The notes: a model not told the origin generated them from the sequence alone. Shown: positions 1 through 64,000, counted from the stretch's first letter. The stretch is 64,000 bases of DNA from a phage (GCA_019326865.1 GCA_019326865.1_4101.1), one strand, 5' to 3'. Program-made: numbers and translations.

Positions 1-210
1 CGTTTAGACTGGGATATCCTTAACAGAAAAGATGAGCAATCATATGCAAACTGGAGTTCAGATAAAGTACGCAATGAACGCACTAAAGAAGATACTAAAC
101 AGTTTATGGCACTAAGCAAACGATTATCATCACTGAATAGTGAAATTACAGGTCTTCAGAAAGAAATCATTTCGATTCTTCAGGATGAGATTAAGTCACT
201 ATATGAATAA
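1..210 (+). CDS. hypothetical protein, C-terminal fragment (5' end outside window)
   Basis: Reading frame open from base 1 to TAA 208-210; no start inside window. Confidence 0.4.
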   Translation, partial: RLDWDILNRKDEQSYANWSSDKVRNERTKEDTKQFMALSKRLSSLNSEITGLQKEIISILQDEIKSLYE

Positions 211-499
211 ACATGAAGTGATTCATTTTGAAGATAAGATCTATGTACCAAATAGTGATAGTACTGAAACATATTACCTAATCAATAAGATCATGGCTGG
301 AACAAATACTTGTTGTCGCCAACAGCCAGGAAAATATGAGTTCAGTCAGACTATTGGTTTTTACCGATGTGATATGTTAGAATCATTTACTATTGATAAG
401 TCTAAAGTTATTGACATTCTTGTACAGAATGGATATAATGAAGAACGCGTAAATGATACAGATTTACCAGTTTCAAAAATTGTTCTTTCTAATAATTAA
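203..499 (+). CDS. hypothetical protein
   Basis: 98-aa ORF; ATG 203 overlaps upstream stop; track ORF 140..499 trimmed to this in-frame ATG. Confidence 0.45.
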   Translation: MNKHEVIHFEDKIYVPNSDSTETYYLINKIMAGTNTCCRQQPGKYEFSQTIGFYRCDMLESFTIDKSKVIDILVQNGYNEERVNDTDLPVSKIVLSNN

Positions 500-616
500 A
501 CATTGGACAAGAACAAATATTGTGATATAATGTTTGTTATCGGCAGATATTAAAATGCAAACCATTCCTCAATGATGAGGGTTTTTTCATAAAAAAGAAA
601 TAAAAAGGGTATTAAA

Positions 617-826
617 ATGGCTAAAGAAATTACCGCACAAGTACTAGATATCACCGACTTTGATCGCACTGTGAACTACATTCAATTCCAGATTCATCAA
701 GCAGAAGAAGCTCTAGCAGTATTCCACGGTACTGGTGCAAGGCCAATCCGTTTTGCTCACTTAATTGCATGGAAGAAAAGTCTTCAAGAAGAGCTATCTG
801 AACTGCGTAAAGCAAATCGTAAGTAA
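617..826 (+). CDS. hypothetical protein
   Basis: 69-aa ORF, co-oriented gene string; no motif recognised. Confidence 0.45.
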   Translation: MAKEITAQVLDITDFDRTVNYIQFQIHQAEEALAVFHGTGARPIRFAHLIAWKKSLQEELSELRKANRK

Positions 827-892
827 TTTATCTTATCGCCTCATCATTTTTTGATGGGGCATTTTAATCATATAAAGTAAGAGGATTTATAA

Positions 893-1399
893 ATGAGTGT
901 TGAATATTGGTTTTTGTTTGTGTGTATTGGTACACTTGTATTAATCACAATTGGATTGATTTTCAATACCATGATTAGTGGAAGTAAGTACTTTAAGACA
1001 TTTCAACTTTTAATGTCTGCCATGCCATATAGTTCTGATGCAGAAAAAACAATTTCTCTAATTTTAGATAAGTTCGATGCAAATCTTTTAGTTGCTAAAA
1101 TTTCAGCATGTGATACAAATATTTCATTCTACTCTGTAGACACTGAACTAGATGGAATTGATACACAATACAAAAATCCAGCAGTTGCTGAAATTTTCAT
1201 TGGTTCAAAATATTATGCTTATGGTTATGTAAGAAAATATTATTCAGAAGCAAAAGCTGAGTTGACGAAGAAGCGACCATCAATAAAAACGTTAAAACGC
1301 ATCATTGCGTTGGAAGAATCACTTCGTGGTCAAACAAGCGTTAATGAGCCACCATCAGTGATCAAATCCAAAAAAAGTAATGTTGTGGAGTTGGAGTAA
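893..1399 (+). CDS. hypothetical membrane-anchored protein
   Basis: 168 aa; SD AAGAGGA upstream; N-terminal hydrophobic segment. Confidence 0.55.
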   Translation: MSVEYWFLFVCIGTLVLITIGLIFNTMISGSKYFKTFQLLMSAMPYSSDAEKTISLILDKFDANLLVAKISACDTNISFYSVDTELDGIDTQYKNPAVAEIFIGSKYYAYGYVRKYYSEAKAELTKKRPSIKTLKRIIALEESLRGQTSVNEPPSVIKSKKSNVVELE

Positions 1400-1689
1400 T
1401 GGAACCAGAAAAGTCAAGAAAAATTCTTATTGATGTTCAAACTAAATTATTAGATATTATGGAAATTATCAATGAGCTACCACAGGGTTATAAGTACAAA
1501 GTTCGTGAGATGTTATCTTGTGCCGAAACCGTTGTTTCTATGTACGATGATATTCAACATGGTATTATCCCTGATATTCTCAAAGATGACGTAAATATTA
1601 ACACTGAGGTTAAAGAAACTAAATTAGAATCAGAAACAGTATCTAATAAAAAAATTCTTGACCTTAGTGGTATAAAAATTAATATCTAA
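1399..1689 (+). CDS. hypothetical protein
   Basis: 96 aa; start overlaps upstream stop (TAATG). Confidence 0.5.
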   Translation: MEPEKSRKILIDVQTKLLDIMEIINELPQGYKYKVREMLSCAETVVSMYDDIQHGIIPDILKDDVNINTEVKETKLESETVSNKKILDLSGIKINI

Positions 1690-1711
1690 AAAACATCCAA
1701 TAGGAGAAGTA

Positions 1712-1861
1712 ATGAATAATCAAAAAATCGACTTAGTAGTAAAACTTCAAGAGATTCAAGCACTGGCTAAAGAACTTGATAACACACGTGCATCAGTAGT
1801 TGATTCACTATGTGCAACAATCCTGACTGTTTTTACAGATTACGAAAAGAAATCTGATTAA
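1712..1861 (+). CDS. small hypothetical protein (49 aa)
   Basis: SD TAGGAGAAG upstream of ATG 1712; followed by hairpin terminator; below track size cutoff. Confidence 0.35.
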   Translation: MNNQKIDLVVKLQEIQALAKELDNTRASVVDSLCATILTVFTDYEKKSD

Positions 1862-1876
1862 ACGTTACTTTGTAAA

Positions 1877-1904
1877 TACCCAGTTCTTGACTGGGTATTT
1901 TTTT
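1877..1904 (+). terminator. rho-independent terminator
   Basis: Hairpin TACCCAG-N7-CTGGGTA followed by T7 run. Confidence 0.6.
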
Positions 1905-1915
1905 AAGGAAATAAA

Positions 1916-2308
1916 ATGACTGAATCTGAACTACATGAAATAATAGATTTCATTTATGAAATGGTACAAGATAAAAATAACATCAATACAATTGCATCAG
2001 GCCCAAGACAAATTGGTAACCAAATAACATATTCTTTGTCCTTATGGTTACACCCGTGCATCAAGGTTGATTGTTTGTATTTCCGTCCTGATATTAATGC
2101 ATATTATTTTGTAAATCATGATGCATTAATGAAACCACATAATCGTCCTGTTGATGATAACTTTGTGACGCACCCATTTTACCTGGCTGATTCTGAAGAA
2201 GATGAGTTTCAAAAGAACACAACGTTAAGCCCAGGTGAAATTTGCATCCCTTATGAACTAAAAGATAAAATGATTTACATCACAGAAGTTATGAAAACAT
2301 GCTGGTAA
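1916..2308 (+). CDS. hypothetical protein
   Basis: 130-aa ORF, co-oriented; no motif recognised. Confidence 0.5.
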   Translation: MTESELHEIIDFIYEMVQDKNNINTIASGPRQIGNQITYSLSLWLHPCIKVDCLYFRPDINAYYFVNHDALMKPHNRPVDDNFVTHPFYLADSEEDEFQKNTTLSPGEICIPYELKDKMIYITEVMKTCW

Positions 2309-2355
2309 GTGCAATGAAACTCTGATATAATACTATGACTTACTAAGGAGAACAT

Positions 2356-2925
2356 ATGAACTTTATTAAATTCAACTCATCTGAGTTAGAAGCATACTTT
2401 AATACAAATAATAAATTTAATATTATTCTTAAAGACGGAACGGTTGTTATCGGAGTATCATTGCTTTCATTTGATGGCGAAAAACTCAAAACTGTTTATA
2501 AATTCACCAATCTTGATGGTGATTACTGGGATACGTCAGATGTATCTAAAATTTGCACACATTATGTATTTGAATCTATTGAAGTTGGTGATGGCTGGGC
2601 ATTGACCTGTAATGGTAATAAAGTATTTTCTGGTAACATATTTGGGGTAATTTCCAGTAAAGAAATCGTAGACCATCATCTTCATGTTCTCAATAATAAC
2701 GCCAACACTTATACACCTGATAATATCAAAATTCACGATATTGTAACATATACTGATTATAATGGTTTCAGACATAAAGCAATTGTAACTGAAGTTAAAA
2801 AACCAAAAAATTATTTCGACCACGGTTTAATTGAAGTATATATGGTAGGTGGCGAAAAACAATACTTTGATCATTTCACTTATACTGGTTGGGATAGATT
2901 CCTAACCGTTGTTGAGGAATACTAA
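2356..2925 (+). CDS. hypothetical protein
   Basis: 189 aa; SD TAAGGAGAA upstream. Confidence 0.55.
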   Translation: MNFIKFNSSELEAYFNTNNKFNIILKDGTVVIGVSLLSFDGEKLKTVYKFTNLDGDYWDTSDVSKICTHYVFESIEVGDGWALTCNGNKVFSGNIFGVISSKEIVDHHLHVLNNNANTYTPDNIKIHDIVTYTDYNGFRHKAIVTEVKKPKNYFDHGLIEVYMVGGEKQYFDHFTYTGWDRFLTVVEEY

Positions 2926-2926
2926 C

Positions 2927-3415
2927 ATGCCGATTCGTGGTGTCCCAGAACAATTAAGAGACGTATTAAAGCATATTGAAATTGGGACAAGAGAAGTGAA
3001 TTTTCGCCGCCATAACATATATTATTTGAAAATTTCTGAAATGAGTTCTATACAAATTATCATTGGTACATCCATTAAGATCGTCCGAGTACTTGATGGT
3101 AGTACTGATTTTGTTGAATATAATGTACTTACTAACAAAGTAATACACACATATAAATGGAGTGGGTATAAAACTATTAAGTATGAGTTTGATGTTGCTA
3201 GAACTGAAGAAGAACGATTTATGTTAAGTACTATCAATCCAGCAAACTACCCTGAACTTGATACATTTTTGCTAATTTTAAAACTGTATAATGAAGCAAA
3301 TGGGAAAGCTAAGGAGTATGATAGAATTATGTATGAACGTAAAAAAGAACGTGCTAAGAAAAGTTATGATCTTTATGATAGCCCATATGTAAAATATAAT
3401 AAGGGGAGAAAATGA
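2927..3415 (+). CDS. hypothetical protein
   Basis: ATG 1 nt after upstream stop; track ORF 2909..3415 trimmed. Confidence 0.5.
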   Translation: MPIRGVPEQLRDVLKHIEIGTREVNFRRHNIYYLKISEMSSIQIIIGTSIKIVRVLDGSTDFVEYNVLTNKVIHTYKWSGYKTIKYEFDVARTEEERFMLSTINPANYPELDTFLLILKLYNEANGKAKEYDRIMYERKKERAKKSYDLYDSPYVKYNKGRK

Positions 3416-3816
3416 ATAACGAAGTTCAAATTATCATAACTCCACCTATACAAAGTCTTGATGTATCTATTAGTGATTTTTTAGAAAAATATTATGAATG
3501 GTTTAATAATGATTCTACCATTTATGAACATTCATTACCAGATGGTTACGTTGAGCTTATAGAATTAAATTCAAAAACACTATACTTCTGTGTTGAATAC
3601 AATGATTATATGACAGATGAAGCATATCGCTTTCGTTGTACATTGTATCCGAATTATTTTTCAATAGGTTATAAAGACTACCAGTACTGCACCACTAACT
3701 ATAGTGTAGAGGAAGAATTTCAGTACAATTTACTTTATCCAGATTTAGATTATACTATTGCAGTACTGTTATCTAAAATTATGGATTTTTATAAAGGTAA
3801 ATACAGTGCAGCCTAA
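3412..3816 (+). CDS. hypothetical protein
   Basis: 134 aa; SD AAGGGGAGAA; ATGA stop/start overlap. Confidence 0.5.
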   Translation: MNNEVQIIITPPIQSLDVSISDFLEKYYEWFNNDSTIYEHSLPDGYVELIELNSKTLYFCVEYNDYMTDEAYRFRCTLYPNYFSIGYKDYQYCTTNYSVEEEFQYNLLYPDLDYTIAVLLSKIMDFYKGKYSAA

Positions 3817-3987
3817 AACATTTGACGAATGGTATCAAATGCATTACAATATAAATGCAGGTGATGTATACTTCTTTAAGTTGGAGTTGTTTTTATTGTT
3901 AAATGAACCCGAATCGTACTATAACAATATCATTCACTGTGATGATTTTAGTACATATTTTAGTATAGCCGTTATGGATATTAAGAG

Positions 3988-4507
<520 letters not shown>

Positions 4508-4508
4508 A

Positions 4509-4688
4509 ATGACACACAAAGAATGGATGTCCAAACAACATAAAGAACATGATTTCTTTGGGAATGGTATTCGTCAGGTACACTATGACATCTTAAGAGA
4601 TGAAAATCTTTTCAGGTCATATGTTTTGGATACCAGAAAACCCTGGTTTATATGCGAACTGGCATTTAGAAAAACAATCAAACAATGA
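4509..4688 (+). CDS. small protein, MTHxEW family (59 aa)
   Basis: Begins MTHKEWM; ATG 1 nt after upstream stop. Confidence 0.4.
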   Translation: MTHKEWMSKQHKEHDFFGNGIRQVHYDILRDENLFRSYVLDTRKPWFICELAFRKTIKQ

Positions 4689-4782
4689 ATATAGAAAATT
4701 GCGTTAGTGTATCTAAAGCACTTGCATAAATGATTAATTCATTATATAATGATTATCATTGGTTCTAAATGAGGATAATATT

Positions 4783-5055
4783 ATGCATTTTGAAAAATTC
4801 AACACAAGTCGTGACACACGCATTGATGTTCTTTATGAAACACAAGACTCAATTAGTATTCGTACACGTAGTGGTGATGTATATCATGACTGCACTATTG
4901 GTTGGAAACAGGGAAGAACACGTAGTGCAGAATTCGATAATTATCGCTTCTTCCAAGATGACACCACAATCTGGCCTGAAGATGTAGAAGATATTGCAAT
5001 CGAAGATGAACATAAAGATGAATTTATCAAATTTAATCCCCAAACCGAATCATAA
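4783..5055 (+). CDS. hypothetical protein
   Basis: SD GAGGAT before ATG 4783; track ORF 4759..5055 trimmed. Confidence 0.45.
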   Translation: MHFEKFNTSRDTRIDVLYETQDSISIRTRSGDVYHDCTIGWKQGRTRSAEFDNYRFFQDDTTIWPEDVEDIAIEDEHKDEFIKFNPQTES

Positions 5056-5098
5056 ATAATGGGACAGCACAAAAAGATGTGATATAATTATTAGTACT

Positions 5099-5170
5099 GA
5101 GGGGCTAGTTTAACGGATAAAACAGATTCCTTCTAAGAATCCAATCGGAGTTCGATTCTCCGGCCCTTTA
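5099..5170 (+). tRNA. tRNA-Arg (anticodon TCT)
   Basis: Cloverleaf: D-stem GTTT/AAAC, anticodon stem GATTC/GAATC with loop CTTCTAA, T-arm CGGAG-TTCGATT-CTCCG; acceptor with two G-U pairs. Confidence 0.7.
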
Positions 5171-5184
5171 TAAAATATAATATT

Positions 5185-5727
<543 letters not shown>

Positions 5728-5761
5728 TACAATTATATTCCATTAATTAAAAGGGAAAACC

Positions 5762-5926
5762 ATGACCCATGAAGAATGGTTAAGTGAACTAAAGTTCAGA
5801 TACTCCGGCATAGGTAATTGGCGAAAATATCATTGGGAGATTATATCAGACCCAGCAGAATACGATAAACTTATAAATCATGAAGTGTATCCGTGGTTCT
5901 TTATTGAAATAATGGTACGAATATGA
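5762..5926 (+). CDS. small protein, MTHxEW family (54 aa)
   Basis: Begins MTHEEWLSELKFRY; SD AAAGGGAAAA upstream. Confidence 0.45.
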   Translation: MTHEEWLSELKFRYSGIGNWRKYHWEIISDPAEYDKLINHEVYPWFFIEIMVRI

Positions 5927-6083
5927 CGCATGAAGAATGGATGAATGATATTAATTTTAGATATGCAGGTATTGGTAAATGGCTAAAGTATCATTGGGAA
6001 TTCATTTCAAAGTTGCATCTGTATGATAAACTTATCAACGACCCAGAATATAAAAAGTACTTAATTGAACTAATGGTAAGAAT

Positions 6084-6087
<4 letters not shown>
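5923..6087 (+). CDS. small protein, MTHxEW family (54 aa)
   Basis: Begins MTHEEWMNDINFRY; ATGA overlap with upstream stop. Confidence 0.45.
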
Positions 6088-6248
<161 letters not shown>

Positions 6249-6261
6249 TTAAAAAAAAAGC

Positions 6262-6699
<438 letters not shown>

Positions 6700-6708
6700 G
6701 TATTCAAT

Positions 6709-6782
<74 letters not shown>

Positions 6783-6840
6783 AAATTTAATAGGAGATGA
6801 TATGTTTAACGATGAACATCCAGATTTCTAAAAAAAGTTC

Positions 6841-6869
6841 TTGACCAAATAATTCAGAACTGATATCAT
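6841..6869 (+). promoter_or_regulatory. sigma70-type promoter, family A (variant)
   Basis: TTGACC-N17-TATCAT, spacer AAATAATTCAGAACTGA. Confidence 0.45.
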
Positions 6870-6901
6870 GTTTGTATATCAACAACAGAGGGTATATCGA
6901 A

Positions 6902-7141
6902 ATGGGTAAATATTTTGTGAGTTATAGTTATAATGTATCACGAAAAATTCCACGTGGTGACGGAATGGGATGGTCTTATGATGCATATACTTTAAATGAG
7001 TCATGTATCATCGAATTAAAAGAAAAAGACCTTGACATTCTAAAAATCAAACAATATATTCTTGATGTTGAATTGGCACATCGTACTGATATCTATCCAG
7101 ATGTAAATAACATCAGCATCTTAGTACTAACCAAAGTATAA
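6902..7141 (+). CDS. hypothetical protein
   Basis: Track ORF 6872..7141 trimmed to ATG 6902 downstream of promoter. Confidence 0.4.
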   Translation: MGKYFVSYSYNVSRKIPRGDGMGWSYDAYTLNESCIIELKEKDLDILKIKQYILDVELAHRTDIYPDVNNISILVLTKV

Positions 7142-7153
7142 GATAAAAGCACT

Positions 7154-7443
<290 letters not shown>

Positions 7444-7444
7444 T

Positions 7445-7537
<93 letters not shown>

Positions 7538-7554
7538 TTCACATGATATAGGGA

Positions 7555-7816
<262 letters not shown>

Positions 7817-7824
7817 GAATTTAA

Positions 7825-8226
7825 ATGAAAAAGAATGACTTGATCAAAATGCTTCAAGAAATTGACGGCAATCCAGAGATTGTTATTTGGAATGGATACG
7901 TCGATGATTATATGAACATCGAAAAAGGCTTGACTAAAATCACTCTAGTCAAAGAAACCGAACAGTTTCTTCAGGGTGCATTAGAGCACGAATGGTGTGA
8001 ACGTAACAATACATTCGACATTCCAGAAGACCAACGAACCAAGATTGCAGAACGTGCTAAAGAACTGCATAAGAAACGCGAATACGATTTCCAGAACCCA
8101 TATGTCACTGAAGACGAATTCAATCGCTGGTACGGTAAAAAGAAATTGACAAAGTATGTCCTTTCACCTAAACTACGTGGTAAGACTTCACTTGGTGTAT
8201 TCAACGCCGCAGACTTAAACTACTAG
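7825..8226 (+). CDS. hypothetical protein
   Basis: 133-aa ORF, co-oriented. Confidence 0.5.
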   Translation: MKKNDLIKMLQEIDGNPEIVIWNGYVDDYMNIEKGLTKITLVKETEQFLQGALEHEWCERNNTFDIPEDQRTKIAERAKELHKKREYDFQNPYVTEDEFNRWYGKKKLTKYVLSPKLRGKTSLGVFNAADLNY

Positions 8227-8238
8227 CGGGTATTATAA

Positions 8239-8503
<265 letters not shown>

Positions 8504-8547
8504 GATTCCCGATTCAGTAGTTTTAAAGCTGACCCGTATGTGCCTAT

Positions 8548-8589
<42 letters not shown>

Positions 8590-8590
8590 G

Positions 8591-8647
<57 letters not shown>

Positions 8648-8649
8648 TT

Positions 8650-8730
<81 letters not shown>

Positions 8731-8731
8731 G

Positions 8732-8782
<51 letters not shown>

Positions 8783-8799
8783 TACAACCGACAATGACT

Positions 8800-8874
<75 letters not shown>

Positions 8875-8926
8875 TGCCAAACAGCTTGAAGTACTTTGTA
8901 GTGCTGCACCTATGCCGACACTTGGC

Positions 8927-9027
<101 letters not shown>

Positions 9028-9039
9028 TATCTTACTTCT

Positions 9040-9129
<90 letters not shown>

Positions 9130-9135
9130 TACACT

Positions 9136-9561
9136 ATGACATACAACATTGTTAAAATGGTGAACTATGTATTAAAAAACAACGCATGGTCACTGCATGA
9201 TGTACAATTAGAAGATATTGGTGAAGTTAGAGTATTTTGCTATGATCCAGATTTGAATCAAACCACAGATTTGAGTAAATGTTTTAATATTTTTCTTGGT
9301 TATGAATTCAATAATCATTTTTATTCATTTGATGTGTATTTTGAAAAAGTTATATTCAGAAGTTATAAATGTGATAATGAAGATTATGATTATGATGATG
9401 AATCAATTGAATTGAATGTTAACGATATTGATACTGAAGAAAAATTCTTCCAGTACTGCCTCCTTAACGACACATTAGGATTAACATTTGAGGACATTAA
9501 AGCTATACTTAAAGTTCAAACGTTGATTCCAGAAGAGGTTCTAAATCCATTAAATGACTAG
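9136..9561 (+). CDS. hypothetical protein, FFQ-motif paralog family
   Basis: 141 aa; C-terminal EEKFFQYCLLNDTLGLTFEDI resembles neighbours. Confidence 0.5.
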   Translation: MTYNIVKMVNYVLKNNAWSLHDVQLEDIGEVRVFCYDPDLNQTTDLSKCFNIFLGYEFNNHFYSFDVYFEKVIFRSYKCDNEDYDYDDESIELNVNDIDTEEKFFQYCLLNDTLGLTFEDIKAILKVQTLIPEEVLNPLND

Positions 9562-9919
9562 TCTAATAGTACGTATAATGCAAGATGTTTGTAATAACCT
9601 TTATACAGGCAATTTTGACGATCCGAACATAAAAATATTATGTTATGATGGTTTTACAATGGTACATCCATCCTATTCAAATAATATCTACGTAGCATAT
9701 ACAGGTGAAAATCTATTATATCAATTTGATATATATAGTACAATGACAAAGATAATTTTGGATGCATCTAAACCAGCAATCTTTATTGCTTCTCATGATT
9801 ACAATTACACTGAAGAATCACTATTTCAGTACTCAATGATTAATGACATTGGTGGGTTGACATTGGATGAGGTTAATGCTATACTAGCTGTCTCACGTTT
9901 GGTTAAAACCCACAATTAG
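9554..9919 (+). CDS. hypothetical protein, FFQ-motif paralog family
   Basis: 121 aa; C-terminal EESLFQYSMINDIGGLTLDEV. Confidence 0.5.
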   Translation: MTSLIVRIMQDVCNNLYTGNFDDPNIKILCYDGFTMVHPSYSNNIYVAYTGENLLYQFDIYSTMTKIILDASKPAIFIASHDYNYTEESLFQYSMINDIGGLTLDEVNAILAVSRLVKTHN

Positions 9920-9928
9920 GAGATTCAT

Positions 9929-10120
9929 ATGTTCTGGAATTTATTATGCTTGTTTGGTCGTACATTGGTTCTTGCTATTATTCATACACCTGGTATTCGT
10001 AATTATGTTTCTTATGAATTTAAGAAAAATTATCACAACAATACTGAAGTTCGTACAACTAAGATGTGCAAAGACTTCAATGTAGATGTTCCACCATTCA
10101 AGAAGTACGAGGATGAATAA
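9929..10120 (+). CDS. hypothetical membrane protein
   Basis: 63 aa with N-terminal hydrophobic stretch. Confidence 0.4.
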   Translation: MFWNLLCLFGRTLVLAIIHTPGIRNYVSYEFKKNYHNNTEVRTTKMCKDFNVDVPPFKKYEDE

Positions 10121-10404
10121 TGGAATTCATTGTTGCACCTGATGAACTAAAAACATTCACGTTCCGAGACAATAACAATTATCCTTATACAAATCATTCA
10201 TTGAGTTCATTACATGTTATTTCAATCATTGCATCTGAATACAGGGATAATCCATGTATTGATTTTAAAACCACTGATGGCGAATATACATGGGTGATCC
10301 CAAAAGATAAATATAGTTATCAAGGGGCAGTAGAAATTCGTGACTCGATTCTAAAACAAATCGAAGATGGAAATACTCATCCTAAACTAAACACTCAGTA
10401 CTGA
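10120..10404 (+). CDS. hypothetical protein
   Basis: 94 aa; start overlaps upstream stop. Confidence 0.45.
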   Translation: MEFIVAPDELKTFTFRDNNNYPYTNHSLSSLHVISIIASEYRDNPCIDFKTTDGEYTWVIPKDKYSYQGAVEIRDSILKQIEDGNTHPKLNTQY

Positions 10405-10589
10405 AAATTTACCCTCTGATAGCTTTCAATCAGTACTGATTTTCTCCTTATGTATAGAAGCTATCACAATTACAATGATATTATTATCAATTCATTATAT
10501 TCTTTACCCTCCTAATAGTATCTAATATAAATTTATATAGATACTGTGATTTAGAAGTTGCATTTTAACTTCTTTCCTGTTATACTTAA

Positions 10590-10617
10590 GGCTGATTCGA
10601 TGAATCGGCCTTTTTTT
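10590..10617 (+). terminator. rho-independent terminator
   Basis: Hairpin GGCTGATTC-GAT-GAATCGGCC followed by T7. Confidence 0.6.
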
Positions 10618-10635
10618 CTTATATAGGGGAATATA

Positions 10636-11052
10636 ATGAATGATTTGTTTACTTTAATGGATAAGTATGTTGACATTGTATACCATCAAGTTTGTAATAA
10701 TACGTTTGAAACAAAAAACTCAATCAGAGATGGTAATTTTGTTGTTATAGTTGGATCATTTTTGAATGGATACACCGAGACATTATACAATAGTAATAAT
10801 ATTTTTATTTCAGTTCAGTCCAGACATACATCAGACTATTCTGTTAGCATTGATATTTGGGAAAATAATATAGAAATAGATATAACTGAATCTACTAATA
10901 TTTGTGTTGATGATTCATTTAATCAATTAACGGAAGAAATGTATTTGCAGTTGAATTTTTTATATAATCTTACCAATATCAGTTATGATACGTTAAGGAA
11001 AATATGTTTTCTTAGTGGGATGATACGTAATAATATGAATAAGGATGATTAG
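10636..11052 (+). CDS. hypothetical protein, FFQ-motif paralog family
   Basis: 138 aa; LTEEMYLQLNFLYNLTNISYDTL C-terminal region. Confidence 0.5.
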   Translation: MNDLFTLMDKYVDIVYHQVCNNTFETKNSIRDGNFVVIVGSFLNGYTETLYNSNNIFISVQSRHTSDYSVSIDIWENNIEIDITESTNICVDDSFNQLTEEMYLQLNFLYNLTNISYDTLRKICFLSGMIRNNMNKDD

Positions 11053-11473
11053 AATAATGATAAACATTCCACCTACTTCGCTAACATATCTAATTGAATG
11101 TGGTATAAAATTTTCCGAAGGAGATATCTCATCTTATACATCGGTTGATGGTTCTTACAAATTTTTATACCAATCTTATAAAAATAATTCTAAAGTTTCT
11201 TGTAGAGAGGCTGACAACATATTAATAGATGTTTCGTTACATAATGTTCCGAAATTTTATATTGATATCTTTGGTGATTCTTTAACAATTCGAACATATG
11301 ATTATTTTATTAATAAAGACCTCTTGAATCTTTCAATCGATCATGATACAATAGATTCAGAACTTTTCTTTCAACTTTCAACGGTTTCTGATTTACAGGG
11401 TTTAACTGTTGAGCAATTGAATGGTCTGTTTAAGATTTCAAGAAACATACGAAGCAGGAATAAAAATGTCTAA
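11045..11473 (+). CDS. hypothetical protein, FFQ-motif paralog family
   Basis: 142 aa; SELFFQLSTVSDLQGLTVEQL. Confidence 0.5.
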   Translation: MIRIMINIPPTSLTYLIECGIKFSEGDISSYTSVDGSYKFLYQSYKNNSKVSCREADNILIDVSLHNVPKFYIDIFGDSLTIRTYDYFINKDLLNLSIDHDTIDSELFFQLSTVSDLQGLTVEQLNGLFKISRNIRSRNKNV

Positions 11474-11879
11474 TATTTTAAATGAAAAAACAGTTGATAT
11501 TGTCATTGATGTACTAGAGAACAGTAATACATTTGAGAAGAAATATAGAACAGTGTACTTTGGTGAATATTGCTGGATACACTATATTTCAGAAAATTTA
11601 TTTATAATTCGTGTTGAAACGGATGATATTGGATTAACTATAAATGCATCTAATAAAAGTGGTAAGAAAATAACTATTATTTCCGATAAATCAAGTACAT
11701 CTTCTTTCTATGATAGAATTGATGATTGTGATCACTTCACGTCATCATTTTATGAGACAGAAGAAGAACATTTTATGGCTAGTACTGTTAAAGAATTACC
11801 TATTCCATTCAAATTGATGAAAGCGACAAGGGATTTTATCTTAAAATATAAAAAATCAGGAGTTTATAATGACATTTAA
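11466..11879 (+). CDS. hypothetical protein with C-terminal EEEHFMASTV motif
   Basis: Track ORF 11421..11879 trimmed to ATG 11466. Confidence 0.45.
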   Translation: MSNILNEKTVDIVIDVLENSNTFEKKYRTVYFGEYCWIHYISENLFIIRVETDDIGLTINASNKSGKKITIISDKSSTSSFYDRIDDCDHFTSSFYETEEEHFMASTVKELPIPFKLMKATRDFILKYKKSGVYNDI

Positions 11880-12318
11880 TGGTAATGTTTCTAAAGTGGG
11901 TTTAGTTTTTGAAAACTGTGAATTTGTTGAGATTGATGTAAATAATGTTTTATGGATGCATATTGCTGATGAAAAGACTCTTTGTAGCCGTTTTTCAAAT
12001 GGACTGACAATTAGTACTGGTATCGGTGAGTTTGGCATTGCATTACGTAGCAATACACCATCTGATTTCTTGGACAACTCCACATTGTTAGAACGTTTGA
12101 AAATGCGTGACGTGACACACGTTTATCTATATGATACTAACGGTGTTATTCAACGTTATGTAGTTGAATGGGCTGATTACAACCTTAATTGTCAATATTC
12201 CATAAACCAGCGTGTACAACTGACACCTGGTGGTAATATTGTGTTTGTTAGTTCAACTGGTAAATTAATCAGTGTAGATGATAAAAATATTGATTTGTTC
12301 ACTTTATATAATCAATAA
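11869..12318 (+). CDS. hypothetical protein
   Basis: 149-aa ORF, overlapping start with upstream gene. Confidence 0.5.
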   Translation: MTFNGNVSKVGLVFENCEFVEIDVNNVLWMHIADEKTLCSRFSNGLTISTGIGEFGIALRSNTPSDFLDNSTLLERLKMRDVTHVYLYDTNGVIQRYVVEWADYNLNCQYSINQRVQLTPGGNIVFVSSTGKLISVDDKNIDLFTLYNQ

Positions 12319-12351
12319 GATGATATTCTACATTTAGGTTGAGGGTAAAAA

Positions 12352-12717
12352 ATGATGAGCTTTATAACATTTACAATTATTTGTTGTATCACTATTATAA
12401 TTTGTCGTCTAATTCATGTATACTCATATCACAAAGCGTTGAGAATTGAGCAAGAGATTTATATTGAAAATCAACCAAAGAAAAAACCACCATCGCCTTA
12501 TGGATTGAAGCGTGAGATGCACTCTAAAAGTAAAGAGTGGGGGTATGCAATCACAAAACATGGTTACATTTATACAGCGAGTAATGGTTATTTTCAAATT
12601 CACCACAATTTAGATGTAGCTGTTAAGATTTTGTGGGAGATGGAGGATATTGGTGGTTATGAGCGTACTGAGTTTGAATTCATATCAAATGATACAGGAA
12701 CTTCACCAGAAGCATGA
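12352..12717 (+). CDS. hypothetical membrane-anchored protein
   Basis: 121 aa; SD GAGGG; N-terminal hydrophobic helix. Confidence 0.5.
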   Translation: MMSFITFTIICCITIIICRLIHVYSYHKALRIEQEIYIENQPKKKPPSPYGLKREMHSKSKEWGYAITKHGYIYTASNGYFQIHHNLDVAVKILWEMEDIGGYERTEFEFISNDTGTSPEA

Positions 12718-12833
12718 TATAATTATTGAAGGAAGTATACCGTATGTTAGAAGACTTCCAATTAAAAGCATTTATAATGAAGTTCTGTACAGATGAACAT
12801 CTTACTGGACGAGTAATACGTAAGGAGTTGTAA

Positions 12834-22949: not shown

Positions 22950-23314
22950 GCCTTGATACAACCCGTGCAACAGATTTATTCACTCGTCTGAATGATGAAG
23001 AATATCTTGCTGAAATAAAGTACAAGCTTGAAAAACTGGCTCGAAGTGCTGAAGTAATTGAAGTTAAAGGTCATTTACCAATGGATCAATTCCATACGTT
23101 CAAAGAAGATATGGTTTATTATCCAAATGAAATTTGGATTGAGTGGGAACATTGGACTAACAAAACTCTACGCATTGAAGGTTATTGTGTGAATTATGAA
23201 TCTGAACCTGGTGATGTTACAAAAACTCTCTCCATTTGGTGTACAAAAACACATGAACTAGTTGAGGTGAATTTGAATTATATGAAAGGTTTCCGTTGGG
23301 GTGATATTCAATGA
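22946..23314 (+). CDS. hypothetical protein
   Basis: 122-aa ORF. Confidence 0.5.
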   Translation: MSLDTTRATDLFTRLNDEEYLAEIKYKLEKLARSAEVIEVKGHLPMDQFHTFKEDMVYYPNEIWIEWEHWTNKTLRIEGYCVNYESEPGDVTKTLSIWCTKTHELVEVNLNYMKGFRWGDIQ

Positions 23315-23586
23315 TTAAAAAACTATTGACAGTTGTCTTTGTATTCTGTACAATGTTTCTTACAGCATGTAATGATGACGGCAGGTTTAGTGCAAAAGAC
23401 TTAGTTCGTCAGGATTGTACATTCACAGGTAAGTCTTTTATTAACGAGTATGAGGTATGTACACAACCAGGCCGTATCTGTGGTGCTTGGGAAAAACGAC
23501 AGGAGCGATTGTATGTATATGAATGCCCTGGACATCTCAACAAAGTAATAAGTACTCACAAACTTGTTTATGATAAGGTTGAATAA
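23311..23586 (+). CDS. putative lipoprotein
   Basis: Signal peptide with lipobox LTAC (MIKKLLTVVFVFCTMFLTACNDD). Confidence 0.55.
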   Translation: MIKKLLTVVFVFCTMFLTACNDDGRFSAKDLVRQDCTFTGKSFINEYEVCTQPGRICGAWEKRQERLYVYECPGHLNKVISTHKLVYDKVE

Positions 23587-23801
23587 TGACTACAAATGAA
23601 ATGATGCAGGTTATTTGGGATAAAGGTTGTGATATTAAAATCACTAGTACTGATGTTCGTGTGTTCAAAACTGAATACCTAGAGTACTTGGACCTTGATA
23701 CTTATAATAATATTGTAGCAATTGAACACAAAGGTGCAGTACTTGAAACTATTGATGTAGTTCTGAAGAAAGCAACAGACCTATTAGGTTCGTCAGTGTG
23801 A
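23586..23801 (+). CDS. hypothetical protein
   Basis: 71-aa ORF. Confidence 0.45.
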   Translation: MTTNEMMQVIWDKGCDIKITSTDVRVFKTEYLEYLDLDTYNNIVAIEHKGAVLETIDVVLKKATDLLGSSV

Positions 23802-23949
23802 ATAATAAAGAGTGGGAAGAATACCGAAAAAAATGCCGAGAGTTTGATAAAGAACTCACAGGTACAGTGAACGCGGTAATGTGGGTATCTGCAATTATTG
23901 CAGTACTTGGTTTGGGTGCTATTATTAATAAATTATTCTAAGGACTAAT

Positions 23950-24150
23950 ATGTTTACTTTATATCTTGCAGTAGCACTAACTAATGGTGAAATCACTCGC
24001 ACCGTTGGTGAAGGTGTATATAATACACCTGAGCAGTGTTACTCTGCGACTCATTGGCCTAGTGATGCTGGTGATAACACTCGCACTGAATACAAATGTA
24101 TGAAGGTTAAAGGTGACTTTGTAAATCTAAAGATTATTGAGACTAAGTAA
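23950..24150 (+). CDS. hypothetical secreted small protein
   Basis: 66 aa, hydrophobic N-terminus. Confidence 0.4.
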   Translation: MFTLYLAVALTNGEITRTVGEGVYNTPEQCYSATHWPSDAGDNTRTEYKCMKVKGDFVNLKIIETK

Positions 24151-24668
24151 TGGATATTAATGAGTTGTTGAACTTATTGTTTAATCGTGAACTCCGCGAT
24201 ACAAGAACAATTGAATATCAAGATGTGATACGTATTGAAACTGATTTTTGTTATGGTAAAACAACTCATGATCTTTTGAATCCATCTGGAAAACGCTATG
24301 CTGATGTTTGTTTTTCTGAAAGAAGTGATGGTTCAGAAATAACAAGTACTGAAATTGTGTTTTATGATAGATCCTCGGCTGGTTCGTATGAAATAGAACT
24401 TATATATTGTCCTTGTTCAGAAACACACAATAAACGTCAGATATTATATGATGTTTATTCACCTCCAGGTATTGCTGAATATTTTGTTATTGATTACAGT
24501 ACTGAAGAAAGTGTGTTTCAACAGAGCTTGATTTATAACTTCCAGTTGAATGATCCATTAGTACCGAAGATTTTCAAACTACTTGACACAATCGATGTTG
24601 AATTTGAATTTGTTATGTGCATTAGAACTTCCTTATTCAATGAATTTGTGGAACTTTTTAATATATGA
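24150..24668 (+). CDS. hypothetical protein, FFQ-motif family member
   Basis: 172 aa; TEESVFQQSLIYNFQLND resembles 9.1-11.5 kb paralogs. Confidence 0.5.
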   Translation: MDINELLNLLFNRELRDTRTIEYQDVIRIETDFCYGKTTHDLLNPSGKRYADVCFSERSDGSEITSTEIVFYDRSSAGSYEIELIYCPCSETHNKRQILYDVYSPPGIAEYFVIDYSTEESVFQQSLIYNFQLNDPLVPKIFKLLDTIDVEFEFVMCIRTSLFNEFVELFNI

Positions 24669-24886
24669 ATAGATACTATGTTGTGTATGAACACGTTTCT
24701 GAATTTAATAACATACGAGGTTATTCCAGAGTTGTCACAAAGATGGATGTATTCATACGTGCTCTTAGTGAAGTAGAGGCACTGTTTAAATTGTTTGATG
24801 AAATTACAAAGTATAACACACTCAAAACACACCGCTATGTGGAAACTGTACATAGCATTATGCTAACTGAAAGTGAGGAGGAATGA
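24665..24886 (+). CDS. hypothetical protein
   Basis: 73-aa ORF. Confidence 0.45.
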   Translation: MNRYYVVYEHVSEFNNIRGYSRVVTKMDVFIRALSEVEALFKLFDEITKYNTLKTHRYVETVHSIMLTESEEE

Positions 24887-24889
24887 TAA

Positions 24890-25108
24890 ATGAATTTATA
24901 TCTTGTTGAAGGATTGGTACAAGTCTATAAACCTGAAGGTGAAGGGCAACGTTTTTTGTATGTAGAAGATTTTAAGTATGTTGTAAAGGCATCTTGTCAA
25001 AGCGATGTTGAAATTCAAGTTCGAGAATCATTTCGTAATAAGAATGCAATTGGAAAATTCAAATATCAGCACTTACAATTCAAAGTATGGCCTAGCTTAA
25101 ATGACTAA
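24890..25108 (+). CDS. hypothetical protein
   Basis: 72-aa ORF. Confidence 0.45.
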   Translation: MNLYLVEGLVQVYKPEGEGQRFLYVEDFKYVVKASCQSDVEIQVRESFRNKNAIGKFKYQHLQFKVWPSLND

Positions 25109-25316
25109 GATGTGGTGGTGTCATGGTGTCTATAACGTGTATGTAAATGGTCAATATAAAATGTCTAGTACCTATGCTAGACGTGTCCATGCGAACAATA
25201 AAGTTGATGCTGCATGTGAGATTATTGAGTGGTATGCTGAGTTCAATACATTTGATTATATGTACGAAATAGTTACAATAAATGTTGTACAAATTGACAC
25301 GTCTCTGATACAATAA
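25101..25316 (+). CDS. hypothetical protein
   Basis: 71-aa ORF overlapping upstream stop. Confidence 0.4.
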   Translation: MTKMWWCHGVYNVYVNGQYKMSSTYARRVHANNKVDAACEIIEWYAEFNTFDYMYEIVTINVVQIDTSLIQ

Positions 25317-25347
25317 CTACATCAAAAAAACTGCAACTGAGGATACT

Positions 25348-26010
25348 ATGTTAGTAAATCTTAATTTCATCACTTCTCCTGATTGGGCATTACGTGGTGT
25401 TTCTTTGAACTTTAAAGAAACTAATTTCGACTACATTGGGGATTGTACTTTAGTTAATGCTACATTTGATCCTCATCATCCTTTTTGGGCTAAGATTCAT
25501 GATCCTAATGTAAACAATAGTGTATCTGTTATGACTATTGTACAGACGAAATATCCTGGCATTCTCGCAGGTGACCATCCTAAAGTTGCAATTAATCATT
25601 TCACTGATTATGATGTAGTAGATGAGTATCCAATGATTCATGAAGATGGAAGTTTATACACATCTGAAGACGTTCGTGCTATCTTTAATAGTACTGATGA
25701 TATTCTACCAAGTGGACGAGCACGTCCTAAGTCTTATCTTATGCATTCATCTTATGGTGTAGCAGATACGCTTGAGCAGATTATGAAGAAGTACAAGAAC
25801 CTAATTGAAGGTCCAGAAGAAGTTGTCATGTGCTATCATCCAGTACTGAAGTCTGAGCAACCAAAGGATGGTGGTTGGCGTTGGCATAAGAATGGTGATT
25901 ATATCGGTACGAAACGAAGTAAAGAACGTTTTGAGTACTTGTATGATGAGCCAGATGTTGATGTGGTTTTGTGTTATAATTTTATTAAGGTGAAAAAGAA
26001 ATGTATCTAG
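25348..26010 (+). CDS. hypothetical protein
   Basis: 220-aa ORF. Confidence 0.55.
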   Translation: MLVNLNFITSPDWALRGVSLNFKETNFDYIGDCTLVNATFDPHHPFWAKIHDPNVNNSVSVMTIVQTKYPGILAGDHPKVAINHFTDYDVVDEYPMIHEDGSLYTSEDVRAIFNSTDDILPSGRARPKSYLMHSSYGVADTLEQIMKKYKNLIEGPEEVVMCYHPVLKSEQPKDGGWRWHKNGDYIGTKRSKERFEYLYDEPDVDVVLCYNFIKVKKKCI

Positions 26011-26243
26011 TACTAAGTTTTGTTGTTGCACTATTGTTTATGTTTTACCCTACACTGGTAGCACTAGCTACAAGACGAACAGTTGGCGATATCACAACAG
26101 TATTCTTGTTAAACGTGGTTCTGGCACTAGTGTCTATTATAATCCCAGTAAACCCCAATGTTATTGACATGGTAACAGTATTTCTCTTTGTATTCAGTTA
26201 TCTTATTCTTATCGATGAAAAACCTGTTGACAAACAATCTTAG
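26001..26243 (+). CDS. small integral membrane protein
   Basis: 80 aa, two hydrophobic helices. Confidence 0.45.
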   Translation: MYLVLSFVVALLFMFYPTLVALATRRTVGDITTVFLLNVVLALVSIIIPVNPNVIDMVTVFLFVFSYLILIDEKPVDKQS

Positions 26244-26295
26244 TGCTGTATAATAGTTCTTGAAATGTAAAAACTTAAATATGAGGGTATAAAAT

Positions 26296-26616
26296 ATGTT
26301 ATCAGTATTGTTTTCAATTCCATCTTTAATTCTAATTTGGATTATTGTGTATGAATGTTTTATTGTAGATGATACGGAGAAAAAAGAATTCAATGAGTTA
26401 TTCATGCTTGATACGCCAGTTGTCCGCATTTTCTATTCTGTAGTTATCGTTTCAGTACTTGCATGGATTGTAAGTTTTATCTTTCCAATGGGTATGATCA
26501 TTAATGTGTTGAATTTGGTTGAAAACACTATTGCTATTCTATGGCTAATTAAAGCGTGGTATTCAGGAAATGTTAATATTTGGATTGATATTATTAAATC
26601 TAAATTTACAAAATAA
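26296..26616 (+). CDS. small integral membrane protein
   Basis: 106 aa; SD GAGGGTATAAAAT-ATG. Confidence 0.5.
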   Translation: MLSVLFSIPSLILIWIIVYECFIVDDTEKKEFNELFMLDTPVVRIFYSVVIVSVLAWIVSFIFPMGMIINVLNLVENTIAILWLIKAWYSGNVNIWIDIIKSKFTK

Positions 26617-26708
26617 GATGTAACAAGTAATAGTGAAACAACCTAGTTATTATTAAATACTTCTGTACATACATATAGTACAGAAGTATTTCTTAGTAGA
26701 GGTTTGTT

Positions 26709-27068
26709 ATGAATACTTATATAAAATTAATAGCACTTACTTGCTTGTTATTGTCTTTTTTTAGTTACGGTTCGTCATCTGAAACACAATGTCGTAGTAC
26801 TAATGGAACGATGTATTCATTAACTAACGATCCCGGAAATGGTAAAAATATTGTTATCAATGGTGAAACTTATCGTTTTAAAGTGCAAAGCATTATTGGT
26901 AATAAAAAGATAACGACTTATATTAATGATTCTGGGACACTTGCAAATGTTATATTAATTGTTAATCCAAAAACAGGTAGTGGTGATATCTATATAGTAA
27001 TTTATTTAGATTCAGCACAACAACGAGAATTAGATATAGATGAATTAAATCTTCATTGCAAAATATAG
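26709..27068 (+). CDS. hypothetical secreted protein
   Basis: Signal-peptide-like MNTYIKLIALTCLLLSFFSYGSS. Confidence 0.5.
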   Translation: MNTYIKLIALTCLLLSFFSYGSSSETQCRSTNGTMYSLTNDPGNGKNIVINGETYRFKVQSIIGNKKITTYINDSGTLANVILIVNPKTGSGDIYIVIYLDSAQQRELDIDELNLHCKI

Positions 27069-27078
27069 GGTATAAAAT

Positions 27079-27456
27079 ATGATAGATTCTATGGTAATTG
27101 GGTTGATAAGTATTCCATTTATTTTGTCTTTTATAATTTCCATATGCATGATTGTGTATTTTATATTTGCTGGAATGTATTTTGTTTTAACAAACAAGTA
27201 TATTTTCATTTCTAAGCTTGATTCAATATTTGCATGTGAAACTTTAGCTTACAACTTATGGATAATCTGCTCTAGTATTATGGGATTGACTTACCTTTTA
27301 TATAAATTTGATTTTATTAATGCAAATATTGTATATATTAGTGCTGGATTAGCATTATATCCTGCTACATGGTACTTGATTTATGTTGTGGACATATGGT
27401 ATAGTACTTACAAAGAATACCAGTGTAAAAAATCATCAAAAGTTGAGGGGAAATGA
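27079..27456 (+). CDS. small integral membrane protein
   Basis: 125 aa; same AGGGTATAAAAT-ATG initiation region as 26296. Confidence 0.5.
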   Translation: MIDSMVIGLISIPFILSFIISICMIVYFIFAGMYFVLTNKYIFISKLDSIFACETLAYNLWIICSSIMGLTYLLYKFDFINANIVYISAGLALYPATWYLIYVVDIWYSTYKEYQCKKSSKVEGK

Positions 27457-27809
27457 TTATGAAAATTATCTTGTTTTTTGTATCTATGTTATTATGCGGA
27501 TTTGTATATGCTGAACCACTCGAAGGCTTAGTTTGCACTGACGGACAAATCAAACATATCTATCAAGGTGATAGTTATGATCATGATATTGTTTATATTG
27601 ATGGTCAACAATATAACTTTGTTAAAGAGCATACTATTGGCGACATTAGCTTCAATGAGTTTTCAAACGATGAAGACCCTAACGCATTGGCATTTATGGA
27701 AGTTGATTTGTATGAAGATAGTAATGGTACACAATATGCTAAACTTGTTATGATGCGTCGTGGTGCTAAAGAAACAAGTTTCGGTGGTTTATGTAAATAT
27801 AAGGATTAA
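27453..27809 (+). CDS. hypothetical secreted protein
   Basis: Signal-peptide-like MIMKIILFFVSMLLCGFVYAE. Confidence 0.5.
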   Translation: MIMKIILFFVSMLLCGFVYAEPLEGLVCTDGQIKHIYQGDSYDHDIVYIDGQQYNFVKEHTIGDISFNEFSNDEDPNALAFMEVDLYEDSNGTQYAKLVMMRRGAKETSFGGLCKYKD

Positions 27810-27814
27810 TTATT

Positions 27815-28006
27815 ATGCTGATTTATCAATGTGATAATATTCGTGTTCTACAACATCCTTATCTTCAAATCTTTCATGTTCAGATGTTTATGGAAGGTGA
27901 TAATCCGAGAACTTATGAACGCACATATGATTATTTCACGGTCAAAGAGTGCGACAACATCGATGAAGTACGACGATTAGTACATGAACTCCAAAACAAA
28001 GGTTGA
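27815..28006 (+). CDS. hypothetical protein
   Basis: 63-aa ORF ending at terminator. Confidence 0.45.
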   Translation: MLIYQCDNIRVLQHPYLQIFHVQMFMEGDNPRTYERTYDYFTVKECDNIDEVRRLVHELQNKG

Positions 28007-28032
28007 CTTCGGTCAGCCTTTTTTGTTATAAT
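28001..28032 (+). promoter_or_regulatory. terminator-promoter cassette (GGTTGACT hairpin + T-run + TATAAT)
   Basis: GGTTGACTTCGGTCAGCC + T6, TTGACT in stem acts as -35 for TTATAAT ~17 nt downstream. Confidence 0.55.
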
Positions 28033-28060
28033 TATTTTATATTCTAATGGAGTTTAAATT

Positions 28061-28501
28061 ATGTTAGTATATCGTTTTGAACTTAAATTTAGTTACATTG
28101 AACCTTATTTGAAACCAGCAACAAATGTTGGTCCATTTGCACGGTATTCTTCAAAATACAGTACTAAAAATGGTTTTGACCGTTTGTATATGTCTACGCC
28201 TACTCAGTTCCAACCTGAACCAACTGATGATGGAATCTATTCAATCAAATATGGATGGGCATTTGGCTGTCAAAGTTTGAATGATTTGTTTCGGTTCTTT
28301 ACTATGGACTTGGGTAAATTACATCGTGCTGGGTTTGCTATTTCCGTATATGACGTACCTGATAATCATGTGGATATTGGTCGTAATCAGGTTCAGTACT
28401 ATTGCGGTAGTGCAATATTGGTTCGTATCATGTCAGTTAAGGATGCAAAGGTGGAGTACCGTCAAAGTAAAAGAGTAATACATGAGGTTCTATATGGATA
28501 A
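28061..28501 (+). CDS. hypothetical protein
   Basis: 146-aa ORF. Confidence 0.5.
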   Translation: MLVYRFELKFSYIEPYLKPATNVGPFARYSSKYSTKNGFDRLYMSTPTQFQPEPTDDGIYSIKYGWAFGCQSLNDLFRFFTMDLGKLHRAGFAISVYDVPDNHVDIGRNQVQYYCGSAILVRIMSVKDAKVEYRQSKRVIHEVLYG

Positions 28502-28838
28502 GACACAAATAGAATTGAAAAAATTTGTATCATTCTATCTACCAAATGATCCACGTAATTCACAAAAAGATTTTGAATATTATAATATCCTAAGTAAACA
28601 GTTAATGAGAAAGTTTCAACAGTGTTTAAGTATATTCAATACCGATGGTAGACGTAGATACCGAATCATTTCAATGAATGATGAAAACGCAAACTACTTT
28701 GATTATGATGTTGTTTTTAGAGCATATAATGATGACCGAATTAAATTAAATTATGAACAAATAATATTTGATCTAAGTGCTATATCTGTTATAATTACTC
28801 ACATCGCCGAGATTAATGGTTTTAAAGAGTGGTATTGA
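28494..28838 (+). CDS. hypothetical protein
   Basis: Track ORF 28482..28838 trimmed to ATG 28494. Confidence 0.45.
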   Translation: MDKTQIELKKFVSFYLPNDPRNSQKDFEYYNILSKQLMRKFQQCLSIFNTDGRRRYRIISMNDENANYFDYDVVFRAYNDDRIKLNYEQIIFDLSAISVIITHIAEINGFKEWY

Positions 28839-28852
28839 ATAGAGGACAATAT

Positions 28853-29119
28853 ATGAAGCTTAAATTGCAATATAATGGATTTACTTTACGTAATGATACT
28901 GAGTTTGTCAATCGTTCACCTGGTGCTGAACTTTTTTTGCGAGAGATGAACATTCCTTTCATTATCACTACTGTAGGGGATCGTGAAGTTTTACAATACG
29001 CAGAGCATCCTATTATTGATGTTCCTTGGTACTCTGAACATATGTACATGGATATGGCACGTCGCTACAACTGTAAGTTCATAGTAGAAGGTGATAAAAT
29101 TACAGTACAATTTAAATGA
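28853..29119 (+). CDS. hypothetical protein
   Basis: SD AGAGGA before ATG 28853. Confidence 0.45.
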   Translation: MKLKLQYNGFTLRNDTEFVNRSPGAELFLREMNIPFIITTVGDREVLQYAEHPIIDVPWYSEHMYMDMARRYNCKFIVEGDKITVQFK

Positions 29120-29260
29120 TGTGAATTGAAATGAACATTTAATCATCATTGCAAATGTAGAAATGGTGTACATGAAGTATAATATAAAAAGGGAAATCAT
29201 ATATGGCTTCCCCTTTTTCTTATTACGTACAATTAAGTACATATATTAATTGAGGAAATT

Positions 29261-29833
29261 ATGAATCGTAAAGGTCGTTTTAAGGTATCAAAGAAGAATA
29301 AGAGTTCTAGGTTTAAACCTATAGTGTTAACAGTTAAAGCTAAAGAAAAATTAACTGCACTTAGTAAAAAGATCATTTCATCTAAGATCAAAATATCATA
29401 TATAAATTCAGTAAAATATCAAAATGTCAAACCACGAGATCAACTTATTTCACTTATATTTAAACGTAATGATTTTGAGATATCAGTAGATGATTATAGA
29501 GCCTATAATGCTAGTTTCATTAATGTTACTTGTACTACAGAACTAACTGAATTAGAACATTTGTCATGTATAGTAAATCTCGATAAAGGTGTAGTGAAAT
29601 ACCACTTTGTACATTTTACTAATATTAATGATGGAACGGGTGTACAATCCAGAACTATAGTACCTACATGCGATGTGACTAAATTATCAAAGCTCAATGA
29701 TGAAGAATACTTTCAAGAAAGCATCGTAACTGAACATTTAGATAATATAATAGCTACTTACAAAGAATGTATATGGGTTTTGAATGCTATCAAGCCTAAA
29801 TTGTGTTTAATGAATATTGTTCGTGATTTATGA
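29261..29833 (+). CDS. hypothetical protein, basic N-terminus, C-terminal EEYFQESIV motif
   Basis: 190 aa; MNRKGRFKVSKKNKSSRFK N-terminus. Confidence 0.5.
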   Translation: MNRKGRFKVSKKNKSSRFKPIVLTVKAKEKLTALSKKIISSKIKISYINSVKYQNVKPRDQLISLIFKRNDFEISVDDYRAYNASFINVTCTTELTELEHLSCIVNLDKGVVKYHFVHFTNINDGTGVQSRTIVPTCDVTKLSKLNDEEYFQESIVTEHLDNIIATYKECIWVLNAIKPKLCLMNIVRDL

Positions 29834-29846
29834 ATGGGGAATTAAA

Positions 29847-30290
29847 ATGGGTTGGGTAAATGTAAATGCTATTGAACTTAACGAACAAGATATTTTTGCA
29901 TTTGTGAATTTGACCAATAATACAGTACTGAAAGGGCGTTTGTTCAGTGCGAGTGATGGATATAAATGGATCTCGTTGATGGATGATTGTGGTGTGATTT
30001 ATAATGTAATGCAATTGCCACAATGGGTATATAGTAATACTTCTGACGATGTTCTTGCCGCTGTTATGCGTGAGTTTGAAAAACTACCAGGTGGTGATAT
30101 GAAAAACAAAATTTTTAATGCAGAACGTCATAATTATACAGCACAGCAATTGGAATCACTTGCCATTGCTGCATATCAAGCTGCTATTAAGAAGCCAGAG
30201 TGTGTTATTCTTAAGTACGTCCCAGACTTAAAACTCACGTTGGAAGATATGGACGCATTCATTTTTACATCTGAACTGGACCAGTACTGA
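29847..30290 (+). CDS. hypothetical protein
   Basis: Track ORF 29817..30290 trimmed to ATG 29847. Confidence 0.45.
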   Translation: MGWVNVNAIELNEQDIFAFVNLTNNTVLKGRLFSASDGYKWISLMDDCGVIYNVMQLPQWVYSNTSDDVLAAVMREFEKLPGGDMKNKIFNAERHNYTAQQLESLAIAAYQAAIKKPECVILKYVPDLKLTLEDMDAFIFTSELDQY

Positions 30291-30404
30291 TTTAACTTTG
30301 GGACAAACTTTTCTATAATGATATAATTTCCTTGTCAGATTATTTAAATGACATGTTGAAGTATAAATATTATTGTAACGTTATCTCTTATAGGAGTTAT
30401 AAAA

Positions 30405-30788
30405 ATGGTTGATAAATGGAATAAGAAAGATCCATCCCATGATGTTGATATTTCTGGTCTAGATGATGCACATAAGCATAAGTATCTAGATTCACTAGGT
30501 CTTCTCAAACCGGACCAAAGTCTTGCACACGAACGCCCATCACGTGAAAAAGCATTCAGTCTAGAATCACTTGGTCATGAGCTAAATCGTGTGTTTGAAG
30601 AACACCCAATTTATGTACGTGATATTATTGAGAAACTTAAAGTAACTCCTAAAGAGCACTTTAAAGCAACTGTACATTCTGCATTCCGTGCATTGCATGA
30701 TTCTCTCAAGAAAACTCATAATCTTCGTAAAATTCATGATGAAATTGTGAATGCAATCGAAAGTGAAAAGCATAAGTTTAAGAAGTAA
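30405..30788 (+). CDS. hypothetical Lys-rich protein (KYLDSLGLL motif)
   Basis: 127 aa; SD TAGGAG; shares HKYLDSLGLLK motif with 32096 ORF. Confidence 0.5.
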   Translation: MVDKWNKKDPSHDVDISGLDDAHKHKYLDSLGLLKPDQSLAHERPSREKAFSLESLGHELNRVFEEHPIYVRDIIEKLKVTPKEHFKATVHSAFRALHDSLKKTHNLRKIHDEIVNAIESEKHKFKK

Positions 30789-30795
30789 TAGAAAT

Positions 30796-30822
30796 GGGGT
30801 TGACTTCGGTCGGCCTTTTTTT
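30796..30822 (+). terminator. rho-independent terminator (GGTTGACT-hairpin family)
   Basis: GGGGTTGACTTCGGTCGGCC + T7. Confidence 0.65.
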
Positions 30823-30867
30823 ATATAGTAAATATATGAAATAACAAAGATTCAGGGATTATATTTC

Positions 30868-32052
30868 ATGGCTAGTGGGATACGATTAACACAAGAAGAA
30901 GCTGAAAAATTAGTAGCGAATAGATGTTTAGAACAAAATTATACATATAAACCTTTCACTTATATTAACACTAAAACAATATTAGAACTTAAATGTGATA
31001 ACTTTGAACATGAAGAATGGAAATGTAAATTTAGTAAATTCATTTACAAAAGAACTGGGTGTCCAGAATGTAAAGGAAGAAATTCTTTAAAAGAAAAAAC
31101 AGCAAGAACTAAAGTTCATGAAATATGTGAATTAAAAGGATATACTTATGAACCATTTGATTTTAACGGTGCTATAGGAACAAAAATAATAATTCATTGT
31201 GGAGTTGACTCCCATAAACCACATGAAACTAATTATAATTCTTTAGTTAATAAGAAAAATGGATGTATTGAGTGTGGTGGAAAGTTAAAATTAACCCAAC
31301 AACAAGCAGAATTAAATGTAATTAACATATGTAATACTACTGGATATACTTATAAACCTTTTGAATATAAAAATAATAGAACTAAAATTACATTAAAATG
31401 TTGCAATCCAGACCATGATGAATTTAGTTTAAGTTATGATAAATTTGTATATCAAGGTAATGGGTGTGTAAAATGTGGAAATCAATCCACAGCTAGAAAA
31501 CTTTGTCTTTCACAAGATGAATCAATTAAAAGGCTTAATGAAATTTGTACATCTAAAGGATATACTTATAAACCATTTATATATAAAAATGTACATACAT
31601 TAATTACATTAAAATGTTCAGAATGTGAACATCCTGAATGGACAACTCGATATCAAAATATTGTTCAAAAGCAAAGAGGTTGTCCAAGTTGTAGTCGAGG
31701 TGGATATGACCCAAGTAAACCTGGTTATTTTTATATACATCGAGTTCTAGGTAATGGTAGGATATATTATAAATTTGGTATAACAAACAATTATATATAC
31801 AGATTTGAACAATATAATAAGAACTTATTTAGAACTGAAAAATATAAAACATATTACAGTACTGATGGTATTTTAATCAAAGAACTTGAATATTTTATTA
31901 AACATATGAGTGGCATAAAAAGAAAAGTTATTGATAAAATAAATTATTTGGACGGGTATACTGAAACAATCAATGAATCAGAATATGAAAAATTAATAAA
32001 AATAATTGAATCATATAATGTACAAGAACTTGATGTGAACAGTATTAAGTAG
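30868..32052 (+). CDS. GIY-YIG/T5orf172-like nuclease with four N-terminal Cys-containing repeats
   Basis: Four ~60-aa repeats each with YTYKPF and GCPEC/GCIECG/GCVKCG/GCPSC; C-terminal PGYFYIHRV...IYYKFGITNN...RFEQY. Confidence 0.5.
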   Translation: MASGIRLTQEEAEKLVANRCLEQNYTYKPFTYINTKTILELKCDNFEHEEWKCKFSKFIYKRTGCPECKGRNSLKEKTARTKVHEICELKGYTYEPFDFNGAIGTKIIIHCGVDSHKPHETNYNSLVNKKNGCIECGGKLKLTQQQAELNVINICNTTGYTYKPFEYKNNRTKITLKCCNPDHDEFSLSYDKFVYQGNGCVKCGNQSTARKLCLSQDESIKRLNEICTSKGYTYKPFIYKNVHTLITLKCSECEHPEWTTRYQNIVQKQRGCPSCSRGGYDPSKPGYFYIHRVLGNGRIYYKFGITNNYIYRFEQYNKNLFRTEKYKTYYSTDGILIKELEYFIKHMSGIKRKVIDKINYLDGYTETINESEYEKLIKIIESYNVQELDVNSIK

Positions 32053-32095
32053 TATAATAAATAATAATATATTATATGTTAAAGGAGGGCACACG

Positions 32096-33337
32096 ATGCC
32101 TAGTGATTATAATAATGGTGATATGAAGCACAGAAATGGTGCAATTGTTCAACATTCAAAACGCAAGTCGGAGTACCGCCCTGCTGGAAACTATCATAGT
32201 GGTAGAAAAATGAGTCGTAACCAAAGCACTGGTGCACAAGGTGTAGAAAATGCAAAGCCAGGTGAAGTAACAGATACTTCCAAAATGAATCAACATGAAA
32301 AATTAAAATACATGAATGCTTTGGGATTACTTAATGCTCATCAAAAAGAGCAACTAGCTGCAATGGATAAAGCACAAGAACGACCAGAAGCAGCAGAAGC
32401 CCCCGCACAATCAAAAGCGACTAACCCTGTCAAAGAACTGTCTGATAAGTTAGGTAAGATCTTTGCAAATAAACCCCAACTTATTCAAGGTATTGTCAAA
32501 GAATTGCAATCTGTACCTAAAGAAGAATTAAAAGTCAAAGCACAAGCTGTTCTGGATGCAATGAAAGGAAATACCAGTACTGAACCAACCGAAGTATTCA
32601 GTACTATTATGCGTGCACTGGAAGGTAAACAACAAGGTGAAGAACGTGGTGATGAAGTAAGTCTTGAACGTGTTCTTAAAACATTTGATAGTATTGGGAA
32701 AGAAGACCGTGTTAATGCACAACAGGTTAAAAATGTACTAGCAAAATTGGAAAACCGTCTAGAAGGTAAAGATGATAAGATTAAATTGGTATCCGATGCA
32801 GTTGAAAATGCACTTAAATCTTATGTACAAGGTGAAAAGAGTCGTTTTGTAACTGCTATGGATGCTGCATTCAATACTATGAAAAAGTACGAAGCGGATC
32901 ATGGAGAGAAGGTAACACGAGATGGTTATTTGATGCGTGATGATGAAGAAGGTGCAGTGGAACAGAATGATGTTCATTCTGACGAAGATATTGATGACAT
33001 GGAAGCAGAACTGTCACAGGACCGCCAAATGACTGAAAAATCTCACAATGAACTAAAGAAATTAATGCAGTGGGTTGCAGACGTAGGTGAAAAGGCGGGT
33101 GCTGACAAGAAGAGTATCAACCGAAACCTAAGTTGGATTAAAGATAAGGTTGGTAATAACGCTCGTAAACTACAAAAAGCATGGACTGATGTAGTGAATG
33201 GTGCAGTAGATATTGACGTTGAATCTGGTGAAGCATATGATTATGCATTGATTACACTTGATGATTCTTTTCGTGACTACGAAAAAGGAAACGTGACTCC
33301 TTGGGAAAAAGACATAATGAGCAAATACGGTAAATGA
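32096..33337 (+). CDS. hypothetical hydrophilic Lys/Glu-rich protein
   Basis: 413 aa; SD AAGGAGGG; EKLKYMNALGLLN motif shared with 30405 ORF; visibly higher GC than neighbours. Confidence 0.55.
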   Translation: MPSDYNNGDMKHRNGAIVQHSKRKSEYRPAGNYHSGRKMSRNQSTGAQGVENAKPGEVTDTSKMNQHEKLKYMNALGLLNAHQKEQLAAMDKAQERPEAAEAPAQSKATNPVKELSDKLGKIFANKPQLIQGIVKELQSVPKEELKVKAQAVLDAMKGNTSTEPTEVFSTIMRALEGKQQGEERGDEVSLERVLKTFDSIGKEDRVNAQQVKNVLAKLENRLEGKDDKIKLVSDAVENALKSYVQGEKSRFVTAMDAAFNTMKKYEADHGEKVTRDGYLMRDDEEGAVEQNDVHSDEDIDDMEAELSQDRQMTEKSHNELKKLMQWVADVGEKAGADKKSINRNLSWIKDKVGNNARKLQKAWTDVVNGAVDIDVESGEAYDYALITLDDSFRDYEKGNVTPWEKDIMSKYGK

Positions 33338-33346
33338 TAACAAAAA

Positions 33347-33370
33347 GGTTGACCTCGGTCAGCCTTTTTT
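33347..33370 (+). terminator. rho-independent terminator (GGTTGAC-hairpin family)
   Basis: GGTTGACCTCGGTCAGCC + T6. Confidence 0.65.
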
Positions 33371-33406
33371 GTTATCATAGCTTTCCTAACTACAAAGGAT
33401 GACGTG

Positions 33407-34048
33407 ATGACTAAGCAAGAAATATTCAAAACATTAATTGACATTTTACGTTCATCTAAAACTCGTTGTGCAATGGAGTTTGATATTCCTTACGCTGAAC
33501 GAGTCATCTTTCCACAAGTAAAAGAGGCAGGGCTTACTTTACTTGGTATGGGGATGTACTCTGTAGTAGTTGAACATAAAAACTATCCAGGTCGTGCATT
33601 TAAAGTAACCACGTCACGATGGGATGGTTTTCGTGCTTATGCAAAGTACTGTATTGATAACACAGGAACTAAGTTTCTTCCTGTAATATACAGTGCAAAC
33701 GAGCAAGGAAACTTTGGATGGTATGAGATGGATAAGTACTACCCTATCATTAAACAAAAAAACAATTATGATGACTTTGTTAGCACTAAAATTGGAGATT
33801 TGTATTCGTATGCACATGCTGGTCAGCACGTAACTTCAGTGAATGAACTGCGTGGAAATTCAGAAGAGATTGCAATTGCAACTGTTGTAGCTAACATAAT
33901 GAAAGAGTTTCATGGTCGTTTTGTACCAGACATTCATTCCAGTAATGTAATGATGGATAAAGATGGAAATTTATTCATCACTGACCCTATTTCGTGTGAT
34001 GTACGTCGAGAAATACCAATCACTGAAGAAGACCCAATTTTTTATTGA
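33407..34048 (+). CDS. putative atypical protein kinase-like protein
   Basis: Gly-rich loop LGMGMYSVVV, AFKV lysine strand, catalytic-loop-like DIHSSNVMMDKDG, ITDPI (DFG-like). Confidence 0.4.
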   Translation: MTKQEIFKTLIDILRSSKTRCAMEFDIPYAERVIFPQVKEAGLTLLGMGMYSVVVEHKNYPGRAFKVTTSRWDGFRAYAKYCIDNTGTKFLPVIYSANEQGNFGWYEMDKYYPIIKQKNNYDDFVSTKIGDLYSYAHAGQHVTSVNELRGNSEEIAIATVVANIMKEFHGRFVPDIHSSNVMMDKDGNLFITDPISCDVRREIPITEEDPIFY

Positions 34049-34111
34049 CAGAACTTGTGTTCTGGTGTATATTAAGTGAATTATAAACAAATTGTGACAC
34101 AGGATTAAATC

Positions 34112-34393
34112 ATGCGTTCATTTGAAAACTTAATAGGTAAACTTCTTTTATCTGAAATTAGTGAAGACGTTAAGGAATTATGCAAATCAAAAAGTTACAT
34201 TCATTTGGATGAACTGTTTGTTAAGTACGGAGAGATTAGTTTTAAATCATTATTTGTTTTTACTATGAAAGTACATAGTTTAAAGTACTTCGATTTAAGT
34301 TATAAAAATGGTCAACCAAATCTTTATCATATGTATTATCTCAAGAATATAGAAGAAGCTCATATCTTATTTTCTGAATATCTGAAGGTATAA
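34112..34393 (+). CDS. hypothetical protein
   Basis: 93-aa ORF. Confidence 0.45.
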   Translation: MRSFENLIGKLLLSEISEDVKELCKSKSYIHLDELFVKYGEISFKSLFVFTMKVHSLKYFDLSYKNGQPNLYHMYYLKNIEEAHILFSEYLKV

Positions 34394-34394
34394 A

Positions 34395-34733
34395 ATGGAA
34401 CAATATTTTGAATTAGTTAATAAAGTGTCATTCTATGTAGTGTCATTGATTTGGGTTTATTTCATGTTTTGCTACATTATTGCATTCTTCCGATATACTA
34501 CTTTATATGAACGTATCTATTATGATGCACCAATTTCATTCTTGGTGTTCTGTGCATGTACCTTGGGAATATTAGAAGTACTGATATGTGGATATAGTAC
34601 TGATGGATTAAATCTGGTATCGGTATTGACTGGGTTATCACTTGGTGTTATGATATCTTTCTTTCCAGTATGGTTGTTCTTTGAACTGATCCATCGCATT
34701 GATGTATGGCGTTCTAATATCCCTGAAAAATAA
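34395..34733 (+). CDS. small 3-TM membrane protein, family member
   Basis: Three hydrophobic helices, basic C-terminal tail ...RSNIPEK. Confidence 0.55.
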   Translation: MEQYFELVNKVSFYVVSLIWVYFMFCYIIAFFRYTTLYERIYYDAPISFLVFCACTLGILEVLICGYSTDGLNLVSVLTGLSLGVMISFFPVWLFFELIHRIDVWRSNIPEK

Positions 34734-34736
34734 GGA

Positions 34737-35084
34737 TTGATAATGATTTATTACACTAACGTGTTTGCCTATGCTGTTGCTTGCATTTACATTGTTTACT
34801 TCTTATTTGGTGGAGTGCTTTGCTTCTTTAAGTACAAAACACTGTTTAATAGGATGTATCCAAATCATCCTATTGTAGTTGTACTTTTGATTCTTTCTCT
34901 TTCCCAAATAATCGTTGAAACTACATTGGGTATCAGTAGTGTACATTATAGTTTTGGCACTATAGTAATTATTACTATGCTTATTGCATACATTTTAGTA
35001 CTTGGATATGGTATATTTGGTAATGTTGGAATGAAAATGTATCATCGAATTAAAACCTTACGTGATAATCTACCGGAGCGTTAA
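34737..35084 (+). CDS. small 3-TM membrane protein, family member
   Basis: Paralog; C-terminus ...LRDNLPER. Confidence 0.55.
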   Translation: MIMIYYTNVFAYAVACIYIVYFLFGGVLCFFKYKTLFNRMYPNHPIVVVLLILSLSQIIVETTLGISSVHYSFGTIVIITMLIAYILVLGYGIFGNVGMKMYHRIKTLRDNLPER

Positions 35085-35085
35085 G

Positions 35086-35430
35086 ATGTATAATTTAAAC
35101 CTAATCTCATATATTATAACAACCCTGTTTACATTTTATGTCTATGTTGGTATAATCCTACTGTACTTTAAATTTTATAAAGTGTTTAACCGTTTCTATC
35201 CTTCAATGGAGAATGAGTTCTTCTTTGTGTTGTACGTCTGCTACACGCTAATGGCTACTTGTTTCACTGTAGTTGATGGTATCATTGGTATTAAAGCAGA
35301 TGGACCAAATGGTAGTACGCTGGTTGCATTTATTCTTACCGGATTCTTGGCAACTTATATTACCTTCATTTCAACATGGTCAGTGGTTGAATTTCTCTTA
35401 CGACTACGAAAGAATATGCCGAATCGATAG
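35086..35430 (+). CDS. small 3-TM membrane protein, family member
   Basis: Paralog; C-terminus ...LRKNMPNR; ATG 35086 after SD GGAGCG. Confidence 0.55.
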   Translation: MYNLNLISYIITTLFTFYVYVGIILLYFKFYKVFNRFYPSMENEFFFVLYVCYTLMATCFTVVDGIIGIKADGPNGSTLVAFILTGFLATYITFISTWSVVEFLLRLRKNMPNR

Positions 35431-35439
35431 GAGACATAT

Positions 35440-35697
35440 ATGTTTGCATTGCGTAACAAAAACACTAAAGAATTATTATGTATTGATACAGTATGGGATT
35501 GTGCGGGTTCAACTACTGTTCTTGAAGAAGGTACTGGATATTGCGTGTTTGTTGTTCATGATAGGAATGAACTCGAATCATTGCTTGCTGAGTTTAATGC
35601 TGGTGGTAATCCTAACAGTACTAAATTCCCTGTGATTGTTAATCCTGCACCACCTGGTTCTTATGAAATTCTAACACTATGTGAGATGGATAAGTAA
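35440..35697 (+). CDS. hypothetical protein
   Basis: 85-aa ORF. Confidence 0.45.
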   Translation: MFALRNKNTKELLCIDTVWDCAGSTTVLEEGTGYCVFVVHDRNELESLLAEFNAGGNPNSTKFPVIVNPAPPGSYEILTLCEMDK

Positions 35698-36077
35698 TGC
35701 GTCAAATGTACAAAGTGACCGAGCTAAACAAGCGTCTAGTTAAACAATCAATGTTCGAGGATAAAGAGTCTTATTATAACTTTAAACGTGCTGTAGAGGC
35801 TGCTATCCACATTCAGAAGCTTAAAGAACGTGGTTGTATTATTTTGGAAAATGGATCGGAAGTTGTATCGGATGACTTTAGTGTAGCGTTTGATGTTTCA
35901 CCTGATGGGACGCTATCAATGCCCCGCTTAGGAACTGGAAACATGACTGTTTGGGTTGGCTTCACTATGGGTAATGTACCAGGCACAGTGTATGTAGATG
36001 ATATGGAGTTGAAAGAAAGCTTCAAAAACTTATCTTATCTTGAACCACAATACGCACATGAAATGAATTTATTTTGA
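35697..36077 (+). CDS. hypothetical protein
   Basis: 126 aa; TAATG overlap. Confidence 0.5.
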   Translation: MRQMYKVTELNKRLVKQSMFEDKESYYNFKRAVEAAIHIQKLKERGCIILENGSEVVSDDFSVAFDVSPDGTLSMPRLGTGNMTVWVGFTMGNVPGTVYVDDMELKESFKNLSYLEPQYAHEMNLF

Positions 36078-36078
36078 G

Positions 36079-36106
36079 TTGACAAACACATTCAGTACTG
36101 TATAAT
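36079..36106 (+). promoter_or_regulatory. sigma70-type promoter, family A, followed by stem-loop
   Basis: TTGACA-N16-TGTATAAT with TTCAGTACTG spacer; downstream hairpin GGGGATGA/TCATCCC. Confidence 0.6.
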
Positions 36107-36153
36107 GCTTATCAAGGGGATGAACTTCTCATCCCTACAATCGAGGAACGACC

Positions 36154-36708
36154 ATGATTACTTTTAAGAAAACTGCTAACCACATCCATGAAATCTACAT
36201 TAACGGTCACAAAGCTGGCCTTCTTCGTTTACTCAGCCATCATCCTGATGTTATTGTATCTGATAATGAACCCAAAGATTGGCGTGTCTTTTTCTTTGGG
36301 AAGTACAGTGATTTTCAAGTATCAAATCTGAAGAACATTCGTTCAGTATGCACGTTAACTGAAATTAAAGAAAAGTTAGTAAAAGCATTGAAAACTAATC
36401 CAGATGCAGTTCTTCCACCAGATAACTTTGTAGAGAAAGGTTATGCCTTAGCTCATTTCAAAGATGGCACTATTCAATCTATCAGCACTGCATATGAATA
36501 TCAATGGACTGAGTACTTCACTTATGGCTCCCGTGAAACTTTGATGGCTTCACGTAGTAAATTGGAAGAAGTAATAACTATTATAAATGAACGTGAACGT
36601 CATTTATATGATAAACCTGAAATGTGGAGTTCAAATTACATTGACCGTATTGACTATGTTATTATGACTCCAATCTTTGACACTGCTTACTATGATTCTT
36701 TGAAATAA
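36154..36708 (+). CDS. hypothetical protein
   Basis: 184 aa; SD GAGGAA. Confidence 0.55.
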   Translation: MITFKKTANHIHEIYINGHKAGLLRLLSHHPDVIVSDNEPKDWRVFFFGKYSDFQVSNLKNIRSVCTLTEIKEKLVKALKTNPDAVLPPDNFVEKGYALAHFKDGTIQSISTAYEYQWTEYFTYGSRETLMASRSKLEEVITIINERERHLYDKPEMWSSNYIDRIDYVIMTPIFDTAYYDSLK

Positions 36709-36719
36709 GGATAACTTAT

Positions 36720-36896
36720 ATGAAACTACGTACTCGTAATCGTTTGATGGATGCACTGTACCACGAACAATGTACAATGAATGATGTAAAGCGTCAGTTA
36801 ATGTATACATATCAGTTACCAGCCCGTGCTGCGAAACAACGTTCCAAAGAATTACTGAAAGAAGCTATCGAGTACTGGGAATCTGATTCGTACTAA
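36720..36896 (+). CDS. small hypothetical protein (58 aa)
   Basis: SD AAGGAT before ATG 36720; below track cutoff. Confidence 0.35.
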   Translation: MKLRTRNRLMDALYHEQCTMNDVKRQLMYTYQLPARAAKQRSKELLKEAIEYWESDSY

Positions 36897-36935
36897 TATT
36901 ACGTGATATGTCACGTTAATTAAGTGAGACTATAA

Positions 36936-37196
36936 ATGAAAATTTTATTAGTTCTAATACTACTAATACTACTAATTGTTTTACCATTTACTTTAGTATC
37001 TCCTGAACTTGCATGGAATGTGTTTGTGTACTTAGTATGTACTATTGCGGTAAATGGTATCTTGTTCTTAGTTCTATTCATAAATGGAATAGGACACGGG
37101 GGTGGGTGGACCAGTACTGCTGATATTGTACATAAAACCACTATGTCTTTATTTGTAGTGTGGAATTTATTCTGGACTTGGTTTGTGTTCTTCTAA
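36936..37196 (+). CDS. small integral membrane protein
   Basis: 86 aa, almost entirely hydrophobic. Confidence 0.45.
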   Translation: MKILLVLILLILLIVLPFTLVSPELAWNVFVYLVCTIAVNGILFLVLFINGIGHGGGWTSTADIVHKTTMSLFVVWNLFWTWFVFF

Positions 37197-37209
37197 ATGA
37201 AAAAAAAAT

Positions 37210-37581
37210 ATGAATATAGATTTGAAAGGTGCAACCAGAACTGTTATCCTCATTGGTGAATACGCTATCAAGATTCCAACCTTCAAAAGCTGGAAGTTAT
37301 TCTTAACGGGAATGATAGCTAACCTAAATGAACGTTCGTGGATGCAGTACTCCAATCGTAGTGACAGTAGTATCTGTCCTACGTTGTGGTCATCATGTAC
37401 TGGACTAATAACTGTACAGAAACGTTGTAAGCCAGTACAACATAGGGGTTTATTTTGGGTGGAGTTGTGTGCTTTAGCATTGAATTCTGAGTTAAGTATT
37501 GACTTCTTCTATTCAGATGCGAAGCCAGAAAACTTTGGGTATCTGGGTGGTAAGTTAGTTAAACTTGATTATGGAGATTAA
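37210..37581 (+). CDS. hypothetical protein
   Basis: 123-aa ORF. Confidence 0.45.
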   Translation: MNIDLKGATRTVILIGEYAIKIPTFKSWKLFLTGMIANLNERSWMQYSNRSDSSICPTLWSSCTGLITVQKRCKPVQHRGLFWVELCALALNSELSIDFFYSDAKPENFGYLGGKLVKLDYGD

Positions 37582-37582
37582 T

Positions 37583-37852
37583 ATGTACGCATTGTATAAT
37601 AAAGAAAAGAAACAATTTGCTAAGGTTGAAATTTCGATTGATACATTTGATATGTTGGAGTACTGTATTGTAACGGACCCATGTGCTAACTTGTATTACG
37701 TTCATGATGACGTATCAGTACTGCAACGATTGCTTGAGAGTTCAAAAAGTCAATGTCAGGGAATCCATGATGGTTCATCCTATGAAACTCCTGAGTGTTC
37801 ATATGGCTGTCTGGATGGATATGAGATTGTTAAGTTAGGGATCGTTGAATAA
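37583..37852 (+). CDS. hypothetical protein
   Basis: SD GGAG before ATG 37583; track start 37565 rejected. Confidence 0.45.
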   Translation: MYALYNKEKKQFAKVEISIDTFDMLEYCIVTDPCANLYYVHDDVSVLQRLLESSKSQCQGIHDGSSYETPECSYGCLDGYEIVKLGIVE

Positions 37853-37868
37853 AGAAAAGGGTTGACTT

Positions 37869-37901
37869 TAGTCAGCCCTTTTTTCTATAATCATTTCATC
37901 G
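37869..37901 (+). promoter_or_regulatory. terminator-promoter cassette (PeSL-like)
   Basis: GGGTTGACTTTAGTCAGCCC + T6 + CTATAAT, then conserved CATTTCATC leader and GGAAGGAT SD. Confidence 0.6.
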
Positions 37902-37919
37902 GAACGGAAGGATGTTGAA

Positions 37920-38402
37920 ATGAACTATTTAGATTTAATTAATACGTATGTCATCAGCCCATATCTTAACGATGAAAGTATCAAATGTGTAGTATCTGTT
38001 GATAATCATCCAAATGGTGCATTAGAACTATTCGGTGCAGGACAGATTAACAATCGTTGTGGGTATACTTTTGAGTACTTACCAGAAAGAGATGTATTTG
38101 GTTGTTATGACCACAAAATCAAAAAAGGTGCTATATGGGGTAATCACAAAGATATTGCACAATCTTCACTTTTCGAAGATCATAATGGATATATGTGGCG
38201 TTCTCTTGGTGCAGTCCTACTTGATATCGCCCGTAGATATAAAAAGCGTATAACTCTTACTTATACACATACAGTTGAATATAAAAATGAAGTACAAGTA
38301 GAAGATGAAGAATTTTTTAAAAGTATCCCGTACATTGAATTCAACTTCCAAAACGGGTATGCTATATATCCTGATGATTTTATTGGTGAAAAATATTTTT
38401 AA
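37920..38402 (+). CDS. hypothetical protein
   Basis: 160-aa ORF downstream of cassette. Confidence 0.55.
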   Translation: MNYLDLINTYVISPYLNDESIKCVVSVDNHPNGALELFGAGQINNRCGYTFEYLPERDVFGCYDHKIKKGAIWGNHKDIAQSSLFEDHNGYMWRSLGAVLLDIARRYKKRITLTYTHTVEYKNEVQVEDEEFFKSIPYIEFNFQNGYAIYPDDFIGEKYF

Positions 38403-38493
38403 AAAATATTTGAAAAGAAAAGAATAAGTGCTATAATTATTACATCAAGACAACAAACACTAACATGTAAACGCTACTAATTAGGAGACACAC

Positions 38494-38904
38494 ATGATTA
38501 ACAAACATTTCGCAGTTTCTAAAACAGTAACCATCGATAACGAATGGGAAATTACTATTCTTAATGATCCTGCTCGTGGGTTGCTTGCAGAGAATCTTGT
38601 ACAGAAATACATCGACTGTAAGTCTGAATTGATTATTCACGACCGTACCAAATTTCTTCTCATCAATGGCAAGAAGTGTAAAGTATTAGTATTCACGGAT
38701 AAAATGAGCCGTGCAGACATTATCACCAAATTGGTAAGTTCTTCACGTCACCGCCCAGGAGTTAACAAATCTATCGAAGAAGTTAAAGATATGAAGCCTG
38801 GTGATTTATTCATTATTGCGGGTTTTGATTCTAAAACAAGAGAAATGTACATTTCAGAAATGTACACTAATGCTGAAATGCGTAACAAATTCTTCTCTAA
38901 CTAA
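38494..38904 (+). CDS. hypothetical protein
   Basis: 136-aa ORF. Confidence 0.5.
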   Translation: MINKHFAVSKTVTIDNEWEITILNDPARGLLAENLVQKYIDCKSELIIHDRTKFLLINGKKCKVLVFTDKMSRADIITKLVSSSRHRPGVNKSIEEVKDMKPGDLFIIAGFDSKTREMYISEMYTNAEMRNKFFSN

Positions 38905-38935
38905 TCAACCTAATTATGTATTATACAAATCTATA

Positions 38936-40153
38936 ATGGATAAAAATATGATCTTCGAAACAGAAAAAACTTTACTTGAAACTTATACTTTAGAAAATCT
39001 TGTACAACTTAATCTGGCCCGTCCTGATATTCAACGAAACTGGCAATGGAAAAGTAATAATCAAAATAATCTTATAATTTCTATTCTAAAGAATTCACCA
39101 ATTGGACAATTTTTGGTATGGAATGAAACTTCTTCAAATACAATGTACATTACTGATGGACGCCATCGTTATACTGTAATTTCAAACTTCATTAATAATA
39201 AGTTCCCAGTAACAGTTAAAACCGAAAGTGGAACCAAAGATTATTATTATGGTTCTGACGATCCAATCGAAGAAGAAAACATTTCACTAAAACTTGGTGG
39301 TAAAAGTAAGACTTGGAATTTCTTATCAAAAGAAGAGCGTAATGCTTTTCGCAATAAAGAAGTATCAGTAACATTTGTTCATACAGATGATGCTGAGAAG
39401 ATTTCTGAAATGTTTATGGCTATCAACACTGCTTCATCTAATTTGTGTAAAGTAGACTTGCTGGTATGCAAGCACCACAAAAATGCATACATGAAACGTA
39501 TTGATAAACTATTTTCAATTGAGATTGAAAAAGATGACCAAATGGCAGTTCTAGTTAGCGATTTCTATCGTGCAATCGGACACTGTAATGTCAACGGTAA
39601 TTACGAGAAACATTTAGCTAAACTTAAAGCTAACCCAAAAGTTCAGAAGCGTGAATTTTTTGAGATGTATTTTATGGTACGAGCCTTCACCAAATTGTGT
39701 CGTGATGCTTTAAACGATACATTGAATTCATATCGTATGCCTAAGATGAATAAACAAATTGAAGATGCTATTATTAGTACTGAATCACTGAGTGAACAGC
39801 AAGCTAACGCCGATTTTGTTCAGTTCGTGAATGCAGTTCGTGAGATGAACCTTGTATCTCCAATAAAAGATTTACAAAAGTTTCAATTCATCCACGAAGA
39901 TATGAAGAATACCTTTAACAAGCGTCTTTTTTGTATCTTAATGGGATTATATTATGCTTACGGTACACGTTTACCATTGCATTTTCGTGATGTTTGGTGT
40001 GCCATTTATAATGAAATGTCAGAAAAAAGTACTGAACTACCAACAAACGGGACTGATAGTTCTTCTGCTATTGTAGCTGGTATCCAATTGATTGAACCGT
40101 ACTTTAGTTCAGCCTTTAATAATATTTCATTGAGTGCTCGCGTGGGAAAGTGA
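38936..40153 (+). CDS. DUF262 (ParB/Srx-like) domain protein
   Basis: N-terminal ...PDIQRNWQWK...LIISILKNSPIGQFLVW...YITDGRHRYTVI matches the DUF262 pattern (DGxxR); track start 38801 trimmed to ATG 38936. Confidence 0.55.
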   Translation: MDKNMIFETEKTLLETYTLENLVQLNLARPDIQRNWQWKSNNQNNLIISILKNSPIGQFLVWNETSSNTMYITDGRHRYTVISNFINNKFPVTVKTESGTKDYYYGSDDPIEEENISLKLGGKSKTWNFLSKEERNAFRNKEVSVTFVHTDDAEKISEMFMAINTASSNLCKVDLLVCKHHKNAYMKRIDKLFSIEIEKDDQMAVLVSDFYRAIGHCNVNGNYEKHLAKLKANPKVQKREFFEMYFMVRAFTKLCRDALNDTLNSYRMPKMNKQIEDAIISTESLSEQQANADFVQFVNAVREMNLVSPIKDLQKFQFIHEDMKNTFNKRLFCILMGLYYAYGTRLPLHFRDVWCAIYNEMSEKSTELPTNGTDSSSAIVAGIQLIEPYFSSAFNNISLSARVGK

Positions 40154-40362
40154 AAAATCGTGGAATACTAAATATTTCACAAAAACAATATATTTTGAAA
40201 AAATATCCCGTTTGTTATCTTTGTAAACAATTTATATTAGATACAGATAAACCACACTTTGATCATGTACAGTCATTGAAAAATGGTGGTAGTAATGACC
40301 TAGAAAATATTAGACCAACGCACCCCATTTGTAATTTACGCAAAGGTGCTAAAAGTATGTAG
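40150..40362 (+). CDS. HNH endonuclease (small, overlapping upstream gene)
   Basis: CYLCKQ...HFDHVQSLKNGGSNDLENIRPTHPICNLRKG; GTG start overlaps upstream stop. Confidence 0.65.
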   Translation: MKNRGILNISQKQYILKKYPVCYLCKQFILDTDKPHFDHVQSLKNGGSNDLENIRPTHPICNLRKGAKSM

Positions 40363-40411
40363 AATAAAGACTCCCATTGACTGGGAGTCTTGTTATATTA
40401 AAAGGATTTAT

Positions 40412-41248
40412 ATGAGTATTAAAAATAAATTAGATCAGTATTATACAAAACCAGAGTATGCTGTAGATTGTTATACTAAATCATTAGAATTAATTTCTGA
40501 ACGTATGGATATTAGTTCATCGTATTTTATGGAACCATGTGTCGGTACTGGTTCATTTTATCTACAATTTCCTGAAGAACGTCGTTTTGGTTGTGATATC
40601 GAACCAGTACATCTTGATGAAAATGTTATACATTCTGATTTTTTGCTTGAGTTCGGGATTAATGCAAGAAGTAAAGGTGAGCCAATAATTGTTATAAGTA
40701 ATCCACCATTTGGTAAGATTTCTTCTTTGGCTATCAAATTCTTTAATAAATGTGCATCTATGCCTGAAGTGAAATATATTTGTTTTATTGTACCTAAGAC
40801 ATTCCGTAAAGTTGCAACACAGAATAAACTAAACGAGATGTTCCATCTTGTTCTTGATGAAGATTCACCACATGATGCTTTTATTCTGCATGGCGAACCG
40901 CATCATGTACCATGTGTATTTCAGATATGGGAGCGTAGAGATGAAGTTCGTGAACAACACGAAATTAAAAATAAATCAAACTACTTCCAGTTTTGTACTA
41001 AGGATGAAGCGGATATTTACATTAAGCGTGTAGGAACTAAAGCTGGTGAGTATGCTGCACCTGGTAAAGAACACAAAGATGCAAGTATGTACTACATTAA
41101 AACTGATTATGTTGATGAAATTATTAGAATTTTGCAAAGTGAAGACTACATTGACGAGATTAAACGTATACGCAAAACCACCGCTGGTGTATTCTGTGTA
41201 TCTAAATCTGAACTTGTACTGAACATTGAAAAACGTTTGAATTTTTAA
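40412..41248 (+). CDS. gamma-class amino (N6-adenine or N4-cytosine) DNA methyltransferase
   Basis: Motif order X-I-IV: DQYYTKPE, EPCVGTGSF, ISNPPFG; track start 40346 trimmed to ATG 40412 after hairpin. Confidence 0.7.
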   Translation: MSIKNKLDQYYTKPEYAVDCYTKSLELISERMDISSSYFMEPCVGTGSFYLQFPEERRFGCDIEPVHLDENVIHSDFLLEFGINARSKGEPIIVISNPPFGKISSLAIKFFNKCASMPEVKYICFIVPKTFRKVATQNKLNEMFHLVLDEDSPHDAFILHGEPHHVPCVFQIWERRDEVREQHEIKNKSNYFQFCTKDEADIYIKRVGTKAGEYAAPGKEHKDASMYYIKTDYVDEIIRILQSEDYIDEIKRIRKTTAGVFCVSKSELVLNIEKRLNF

Positions 41249-41254
41249 AATACA

Positions 41255-41287
41255 GGGTTGACTTAGGTCAGCCCTTTTTGCTAAAAT
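41255..41287 (+). promoter_or_regulatory. terminator-promoter cassette (PeSL-like)
   Basis: GGGTTGACTTAGGTCAGCCC + T5 + TAAAAT, leader TCTTTCATC, SD GTGAGGAT. Confidence 0.6.
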
Positions 41288-41315
41288 TCTTTCATCGAAA
41301 CGTGAGGATGAATAC

Positions 41316-41831
41316 ATGACACGCATTAACTTAGTACACGTTAAAGAACTTGCAGACCAACATCTGATGGCTGAATATCGTGAACTACCACGTGTATTTG
41401 GTGCTGTACAAAAACACGTTCAAGCACGTAAGCGTGTACGTGATTTCAAAATTAACAGTACTTATCTGTTAGGTTCAGGTCATGTGACATTCTTTTACGA
41501 CAAGTTGCTGTACTTACAGAAGCGTCATATCGATATTGTCAACGAATGTTTGCGTCGTGGTATGAAGATTCAAAATACTGAAGTAAACGACATTAGCAGC
41601 TTCCCTGCTGAGTTTTGTAATGACTATGTACCATCGGAGTCAGAGATTGAAATGTCTCGTAAGCGTTTGATTGAGAAGCTTCAGATGAAGCCTACGTGGT
41701 ATAAGTTTACTGATGTTGAATGTCCACAGTACGTTACAGATATGCTGAACGTAAGTAGTAAGTTCGAATATAGTACGGCTATGTTAGACGAAATTGAAGA
41801 ACAAATCAAAGATGAAATGAATAATTATTAA
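41316..41831 (+). CDS. denV: pyrimidine-dimer DNA glycosylase (T4 endonuclease V homolog)
   Basis: [35 protein letters not shown]...RVRDFKI...[10 protein letters not shown] closely matches T4 DenV as recalled; ~35-aa C-terminal extension. Confidence 0.9.
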
Positions 41832-41869
41832 AGGAAAGGATTGACTTCGGTCACATAAAGGAACATAAC

Positions 41870-42064
41870 ATGTTATTAGTATATTCAAAGCGTTTCTGGA
41901 TTTCTTTTATTGTACTATCGCTAATCGGCTTCGGTGTGAGTATACTCTTTTCGTGGGATGAATTGGGCACATGGTATTATGAAGTCCCGTGGTACATGAA
42001 GATAGCTCCTTGTTACGCGGCATTGTTCGTATCATTCCTTATTGTTGTCTTCAGCGAGGATTAG
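41870..42064 (+). CDS. small membrane protein
   Basis: 64 aa, two hydrophobic helices. Confidence 0.45.
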   Translation: MLLVYSKRFWISFIVLSLIGFGVSILFSWDELGTWYYEVPWYMKIAPCYAALFVSFLIVVFSED

Positions 42065-42171
42065 TTGATGTAGTATGTTCTACATCAAAAGTATTTGGAT
42101 ATTTGAGATATAAACATTGACACATGTTCTATCTTTCTGTATTATGTACATCACCAAATGAGGAATACAAC

Positions 42172-42531
42172 ATGGCATCTTTAAGTGAAATCGCGGAATA
42201 CAATCCACTAACAATCTCAACAATTCAACGTACAAAAACTTTTTATTTCCGTCCTGTTGATGGATGGAAACGTGGAATGAATAGTGACTATCGAGTACTG
42301 GAAGATTCACTCATCGAGCGTATCAACTCTGAACTACAGAAGTATGAAGGTGTTAAAGTTGTACGTTCAACTTCTCGTTATTTTGAGTACTATATTGAGT
42401 CTTTAACAGTAAATGAAAACTCATCATCATCTGTGGATAACACTGATATTCTTCGTAATGCAGTTGGTCTGTTATGCAACATTGCAGAAGAAATGGGATT
42501 AACTATCACAACAATGAGTGAAATAGAATAA
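42172..42531 (+). CDS. hypothetical protein
   Basis: SD GAGGAA before ATG 42172; track start 42124 rejected. Confidence 0.5.
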   Translation: MASLSEIAEYNPLTISTIQRTKTFYFRPVDGWKRGMNSDYRVLEDSLIERINSELQKYEGVKVVRSTSRYFEYYIESLTVNENSSSSVDNTDILRNAVGLLCNIAEEMGLTITTMSEIE

Positions 42532-42538
42532 CAAAAAA

Positions 42539-42571
42539 GGGTTGACTTTAGTCAGCCCTTTTTGCTATAAT
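42539..42571 (+). promoter_or_regulatory. terminator-promoter cassette (PeSL-like)
   Basis: GGGTTGACTTTAGTCAGCCC + T5 + CTATAAT + CATTTCATC leader + GAGGAT SD. Confidence 0.6.
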
Positions 42572-42599
42572 CATTTCATCAACTGATGAGGATAACGAA

Positions 42600-43373
42600 A
42601 TGAACCGTACAGAGAAAGCACTCCAAATTGAAAAGAACTTCAACTCCATGATGGCAGCACTGGAATGTCTTCTTGATACACAAACTAACTCGATCAACTC
42701 GCTGATCGTTTCTGGTAAAGGTGGTGTTGGTAAAACTTACAATGTTGACCAACGGTTACAGAAAGCTGATGACAACTTTGAAATCGACTACAAGAAAATC
42801 AGTGGTAAAGTAACTACTGTAGGTCTGTACGAAGCACTGTATCGTTCACGTCATGCTGCTTCAGTACTGTTACTTGACGACGTTGATATCTTCTCTGATG
42901 AAACGAATATTGATTTGCTTAAAGCTGTATTGGATACTTCTGAGAAGCGTGTAGTGTCTTATGCTACATCTGCGAAGTACCTGGAACAGCAGGGTATCCC
43001 TAAACAGTTTGAATTCCGTGGTAAAGTAATCTTTCTGACTAACAAAAATCTGTCACAGATTGCTAAAGGTAAAAGCAGTTTAGCACCACACATTGATGCA
43101 CTGATTACTCGTAGTATCTTTGTTGACCTGCAACTGTTCACCAACGAAGAAGTTATGATTCACATTGAGAATATCATGAACAAAACTAACATCCTTGAGA
43201 ACAATGGTGTTAACAAAAATGGTTGTAAAGCAATTTTGAACTGGATGTTGAGTAATGAAGATCGTCTGCGTTCACCTTCACTGCGTATGCCAGTACTGAT
43301 CGCTGGACTGTATAATAAATTCCCATATGATTGGGAGTCAATGGCAGAGAATATGTTCCTTGAGAAAAATTGA
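42600..43373 (+). CDS. P-loop NTPase with deviant Walker A (ParA/MinD-like?)
   Basis: SGKGGVGKT Walker A and hhhhDDVD Walker-B-like LLLDDVDI. Confidence 0.4.
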   Translation: MNRTEKALQIEKNFNSMMAALECLLDTQTNSINSLIVSGKGGVGKTYNVDQRLQKADDNFEIDYKKISGKVTTVGLYEALYRSRHAASVLLLDDVDIFSDETNIDLLKAVLDTSEKRVVSYATSAKYLEQQGIPKQFEFRGKVIFLTNKNLSQIAKGKSSLAPHIDALITRSIFVDLQLFTNEEVMIHIENIMNKTNILENNGVNKNGCKAILNWMLSNEDRLRSPSLRMPVLIAGLYNKFPYDWESMAENMFLEKN

Positions 43374-43429
43374 TCACGAGCATTAACCGAACTAACAATG
43401 TGTAGTATTTAATTTACTGGAGACACCCA

Positions 43430-43771
43430 ATGTGTGAGTTTTTTGAATCTAATATAATGCTTGGTATTACATTGATATACATGTATGTATTCTTGTTTTA
43501 TCATTCAATTGTAATTAGTCTTTGGTATTTTAAAAGGAAAATGGTTTTTAAATTATATTCATATGATAATGTATTCTTAGTTATATATAGTATCATACAA
43601 GGTGGGTTTGTTCTATTTGGTATTATGACGTATGTGATTTATAGATTACAAATTGATAACACACCATACATTACACAATATGTTGTGTTTTCAGGACTAA
43701 TCGTATGGTTATTGGTGTGTATAATTTATTTTATAATTAAAGCTCGTGATAAAATTAAAGGGGATTTCTAA
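43430..43771 (+). CDS. small 3-TM membrane protein, family member
   Basis: 113 aa; three hydrophobic helices; C-terminus ...KIKGDF. Confidence 0.55.
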   Translation: MCEFFESNIMLGITLIYMYVFLFYHSIVISLWYFKRKMVFKLYSYDNVFLVIYSIIQGGFVLFGIMTYVIYRLQIDNTPYITQYVVFSGLIVWLLVCIIYFIIKARDKIKGDF

Positions 43772-44109
43772 TGTTAGAATTTTTTAAATCAGATGTGATG
43801 CTTAGTATTACATTGATTTATATGTTTGGTTTTTTATTTTATCATCTACTAGTTGTAGTTCTATGGTATTTTAAAAAGAAAATAGTTTTCAAACTGTATC
43901 CACCTAGTAACATTTTATTGTTTCTTTACACACTTATTCAAGGTATGTTTGTTATTATTGGTGTTATCACACACTTAATCTATTGTTATAATCCACATTT
44001 AAAATCAATAACACAATATATTGTTTTCTTTGGGTTGTTCATTTGGTTAATTATATACTTAATTGAACTCATTATTCATAGTAGAGAAAAAATTCGTGGA
44101 GACTTCTAA
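43771..44109 (+). CDS. small 3-TM membrane protein, family member
   Basis: Close paralog of 43430 ORF (MLEFFKSDVMLSITLIYMFGFLFYH...). Confidence 0.55.
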   Translation: MLEFFKSDVMLSITLIYMFGFLFYHLLVVVLWYFKKKIVFKLYPPSNILLFLYTLIQGMFVIIGVITHLIYCYNPHLKSITQYIVFFGLFIWLIIYLIELIIHSREKIRGDF

Positions 44110-44456
44110 TGTTTGAAGCTTATCTTGATTTTTTAAGAAATAGTCCAGTTGCACATTCACTTGCAGGAATTATACTAACAACTTATATCACATTTTGGGG
44201 AGTTATGTTTCTAGGATGGTATTTTAAACGACAATTCTATAAACGTAATGGCGAACATTTTATGAATTCTGTCATTAATCAATCGTTGTTTGCATCAACA
44301 TTTATAGCATCTATTTTAGCCATACTCACAGGAAAGGTTCTGCCAGCGTATTCAGTAACTTACGGAACACTTTGGATGATATGTTTAACTTTTATATTGA
44401 CCATTAAAATTTGTTGTGTTATGATTGAACTTCGAAATAAGATACCGGAGGAATGA
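44109..44456 (+). CDS. small 3-TM membrane protein, family member
   Basis: C-terminus ...ELRNKIPEE; TAATG overlap. Confidence 0.5.
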   Translation: MFEAYLDFLRNSPVAHSLAGIILTTYITFWGVMFLGWYFKRQFYKRNGEHFMNSVINQSLFASTFIASILAILTGKVLPAYSVTYGTLWMICLTFILTIKICCVMIELRNKIPEE

Positions 44457-44791
44457 TGGAGTATTTTATTGATTTACTGCCGTGGTATATGAAAGTGAGT
44501 ATTTTATACTATATTATTAGTACTGGATTCTACTTCCTGATGTGGTTTTTTAAACGACCAATTTCAGTGTACATTGCTAATAACATGCTGCAATTAAAAT
44601 TACACGCATGGTTTTTTATGGCGATGTTTATGCCTATTATTCACTACTCAATGATTAGTATAGGTTTACGTTCTAATGGTGAACCAATTGTATTAGTATT
44701 CTATTGGGGTTCAACTATAGTATATTTCGGTTTGCTATTGTTCCCCATCATTCATAAATTACGTGCTAAAGTTCCTGATGCGAGGTATTAA
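44453..44791 (+). CDS. small 3-TM membrane protein, family member
   Basis: C-terminus ...KLRAKVPDARY; ATGA overlap. Confidence 0.5.
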   Translation: MMEYFIDLLPWYMKVSILYYIISTGFYFLMWFFKRPISVYIANNMLQLKLHAWFFMAMFMPIIHYSMISIGLRSNGEPIVLVFYWGSTIVYFGLLLFPIIHKLRAKVPDARY

Positions 44792-45105
44792 TGGATATCG
44801 TAACATTGATCTACACGTTGTATTCATTCTATTTCATTATGTGTTGGGTTGGATTTTTATTTGTACTCAAGATGTTTGATTATGTTGAAAAACAGATAAA
44901 AGATTTTTGTATTCCTTTTATCGGTTCAACCATTATTAGTGTTTCTTGTGTTTATTTTTTAGTGTTTGATCCACCAGATAACACTGCGATGATTGACTTC
45001 ATGTTACTACCAACCACTGTAATTTTTTTATGTAGTCTGATGCCACCTATTAGTCGTGGATTAACTGAATTTAGACGCAAACAAAAGCGTAAAAGAGGGA
45101 TGTAA
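44791..45105 (+). CDS. small 3-TM membrane protein, family member
   Basis: C-terminus ...RRKQKRKRGM. Confidence 0.5.
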   Translation: MDIVTLIYTLYSFYFIMCWVGFLFVLKMFDYVEKQIKDFCIPFIGSTIISVSCVYFLVFDPPDNTAMIDFMLLPTTVIFLCSLMPPISRGLTEFRRKQKRKRGM

Positions 45106-45473
45106 TGGAAATTGCTCTTATTATCTTAACTGCTATGCTGTTTATTAGTACATTGGTTATAATTGGCAAATTCTTTTGTGTATCATTTTTAGAAACGGTA
45201 TACGATGAAATTGCTGATGATTATGAATTACACGCCGGATTTTTCATTACGTATTGGCTTAGTTTATTTTGTCTAGTCATTGTTTGGATTTTACATATCT
45301 TTAAATGGGGTATGGTGGACGGTGATCCTATCATGGCAATTATTGTTCTAGTGTTTGGTATCCTAGGTGGTGCAGTACATAATATGATGGTTATTTGGCA
45401 AACTGTTCAATGTGTATTGGTTCCTTATTTCGAAAAAATGCACAGTACAATTAAAAAACGTAAACGAGGTTAG
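45105..45473 (+). CDS. small 3-TM membrane protein, family member
   Basis: C-terminus ...KKRKRG. Confidence 0.5.
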   Translation: MEIALIILTAMLFISTLVIIGKFFCVSFLETVYDEIADDYELHAGFFITYWLSLFCLVIVWILHIFKWGMVDGDPIMAIIVLVFGILGGAVHNMMVIWQTVQCVLVPYFEKMHSTIKKRKRG

Positions 45474-45474
45474 T

Positions 45475-45837
45475 ATGAACGGGATTGAATTATCTTTCAT
45501 TGGTCAAATACTAGTAATGGTGAATACTTTCTTTTTCTCACTTATTGCATTAATGTGCATTGGAAAGTATTTTCATAAACAACCATTCTCAAATTTATAT
45601 GATGTAATAAAAAAGAAATATAGTCCTGCACATAGTGTACTTATTTGCAGTTTCAATTTTGGTTTTGTTGTATTAATAATTGGATTGTTAACATCAACGT
45701 CAAATGTAATGATCTTCGGTCTTATGATCTGTTCATTGGTATTAGCAGTAATTGTATGTTGTTTAGTACTGCACCTTGTAGTACTATTATATATAAAGCT
45801 CGTTGAAATCCATCAACGTTTAGGTATGAGGAAATAA
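45475..45837 (+). CDS. small 3-TM membrane protein, family member
   Basis: ATG 45475 1 nt after upstream stop; track start 45412 rejected. Confidence 0.5.
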   Translation: MNGIELSFIGQILVMVNTFFFSLIALMCIGKYFHKQPFSNLYDVIKKKYSPAHSVLICSFNFGFVVLIIGLLTSTSNVMIFGLMICSLVLAVIVCCLVLHLVVLLYIKLVEIHQRLGMRK

Positions 45838-45838
45838 T

Positions 45839-46210
45839 ATGAGTTACCGTGAGATATTTTCCATTATTTCAATTATTATGTTCAGTGCTGGGACATTGGT
45901 GTGGGTATTATATTTTTTCTGTGTATCACCAGTGTATAATATGTTATGTAATATTAAATCAAGTTCTGGATATATGACTTTTATGATCTTTATGGGATAT
46001 TATTGTCTAAGCATTTTAGGTGTTGTTTTGGTTGTTATATTTGATGTAGGGCCAAATAAGGATGGTCTGAAAATGTATGAGTTAATAACTATGTTTGGGT
46101 GTATGATACCAACTGCACTAATGTTTGTAGCTATTGGTGCTGGATGTATAAAGTTATACAATTATTTAAAATCCATTCATCATTCCATTCATAATAAACG
46201 TATGTCATAA
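45839..46210 (+). CDS. small 3-TM membrane protein, family member
   Basis: C-terminus ...IHNKRMS. Confidence 0.5.
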   Translation: MSYREIFSIISIIMFSAGTLVWVLYFFCVSPVYNMLCNIKSSSGYMTFMIFMGYYCLSILGVVLVVIFDVGPNKDGLKMYELITMFGCMIPTALMFVAIGAGCIKLYNYLKSIHHSIHNKRMS

Positions 46211-46251
46211 TAAAAATCCAGTACTGAATAGTACTGGACTAATAAGGAGTT

Positions 46252-46902
46252 ATGATGAAATCAAAATTAGGTTTGTTTTATGGAAACTACTTCATTAAAC
46301 AGCGTAAATTCATAAAAAAATACTTCTCCACAGAGAAATCTAGTCCTATAATTTTTAAAAGACCAAAATATAATTTTTACTTAGCAGGTGCTAAACAGTC
46401 TAAGAAATTCATTACATTTTTAAATAAAAACAAAATTAAAGCTTCTTATGTTGAAACTAGAAAGAACTCATCGATAATTCCTGGTGATTTCATTGAATAC
46501 GGATGTTTCAATATTAAGTACAATGATAGCACATACTGTATGGATATTGATTGCAATACATCAAATCTTTTTAACATTGTAATAAATCCATCGAAACAAT
46601 ATAATGTTTATGGTGATTCAATTATCAAATTAATAAAAAACAAAGATTGGTTTGATTTTGAAATAAATGTTTTAGATGAAAATTATGATGAAGTTCCAGT
46701 TAACCCTGAAATATGTGATATATTAAACAGTTTAAAAGGTAGTAGCTACAATATACCATCTGATTTAATGTTTCAGTACTCTTTAATACATAAAGATATT
46801 GAACATTATATTGTGTGTGCTAAAATCTTGAATTATCTGTATGATGAATTTAAAATGAGTTCTAAAATAACAGCATATACTCTTTATAATATTTCTATAT
46901 AA
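46252..46902 (+). CDS. hypothetical protein
   Basis: 216-aa ORF, convergent with RCC1-like array. Confidence 0.5.
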   Translation: MMKSKLGLFYGNYFIKQRKFIKKYFSTEKSSPIIFKRPKYNFYLAGAKQSKKFITFLNKNKIKASYVETRKNSSIIPGDFIEYGCFNIKYNDSTYCMDIDCNTSNLFNIVINPSKQYNVYGDSIIKLIKNKDWFDFEINVLDENYDEVPVNPEICDILNSLKGSSYNIPSDLMFQYSLIHKDIEHYIVCAKILNYLYDEFKMSSKITAYTLYNISI

Positions 46903-46916
46903 TTTAAAATATTAAA

Positions 46917-46952
46917 GCCAGTACGAGAGCACTGGCTTTAATATTATTTTTT
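46917..46952. terminator. bidirectional terminator between convergent genes
   Basis: Hairpin GCCAGT-ACGAGAGC-ACTGGC flanked by A-run and T-run. Confidence 0.55.
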
Positions 46953-48089
46953 CCAAGGAAGTAACGAAGTTGGAATCTTGATAGGTATATTTGATGCAAC
47001 AACATCAGGAAAATTTGCATCTCCACAAACATACAAATTATCGATTTCGTCTATCAATAATGTATAGTTGTAACTTCTACAAAAACCACTTAAGACTCTT
47101 CCCTCTAATGCAGATAAATTCATTTCAGTGAATTGAGTGATATATGTTTCATTTGAACCAACACCACATTGACCATTAGCATTTATACCACAAGTAAGCA
47201 ATTTATTATTGTTTTGAATTACACATGATGGTCCAGCAAGGTTCGTACCTAGTTCACCTACAACATTAACTTCACCTTTTAATGATAAATTTGGGATCAC
47301 TGTACTCATTGGGACTCGAGATGTATTTCCGACACCTGCTTGCCCTGAGCCATTAGTGGATGCTACTTTAACAGTACCGTCATTAAGAAAAATATAAGAT
47401 GTTTCGATTGTATTAACTGCTTGAGTAGCTGATGTTATTGACGTATCCTGTTTGAATTTAAGTACATTTGTCGTTGTTGAACCAGAGATAAATGTAGCAC
47501 CTGCGTACCAATATGTTCCATCCTGGAGTACTAAACCAGTACTTCTAATTGAACACCCAGCACTTCGAACATTTTCTATATGACTATATGTAAAGGTTGA
47601 TACGATTGAAGATTCACCATTACCGAACACCCCACCAGTACCTGCACCACAGAAAAACCATTTACCGTTTTTCAAAAATACACGCATACAAGCAGAAATA
47701 ACCACACTATCAATATCACTTGCAGTTACACCAAAATCGGTAAATAAATGAGTTATATCAATCCAATTACCACCAGTATTTGATGGGAGATGTGGAATTA
47801 CAACTCTAGTCCCTGTGTACCAGATTGTATCATCATCTTTAATAACAAGCGTACCTTGAACACCACCCCAATACCTGGTTACATTAGTATTAACAAGTGT
47901 CCACTCATTAGATGATTCCGTTGAGCCATTACCACCTTGACCATATGATGATGAACCGCACCAGTATAAATTGCCATTTTTATTTAAATAAAATTTTGCA
48001 TCAGCCGAGCATTGTAATCTGTATTTGAATACGGTTTTTGGTGCTGGTGCAATATTTGCATACTTAATCATTCTTCCAAAAGGTAACAT
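46944..48089 (-). CDS. RCC1-like beta-propeller repeat protein, paralog 1
   Basis: N-terminus MLPFGRMIKYAN; blade-like motifs LYWCGSSSYGQGGNG, LLTCGINANGQCGVGSNE. Confidence 0.6.
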   Translation of the reverse strand: MLPFGRMIKYANIAPAPKTVFKYRLQCSADAKFYLNKNGNLYWCGSSSYGQGGNGSTESSNEWTLVNTNVTRYWGGVQGTLVIKDDDTIWYTGTRVVIPHLPSNTGGNWIDITHLFTDFGVTASDIDSVVISACMRVFLKNGKWFFCGAGTGGVFGNGESSIVSTFTYSHIENVRSAGCSIRSTGLVLQDGTYWYAGATFISGSTTTNVLKFKQDTSITSATQAVNTIETSYIFLNDGTVKVASTNGSGQAGVGNTSRVPMSTVIPNLSLKGEVNVVGELGTNLAGPSCVIQNNNKLLTCGINANGQCGVGSNETYITQFTEMNLSALEGRVLSGFCRSYNYTLLIDEIDNLYVCGDANFPDVVASNIPIKIPTSLLPWKK

Positions 48090-48162
48090 AATTTCTCTCC
48101 TTCATTCATTATACTGTATTTAACCCAATTAAGAAAAGCCAGTATCAAGTACTGGTATTTTA

Positions 48163-49512
48163 TTATTGTAATGGAATTTCAGTGAGTGTTTTATATGTAC
48201 TTCCGTTATACACCCCTCTCCAATATACTTTACCATCAGTACTAACCACTAATAATCCATATGTTGTAAACCCAAGAGTACCACCAACATACATAGCATC
48301 TTTGATTCTAATACCAATGTCTTCATATGTAAATGACGCGACTGCACCCGCTTGCCATGAAGGACTAGCGTAGTAATCACTATAAACACCATGTGCTTTA
48401 TATATTGATGTTGTTCCTGGTTCAAAAATTACAGTTCCACAGTAGTTCATTCGTATTTTAGTACTGGATGAAGTTGGTACATTTATACCTACGTCATCTT
48501 TTATCCCTGTGGTTAGGACGTTAAAACCACCCGCCACACGGTTGACGTCATTCGCACCGATTAAATACATACCAACGTTGTAGCCCATATAAAACACACT
48601 AGAGCTTCCATTCCAGAAAGAAAAACCACCACCATTCCCACAGCGATATAGTTGTGAATTTGAGCAGTACATCATACCTTCGTTTGTCGCATCAAATTCA
48701 TCTGCTTTTCCTATTGTAGCTACTGTAGTCCAAGTTTTAATTACTTGGTTTGTACTAGCTGGTGTTTGTATACCATATCGTATATTATACCCTTTACCGA
48801 CTATTGTACCATCTTCTAATTTGGCATAAAGTACAGGTCTATTACCAACAAAATACATATTATTGTGTGACATGTCTATTGTGCATCTTAATGAAACTAC
48901 TTTTTGTTTCAATTGATTATCTTTAGTAAAAGAAGTAAAGTAGTAATCTGATGTTGAGTTGTTTATTAAACCTTGTATTGACAACCCCATATACCAGATT
49001 TCTCCATTACTGTTCAATGCTGCCAAAATACAACTATATTTTGAAGTATATGCTGGGGTTACTGATGTTGCTGGTCCTTTATCATATCCACCACAGAATA
49101 CCATCTCCACAACTTCACCCACGTTAGCAAAATAAGAAGATACATTGATAAAACCATTTGTTATAAAAGGTGCTGTATTTATACTTGAATGTGTGAATAT
49201 CCCATTTGCATATACACCACAAAAATGATATGAACCATCATTATCTTGGACTATTATTCCATTTGATAGTAACCAAAAATTGTTTACATTTTTTCTTACT
49301 AATTCGATTCCTGCCCCATTAGTTGGCGTTATACCAAAAGAAACATATTTTGTTTGACCAATTCCATATAAATTTCCATTTGATGCTAATATTGCACCAA
49401 ACCAATTACCACCACCATTCTTGTTATGACCCATACCTATAGAATCAAATTTCTTAACAGTAGGAGCTTGTACTTTGTTCCCATAATTCACCATTCTTCC
49501 AAAAGGTAACAT
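48163..49512 (-). CDS. RCC1-like beta-propeller repeat protein, paralog 2
   Basis: N-terminus MLPFGRMVNYGN; G/S/T/N-rich repeats. Confidence 0.55.
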   Translation of the reverse strand: MLPFGRMVNYGNKVQAPTVKKFDSIGMGHNKNGGGNWFGAILASNGNLYGIGQTKYVSFGITPTNGAGIELVRKNVNNFWLLSNGIIVQDNDGSYHFCGVYANGIFTHSSINTAPFITNGFINVSSYFANVGEVVEMVFCGGYDKGPATSVTPAYTSKYSCILAALNSNGEIWYMGLSIQGLINNSTSDYYFTSFTKDNQLKQKVVSLRCTIDMSHNNMYFVGNRPVLYAKLEDGTIVGKGYNIRYGIQTPASTNQVIKTWTTVATIGKADEFDATNEGMMYCSNSQLYRCGNGGGFSFWNGSSSVFYMGYNVGMYLIGANDVNRVAGGFNVLTTGIKDDVGINVPTSSSTKIRMNYCGTVIFEPGTTSIYKAHGVYSDYYASPSWQAGAVASFTYEDIGIRIKDAMYVGGTLGFTTYGLLVVSTDGKVYWRGVYNGSTYKTLTEIPLQ

Positions 49513-49584
49513 ATTTCCCTCCTTTATTCATTATACTATATTTAATACTAAAAGAAAAAGCCAGTATCAAGTACTGGCATTATG

Positions 49585-50694
49585 TCATTTTGGTAAATTA
49601 ATTTTAGTAAAGGCTGCAACATCCTCGATTGCACCAGGAATTGCGTAATACGATCCAGTACTATATACATCTCCGTCTTTGGTTAATATTGATGTTAAAC
49701 CATCACTAAAAAGAACATCCCTAATCTCACTAACTTCAACGGGTAATTGTAAATTAGTAGCACTATATATTGCACCAGTTTGAGAATTGTTTAATCCCAA
49801 ACCACGGTTCGCCCCAACACCCTTCTGATATGTACTAGTAATTACCATTTGTGTAGCAGTATTTAAGGCAGGTGAATTCGTCATAAACAACGGTGAACTA
49901 TTAGGCAAAGTACTTGCAGGAACTGCACGAAATGTAGTTGTATCTGAACTAAGAAAGTTTGGCGTTTGACCACATACGAAATATGATGTACCATTATAGT
50001 AATTAAATGCATTACCACCAATGACTGCATCGATTACACCAGAGCTACGTAATCCCCACGTGTTAATTTGTGTTCGGTTCCCCGTGCCATGCTGACCCCT
50101 GTCATTCCACCCAGAACTATATAACTTATTATCTAATGTAATATACATACTGTCATTTGCATTCGTCATTACTTTACGCACATTAGTAGCACATTGAGTT
50201 AATGTGTAAATTGATGATGAACCAATACCTAAAGCACCACGATATCCATTAGCTCCTGCACCATAGAGTACTGAACTAGTGCTAAGTACAAATATTAAAC
50301 CATACGAACATACAATATTAGCAATTTCACTCACTGGTATAGCACTGGTAAACCAATTAGTTCTTTCAACTAATACTGTGCTGTAAGAAGTAGTTGTAGA
50401 CGATGTGAACCAATATGTTTCCCCTGATGTCCATATAGTATTATCATTTTTAATAATAACAAGTGCACGATCACCTACGAAAAAATTAGAAACATCTGCA
50501 CTTACTAATATCCATGAAGATACCGTGTTTTTATTACCATTTCCAGATTCACCACCTTGATTTCTACCTATGTAATATAAATCATGTGAATCAGTTAATA
50601 AGAATTGACCCTGTGTAGATGCACCAACTTTAATTATATTTTTAGGACCAGGTACAATATTCCCATAATCAAACATTCTTACAAAAGGTAACAT
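49585..50694 (-). CDS. RCC1-like beta-propeller repeat protein, paralog 3
   Basis: Start set to MLPFVRMFDYGN after SD GGAG; motifs YYIGRNQGGESGNG, YSSGWNDRGQHGTGN. Confidence 0.6.
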   Translation of the reverse strand: MLPFVRMFDYGNIVPGPKNIIKVGASTQGQFLLTDSHDLYYIGRNQGGESGNGNKNTVSSWILVSADVSNFFVGDRALVIIKNDNTIWTSGETYWFTSSTTTSYSTVLVERTNWFTSAIPVSEIANIVCSYGLIFVLSTSSVLYGAGANGYRGALGIGSSSIYTLTQCATNVRKVMTNANDSMYITLDNKLYSSGWNDRGQHGTGNRTQINTWGLRSSGVIDAVIGGNAFNYYNGTSYFVCGQTPNFLSSDTTTFRAVPASTLPNSSPLFMTNSPALNTATQMVITSTYQKGVGANRGLGLNNSQTGAIYSATNLQLPVEVSEIRDVLFSDGLTSILTKDGDVYSTGSYYAIPGAIEDVAAFTKINLPK

Positions 50695-50768
50695 AACTAA
50701 AATCTCCATATAATAATTATAATGTATTTACAAAAAAATACCAGTACGTATTTCAGTACTGGTATCAT

Positions 50769-51950
50769 TTATGGTAAAATGATAGATTGTAACGAACTCA
50801 TACCCAATGCTGGAACACTAGCCTGTGGTGCTGGAGAATTCAATTTTGGTGATGAAACCGCATATGACATTCCTGAACCCAAATCTGGATCAAAAACTAC
50901 AGCACAATAATTCCCACTATATATAAGTCCATTCTTGTATCCTTGTGCACTTTGAATGCATTTCGTGAACGTACCAATATCTGTCGTGGCATTTATTAAG
51001 TTCCTCCCACGATAACCGCAGGTGTATATGAAATTATCATCGCCTATGTACATACTAGAATCCCCAGAAGAACTACATAGATACGACATATAAGCACGCA
51101 TGTTTTTAGGAGCAACTGACAATGTACCTGCATAGAATTTATTATTCGAACCCGTAATATCACCATCACCCAATGCACCAAAACTTCCCCAGCCAGTACC
51201 GTAATATCTCTTATCACTCAAAAATATAATACAGTTGTTATTACACATCTTGATTTGATATATCAATGAAGGATCAACCCCAGGGAATGATTCAGTGAAT
51301 GTTAGAACAGCCGGATCAGTACTAGCATTACATTGATGATATGTATTAGTACCAGCGGACAAGATTGTTCCATTAGCTAACAGAATTCTCGCAGTACCAG
51401 TACCAGCAGTACAAGCAACTGCACTTCCTGCACTTCCGGTGTATATTTGTCTGAAAGTAAAGAAACCAACAGTTTTACTTCCCTGCCCACTCCAACCAGT
51501 ATTATCAACTCCACACGCCCATACTGAACCATCTTGCATGATCATCATTACACCAAAGCGTTCTATTGAAATATAAACAATCTTCGTTGTATCAACTGCA
51601 CTAAATCTAGAAGTTATATCAGTCCATACCTTAACACTTACCGCCGTCGCACTGGAAGTAGGATCTTCACCAGCTATCATTATCCTCCCATTGTTAGTAA
51701 GATACATTGTCTGACTATAACCAGTACTACAAAACTTAACACTATCAGTCTCTGGAACTTTTAACCACTCGTTGTAACGTGTTACGTTAGTGTTATTACC
51801 TAACTGATAATAGTTATTCATCCCAGATACATATAACACACCATCCTTTATTAAACTATAAGTCGCACTATAGTCACTACAGGTATAACGTGTACCCACA
51901 GGTCGCTCAACGACGTTCCCGTACTTAACCATTCTCCCAAAAGGTAACAT
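50769..51950 (-). CDS. RCC1-like beta-propeller repeat protein, paralog 4
   Basis: N-terminus MLPFGRMVKYGN; YVSGMNNYYQLGNNTN. Confidence 0.6.
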   Translation of the reverse strand: MLPFGRMVKYGNVVERPVGTRYTCSDYSATYSLIKDGVLYVSGMNNYYQLGNNTNVTRYNEWLKVPETDSVKFCSTGYSQTMYLTNNGRIMIAGEDPTSSATAVSVKVWTDITSRFSAVDTTKIVYISIERFGVMMIMQDGSVWACGVDNTGWSGQGSKTVGFFTFRQIYTGSAGSAVACTAGTGTARILLANGTILSAGTNTYHQCNASTDPAVLTFTESFPGVDPSLIYQIKMCNNNCIIFLSDKRYYGTGWGSFGALGDGDITGSNNKFYAGTLSVAPKNMRAYMSYLCSSSGDSSMYIGDDNFIYTCGYRGRNLINATTDIGTFTKCIQSAQGYKNGLIYSGNYCAVVFDPDLGSGMSYAVSSPKLNSPAPQASVPALGMSSLQSIILP

Positions 51951-52023
51951 ATTTTCCTCCTTTATTCATTATACTATATTTAATACAAAAAGAAATGCCA
52001 GTATCAAGTACTGGCATATTAAT

Positions 52024-53172
52024 TCATTGTATAAATGACATATCTACTTCTGTATAATTAAGAACGTTCTGTCCAGAAATACCACCCATTACTACTATTG
52101 CAAGGCCACAATAATATAATTTTCCAGTATCCGTAAGTATAAGTGATCCAGATGGACTGCGTACCAAATCACACGAACTATTAAAAGAAGTATAAGAAGG
52201 AGTATAGGAGTACTGATTATTATTATTACCAACACCTAATTGCCCAAACCCATTCGATCCAGAAGCATATAGAACTTCATCTGCTTTGACAATATGTGAT
52301 GCCATGTTACCAACACAAGTATATAGAGTATAAACTCCTGAACTCAATAATGTCGGAGTTTTATATTGTATATCTGTAGATGTAGAAGTACCACCTGTAC
52401 CAAATTCGTTCCCATATTGTGCACCGAACTGTTTACCACAAGCGTACAAATTATTATCCGATTTGATAAAAAATGTACTCTGATAACTTACATTAAAATC
52501 TATAACATCCGAAGAAATCATCGTCACCCCAGTAATAGAAGTTTGATTACCCGTGCCCAACTGGTAGTAATAGTTAAAACCACAACCCCATAAAGTATTA
52601 TCTTCTCGCAAATAAATGTTACCAACTGCCTTTTTAACCGAAGTTATAGTATCTACTCTTTTGAATGTGTTAAAAGAATTAATGTTTGTACCATCACCAA
52701 ATGATGATATGTTCGATATATTGTTAACTCCACAACAATACAATGTACCATCTTTTGTTATCAAATTCACCTTCATATCATAAAAACTACTCATGTATTT
52801 TATATCAGAAACATTAACACCACTTGATGTTATCCACGTAGTACAGTCCGTCCACAAAGTTTTTCTATCAGTTACACCAGTGAATGCCTTCGTGTTACCA
52901 GTGATAAAAACTTTTCCAGTACCTTTCTCTTCATACAATTGACAATCACTACTGTTATCTTCCAATAGAACTCGTTTAACATTCTCCGCACAAAGAATAA
53001 ATTTACTCGATGCTACACCTGTACCAGTACCCCAATTCGTCGCAGAAGATGCATACAACTTATCAGTATAAGTATCATGAAGATACATAGAATCACTGGA
53101 ATATATTTTAAAACGCCCTTCTTTCTCAGGTATAATATTCCCGTACTTAACCATTCTCCCAAAAGGTAACAT
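52024..53172 (-). CDS. RCC1-like beta-propeller repeat protein, paralog 5
   Basis: N-terminus MLPFGRMVKYGN; LWGCGFNYYYQLGTGNQTS, YASGSNGFGQLGVGNN. Confidence 0.65.
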   Translation of the reverse strand: MLPFGRMVKYGNIIPEKEGRFKIYSSDSMYLHDTYTDKLYASSATNWGTGTGVASSKFILCAENVKRVLLEDNSSDCQLYEEKGTGKVFITGNTKAFTGVTDRKTLWTDCTTWITSSGVNVSDIKYMSSFYDMKVNLITKDGTLYCCGVNNISNISSFGDGTNINSFNTFKRVDTITSVKKAVGNIYLREDNTLWGCGFNYYYQLGTGNQTSITGVTMISSDVIDFNVSYQSTFFIKSDNNLYACGKQFGAQYGNEFGTGGTSTSTDIQYKTPTLLSSGVYTLYTCVGNMASHIVKADEVLYASGSNGFGQLGVGNNNNQYSYTPSYTSFNSSCDLVRSPSGSLILTDTGKLYYCGLAIVVMGGISGQNVLNYTEVDMSFIQ

Positions 53173-53214
53173 ATCCCCTCCTTATTCATTATATCATATT
53201 TACCCAAAAAACAC

Positions 53215-53243
53215 TTGACACCCTTTCAGTACTGTTGTACGAT
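53215..53243 (+). promoter_or_regulatory. sigma70-type promoter for small-ORF array (diverges from RCC1 array)
   Basis: TTGACA-N17-TACGAT, spacer CCCTTTCAGTACTGTTG. Confidence 0.5.
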
Positions 53244-53268
53244 AGAAGGAATATTAGGAGAACTACAC

Positions 53269-53496
53269 ATGACAAATACCCTTAAGTACTACCTCAATAC
53301 TCTGCCCGACCTAGAGTACGGGAAGTTTCTCGCAGATAGTTCGTGGCTGATTGAGCTAAAAACACATAACAGCCCTGGATGCACCCTTATGATGAACAAT
53401 GCAATTGATACCCTTATAGTGAGTATTTTACATAGCAATATCTACGAGGATAACAATAAACAATTAACAAAAATCTTAGTACTGCTATCTCTATGA
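53269..53496 (+). CDS. micro-protein array member (75 aa)
   Basis: SD AGGAG before ATG 53269; KYYLNTLPD ... LVLLSL. Confidence 0.5.
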   Translation: MTNTLKYYLNTLPDLEYGKFLADSSWLIELKTHNSPGCTLMMNNAIDTLIVSILHSNIYEDNNKQLTKILVLLSL

Positions 53497-53705
53497 ACAC
53501 TATGAGCACTGAACAGTTCTACATCAATGCACTACCAACTAAAAGTCTTCAAGAAAGCTTACTGTATACACAAAAGAATTTTAAAAACTTCAAACGTTGC
53601 CCTAAACTACTGAACTCGTACAGGAATAATATTATAAGAAATGTTTTACAAGGAGAAGAAAGTATGCAATACTATCACATCCTTATCCTTATATTGGAGT
53701 ACTAA
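53493..53705 (+). CDS. micro-protein array member (70 aa)
   Basis: EQFYINALP ... ILILILEY; ATGA overlap. Confidence 0.5.
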   Translation: MNTMSTEQFYINALPTKSLQESLLYTQKNFKNFKRCPKLLNSYRNNIIRNVLQGEESMQYYHILILILEY

Positions 53706-53706
53706 T

Positions 53707-53916
53707 ATGAATACTGAACATAAAGAATTCTACACCAAATACCTCAGTAACGAAGAACAATTGTTTCTAAGAAGTGTATCACCTGTAAGTACCAATACTC
53801 AATTCGGTAGAGATTGCTTTAATAATTGTATACGTAGTACCCTAGAAGCTATCGAATACAATAACAAAAATATTATGTACTCAGGTTTAATAGGACTAAT
53901 ATTCTTCTATGAATAA
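53707..53916 (+). CDS. micro-protein array member (69 aa)
   Basis: MNTEHKEFYTKYL; TAAtATG junction. Confidence 0.55.
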   Translation: MNTEHKEFYTKYLSNEEQLFLRSVSPVSTNTQFGRDCFNNCIRSTLEAIEYNNKNIMYSGLIGLIFFYE

Positions 53917-54103
53917 TCATAAAGATTTCTATGGTAGTAAACTACACAAACATGAACAGCTATCATTCTCTTTAGCACCACCTATGAGAAAGGATAATCT
54001 ATATTATAATTACGATTTCAGGATGGCGACACGTTATGCAATAGAACATCAGTTCCCTGAAACTAAGTACCGCTCTATCCTGAACCTCATCTTTAAGTTC
54101 TAA
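53909..54103 (+). CDS. micro-protein array member (64 aa)
   Basis: MNNHKDFYGSKL ... LNLIFKF. Confidence 0.55.
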   Translation: MNNHKDFYGSKLHKHEQLSFSLAPPMRKDNLYYNYDFRMATRYAIEHQFPETKYRSILNLIFKF

Positions 54104-54150
54104 AAACCGCACCAGGGTCCGAGTACTTTAACATAGTAAGGCTAATTACA

Positions 54151-54336
54151 ATGAATCACATAAGCTACTACTACCAACAACTATCCGACAGAGACAAGTA
54201 CAGCCACAATTCCCATGTATGGTACTACAAACGCGGCAGTATAAGAGACAAACAACATTACTTCTGTATTTCTATTAAAGAAGCACTAACAACTAAGTAC
54301 ACGTACAGAGCAGTACTTAAACTAATCTCTATCTAA
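54151..54336 (+). CDS. micro-protein array member (61 aa)
   Basis: MNHISYYYQQL ... LKLISI. Confidence 0.5.
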   Translation: MNHISYYYQQLSDRDKYSHNSHVWYYKRGSIRDKQHYFCISIKEALTTKYTYRAVLKLISI

Positions 54337-54344
54337 GGAATACT

Positions 54345-54524
54345 ATGCAAGAATTCTATATAGAACATATAACCATAAAAGACCGTTTCATGTACGACAC
54401 CTTCGTGAAATACTACAAACTGGGAACAAAAAGTACTAAAAATATTAATCTCAATAGCTGCATACACCAAGCACTAACAAAAGATAATCCCTTCAGGGAA
54501 ATCCTCGCTCTCGCATCTGTATAA
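54345..54524 (+). CDS. micro-protein array member (59 aa)
   Basis: MQEFYIEHI ... ILALASV; below track cutoff. Confidence 0.45.
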   Translation: MQEFYIEHITIKDRFMYDTFVKYYKLGTKSTKNINLNSCIHQALTKDNPFREILALASV

Positions 54525-54534
54525 AGGAAACCAA

Positions 54535-55194
54535 ATGAAACTTAATCAACACAGCAAACAATACCTTAAACACTTTAAGTACCTCAACAGTATTCAAGCA
54601 GAATCTTTTACACCAGCATATACGTATCACCCAAATGTACTAAAGAAACGAAATAAAAAGAAAAAATCCAGAAATGTTCTCGTATCTAAGAACCTCAAAT
54701 CGTACTTGAAGAAAAATAATATAGCTCTTGCTTTTATTAATATCTATAATACTGATTTAAAAGTATTGAGTACTAATACCAGCACAAAAGCACTAAAGAA
54801 TGCATCTATCTATATACACATGGATAATATCCCGTGCACTATAATTCTATCTTCCGGGAATGTATACTTCTTCGGGAATTGTAATAGCACCCATGATATC
54901 AGTACTGCACAATTCCAAATCGGAGATATGTACTGCATGGGTTCAGAAAAAATACACGATAACATGCACTTCTTCCAAAAGCAACGTACTAACGAAACTG
55001 ATACAGTACTGCAATTCCTCAAAGAATTACAAAACAAAGAATTATCCGAGGAAGAAGAATTCATGTACAGTACTGTAATCGATAATCCAGGACTCTATAA
55101 AAACGCGTACAAACTAACAAAACATGTACAGGAACTTATCAGTACTGATAAGAAATTCCATCACCTCATTACGTATATTTCAAACTATGTATAA
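54535..55194 (+). CDS. hypothetical protein inside micro-protein array, C-terminal EEEFMYSTV motif
   Basis: 219 aa; basic N-terminal region. Confidence 0.5.
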   Translation: MKLNQHSKQYLKHFKYLNSIQAESFTPAYTYHPNVLKKRNKKKKSRNVLVSKNLKSYLKKNNIALAFINIYNTDLKVLSTNTSTKALKNASIYIHMDNIPCTIILSSGNVYFFGNCNSTHDISTAQFQIGDMYCMGSEKIHDNMHFFQKQRTNETDTVLQFLKELQNKELSEEEEFMYSTVIDNPGLYKNAYKLTKHVQELISTDKKFHHLITYISNYV

Positions 55195-55369
55195 AGAATT
55201 CTACAAAGATAAAATCCCAATGCATCTACAACACCATATACCAAACGTTGCATTGGGCATAAAAGATCACGCAAAGATAATGTTCCAACAATGTACTAAG
55301 TACACGCTCATATACGATGATAATCCATATATGCTGTACTACGTAGTAATGCTAACATTCAGGTACTAA
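55187..55369 (+). CDS. micro-protein array member (60 aa)
   Basis: MYKEFYKDKIP ... VMLTFRY; track start 55124 trimmed. Confidence 0.55.
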   Translation: MYKEFYKDKIPMHLQHHIPNVALGIKDHAKIMFQQCTKYTLIYDDNPYMLYYVVMLTFRY

Positions 55370-55370
55370 T

Positions 55371-55550
55371 ATGCACAAATATAAAGAATTCTACCTCTCG
55401 TACCTTAATTCCGATATAGTAACATCCAATACCTTCAGTACTAAAATTATCTATAATGAAGTAATGAAAGAATGTATTAAAGGTGCTATTAACCCTAAAG
55501 ATACGTATGACTTGTACTATGCAGTACTAACCCTTGTTTTCACGAAATAA
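55371..55550 (+). CDS. micro-protein array member (59 aa)
   Basis: MHKYKEFYLSYL ... LTLVFTK; TAAtATG junction. Confidence 0.5.
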   Translation: MHKYKEFYLSYLNSDIVTSNTFSTKIIYNEVMKECIKGAINPKDTYDLYYAVLTLVFTK

Positions 55551-55558
55551 CACATAAT

Positions 55559-55747
55559 ATGAATAACCACAAAGAATACTACATACAATTTCTCCCCAGT
55601 ATTTTTGAACACTACGCCAGATATAAAGTCCCCCTGGATAACGATTTGGCAGTACTGGGATTCAATCACTGCATAGAACGAAGTATAGAAAATAGTAATA
55701 GCTATGAACAATTATATAACACTATCCTACTTATATTCAGGTACTAA
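55559..55747 (+). CDS. micro-protein array member (62 aa)
   Basis: MNNHKEYYIQFLP ... LLIFRY. Confidence 0.55.
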   Translation: MNNHKEYYIQFLPSIFEHYARYKVPLDNDLAVLGFNHCIERSIENSNSYEQLYNTILLIFRY

Positions 55748-55748
55748 T

Positions 55749-55937
55749 ATGCACAAAGAATACTACGCAAAATATTTCCCAATGTATCTCAGAACTAATC
55801 TATTAGATAAACCTCGCGATATCAATGCACAAAACGATAAAGTGTACTTTATTATGTGCACTAAAGCATGTATACTAGATCATGACAGCTACCATCGAGT
55901 ACTGTATCATACACTGTACCTAGCTTTCGTATTCTAA
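55749..55937 (+). CDS. micro-protein array member (62 aa)
   Basis: MHKEYYAKYFP ... LYLAFVF; TAAtATG junction. Confidence 0.55.
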   Translation: MHKEYYAKYFPMYLRTNLLDKPRDINAQNDKVYFIMCTKACILDHDSYHRVLYHTLYLAFVF

Positions 55938-55946
55938 GAGAACAAT

Positions 55947-56132
55947 ATGCATAAAGAATTCTACTTAAGCCATCTGGATCTAAACTCCCAAATGCTTATA
56001 CCACTAATCCCAATAGATATCAAGGATAAGAAAAATACCGAACAATTCATTTACCATACACAGTGTGCGATCACCCCAAATTACATTCCATATGAATTGT
56101 ACTACATTCTCGCCCTAATATATAGGTACTAA
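55947..56132 (+). CDS. micro-protein array member (61 aa)
   Basis: MHKEFYLSHL ... LALIYRY. Confidence 0.55.
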   Translation: MHKEFYLSHLDLNSQMLIPLIPIDIKDKKNTEQFIYHTQCAITPNYIPYELYYILALIYRY

Positions 56133-56133
56133 T

Positions 56134-56319
56134 ATGCATAGAGAATACTACACACAATTTGTTAAAGGGAACTACAAACATGCCGTACCCAGAACCCCTT
56201 TAAATTCTCATGACCCAAGTACTATATTCCTGTTTAATGACGCAATACGTACAGTACTCAATACTAAAGATGAACAAGTGCAGTACGTATTCTTACTTTT
56301 ACTTATATACAGACACTAA
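56134..56319 (+). CDS. micro-protein array member (61 aa)
   Basis: MHREYYTQFV ... LLLLIYRH; TAAtATG junction. Confidence 0.55.
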   Translation: MHREYYTQFVKGNYKHAVPRTPLNSHDPSTIFLFNDAIRTVLNTKDEQVQYVFLLLLIYRH

Positions 56320-56342
56320 CTAATATACAGACACTAACTAAT

Positions 56343-56525
56343 ATGAATAAAGAACATAAAGACTTCTACATAAGAAAACTAACATTCGTCCCCGTAAGAA
56401 TATACAAAGAATGCGACCCAAGATTATACCTATGGCACTTCAATGAGTGCATAAAAGATTCTATATACCCTAAGAACTATAAAGAACAATTGTGCTCAGT
56501 ACTAACACTAGTACTATCATATTAA
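56343..56525 (+). CDS. micro-protein array member (60 aa)
   Basis: MNKEHKDFYIRKL ... LTLVLSY; preceded by 18-bp tandem duplication. Confidence 0.55.
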   Translation: MNKEHKDFYIRKLTFVPVRIYKECDPRLYLWHFNECIKDSIYPKNYKEQLCSVLTLVLSY

Positions 56526-56538
56526 TAGAGATAATACT

Positions 56539-56730
56539 ATGTATAAAGAGTACTATATAAGTAAACTCAAAGAGAATGAACAAGCATGGATTAAATCTAT
56601 AATAGCACTTGCATTTAATAGATATGCATTTAACAGATGCACAGAGATTGCTATAGAACCTTGTCCTATTAAAGAGAAGGCACAGTACAATCAGTACTAC
56701 TATATGTTAATGCTTATATATAGAAAGTAA
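56539..56730 (+). CDS. micro-protein array member (63 aa)
   Basis: MYKEYYISKL ... MLMLIYRK. Confidence 0.55.
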   Translation: MYKEYYISKLKENEQAWIKSIIALAFNRYAFNRCTEIAIEPCPIKEKAQYNQYYYMLMLIYRK

Positions 56731-57124
56731 TTCAACATAGAGACAGGGGAAGCTCCGCAGGGTAAGCATTGGACAGGCTTTAACATATGTTATATATGTT
56801 AAAATTCAGCCTGGACAAATGCGATCACTAGGATTCTCCCCAGGCTAAACCCCGTAATCATATATAAACATTTAAGTAATCATTTATAATCATTGTGGTG
56901 ATCAGTAGTGATTAGTATTGAGTACTAGAGTGTAATAGAGTACAGGAATGTGCACGTTTAATCAAGAACGTAGCAGTACTGATATGCCACTAAGTAGGCA
57001 GAGGAAGTCTGCCGTACTTTGTAGTTTCCAAGCTCCTTTTCCATTTTGCAAATTACATCAAATGTAATCAAAAGTAATCACGTAATGATTAGTACTGAAA
57101 TATTAGTTTCATCTTTTTTCAAAT

Positions 57125-57200
57125 ACCTTTTTACCCTTCGGGATAAATGTATTTTTATCCATTTACCTTTGGGGTAAAATCCCATTACCCCTTGAGGCTC
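57125..57200. repeat. three degenerate ~15-bp direct repeats
   Basis: TACCCTTCGGGATA / TACCTTTGGGGTAA / TACCCCTTGAGGCT in ORF-free DNA. Confidence 0.5.
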
Positions 57201-57386
57201 CAGCAAAAAGTTGGAAAGTACTCCATCGTAAATATGGATCGTAAAAATTTTGGAGTACCTATGAAATAAAAGTTGGATCTTCGAAAGTTGAAATTTACGT
57301 TGGGACATTGATGTTTTTTGGGATATAATGAGTTTTGTAGTGATGAAGTTTGTACGATTACAGTACTGAATAATGAAAGAAAGCTA

Positions 57387-57414
57387 TTGACATTATGATT
57401 CAGTACTGTATAAT
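57387..57414 (+). promoter_or_regulatory. sigma70-type promoter, family A, with no ORF downstream
   Basis: TTGACA-N16-TGTATAAT with TTCAGTACTG spacer; nearest downstream ORF of 60 aa or more is 1.3 kb away. Confidence 0.5.
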
Positions 57415-57785
57415 GTTCTACATAGAGAGATGAGTTGCCGCAAACAATTCATTCACTCTACCTCCTGTCGTGAGACAGTACAGAAAAGATAGTTCCTCCT
57501 ATGCGTGGTACATCTTTTTATAACCTCTTTTTTCGTAATATAAACAGTACTGGTATTAACAGAATGGTATCAGTACTGACTTTAATCTAATACATTATGC
57601 CACCAGCACAAGCTGGTGGATTCCCTCTAACAGTATTCAGTACTACATGATAGTCTTCATCCTCCTAGGGTAACATAGTGAGGGCTATTGTGGGAGTACT
57701 GAATACTCCTTTCAAAAGATAGAATAATGGTATAGTACCGACGGATTTTGGGCGTAGTTACCCTGGGTGGATTTTGGACGTAGAT

Positions 57786-57932
57786 ATGTCTAGCCCTCCA
57801 GAAGTCTGGAAGTAAAGATGGCTATCCATCTAGACGGCTAAACGGATAGATTTCTAGATGGCTGTATGGCTAGACGTTTGGATGGCTAAACGGCTAGATG
57901 GTTACACGTCTGGAAGTATAGACGGCTAAATC
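57786..57932. repeat. iteron-like cluster of short direct repeats
   Basis: GGCTAAACGG x2, GTCTGGAAGTA x2, GATGGCT x3, TAGACGG x2, TAGATGG x2 within ~150 bp. Confidence 0.55.
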
Positions 57933-58619
57933 AAAATTTTTATTTTGTTTTTCCAATAGTTCCCCTACCGCGTGAGGATATTTTTCCCCGCAGTATCTGG
58001 AGTTAGATTTTTCTGAATCTGGAATCATTATCTAATAAACTGGGGGCAATGTCAACCGCCTGGATGAATATTTTTAAAAATAATCTAGTACTGAATTTTG
58101 GGCGTAACTATGCACCCGGTGGGCTTGAGTCTTTCTCGACTTGATGAAACTATTATACAGTACTAGAAAAATAAAGCAATACCCTAAACGCAAAAAATTT
58201 AATTAATTTGCTTGCTATCCTGGGCCGTACTATGGTACTATTAGTTCAGTACTGAGAAAGTGCTTTAACCTGCTAGGGTGCGGGAGTGTATCCTTTTTAA
58301 ATTATATGAATTTTGGACGCAATCCCGCACCCTGTGGGTTAGTGCCTTGTGTCCGGCTTATGTAGTAATTATACGCTTTTTCAGTACTGAGTCAATAGCT
58401 AAAAACAAAAATAATTGAAAATAATTTAACGCGTTTAAACGGCCCGTAAAGCCCTGGAGTGATTGGAATGGTACAAATGTATAGCTTAGGTGTATTAATG
58501 CGTTAGAATGCGTCTGAGGCCGTTTTACGGGGTGTAGTGGTGATTTGGTTGATTCAGTACTGAATGATAGTATTCCTATATAGAAAGAAAACTATTTTAA
58601 AAGTACATGTAGAAAGTAC

Positions 58620-58647
58620 TTGCAAAGTATTGGGAAAGGTGTAGAAT
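58620..58647 (+). promoter_or_regulatory. promoter, family B (TTGCAA-N16-TAGAAT) + 5' hairpin
   Basis: Followed by TTTTACATCGAG and hairpin AGCGGGAA-CAC-TTCCCGCT (58661-58679). Confidence 0.55.
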
Positions 58648-58702
58648 GTTTTACATCGAGAGCGGGAACACTTCCCGCTGCACATAAAGAGAGATTAAAA
58701 CG

Positions 58703-59065
58703 ATGGCTACTCAAATCAATAAAATTATTGCTAACCTGGTTAACTTCCGCGACGAGATGAAAGGTCTTCCGGCTGAAACGGTAAAAATTCACATTTCAGC
58801 TTATCGGGAACTTATTGCAATGTTACCGCTTAAGCGTGAACAATACGCCGCTACCGTGATGCTTGATGCGATGATCCATGAGATGATCGCCAGTGATTTA
58901 ACGATGGTTTATCAGTACATGGGCGAAAATTTCGCGGTGTCTGGTAAGCCAGTACCAGGGATGGCAACTACTGAGGAATTGCACGGTTTAAATTTAAAAC
59001 AAGATGCATGGGATAATATGCCTCGTTTCCTGGTATGGGCTGACAGTGGCAAAATTTACAAATAA
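58703..59065 (+). CDS. hypothetical protein
   Basis: 120 aa; higher-GC codon usage typical of the 58.6-64 kb block. Confidence 0.55.
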   Translation: MATQINKIIANLVNFRDEMKGLPAETVKIHISAYRELIAMLPLKREQYAATVMLDAMIHEMIASDLTMVYQYMGENFAVSGKPVPGMATTEELHGLNLKQDAWDNMPRFLVWADSGKIYK

Positions 59066-59079
59066 GTTTAATAAAGTAC

Positions 59080-59107
59080 TTGCATACTAAGTTAAAACAA
59101 GTATAAT
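59080..59107 (+). promoter_or_regulatory. promoter, family B (TTGCAT-N16-TATAAT) + 5' hairpins
   Basis: Followed by hairpins GGGAAGTTT/AAACTTCCC and AGGGGAA-TAG-TTCCCC. Confidence 0.55.
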
Positions 59108-59186
59108 ACTTTCTATCAGGTGCAACGGGAAGTTTTTAAACTTCCCTATAGGGGAATAGTTCCCCACTATATAAGAGGATTAAAAA

Positions 59187-59426
59187 ATGGCTAAATCAAA
59201 AATGTTCTTAGGTCACAAAAACAAAACTCATTGGAATGTAAGCCTTTGGATTAATAACGATGAGTCATTGTACCGGTTGGCCCAGGACTTTATTGCCGCC
59301 AACACTAATCGCAATGATGCGGCCCGTCATATGATGTTATTTTTAGAACAGACTGGACAAGATAAAACACCGGACGGATTCAAATATAGCACTACTGCGA
59401 TCCGTGCGGCGATGGTTGGAATGTAA
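59187..59426 (+). CDS. hypothetical protein, 79-aa paralog A
   Basis: SD AGAGGAT; KNKTHWNVSLWINNDESLYR ... PDGFKYSTTAIRAAMVGM; paralog of 61223 ORF. Confidence 0.6.
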   Translation: MAKSKMFLGHKNKTHWNVSLWINNDESLYRLAQDFIAANTNRNDAARHMMLFLEQTGQDKTPDGFKYSTTAIRAAMVGM

Positions 59427-59511
59427 TAGAATTTATTTAAAGTACTATCGCAAAAAATGATAGTACTTTATAATAGTGTTTTATTCATACACCAACGATA
59501 AGGGCAACAGC

Positions 59512-59778
59512 ATGAATATTAAGTATTTTGCGACGCGTGAACAAGCTCGGAAGGCGGCGAAAGTGGAAGGTGCAACGTTTAAAGATATGGGCATACAATC
59601 GGAACGTGGTAAACGTTGGGCCATTGTAAAGCGTAGTACAGCCAGATCATTACAGTACTGGTTATCAGCTTTAAAAAGTCCTGATAGTGTATCGCGTCGA
59701 GTGGTAGAAATAAAGCTCGACCGTAAGGGGAATCGTGTTACCGTGTACCGTACTAAAAAGATTGCAGTACTTGAATAA
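59512..59778 (+). CDS. hypothetical basic protein
   Basis: Track ORF 59476..59778 trimmed to ATG 59512. Confidence 0.45.
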   Translation: MNIKYFATREQARKAAKVEGATFKDMGIQSERGKRWAIVKRSTARSLQYWLSALKSPDSVSRRVVEIKLDRKGNRVTVYRTKKIAVLE

Positions 59779-59784
59779 AAGTAC

Positions 59785-59812
59785 TTGCAAAGTAAGTTAA
59801 AAGGCGTATAAT
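59785..59812 (+). promoter_or_regulatory. promoter, family B (TTGCAA-N16-TATAAT) + 5' hairpin
   Basis: Hairpin GTGGGGAA-TAC-TTCCCCAC at 59825-59843. Confidence 0.55.
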
Positions 59813-59862
59813 ACTTTCTATCAGGTGGGGAATACTTCCCCACTACATAAGAGGATTTAAAA

Positions 59863-60093
59863 ATGGCTACCATGTACATGACCGAAGTTAAAACCGTAAA
59901 AGATACTACCACAAATAAAACTACTTACTTACAGCGGATCTGTGGTGTATGGCAACGTATTAGTAAAGTAAAGTACTTTAAATTAACATCATATGCCAAT
60001 CGTTCGGATTCATTCAGTACTGAAATAAAAGGTAATAAAGTACACCAATACGGCACTTATTATTATTATAGCCTGGACGCGATTGCAGTATAA
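59863..60093 (+). CDS. hypothetical protein
   Basis: 76 aa; SD GAGGAT. Confidence 0.5.
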   Translation: MATMYMTEVKTVKDTTTNKTTYLQRICGVWQRISKVKYFKLTSYANRSDSFSTEIKGNKVHQYGTYYYYSLDAIAV

Positions 60094-60340
60094 GCAGTTT
60101 ACAAATCTTTACAATTGCCGGTATTGACTTAAAATGTCAGTACTGGCATAATGTATCTATTGAAACGAACAATTTGGCCCACGGGGTGCGGGAGTGTATC
60201 TATAGAAAAAGTAGTTTAGTACAGTTACAATTGTGCACCCGGTGGGTTAGCTGTTGTCATGGGGTATATTATGCCAGTACTTGATAATGCTGTCAATACC
60301 TTTTTACTATTCAGTACTGAAAACTATTTGATAAAAAGTA

Positions 60341-60368
60341 CTTGCAAACTATGTTTAAAGGCGTATAA
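60341..60368 (+). promoter_or_regulatory. promoter, family B (TTGCAA-N16-TATAAT) + 5' hairpin
   Basis: Followed by TTTTACATCAGG and imperfect hairpin ACGGGGAAC...CTTCCCGT; no ORF before next promoter. Confidence 0.5.
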
Positions 60369-60458
60369 TGTTTTACATCAGGACGGGGAACGAAATAAGT
60401 AACTTCCCGTTAAGTAGCCCAGGAGTAAGGCATACGAAAAACTCCCCTGATAAAATAG

Positions 60459-60487
60459 TTTGACAATTGTTTTTAAAAGCGTATAAT
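60459..60487 (+). promoter_or_regulatory. sigma70-type promoter (TTGACA-N17-TATAAT)
   Basis: Upstream of ORF 60520. Confidence 0.5.
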
Positions 60488-60519
60488 ACTTACATCAACT
60501 ACTTAATGAGGGTTACAAA

Positions 60520-61131
60520 ATGAAAACTATCACTACTACTACTTATGTTATGGATTTTTCTGAATTAAACGCAGAACAAAAAACGTCAGCTATCGAACTG
60601 GTTCGGGAACGTGAAAAAAACTTAAACGACGATTATTTTTCTGAAAGTGAAATTGAATACTATAAAGAAACAGTACTACCGGAATATGGCATTAATGAAG
60701 CTGAAATACAATTCAGTGGTTTTTGGTCGCAGGGTGACGGTGCATCAATTAGTACTGACCACGTTGACGCAGTGAAGTTTTTACGTAAGGTAAGAGCATT
60801 AACTAAGTATCGCTCAATCCGTCACCTGCTGAATGAAGATGATTTGGCGATGAGTGTAAAGCGTTCTCACTCCCGCTACTCACATGAGAACACTGTAAGC
60901 GGGTACATTGAATCGGCTTACACTGATTTAACCGCAAAACAAGAAACGTTAGTTAATGGGCTTGAGGAACTGCTCACTGATACTATTCGTGAATTGTCAC
61001 GCAAGTTATACCGTGATTTAGAGAATGCATATGAGGATCAATTCACTACTGAAAACATCGTATCACTGATTGAGGGTAACGAATATCAATTCAATGTTAT
61101 TGATGGCGTAGTAGAATCAATTGCATATTAA
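60520..61131 (+). CDS. hypothetical protein
   Basis: 203 aa; SD GAGGGT. Confidence 0.55.
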   Translation: MKTITTTTYVMDFSELNAEQKTSAIELVREREKNLNDDYFSESEIEYYKETVLPEYGINEAEIQFSGFWSQGDGASISTDHVDAVKFLRKVRALTKYRSIRHLLNEDDLAMSVKRSHSRYSHENTVSGYIESAYTDLTAKQETLVNGLEELLTDTIRELSRKLYRDLENAYEDQFTTENIVSLIEGNEYQFNVIDGVVESIAY

Positions 61132-61138
61132 AAAGTAC

Positions 61139-61166
61139 TTGCAAACTAAGTTTAAAAGCGTATAAT
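61139..61166 (+). promoter_or_regulatory. promoter, family B (TTGCAA-N16-TATAAT) + 5' hairpin
   Basis: Hairpin GCGGGGGAA-TGG-TTCCCCTGC at 61180-61200. Confidence 0.55.
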
Positions 61167-61222
61167 ACTTTATATCGAGGCGGGGGAATGGTTCCCCTGC
61201 TCAAACAAACGAGGATTTAAAA

Positions 61223-61462
61223 ATGGCTAGTACTAAAACTTACAACGGACACAAAAACAAAACTCATTGGAATGTTTCATTGTGGATTAATAACGATGAA
61301 TCATTATACCGGATTGCTCAAAATTGCATCGCTCAAAGTAAAACGAAAGATATTGCAGCGGAATTTATGTACCGCAGATTAAAAGCCAACGGTACTACTA
61401 CAACGCCGGACGGATTCAAGTATAGCACTACGGCGATCCGTGCTGCAATGGTTGGAATGTAA
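61223..61462 (+). CDS. hypothetical protein, 79-aa paralog B
   Basis: SD GAGGAT; same KNKTHWNVSLWINNDESLYR and PDGFKYSTTAIRAAMVGM blocks as 59187 ORF. Confidence 0.6.
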   Translation: MASTKTYNGHKNKTHWNVSLWINNDESLYRIAQNCIAQSKTKDIAAEFMYRRLKANGTTTTPDGFKYSTTAIRAAMVGM

Positions 61463-61518
61463 CATTCAGTACTGAATCAATGGCGGGTGTGGTTCCCGCC
61501 TTTACTGAGGATTATCTA

Positions 61519-61800
61519 ATGAGTAAAGTAATTAACTATACAGTACTAAGCAAGTCATTATCTATTAGCCAGTGCACCGATGGTTTTTGGCTGTACGATG
61601 AAACGCGTGGCATGAATTTAGCTATGCAGGAGAAAACTGCTGATGCGGCATATCTTAAAGCACTGGAATACTACCAGAAGCGTTTAACGGAAGTAGAAAA
61701 CGATTATAATAACCTTAAAGCGAAAGTGGATAATTTCGTTGGTCAATTCGTTGACGATGACGAGGGGCACTACTGCGACCGTTGTGGATCTTACAGTTAA
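61519..61800 (+). CDS. hypothetical protein
   Basis: SD GAGGAT before ATG 61519; track start 61480 rejected. Confidence 0.45.
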   Translation: MSKVINYTVLSKSLSISQCTDGFWLYDETRGMNLAMQEKTADAAYLKALEYYQKRLTEVENDYNNLKAKVDNFVGQFVDDDEGHYCDRCGSYS

Positions 61801-61817
61801 GTACTAAGGATTATATA

Positions 61818-62021
61818 ATGAGTGATTTAATTGAACGTATCAAAGAGCTTGAAGAAAAAGAATTGCAGTTGATCGGTTTACAGAATAAAATCTATCATGA
61901 TTTGGGGAGTTTTATCAATGCGTGGGATAATGGCGATCCTGATGCGTTACCTGCTAACCGCCAGGCAATGATCAATGATGTGCGTGGTGTCTTTGAGTAT
62001 GTTTTAAAGCAATTAAATTAA
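61818..62021 (+). CDS. hypothetical protein
   Basis: SD AAGGAT before ATG 61818. Confidence 0.45.
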   Translation: MSDLIERIKELEEKELQLIGLQNKIYHDLGSFINAWDNGDPDALPANRQAMINDVRGVFEYVLKQLN

Positions 62022-62031
62022 AAAAAAGTAC

Positions 62032-62059
62032 TTGCAATTAGTTTTTAGTACTGTATAAT
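62032..62059 (+). promoter_or_regulatory. promoter, family B (TTGCAA-N16-TGTATAAT) + 5' hairpin
   Basis: Hairpin AGGGGAGAA-ATG-GTTCTCCCT at 62070-62090. Confidence 0.55.
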
Positions 62060-62109
62060 GTTTTACATAGAGGGGAGAAATGGTTCTCCCTGGTAATGAG
62101 GAAAATACA

Positions 62110-62331
62110 ATGGCTAATATCACTACTCTTTCTCAACTGGAAGCACTGGTTAAATCTATGCGGGAACATGCCGACAAAATCGGCGTAAAAGATCCAGCCG
62201 TTTGCTTCTGCGACGAAATGAATGATGATACATTGGTAATAGCAGAAGTTCAGGACGTTTCTAACTATTCATCGCGTTACACTGGCGGCGTAGCAAATAA
62301 AGGTGACTTCTGTTTATACCTTACCAAATAA
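62110..62331 (+). CDS. hypothetical protein
   Basis: SD GAGGAAAA before ATG 62110; first ATG lies inside 5' hairpin and was rejected. Confidence 0.5.
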   Translation: MANITTLSQLEALVKSMREHADKIGVKDPAVCFCDEMNDDTLVIAEVQDVSNYSSRYTGGVANKGDFCLYLTK

Positions 62332-62336
62332 CAACG

Positions 62337-62366
62337 CGGGGAGATAATAACTCCCCGTTACTTTTT
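62337..62366 (+). terminator. rho-independent terminator
   Basis: CGGGGAG-ATAATAA-CTCCCCG followed by T-run. Confidence 0.55.
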
Positions 62367-62499
62367 CAGTACTGAATAATTTAATAGACGGATCTATGCA
62401 CCCAGTGGGTTAGTGACTGTTTCGTCTTTATGTAGTAATTATGCCAGTACTGGATGCACTTGTCAACAACTATTTTTCAAATACTTTTTATTAAAATAC

Positions 62500-62527
62500 T
62501 TGCAATTAGTTTTTAAACGCGTATAAT
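62500..62527 (+). promoter_or_regulatory. promoter, family B (TTGCAA-N16-TATAAT) + 5' hairpin
   Basis: Hairpin GGGGGAGCGGTTCCCC at 62538-62553. Confidence 0.55.
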
Positions 62528-62574
62528 GTTTTGCATAGGGGGAGCGGTTCCCCTGGTAACTAAGGAATAAGAAA

Positions 62575-62811
62575 ATGGTCGAACAAATCAAATCAACGTC
62601 TTCGAATGTAACGGGAACGGTAGCACACTTTACTTGTGATGAATCGCGGGGCGTTCCCTATTGTGCTGTACATGTAAACACTGAGGGTAACTACTGGTTT
62701 ACGGTTTACGGATCATATTCATTTGGACGGCCAGGGCATCAAAAAATTCTGGATAAAGTACAACCAACGGGTAAAAATATCACTGCCGAAATGTTTTATA
62801 AAAACAAATAA
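62575..62811 (+). CDS. hypothetical protein
   Basis: 78-aa ORF. Confidence 0.5.
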   Translation: MVEQIKSTSSNVTGTVAHFTCDESRGVPYCAVHVNTEGNYWFTVYGSYSFGRPGHQKILDKVQPTGKNITAEMFYKNK

Positions 62812-62828
62812 AAGTACTTGATAATAGT

Positions 62829-62856
62829 TTGACTATGTATTACAGTACTGTATAAT
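62829..62856 (+). promoter_or_regulatory. promoter (TTGACT-N16-TGTATAAT) + 5' hairpin
   Basis: Spacer contains TACAGTACTG; hairpin AGGGGCGAA-TAG-TTTGCCCCT. Confidence 0.5.
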
Positions 62857-62905
62857 AGATACATAAGGGGCGAATAGTTTGCCCCTAGTACAAAGGGGAA
62901 ACATT

Positions 62906-63136
62906 ATGCCAGGCCGAATAGTTTTACTTAACGCTGGAAGTACTACACAACTCCTTAACGCCGTGTATTATGATATTGAAACGAGCGTCAATCTTATCAG
63001 TACTGTAGTATTGTTGGACACTGGAAAGGTCGCAAATGATAAAGCGATTGCAGGTATACTAACGGATCTTAAACCAGGTTGCAGTACTCCAATAACTTTA
63101 AATGATAAAGTGTTTAATATTTTACTAACTGATTAA
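62906..63136 (+). CDS. hypothetical protein
   Basis: SD AAGGGGAAA before ATG 62906. Confidence 0.5.
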   Translation: MPGRIVLLNAGSTTQLLNAVYYDIETSVNLISTVVLLDTGKVANDKAIAGILTDLKPGCSTPITLNDKVFNILLTD

Positions 63137-63142
63137 GTACAT

Positions 63143-63170
63143 AGCCCACCTGGTGGGCTTTTTTGTTTTT
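63143..63170 (+). terminator. rho-independent terminator
   Basis: AGCCCACC/GGTGGGCT hairpin + T-run. Confidence 0.7.
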
Positions 63171-63208
63171 GTAGTACTGCATACTTTGAAAATAGTTTTA
63201 AAAAAGTA

Positions 63209-63237
63209 GTTGACATTACCGCAAAAAGGCGTAGAAT
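63209..63237 (+). promoter_or_regulatory. sigma70-type promoter (TTGACA-N17-TAGAAT)
   Basis: Followed by TTACATCAAG leader. Confidence 0.5.
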
Positions 63238-63360
63238 GTATTACATCAAGACGGGGAGCACTAAGTAGACCGCCAGTAAGTCGAACGAAAAACTGGACAC
63301 GTCGAGAAAACTTTGATACACTAACTAACATAAACTAAACTTTAATTGAGGATTTATAAA

Positions 63361-63843
63361 ATGGCTAATGTAAAATCATTTCTGAAAGCACTGATTTCTA
63401 ACGATACTGCTATTGCTGCTGAATTGCTGGCGGATCTGGATAGCGATACCATGAAAGCGGTACGCAACAATTTTAACATTGCGTACAGTGAAGCTAAAGA
63501 ACTGCAAGCCAAAAAGATAGCAGAACTGGAAGAACAGAAAAAAGCCCGTGAAGAAGAATTACAAGCAACAATTGAAAGTATTCAGGCGGCGGTTGCAGGG
63601 TTGGATCTGGAAGTAGTTATTGAAATGGCACATAAAGCCCTGGCAGTTAAGTACGGTGAAGATAAGCCAGTATCTAAACCTAAAAAATGGATTCAGGAAC
63701 GCGTAACGGTTGTTCTTGATAATGGCGAGGAACATTTAATTCCCGTGCGTGGTAACTGCATTGCGGTAGTTCTGGATGCTATCAAAGAAAGCGGATTGAC
63801 TCGCGAGGAATGGATCGAAGCTCACCGCAAGATTGAAGCATAA
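63361..63843 (+). CDS. hypothetical protein
   Basis: SD GAGGAT before ATG 63361. Confidence 0.55.
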   Translation: MANVKSFLKALISNDTAIAAELLADLDSDTMKAVRNNFNIAYSEAKELQAKKIAELEEQKKAREEELQATIESIQAAVAGLDLEVVIEMAHKALAVKYGEDKPVSKPKKWIQERVTVVLDNGEEHLIPVRGNCIAVVLDAIKESGLTREEWIEAHRKIEA

Positions 63844-63864
63844 CAATTAAAGTACTGAATCACT

Positions 63865-63892
63865 AGCCCACTTCTTATAGTGGGCTTTTTTG
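63865..63892 (+). terminator. rho-independent terminator
   Basis: AGCCCACT-TCTTAT-AGTGGGCT + T6. Confidence 0.7.
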
Positions 63893-64000
63893 TGTTTATC
63901 GTTTACCAGTCCACTAGCACCGCCTAGAATCGATTCTAACGCATTAAACTGGTCGCCCTAGCTGGTGGCATTAATGCCGTTAGAACGCGATTGAGGACGT

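Follow-up and report, generated by a model that had tools for sequence, protein, structure and literature searches.

A recurrent promoter, leader stem-loop and Shine-Dalgarno cassette in the left terminal repeat of an Asteriusvirus jumbo coliphage

Why do the promoters near one end of a long stretch of phage DNA look different from those before them, and what are the hairpins that follow so many of them? The window, that is, the whole stretch of 64,000 nucleotides analyzed here, derives from an Asteriusvirus jumbo coliphage (the region shows 95% identity to phage ph0011 and also matches other Asteriusvirus records), and the original prediction had taken the change as a second promoter dialect. 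The boundary turned out to be physical rather than a regulatory border within a uniform genome. Window position 56993 aligns with base 1 of fEgEco12, the termini of which have been confirmed via PhageTerm and restriction digests (PMC13070987), and with base 1 of vB_Ec-M-J, whose record annotates a direct terminal repeat (DTR) at 1-21525. Judged from these alignments with the genome ends of relatives, window 56993 is the left physical genome end and 56993..64000 (+ strand) represents the first 7 kb of a ~21-kb DTR, so that the apparent second dialect is the left end of this repeat. The GC content rises to 0.38-0.39 in this part of the window. To our knowledge, published information on how Asteriusvirus and RaK2-like jumbo phages express their genes is limited to lists of RpoD-like promoters.

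Between 58.6 and 63.2 kb, we identified ten sigma-70-type promoters, with −35 starts at 58620, 59080, 59785, 60342, 60460, 61139, 62032, 62500, 62829 and 63210; seven conform to AAGTAC-TTGCA(A/T)-N16-TA(T/G)AAT and the other three are variants with TTGAC(A/T), and the ten sites match 9-12 of the 12 hexamer positions, with a 16-nt spacer and an A-tract 5' of the −35. The motif AGTACTTGCAA occurs 14 times at no more than one mismatch (1.8 expected), and all five exact matches along with two one-mismatch matches fall in 58615-62505; an independent repeat finder recovered 8-9 copies of a 42-63-nt unit exactly at the promoter and hairpin places. Motif counts, repeat finder and the ten sites together bear out the prediction of a separate promoter family after 58.6 kb, and the sequence supports the existence of a distinct, strongly conserved family in this region. 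The claim that such a motif precedes nearly every gene was, however, overstated: six of 12 genes have the canonical motif directly ahead of them and gene 60520 has a seventh canonical promoter (60342) in tandem 5' of it, but gene 59512 has a degenerate promoter, and 61520 and 61819 have none. The proposed GAGGAT Shine-Dalgarno (SD) sequence is found in some copies and differs in others.

The conserved unit is a cassette of ~90 nt that comprises an A-tract with AGTAC, a −35 (TTGCAA or TTGACA), a 16-nt spacer, TATAAT, a Y-A-T start motif, a stem-loop, the SD and a start codon ~20 nt past the stem. One cassette stands ahead of most of the small genes of unknown function in the left end of the DTR; the genes of this array encode 60-200 aa, all fall under 'unknown function' in PHROG, and Pfam yields two DUF matches only. 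In ph0011, the array spans 4.9-24 kb and ends where operons of overlapping genes start; the terminal repeat of the relatives contains ~40-45 promoter-like sites, about half of them with a strong leader hairpin. Contrary to what had been supposed, the hairpin is not tied to the TTGCAA type, given that eight TTGACA-type promoters of the ph0011 array share the start sequence, hairpin and SD, several of them with the cagtactgTATAAT −10 context, and that hybrids exist, such as the promoter at 62032, which combines TTGCAA with agtactgTATAAT.

All cassettes of the window lie on the + strand. The first (58605..58702) consists of the A-tract and AAGTAC, a −35 TTGCAA at 58620-58625, a −10 TAGAAT at 58642-58647, the hairpin AGCGGGAA-cac-TTCCCGCT at 58661-58679 (−12.6 kcal/mol, z −3.0) and the SD, followed by ATG at 58703. 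The next one (59066..59186; −35 TTGCAT at 59080, −10 at 59102-59107, ATG at 59187) has two hairpins: GGGAAGTT..AACTTCCC at 59127-59146, which starts 20 nt after the −10 and corresponds to a 28-nt insertion missing in every relative compared, and GGGGAA-tag-TTCCCC at 59151-59165. The degenerate copy 5' of gene 59512-59778, at 59447..59474, reads as AAAGTAC and ATCGCA (3/6 match)-N16-TATAAT and has no hairpin. The cassette at 59770..59862 (−35 TTGCAA at 59785, −10 at 59807-59812, ATG at 59863) has the hairpin GGTGGGGAA-tac-TTCCCCACT at 59824-59844 (−14.2 kcal/mol, z −2.7). In the tandem unit at 60328..60519, the first promoter (60342-60369) is followed by a long-loop hairpin, ACGGGGAAC..CTTCCCGT at 60383-60410, and a second hairpin, with no ORF, and the second (60460-60487, TTGACA-N16-TATAAT), without a hairpin, leads to ATG 60520; this repeated 191-nt tandem element recurs in ph0011, in A4, where one copy is inverted, and in W70 (90% identity). 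The cassette at 61125..61222 (−35 TTGCAA at 61139, −10 at 61161-61166, ATG at 61223) carries GGCGGGGGAA-tgg-TTCCCCTGCT at 61179-61201, which contains an internal G.U and folds at −16.5 kcal/mol. Ahead of gene 61520, a hairpin with SD (GGCGGG-tgtggtt-CCCGCC, 61482..61500) lacks a promoter; because the orthologous site of G17 is a complete cassette, this is the remnant of a recombination junction. The hybrid cassette at 62018..62109 joins AAGTAC-TTGCAA (62032) to tagtactgTATAAT at 62054-62059, with ATG at 62110, and its hairpin, GGGGAGAA-atgg-TTCTCCCT at 62072-62091, is the best match to the covariance model described below (30.6 bits). In the cassette at 62485..62574, AATAC-TTGCAA (62500) and a −10 at 62522-62527 precede a hairpin with G.U at 62536-62555 and ATG 62575, and the chimeric cassette at 62812..62905 combines the relic AAAGTACTTGATA with TTGACT (62829)-N16-cagtactgTATAAT (62851-62856), the hairpin AGGGGCGAA-tag-TTTGCCCCT at 62866-62886 and ATG 62906. 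The last one (63195..63361; AAAAAGTAG-TTGACA at 63210-N16-TAGAAT at 63232-63237, ATG at 63362) has a leader of ~110 nt without the canonical hairpin (z +0.3).

Folding of the ten downstream leaders showed that eight of the promoters are followed by a stable stem-loop with a purine arm and a pyrimidine arm (−11 to −16.5 kcal/mol, z −1.5 to −3.0), and that no stable hairpin follows those at 60460 and 63210. A strong hairpin starts no more than 20 nt past the −10 at seven of 14 promoter-like sites in 57-64 kb, compared to four of 55 in 1-57 kb and a background of 8-11% of random 55-nt windows. GGGAA-N2-14-TTCCC was found eight times where 0.17 occurrences are expected, six of them within 58664-61196. 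A covariance model of the hairpin, whose training set included seven window copies, produced seven matches with E<0.005, which lie exclusively on the + strand between 58.65 and 62.89 kb, and a single weak palindrome (29183) in the remaining 57 kb; in the 50 kb of ph0011 searched, the matches are confined to 5027-23842. Among the curated covariance models of Rfam 15, none matched, and only a sub-threshold Trp_leader hit was obtained, at the 63865 terminator.

The position of the hairpin is tightly constrained. It begins 10-14 nt past the −10 at seven of the eight hairpin-bearing promoters of the window, the exception being 59080, and the stem start lies about 10-16 nt past the −10 (13-14 nt as a fixed geometry). 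The hairpin is located 3' of the −10 and an A-T at 8-9 nt past the −10, part of the conserved Y-A-T start motif (7-9 nt), is invariant across leaders, which bears out the placement of the hairpin at the predicted 5' end of the transcript. With transcription starting at the invariant A, the 5' end would be separated from the beginning of the stem by 1-6 nt in 44 of the 47 distinct leaders. At the other side, the distance from the hairpin end to the start codon is 17-25 nt (median 20) in 45 of the 47, and the hairpin occupies a fixed position 6-9 nt upstream of the SD. Stems are 6-10 bp long, with a purine-rich 5' arm (89-96% purine) and a pyrimidine-rich 3' arm, and loops measure 3-5 nt, up to 14 nt.

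Is this an RNA or a DNA structure? The 43 distinct hairpins, with 31 distinct stems and 23 different loops, are all paired by selection and vary mainly by changes between GC and AU via GU. Counting only non-Watson-Crick pairs flanked by at least two Watson-Crick pairs, we found seven internal G.T, no A.C and one C.T, although the G.U count is small and some of the copies are paralogues. Of 56 cases, 42 give the more stable fold for the sense strand and nine for the antisense strand. The excess of G.U over A.C mismatches, the variable loops and the 31 stems argue for a structure of the sense-strand RNA, and we infer from the sequences that the stem-loop forms in RNA, a few nucleotides from the 5' end of each transcript. 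A palindromic DNA operator at +6 to +25, through which a dimeric repressor would shut off the early promoters, is highly improbable: GGGGAA-N3-TTCCCC does resemble two half-sites and overlaps the initially transcribed region, but the spacing of the half-sites ranges from 3-5 up to 14 nt, the half-sites vary with compensating changes, and the G.T mismatches are asymmetric (the other strand would show A.C).

We next consider termination. Canonical intrinsic terminators, with a hairpin and a T-run, are present at 62336..62358 (+ strand), 63143-63159 and 63865-63886, and the terminator scan of the region calls only these three. None of the leader hairpins has a T-run or U-tract; directly 3' of them are ACTAAGAGG, TGGTAAC and similar sequences, on which ground identity with intrinsic (Rho-independent) terminators was rejected. 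Furthermore, leader hairpins can directly follow canonical terminators, as the 62500 cassette follows 62336 and, in ph0011, 13601 follows 13468 and 20589 follows 20466. The sequence thus supports the view that the leader hairpins are not terminators of the upstream genes. A related reading is an attenuator or terminator, the function assigned to the stem-loops of the PeSL (promoter-early stem-loop) cassettes of T4-like phages, which would damp upstream read-through as well as the output of its own very strong promoter and so even out expression along the array. In RB49/phi1, a polyG/polyC PeSL stem-loop between promoter and lacZ cut expression like rrnB T1, and PeSL promoters were too strong for intact cloning (PMC2839356); moreover, ARNOLD calls a terminator, with TTT after it, at G17 L001 4400-4419, the orthologue of window 61482-61500. 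Against the missing T-runs, the fixed distance of the hairpins 3' of their own promoters, their occurrence right after canonical terminators and the ordinary T-run terminators that the same array already has elsewhere, we consider this reading unlikely.

The reading that we favor, at about an even chance of being correct, is that the DTR cassettes combine a sigma-70 early module, a 5' stem-loop affecting mRNA fate and a recombination substrate. Host RNA polymerase with sigma-70 would transcribe the array genes straight after infection, which would make this an early module of the host-takeover type. Most likely, the stem-loop would act like those of ompA and papA, hindering 5'-end-dependent decay (RppH, then RNase E) and thereby raising or prolonging expression; messages of the hairpin-less cassettes of the same array would be shorter-lived. 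E. coli mRNAs are known to be protected by 5'-terminal base pairing (Emory 1992; Bouvet & Belasco 1992), and according to the former, protection reportedly needs a hairpin within ~2-4 unpaired nt of the 5' end. With the start as predicted, 26 of 47 leaders would have an unpaired 5' tail of 1-4 nt and 18 one of 5-6 nt; shifting the start 2 nt upstream would bring most tails above the limit of ~4 nt. In the 5'-end-dependent RppH/RNase E pathway, scanning RNase E readily bypasses a simple non-terminal stem-loop (PMC9943677), and a stabilizing effect would therefore hinge wholly on closeness to the 5' end. The ompA and papA stabilizers likewise are short, stable 5'-proximal hairpins in short leaders (Emory 1992; Bouvet & Belasco 1992; cited via PMC3997798), but those were shown experimentally and on single genes, whereas here the 5' end is predicted, with a tail of 1-6 nt, and the same hairpin recurs on dozens of phage messages. 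The literature searched contains no transcription start site, half-life or expression timing for any Asteriusvirus. An advantage in translation is not evident because the hairpin makes no difference to the predicted accessibility of the SD (0.76 in its presence, 0.74 in its absence).

Common descent may account for the strict purine/pyrimidine polarity and the near-constant stem sequence, but so could sequence-specific recognition. In the latter case, a phage or host protein would read the GGGGA(G)AA/UUCUCCCC stem in 25-40 early leaders as a common RNA operator and switch the set on or off, for example by repressing translation, directing cleavage or acting through a boxB/N-like mark for antitermination. 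We regard such an operator as doubtful. Stem sequence and polarity are far more constant than pairing requires, the closing two pairs are A-U in 32-35 of the 43 hairpins, many loops end in G, the position relative to the SD is fixed, and loss of the 5' arm is predicted to free the C-rich arm to mask the SD, whose probability of being unpaired falls from 0.76 to 0.49. Conversely, loops vary in sequence and length, there are as many as 31 stems, no candidate binding protein was identified, and the constancy is explained by the shared ancestry of the cassettes. The boxB hairpin of lambda nut has a conserved loop bound by N and occurs once per operon. A nut/boxB-type antitermination site was rejected for the present hairpins, given the 23 loops and one hairpin per gene leader; the general likeness to lambda boxB and HK022 put, which is a ~70-nt two-hairpin element (PMC9378689 for put), is that of promoter-proximal RNA stem-loops on early phage transcripts. 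Little credence can likewise be given to the extended proposal of a mobile promoter/hairpin/SD/ORFan module, exchanged across families between Asteriusvirus and rV5-like Vequintavirinae through recombination at the conserved ~90 nt, in which the GGGGA(G)AA/UUCUCCCC operator would place the early set under post-transcriptional control by one factor.

Exchange of the cassettes is apparent from comparisons between genomes. Seven of the nine distinct synteny breakpoints against ph0011, A4, G17 and SHEFM2K fall within cassettes, although cassettes occupy most of the intergenic space and selection for intact genes plays a part; a terminator and a gene end are the sites of the remaining two. The fEgEco12 breakpoints at 61196 and 62015 both coincide with cassettes, entire cassettes are replaced between orthologous sites, and the unrelated phage W70 (Vequintavirinae) has four or five cassette-plus-ORF units in common with the window, in scrambled order. 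Being ~90 nt long and near-identical, the cassettes would also serve as recombination substrates, through which cassette-plus-ORF units could be swapped, deleted or inserted. It seems quite improbable that the stem-loop has no function of its own and is a passenger of this spreading unit, kept only through recombinational homogenization. Whole-cassette replacement is compatible with such a passenger, as are the hairpin-less cassettes of the same array, which have otherwise the same leader (ATCAAG...ACTAAGAGGAAA), and the AAGTAC-TTGCA(A/T) promoters of the related genus Eneladusvirus, most of which have no hairpin, so that the hairpin is dispensable for promoter function. Yet pairing is kept in all 31 different stems, mismatches are G.U rather than A.C, the promoter-less copy at 61482-61500 still has its stem and SD, and the hairpin was kept after transfer into Vequintavirinae.

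Among known systems, the cassettes most closely resemble, and may be a variant of, the PeSL cassettes, described in RB49/phi1, PST/T4 and nt-1/KVP40 (Arbiol et al. 2010, PMC2839356; Comeau et al. 2014, PMC4122927). In both, an AT-rich tract lies upstream of an early sigma-70 promoter close to consensus, and an adjacent G-run/C-run stem-loop (here with 6-10-bp stems) is followed by the SD and the start codon. Each small ORFan of a hyperplastic region has its own cassette, and indel or replacement junctions between close relatives lie in or beside cassettes, the inside of the stem-loop included. A further feature of the PeSL systems is mini-circles, which arise when flanking cassettes recombine. 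However, the PeSL stem-loop mostly sits upstream of the promoter elements or else between or on top of the −35 and −10, and is interpreted as a terminator, whereas here it is almost always 3' of the predicted start, inside the leader, and the T-run is absent; the carriers, moreover, are Asteriusvirus (in the terminal repeat) and Vequintavirinae rather than T4-like phages. Terminal repeats dense in small early genes, each with a strong host-type promoter of its own and a strong ribosome-binding site, also occur in other phage families. For those repeats, we know of no description of a conserved leader hairpin or a repeated ~90-nt cassette.

The present results provide a precise, testable map of a likely immediate-early module, the terminal repeat, and a compact natural promoter/leader part that occurs with and without the hairpin in the same array, as well as evidence of PeSL-style gene shuffling outside T4-like phages and across phage families. 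A role of the hairpin as stabilizer or operator, if borne out, would explain the joint expression, and perhaps joint shut-off, of dozens of host-takeover ORFans. A second, more PeSL-like class, in which a terminator hairpin overlaps the −35, is found in the first 57 kb of the window.

A unit of about 90 nt, here called the cassette, recurs before most of the small genes between 58.6 and 63.2 kb and joins an A-tract with AGTAC and a sigma-70 promoter to a leader hairpin and a Shine-Dalgarno (SD) sequence. A mechanical sigma-70 scan of the + strand returned ten promoter-like sites, with −35 elements starting at 58620, 59080, 59785, 60342, 60460, 61139, 62032, 62500, 62829 and 63210 and a 16-nt spacer in every case, matching the ten upstream regions of the original prediction. 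Eight of these ten promoters are followed by a stable stem-loop (−11.4 to −16.5 kcal/mol; z from −1.5 to −3.0 against shuffles). Between 57 and 64 kb, a strong hairpin starts at most 20 nt past the −10 element at 7 of 14 promoter-like sites, compared to 4 of 55 sites in the first 57 kb and 8–11% of random 55-nt windows. When one mismatch is allowed, the window has 14 copies of the motif AGTACTTGCAA, where 1.8 would be expected; the stretch from 58615 to 62505 contains all five exact copies and two of those with one mismatch. For GGGAA-N(2-14)-TTCCC the count is eight, where 0.17 would be expected, with six copies in the interval from 58664 to 61196. An independent repeat finder detected 8-copy and 9-copy families (63-nt unit, 42-nt unit) at the cassette sites. 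Motif counts, repeat finder, promoter scan and hairpin enrichment thus confirm the predicted succession of promoter and hairpin. The claim that it precedes nearly every gene was somewhat generous: the canonical motif stands directly before 6 of the 12 genes of the region and tandem promoters before one more, but gene 59512 has a degenerate promoter and none was found before genes 61520 and 61819.

The cassette begins with an A-tract and AGTAC, followed by a −35 element, TTGCA(A/T) or TTGAC(A/T), the 16-nt spacer, the −10 element TATAAT and five variable bases. Positions 8-9 past the −10 element are an invariant A-T preceded by a pyrimidine, the position where the sigma-70 holoenzyme is expected to start. 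The stem begins at positions 13-14 past the −10 element in most copies and consists of 6–10 pairs closed by a loop of 3–5 nt; purines make up 89–96% of its 5′ arm and 4–11% of its 3′ arm. From the end of the stem to the start codon there are 17–25 nt (median 20) in 45 of 47 leaders, with the SD in between, and the predicted leader length is about 43–45 nt. With a start at the invariant A, the unpaired 5′ tail would measure 1–4 nt in 26 of the 47 distinct leaders and 5–6 nt in 18.

If transcription started downstream of the hairpins, they would be terminators of the upstream genes. The terminator scan of the gene array returned canonical intrinsic terminators only at 62336-62358, 63143-63159 and 63865-63886, all separate from the leader hairpins, some of which come directly after canonical terminators; no T-run was seen after the leader hairpins themselves. 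Moreover, the −10 hexamers are consensus sequences lying 10–16 nt upstream of the stems, which makes transcription from a point downstream of the stem implausible. Judged from the sequence, the terminator reading does not appear to hold.

Several lines of evidence bear on whether the element acts as RNA or as DNA. In the window and the related phages ph0011, A4, G17 and SHEFM2K, 31 different stems account for 43 different hairpin sequences. Because the hairpins were chosen for pairing, the 100% pairing of the per-sequence parse arises by construction, and the evidence is the variety of the stems, which differ mainly by exchanges between GC and AU via GU, with some between GC and CG. Internal non-Watson-Crick juxtapositions with at least two Watson-Crick pairs on either side comprise seven G.T, no A.C and one C.T, and the more stable fold is that of the sense strand in 42 cases and of the antisense strand in 9. 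A palindrome bound by protein as double-stranded DNA would neither show such strand asymmetry nor tolerate varied loop lengths (3–5 nt, up to 14), and both features speak against it. From these small numbers we infer that a sense-strand RNA element is the best reading of the structure. RNAalifold predicted no pairs in a MAFFT alignment of 39 leaders because the arms are out of register. In a covariance-model alignment of 85 hits, 0 of 500 shuffles reached the observed covariation, a figure that is only indicative because the register is mixed (the loop-3 and loop-4 classes show 85% pairing at slide 0, against 83% at slide +1); pairing results were taken from the per-sequence parse, not from this alignment. 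Because the G-runs of CMSTMSU (UNVERIFIED_ORG) appear collapsed, it did not enter the statistics. A search of Rfam gave no match, and the sole match of an IMG/VR pattern scan was phage 121Q itself.

The role of the hairpin is the weakest step of the analysis. It had been proposed to stabilise mRNA or to bind a regulator. Work by Emory (1992) and by Bouvet and Belasco (1992) reportedly found that a 5′-terminal stem-loop guards mRNA from 5′-end-dependent decay. Both studies are cited in PMC3997798, and the decay pathway is summarised in PMC9943677. The leader hairpin may be such a protective stem-loop, a role that we assign only tentatively; the predicted tails, 1–6 nt long, agree with it in part. 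Obstruction of scanning RNase E was dropped as an explanation, given that simple stem-loops are readily bypassed (PMC9943677), and a role in keeping the SD open is unsupported, the probability of an unpaired SD going from 0.76 to 0.74 when the hairpin is removed. Cassettes that lack the hairpin but whose leader is otherwise the same occur in this array (e.g. ...ATCAAGACAACTAAGAGGAAA...), and the AAAAAGTAC-TTGCA(A/T) promoters of Erwinia phage pEa_SNUABM_12 (Eneladusvirus) are mostly hairpin-free. By this comparison, the stem is an optional module rather than part of the promoter, putatively tuning expression. It may instead be an attenuator, a role shown in phage RB49 for one stem-loop of PeSL, the promoter-early stem-loop cassettes of T4-like phages (PMC2839356), or a common RNA operator.

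Escherichia phage ph0011 matches the region at 95% identity, and other Asteriusvirus jumbo phages do so at 88–93%. Base 1 of fEgEco12, in which direct terminal repeats of 20,993 bp were identified by PhageTerm and then confirmed by restriction digestion (PMC13070987), aligns exactly at window position 56993. The alignment of vB_Ec-M-J, with an annotated repeat at 1-21525, places its base 1 there too. At this position the window therefore leaves unique sequence and enters the terminal repeat at its left end. On entering the repeat, the GC content rises from 0.30–0.35 to 0.38–0.39, and its first gene starts at 58703, after 1.7 kb of non-coding DNA. The promoter array of ph0011 spans 4.9-24 kb, that is, the whole repeat, and ends at the onset of overlapping genes without intergenic gaps. 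Members of the hairpin covariance model are confined to these 4.9-24 kb among the 50 kb of ph0011 searched; in the window they are confined to the final 5.4 kb. Our confidence in the identity and context of the region is high. The non-coding physical genome end (56993-58600) also contains several promoters on both strands, a hairpin at 57545-57578 whose 14-bp stem is formed by two CAGTACTG copies, and short GGCTA(A/G)ACGG-type repeats at 57800-57930, features that are possibly related to packaging or to the terminus.

The AAGTAC-TTGCAA promoters of the last 5.5 kb had been set apart as a second dialect from the TTGAC(T/A) promoters upstream. The border of this dialect is a border of genome architecture. 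The TTGCAA form is real, an old promoter type conserved in Eneladusvirus. Other forms stand between its copies inside the terminal repeat: TTGACA-N16-(c/t)agtactgTATAAT promoters, which share its start motif, hairpin and SD; TTGACA-N17-agtactggCATAAT promoters, which have the TG at the correct spacing but no hairpin; and TTGACT promoters that are embedded in terminators and drive tiny non-coding units. Hybrids occur as well, at 62032 (AAGTAC-TTGCAA together with agtactgTATAAT) and at 62829 (a TTGACT promoter that retains a relic AAAGTACTTGATA on its upstream side). AGTACT, which in promoters occupies one of two phased positions, has 184 copies in the whole window against about 22 expected. The corresponding figures for CAGTACTG are 48 and 0.8; copies of both are found in coding and non-coding DNA alike, with peak density in the terminal repeat. 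Just past stop codons, TTCAGTACTGAA is frequent.

Tiny units with a promoter but no ORF form a family with members at 58123(-), 58338(-), 60178(+), 60246(-) and 62409(-), two of them convergent at 60124-60296. The sigma-70 promoter that every unit carries often has agtactggCATAAT or a −35 element within a terminator hairpin; next come some 30 nt that include a small hairpin of variable sequence, and then the conserved (C)TAA-CCC-N3-4-GGGTGC-(A/G)..GTATCTAT. With nine copies each in ph0011 and pEa_SNUABM_12, the family is kept in both Asteriusvirus and Eneladusvirus; it has no match in Rfam and could represent either small RNAs or a site bound by a protein.

When the window is compared with five relatives, nearly all internal breakpoints of synteny fall within cassettes. 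These comprise an extra hairpin at 59122/59151; a gene swap (61196-61209 and 61490-61492) flanked by two hairpins, the second of which is promoter-less in the window but belongs to a complete cassette in G17; 62015/62025, where cassette 8 starts; and, at 62830-62857 and 62889, a gene of ph0011 that is missing from the window. Since the intergenic space is mostly taken up by cassettes, breakpoints would also be expected there if intact genes were selected for; junctions that lie within the stem or at the −35 element are more telling. The same cassettes are carried by Escherichia phage W70 (Vequintavirinae, rV5-like, 137 kb), for example AAAAAGTAC-TTGCAA-N16-TATAAT-acattACATcaa-GGGGAGAA-atga-TTCTCCCC-actaagagg, and 72960-79053 of its record (OP778610.1) holds 4-5 cassette-plus-ORF units of the Asteriusvirus terminal repeat in scrambled order, at 70–90% identity. 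Initial BLAST matches also included Phapecoctavirus, Justusliebigvirus and 'Campylobacter' phage records. A 191-nt repeated element at 60313-60503, composed of a promoter, a long-loop hairpin, a second hairpin (CAGGAG..CTCCCCTG) and, with no ORF in between, a second promoter, is found twice in ph0011, three times in A4, where one copy is inverted, and in W70 as a copy of 90% identity. Two DUF7249 paralogues of 79 aa, each behind a cassette, lie at 59187-59426 and 61223-61462; they are 73–79% identical overall and 91% identical in the last 64 nt, a sequence pattern that suggests gene conversion.

The nearest described system is PeSL (PMC2839356, PMC4122927), which shares with the window cassettes a strong sigma-70 early promoter and a G/C stem-loop before ORFans in hyperplastic regions, as well as modular shuffling mediated by the cassettes. 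Unlike PeSL, the window cassettes consistently have the stem within the leader and without a T-run, are set in the terminal repeat of a jumbo phage and consist of units common to another phage family. The overall architecture of the array recalls the host-takeover module that SPO1 has in its terminal redundancy (PMC6873191). The searched literature on Asteriusvirus, RaK2, PA5oct, CBB, rV5 and fEgEco12 yielded lists of RpoD-like promoters and no description of the leader hairpins or cassettes. The observation behind the original prediction stands and its interpretation is supported in part: the cassettes are PeSL-like with a leader hairpin, a known kind in a new form. The classic PeSL arrangement is present in the non-repeat part of the genome, where composite terminator/promoters, GGTTGACT-tcg-GTCAGCC-TTTTTT-g-TATAAT, at 28003, 30800, 33349, 37862, 41258 and 42542 have the −35 hexamer within the terminator stem and the T-run as spacer. 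Seven tRNA genes (two Gly, Arg, Ser, Met, Asn and Thr) lie at 4194-9119, several of them directly behind TTGACT...cagtactgaTATAAT promoters.
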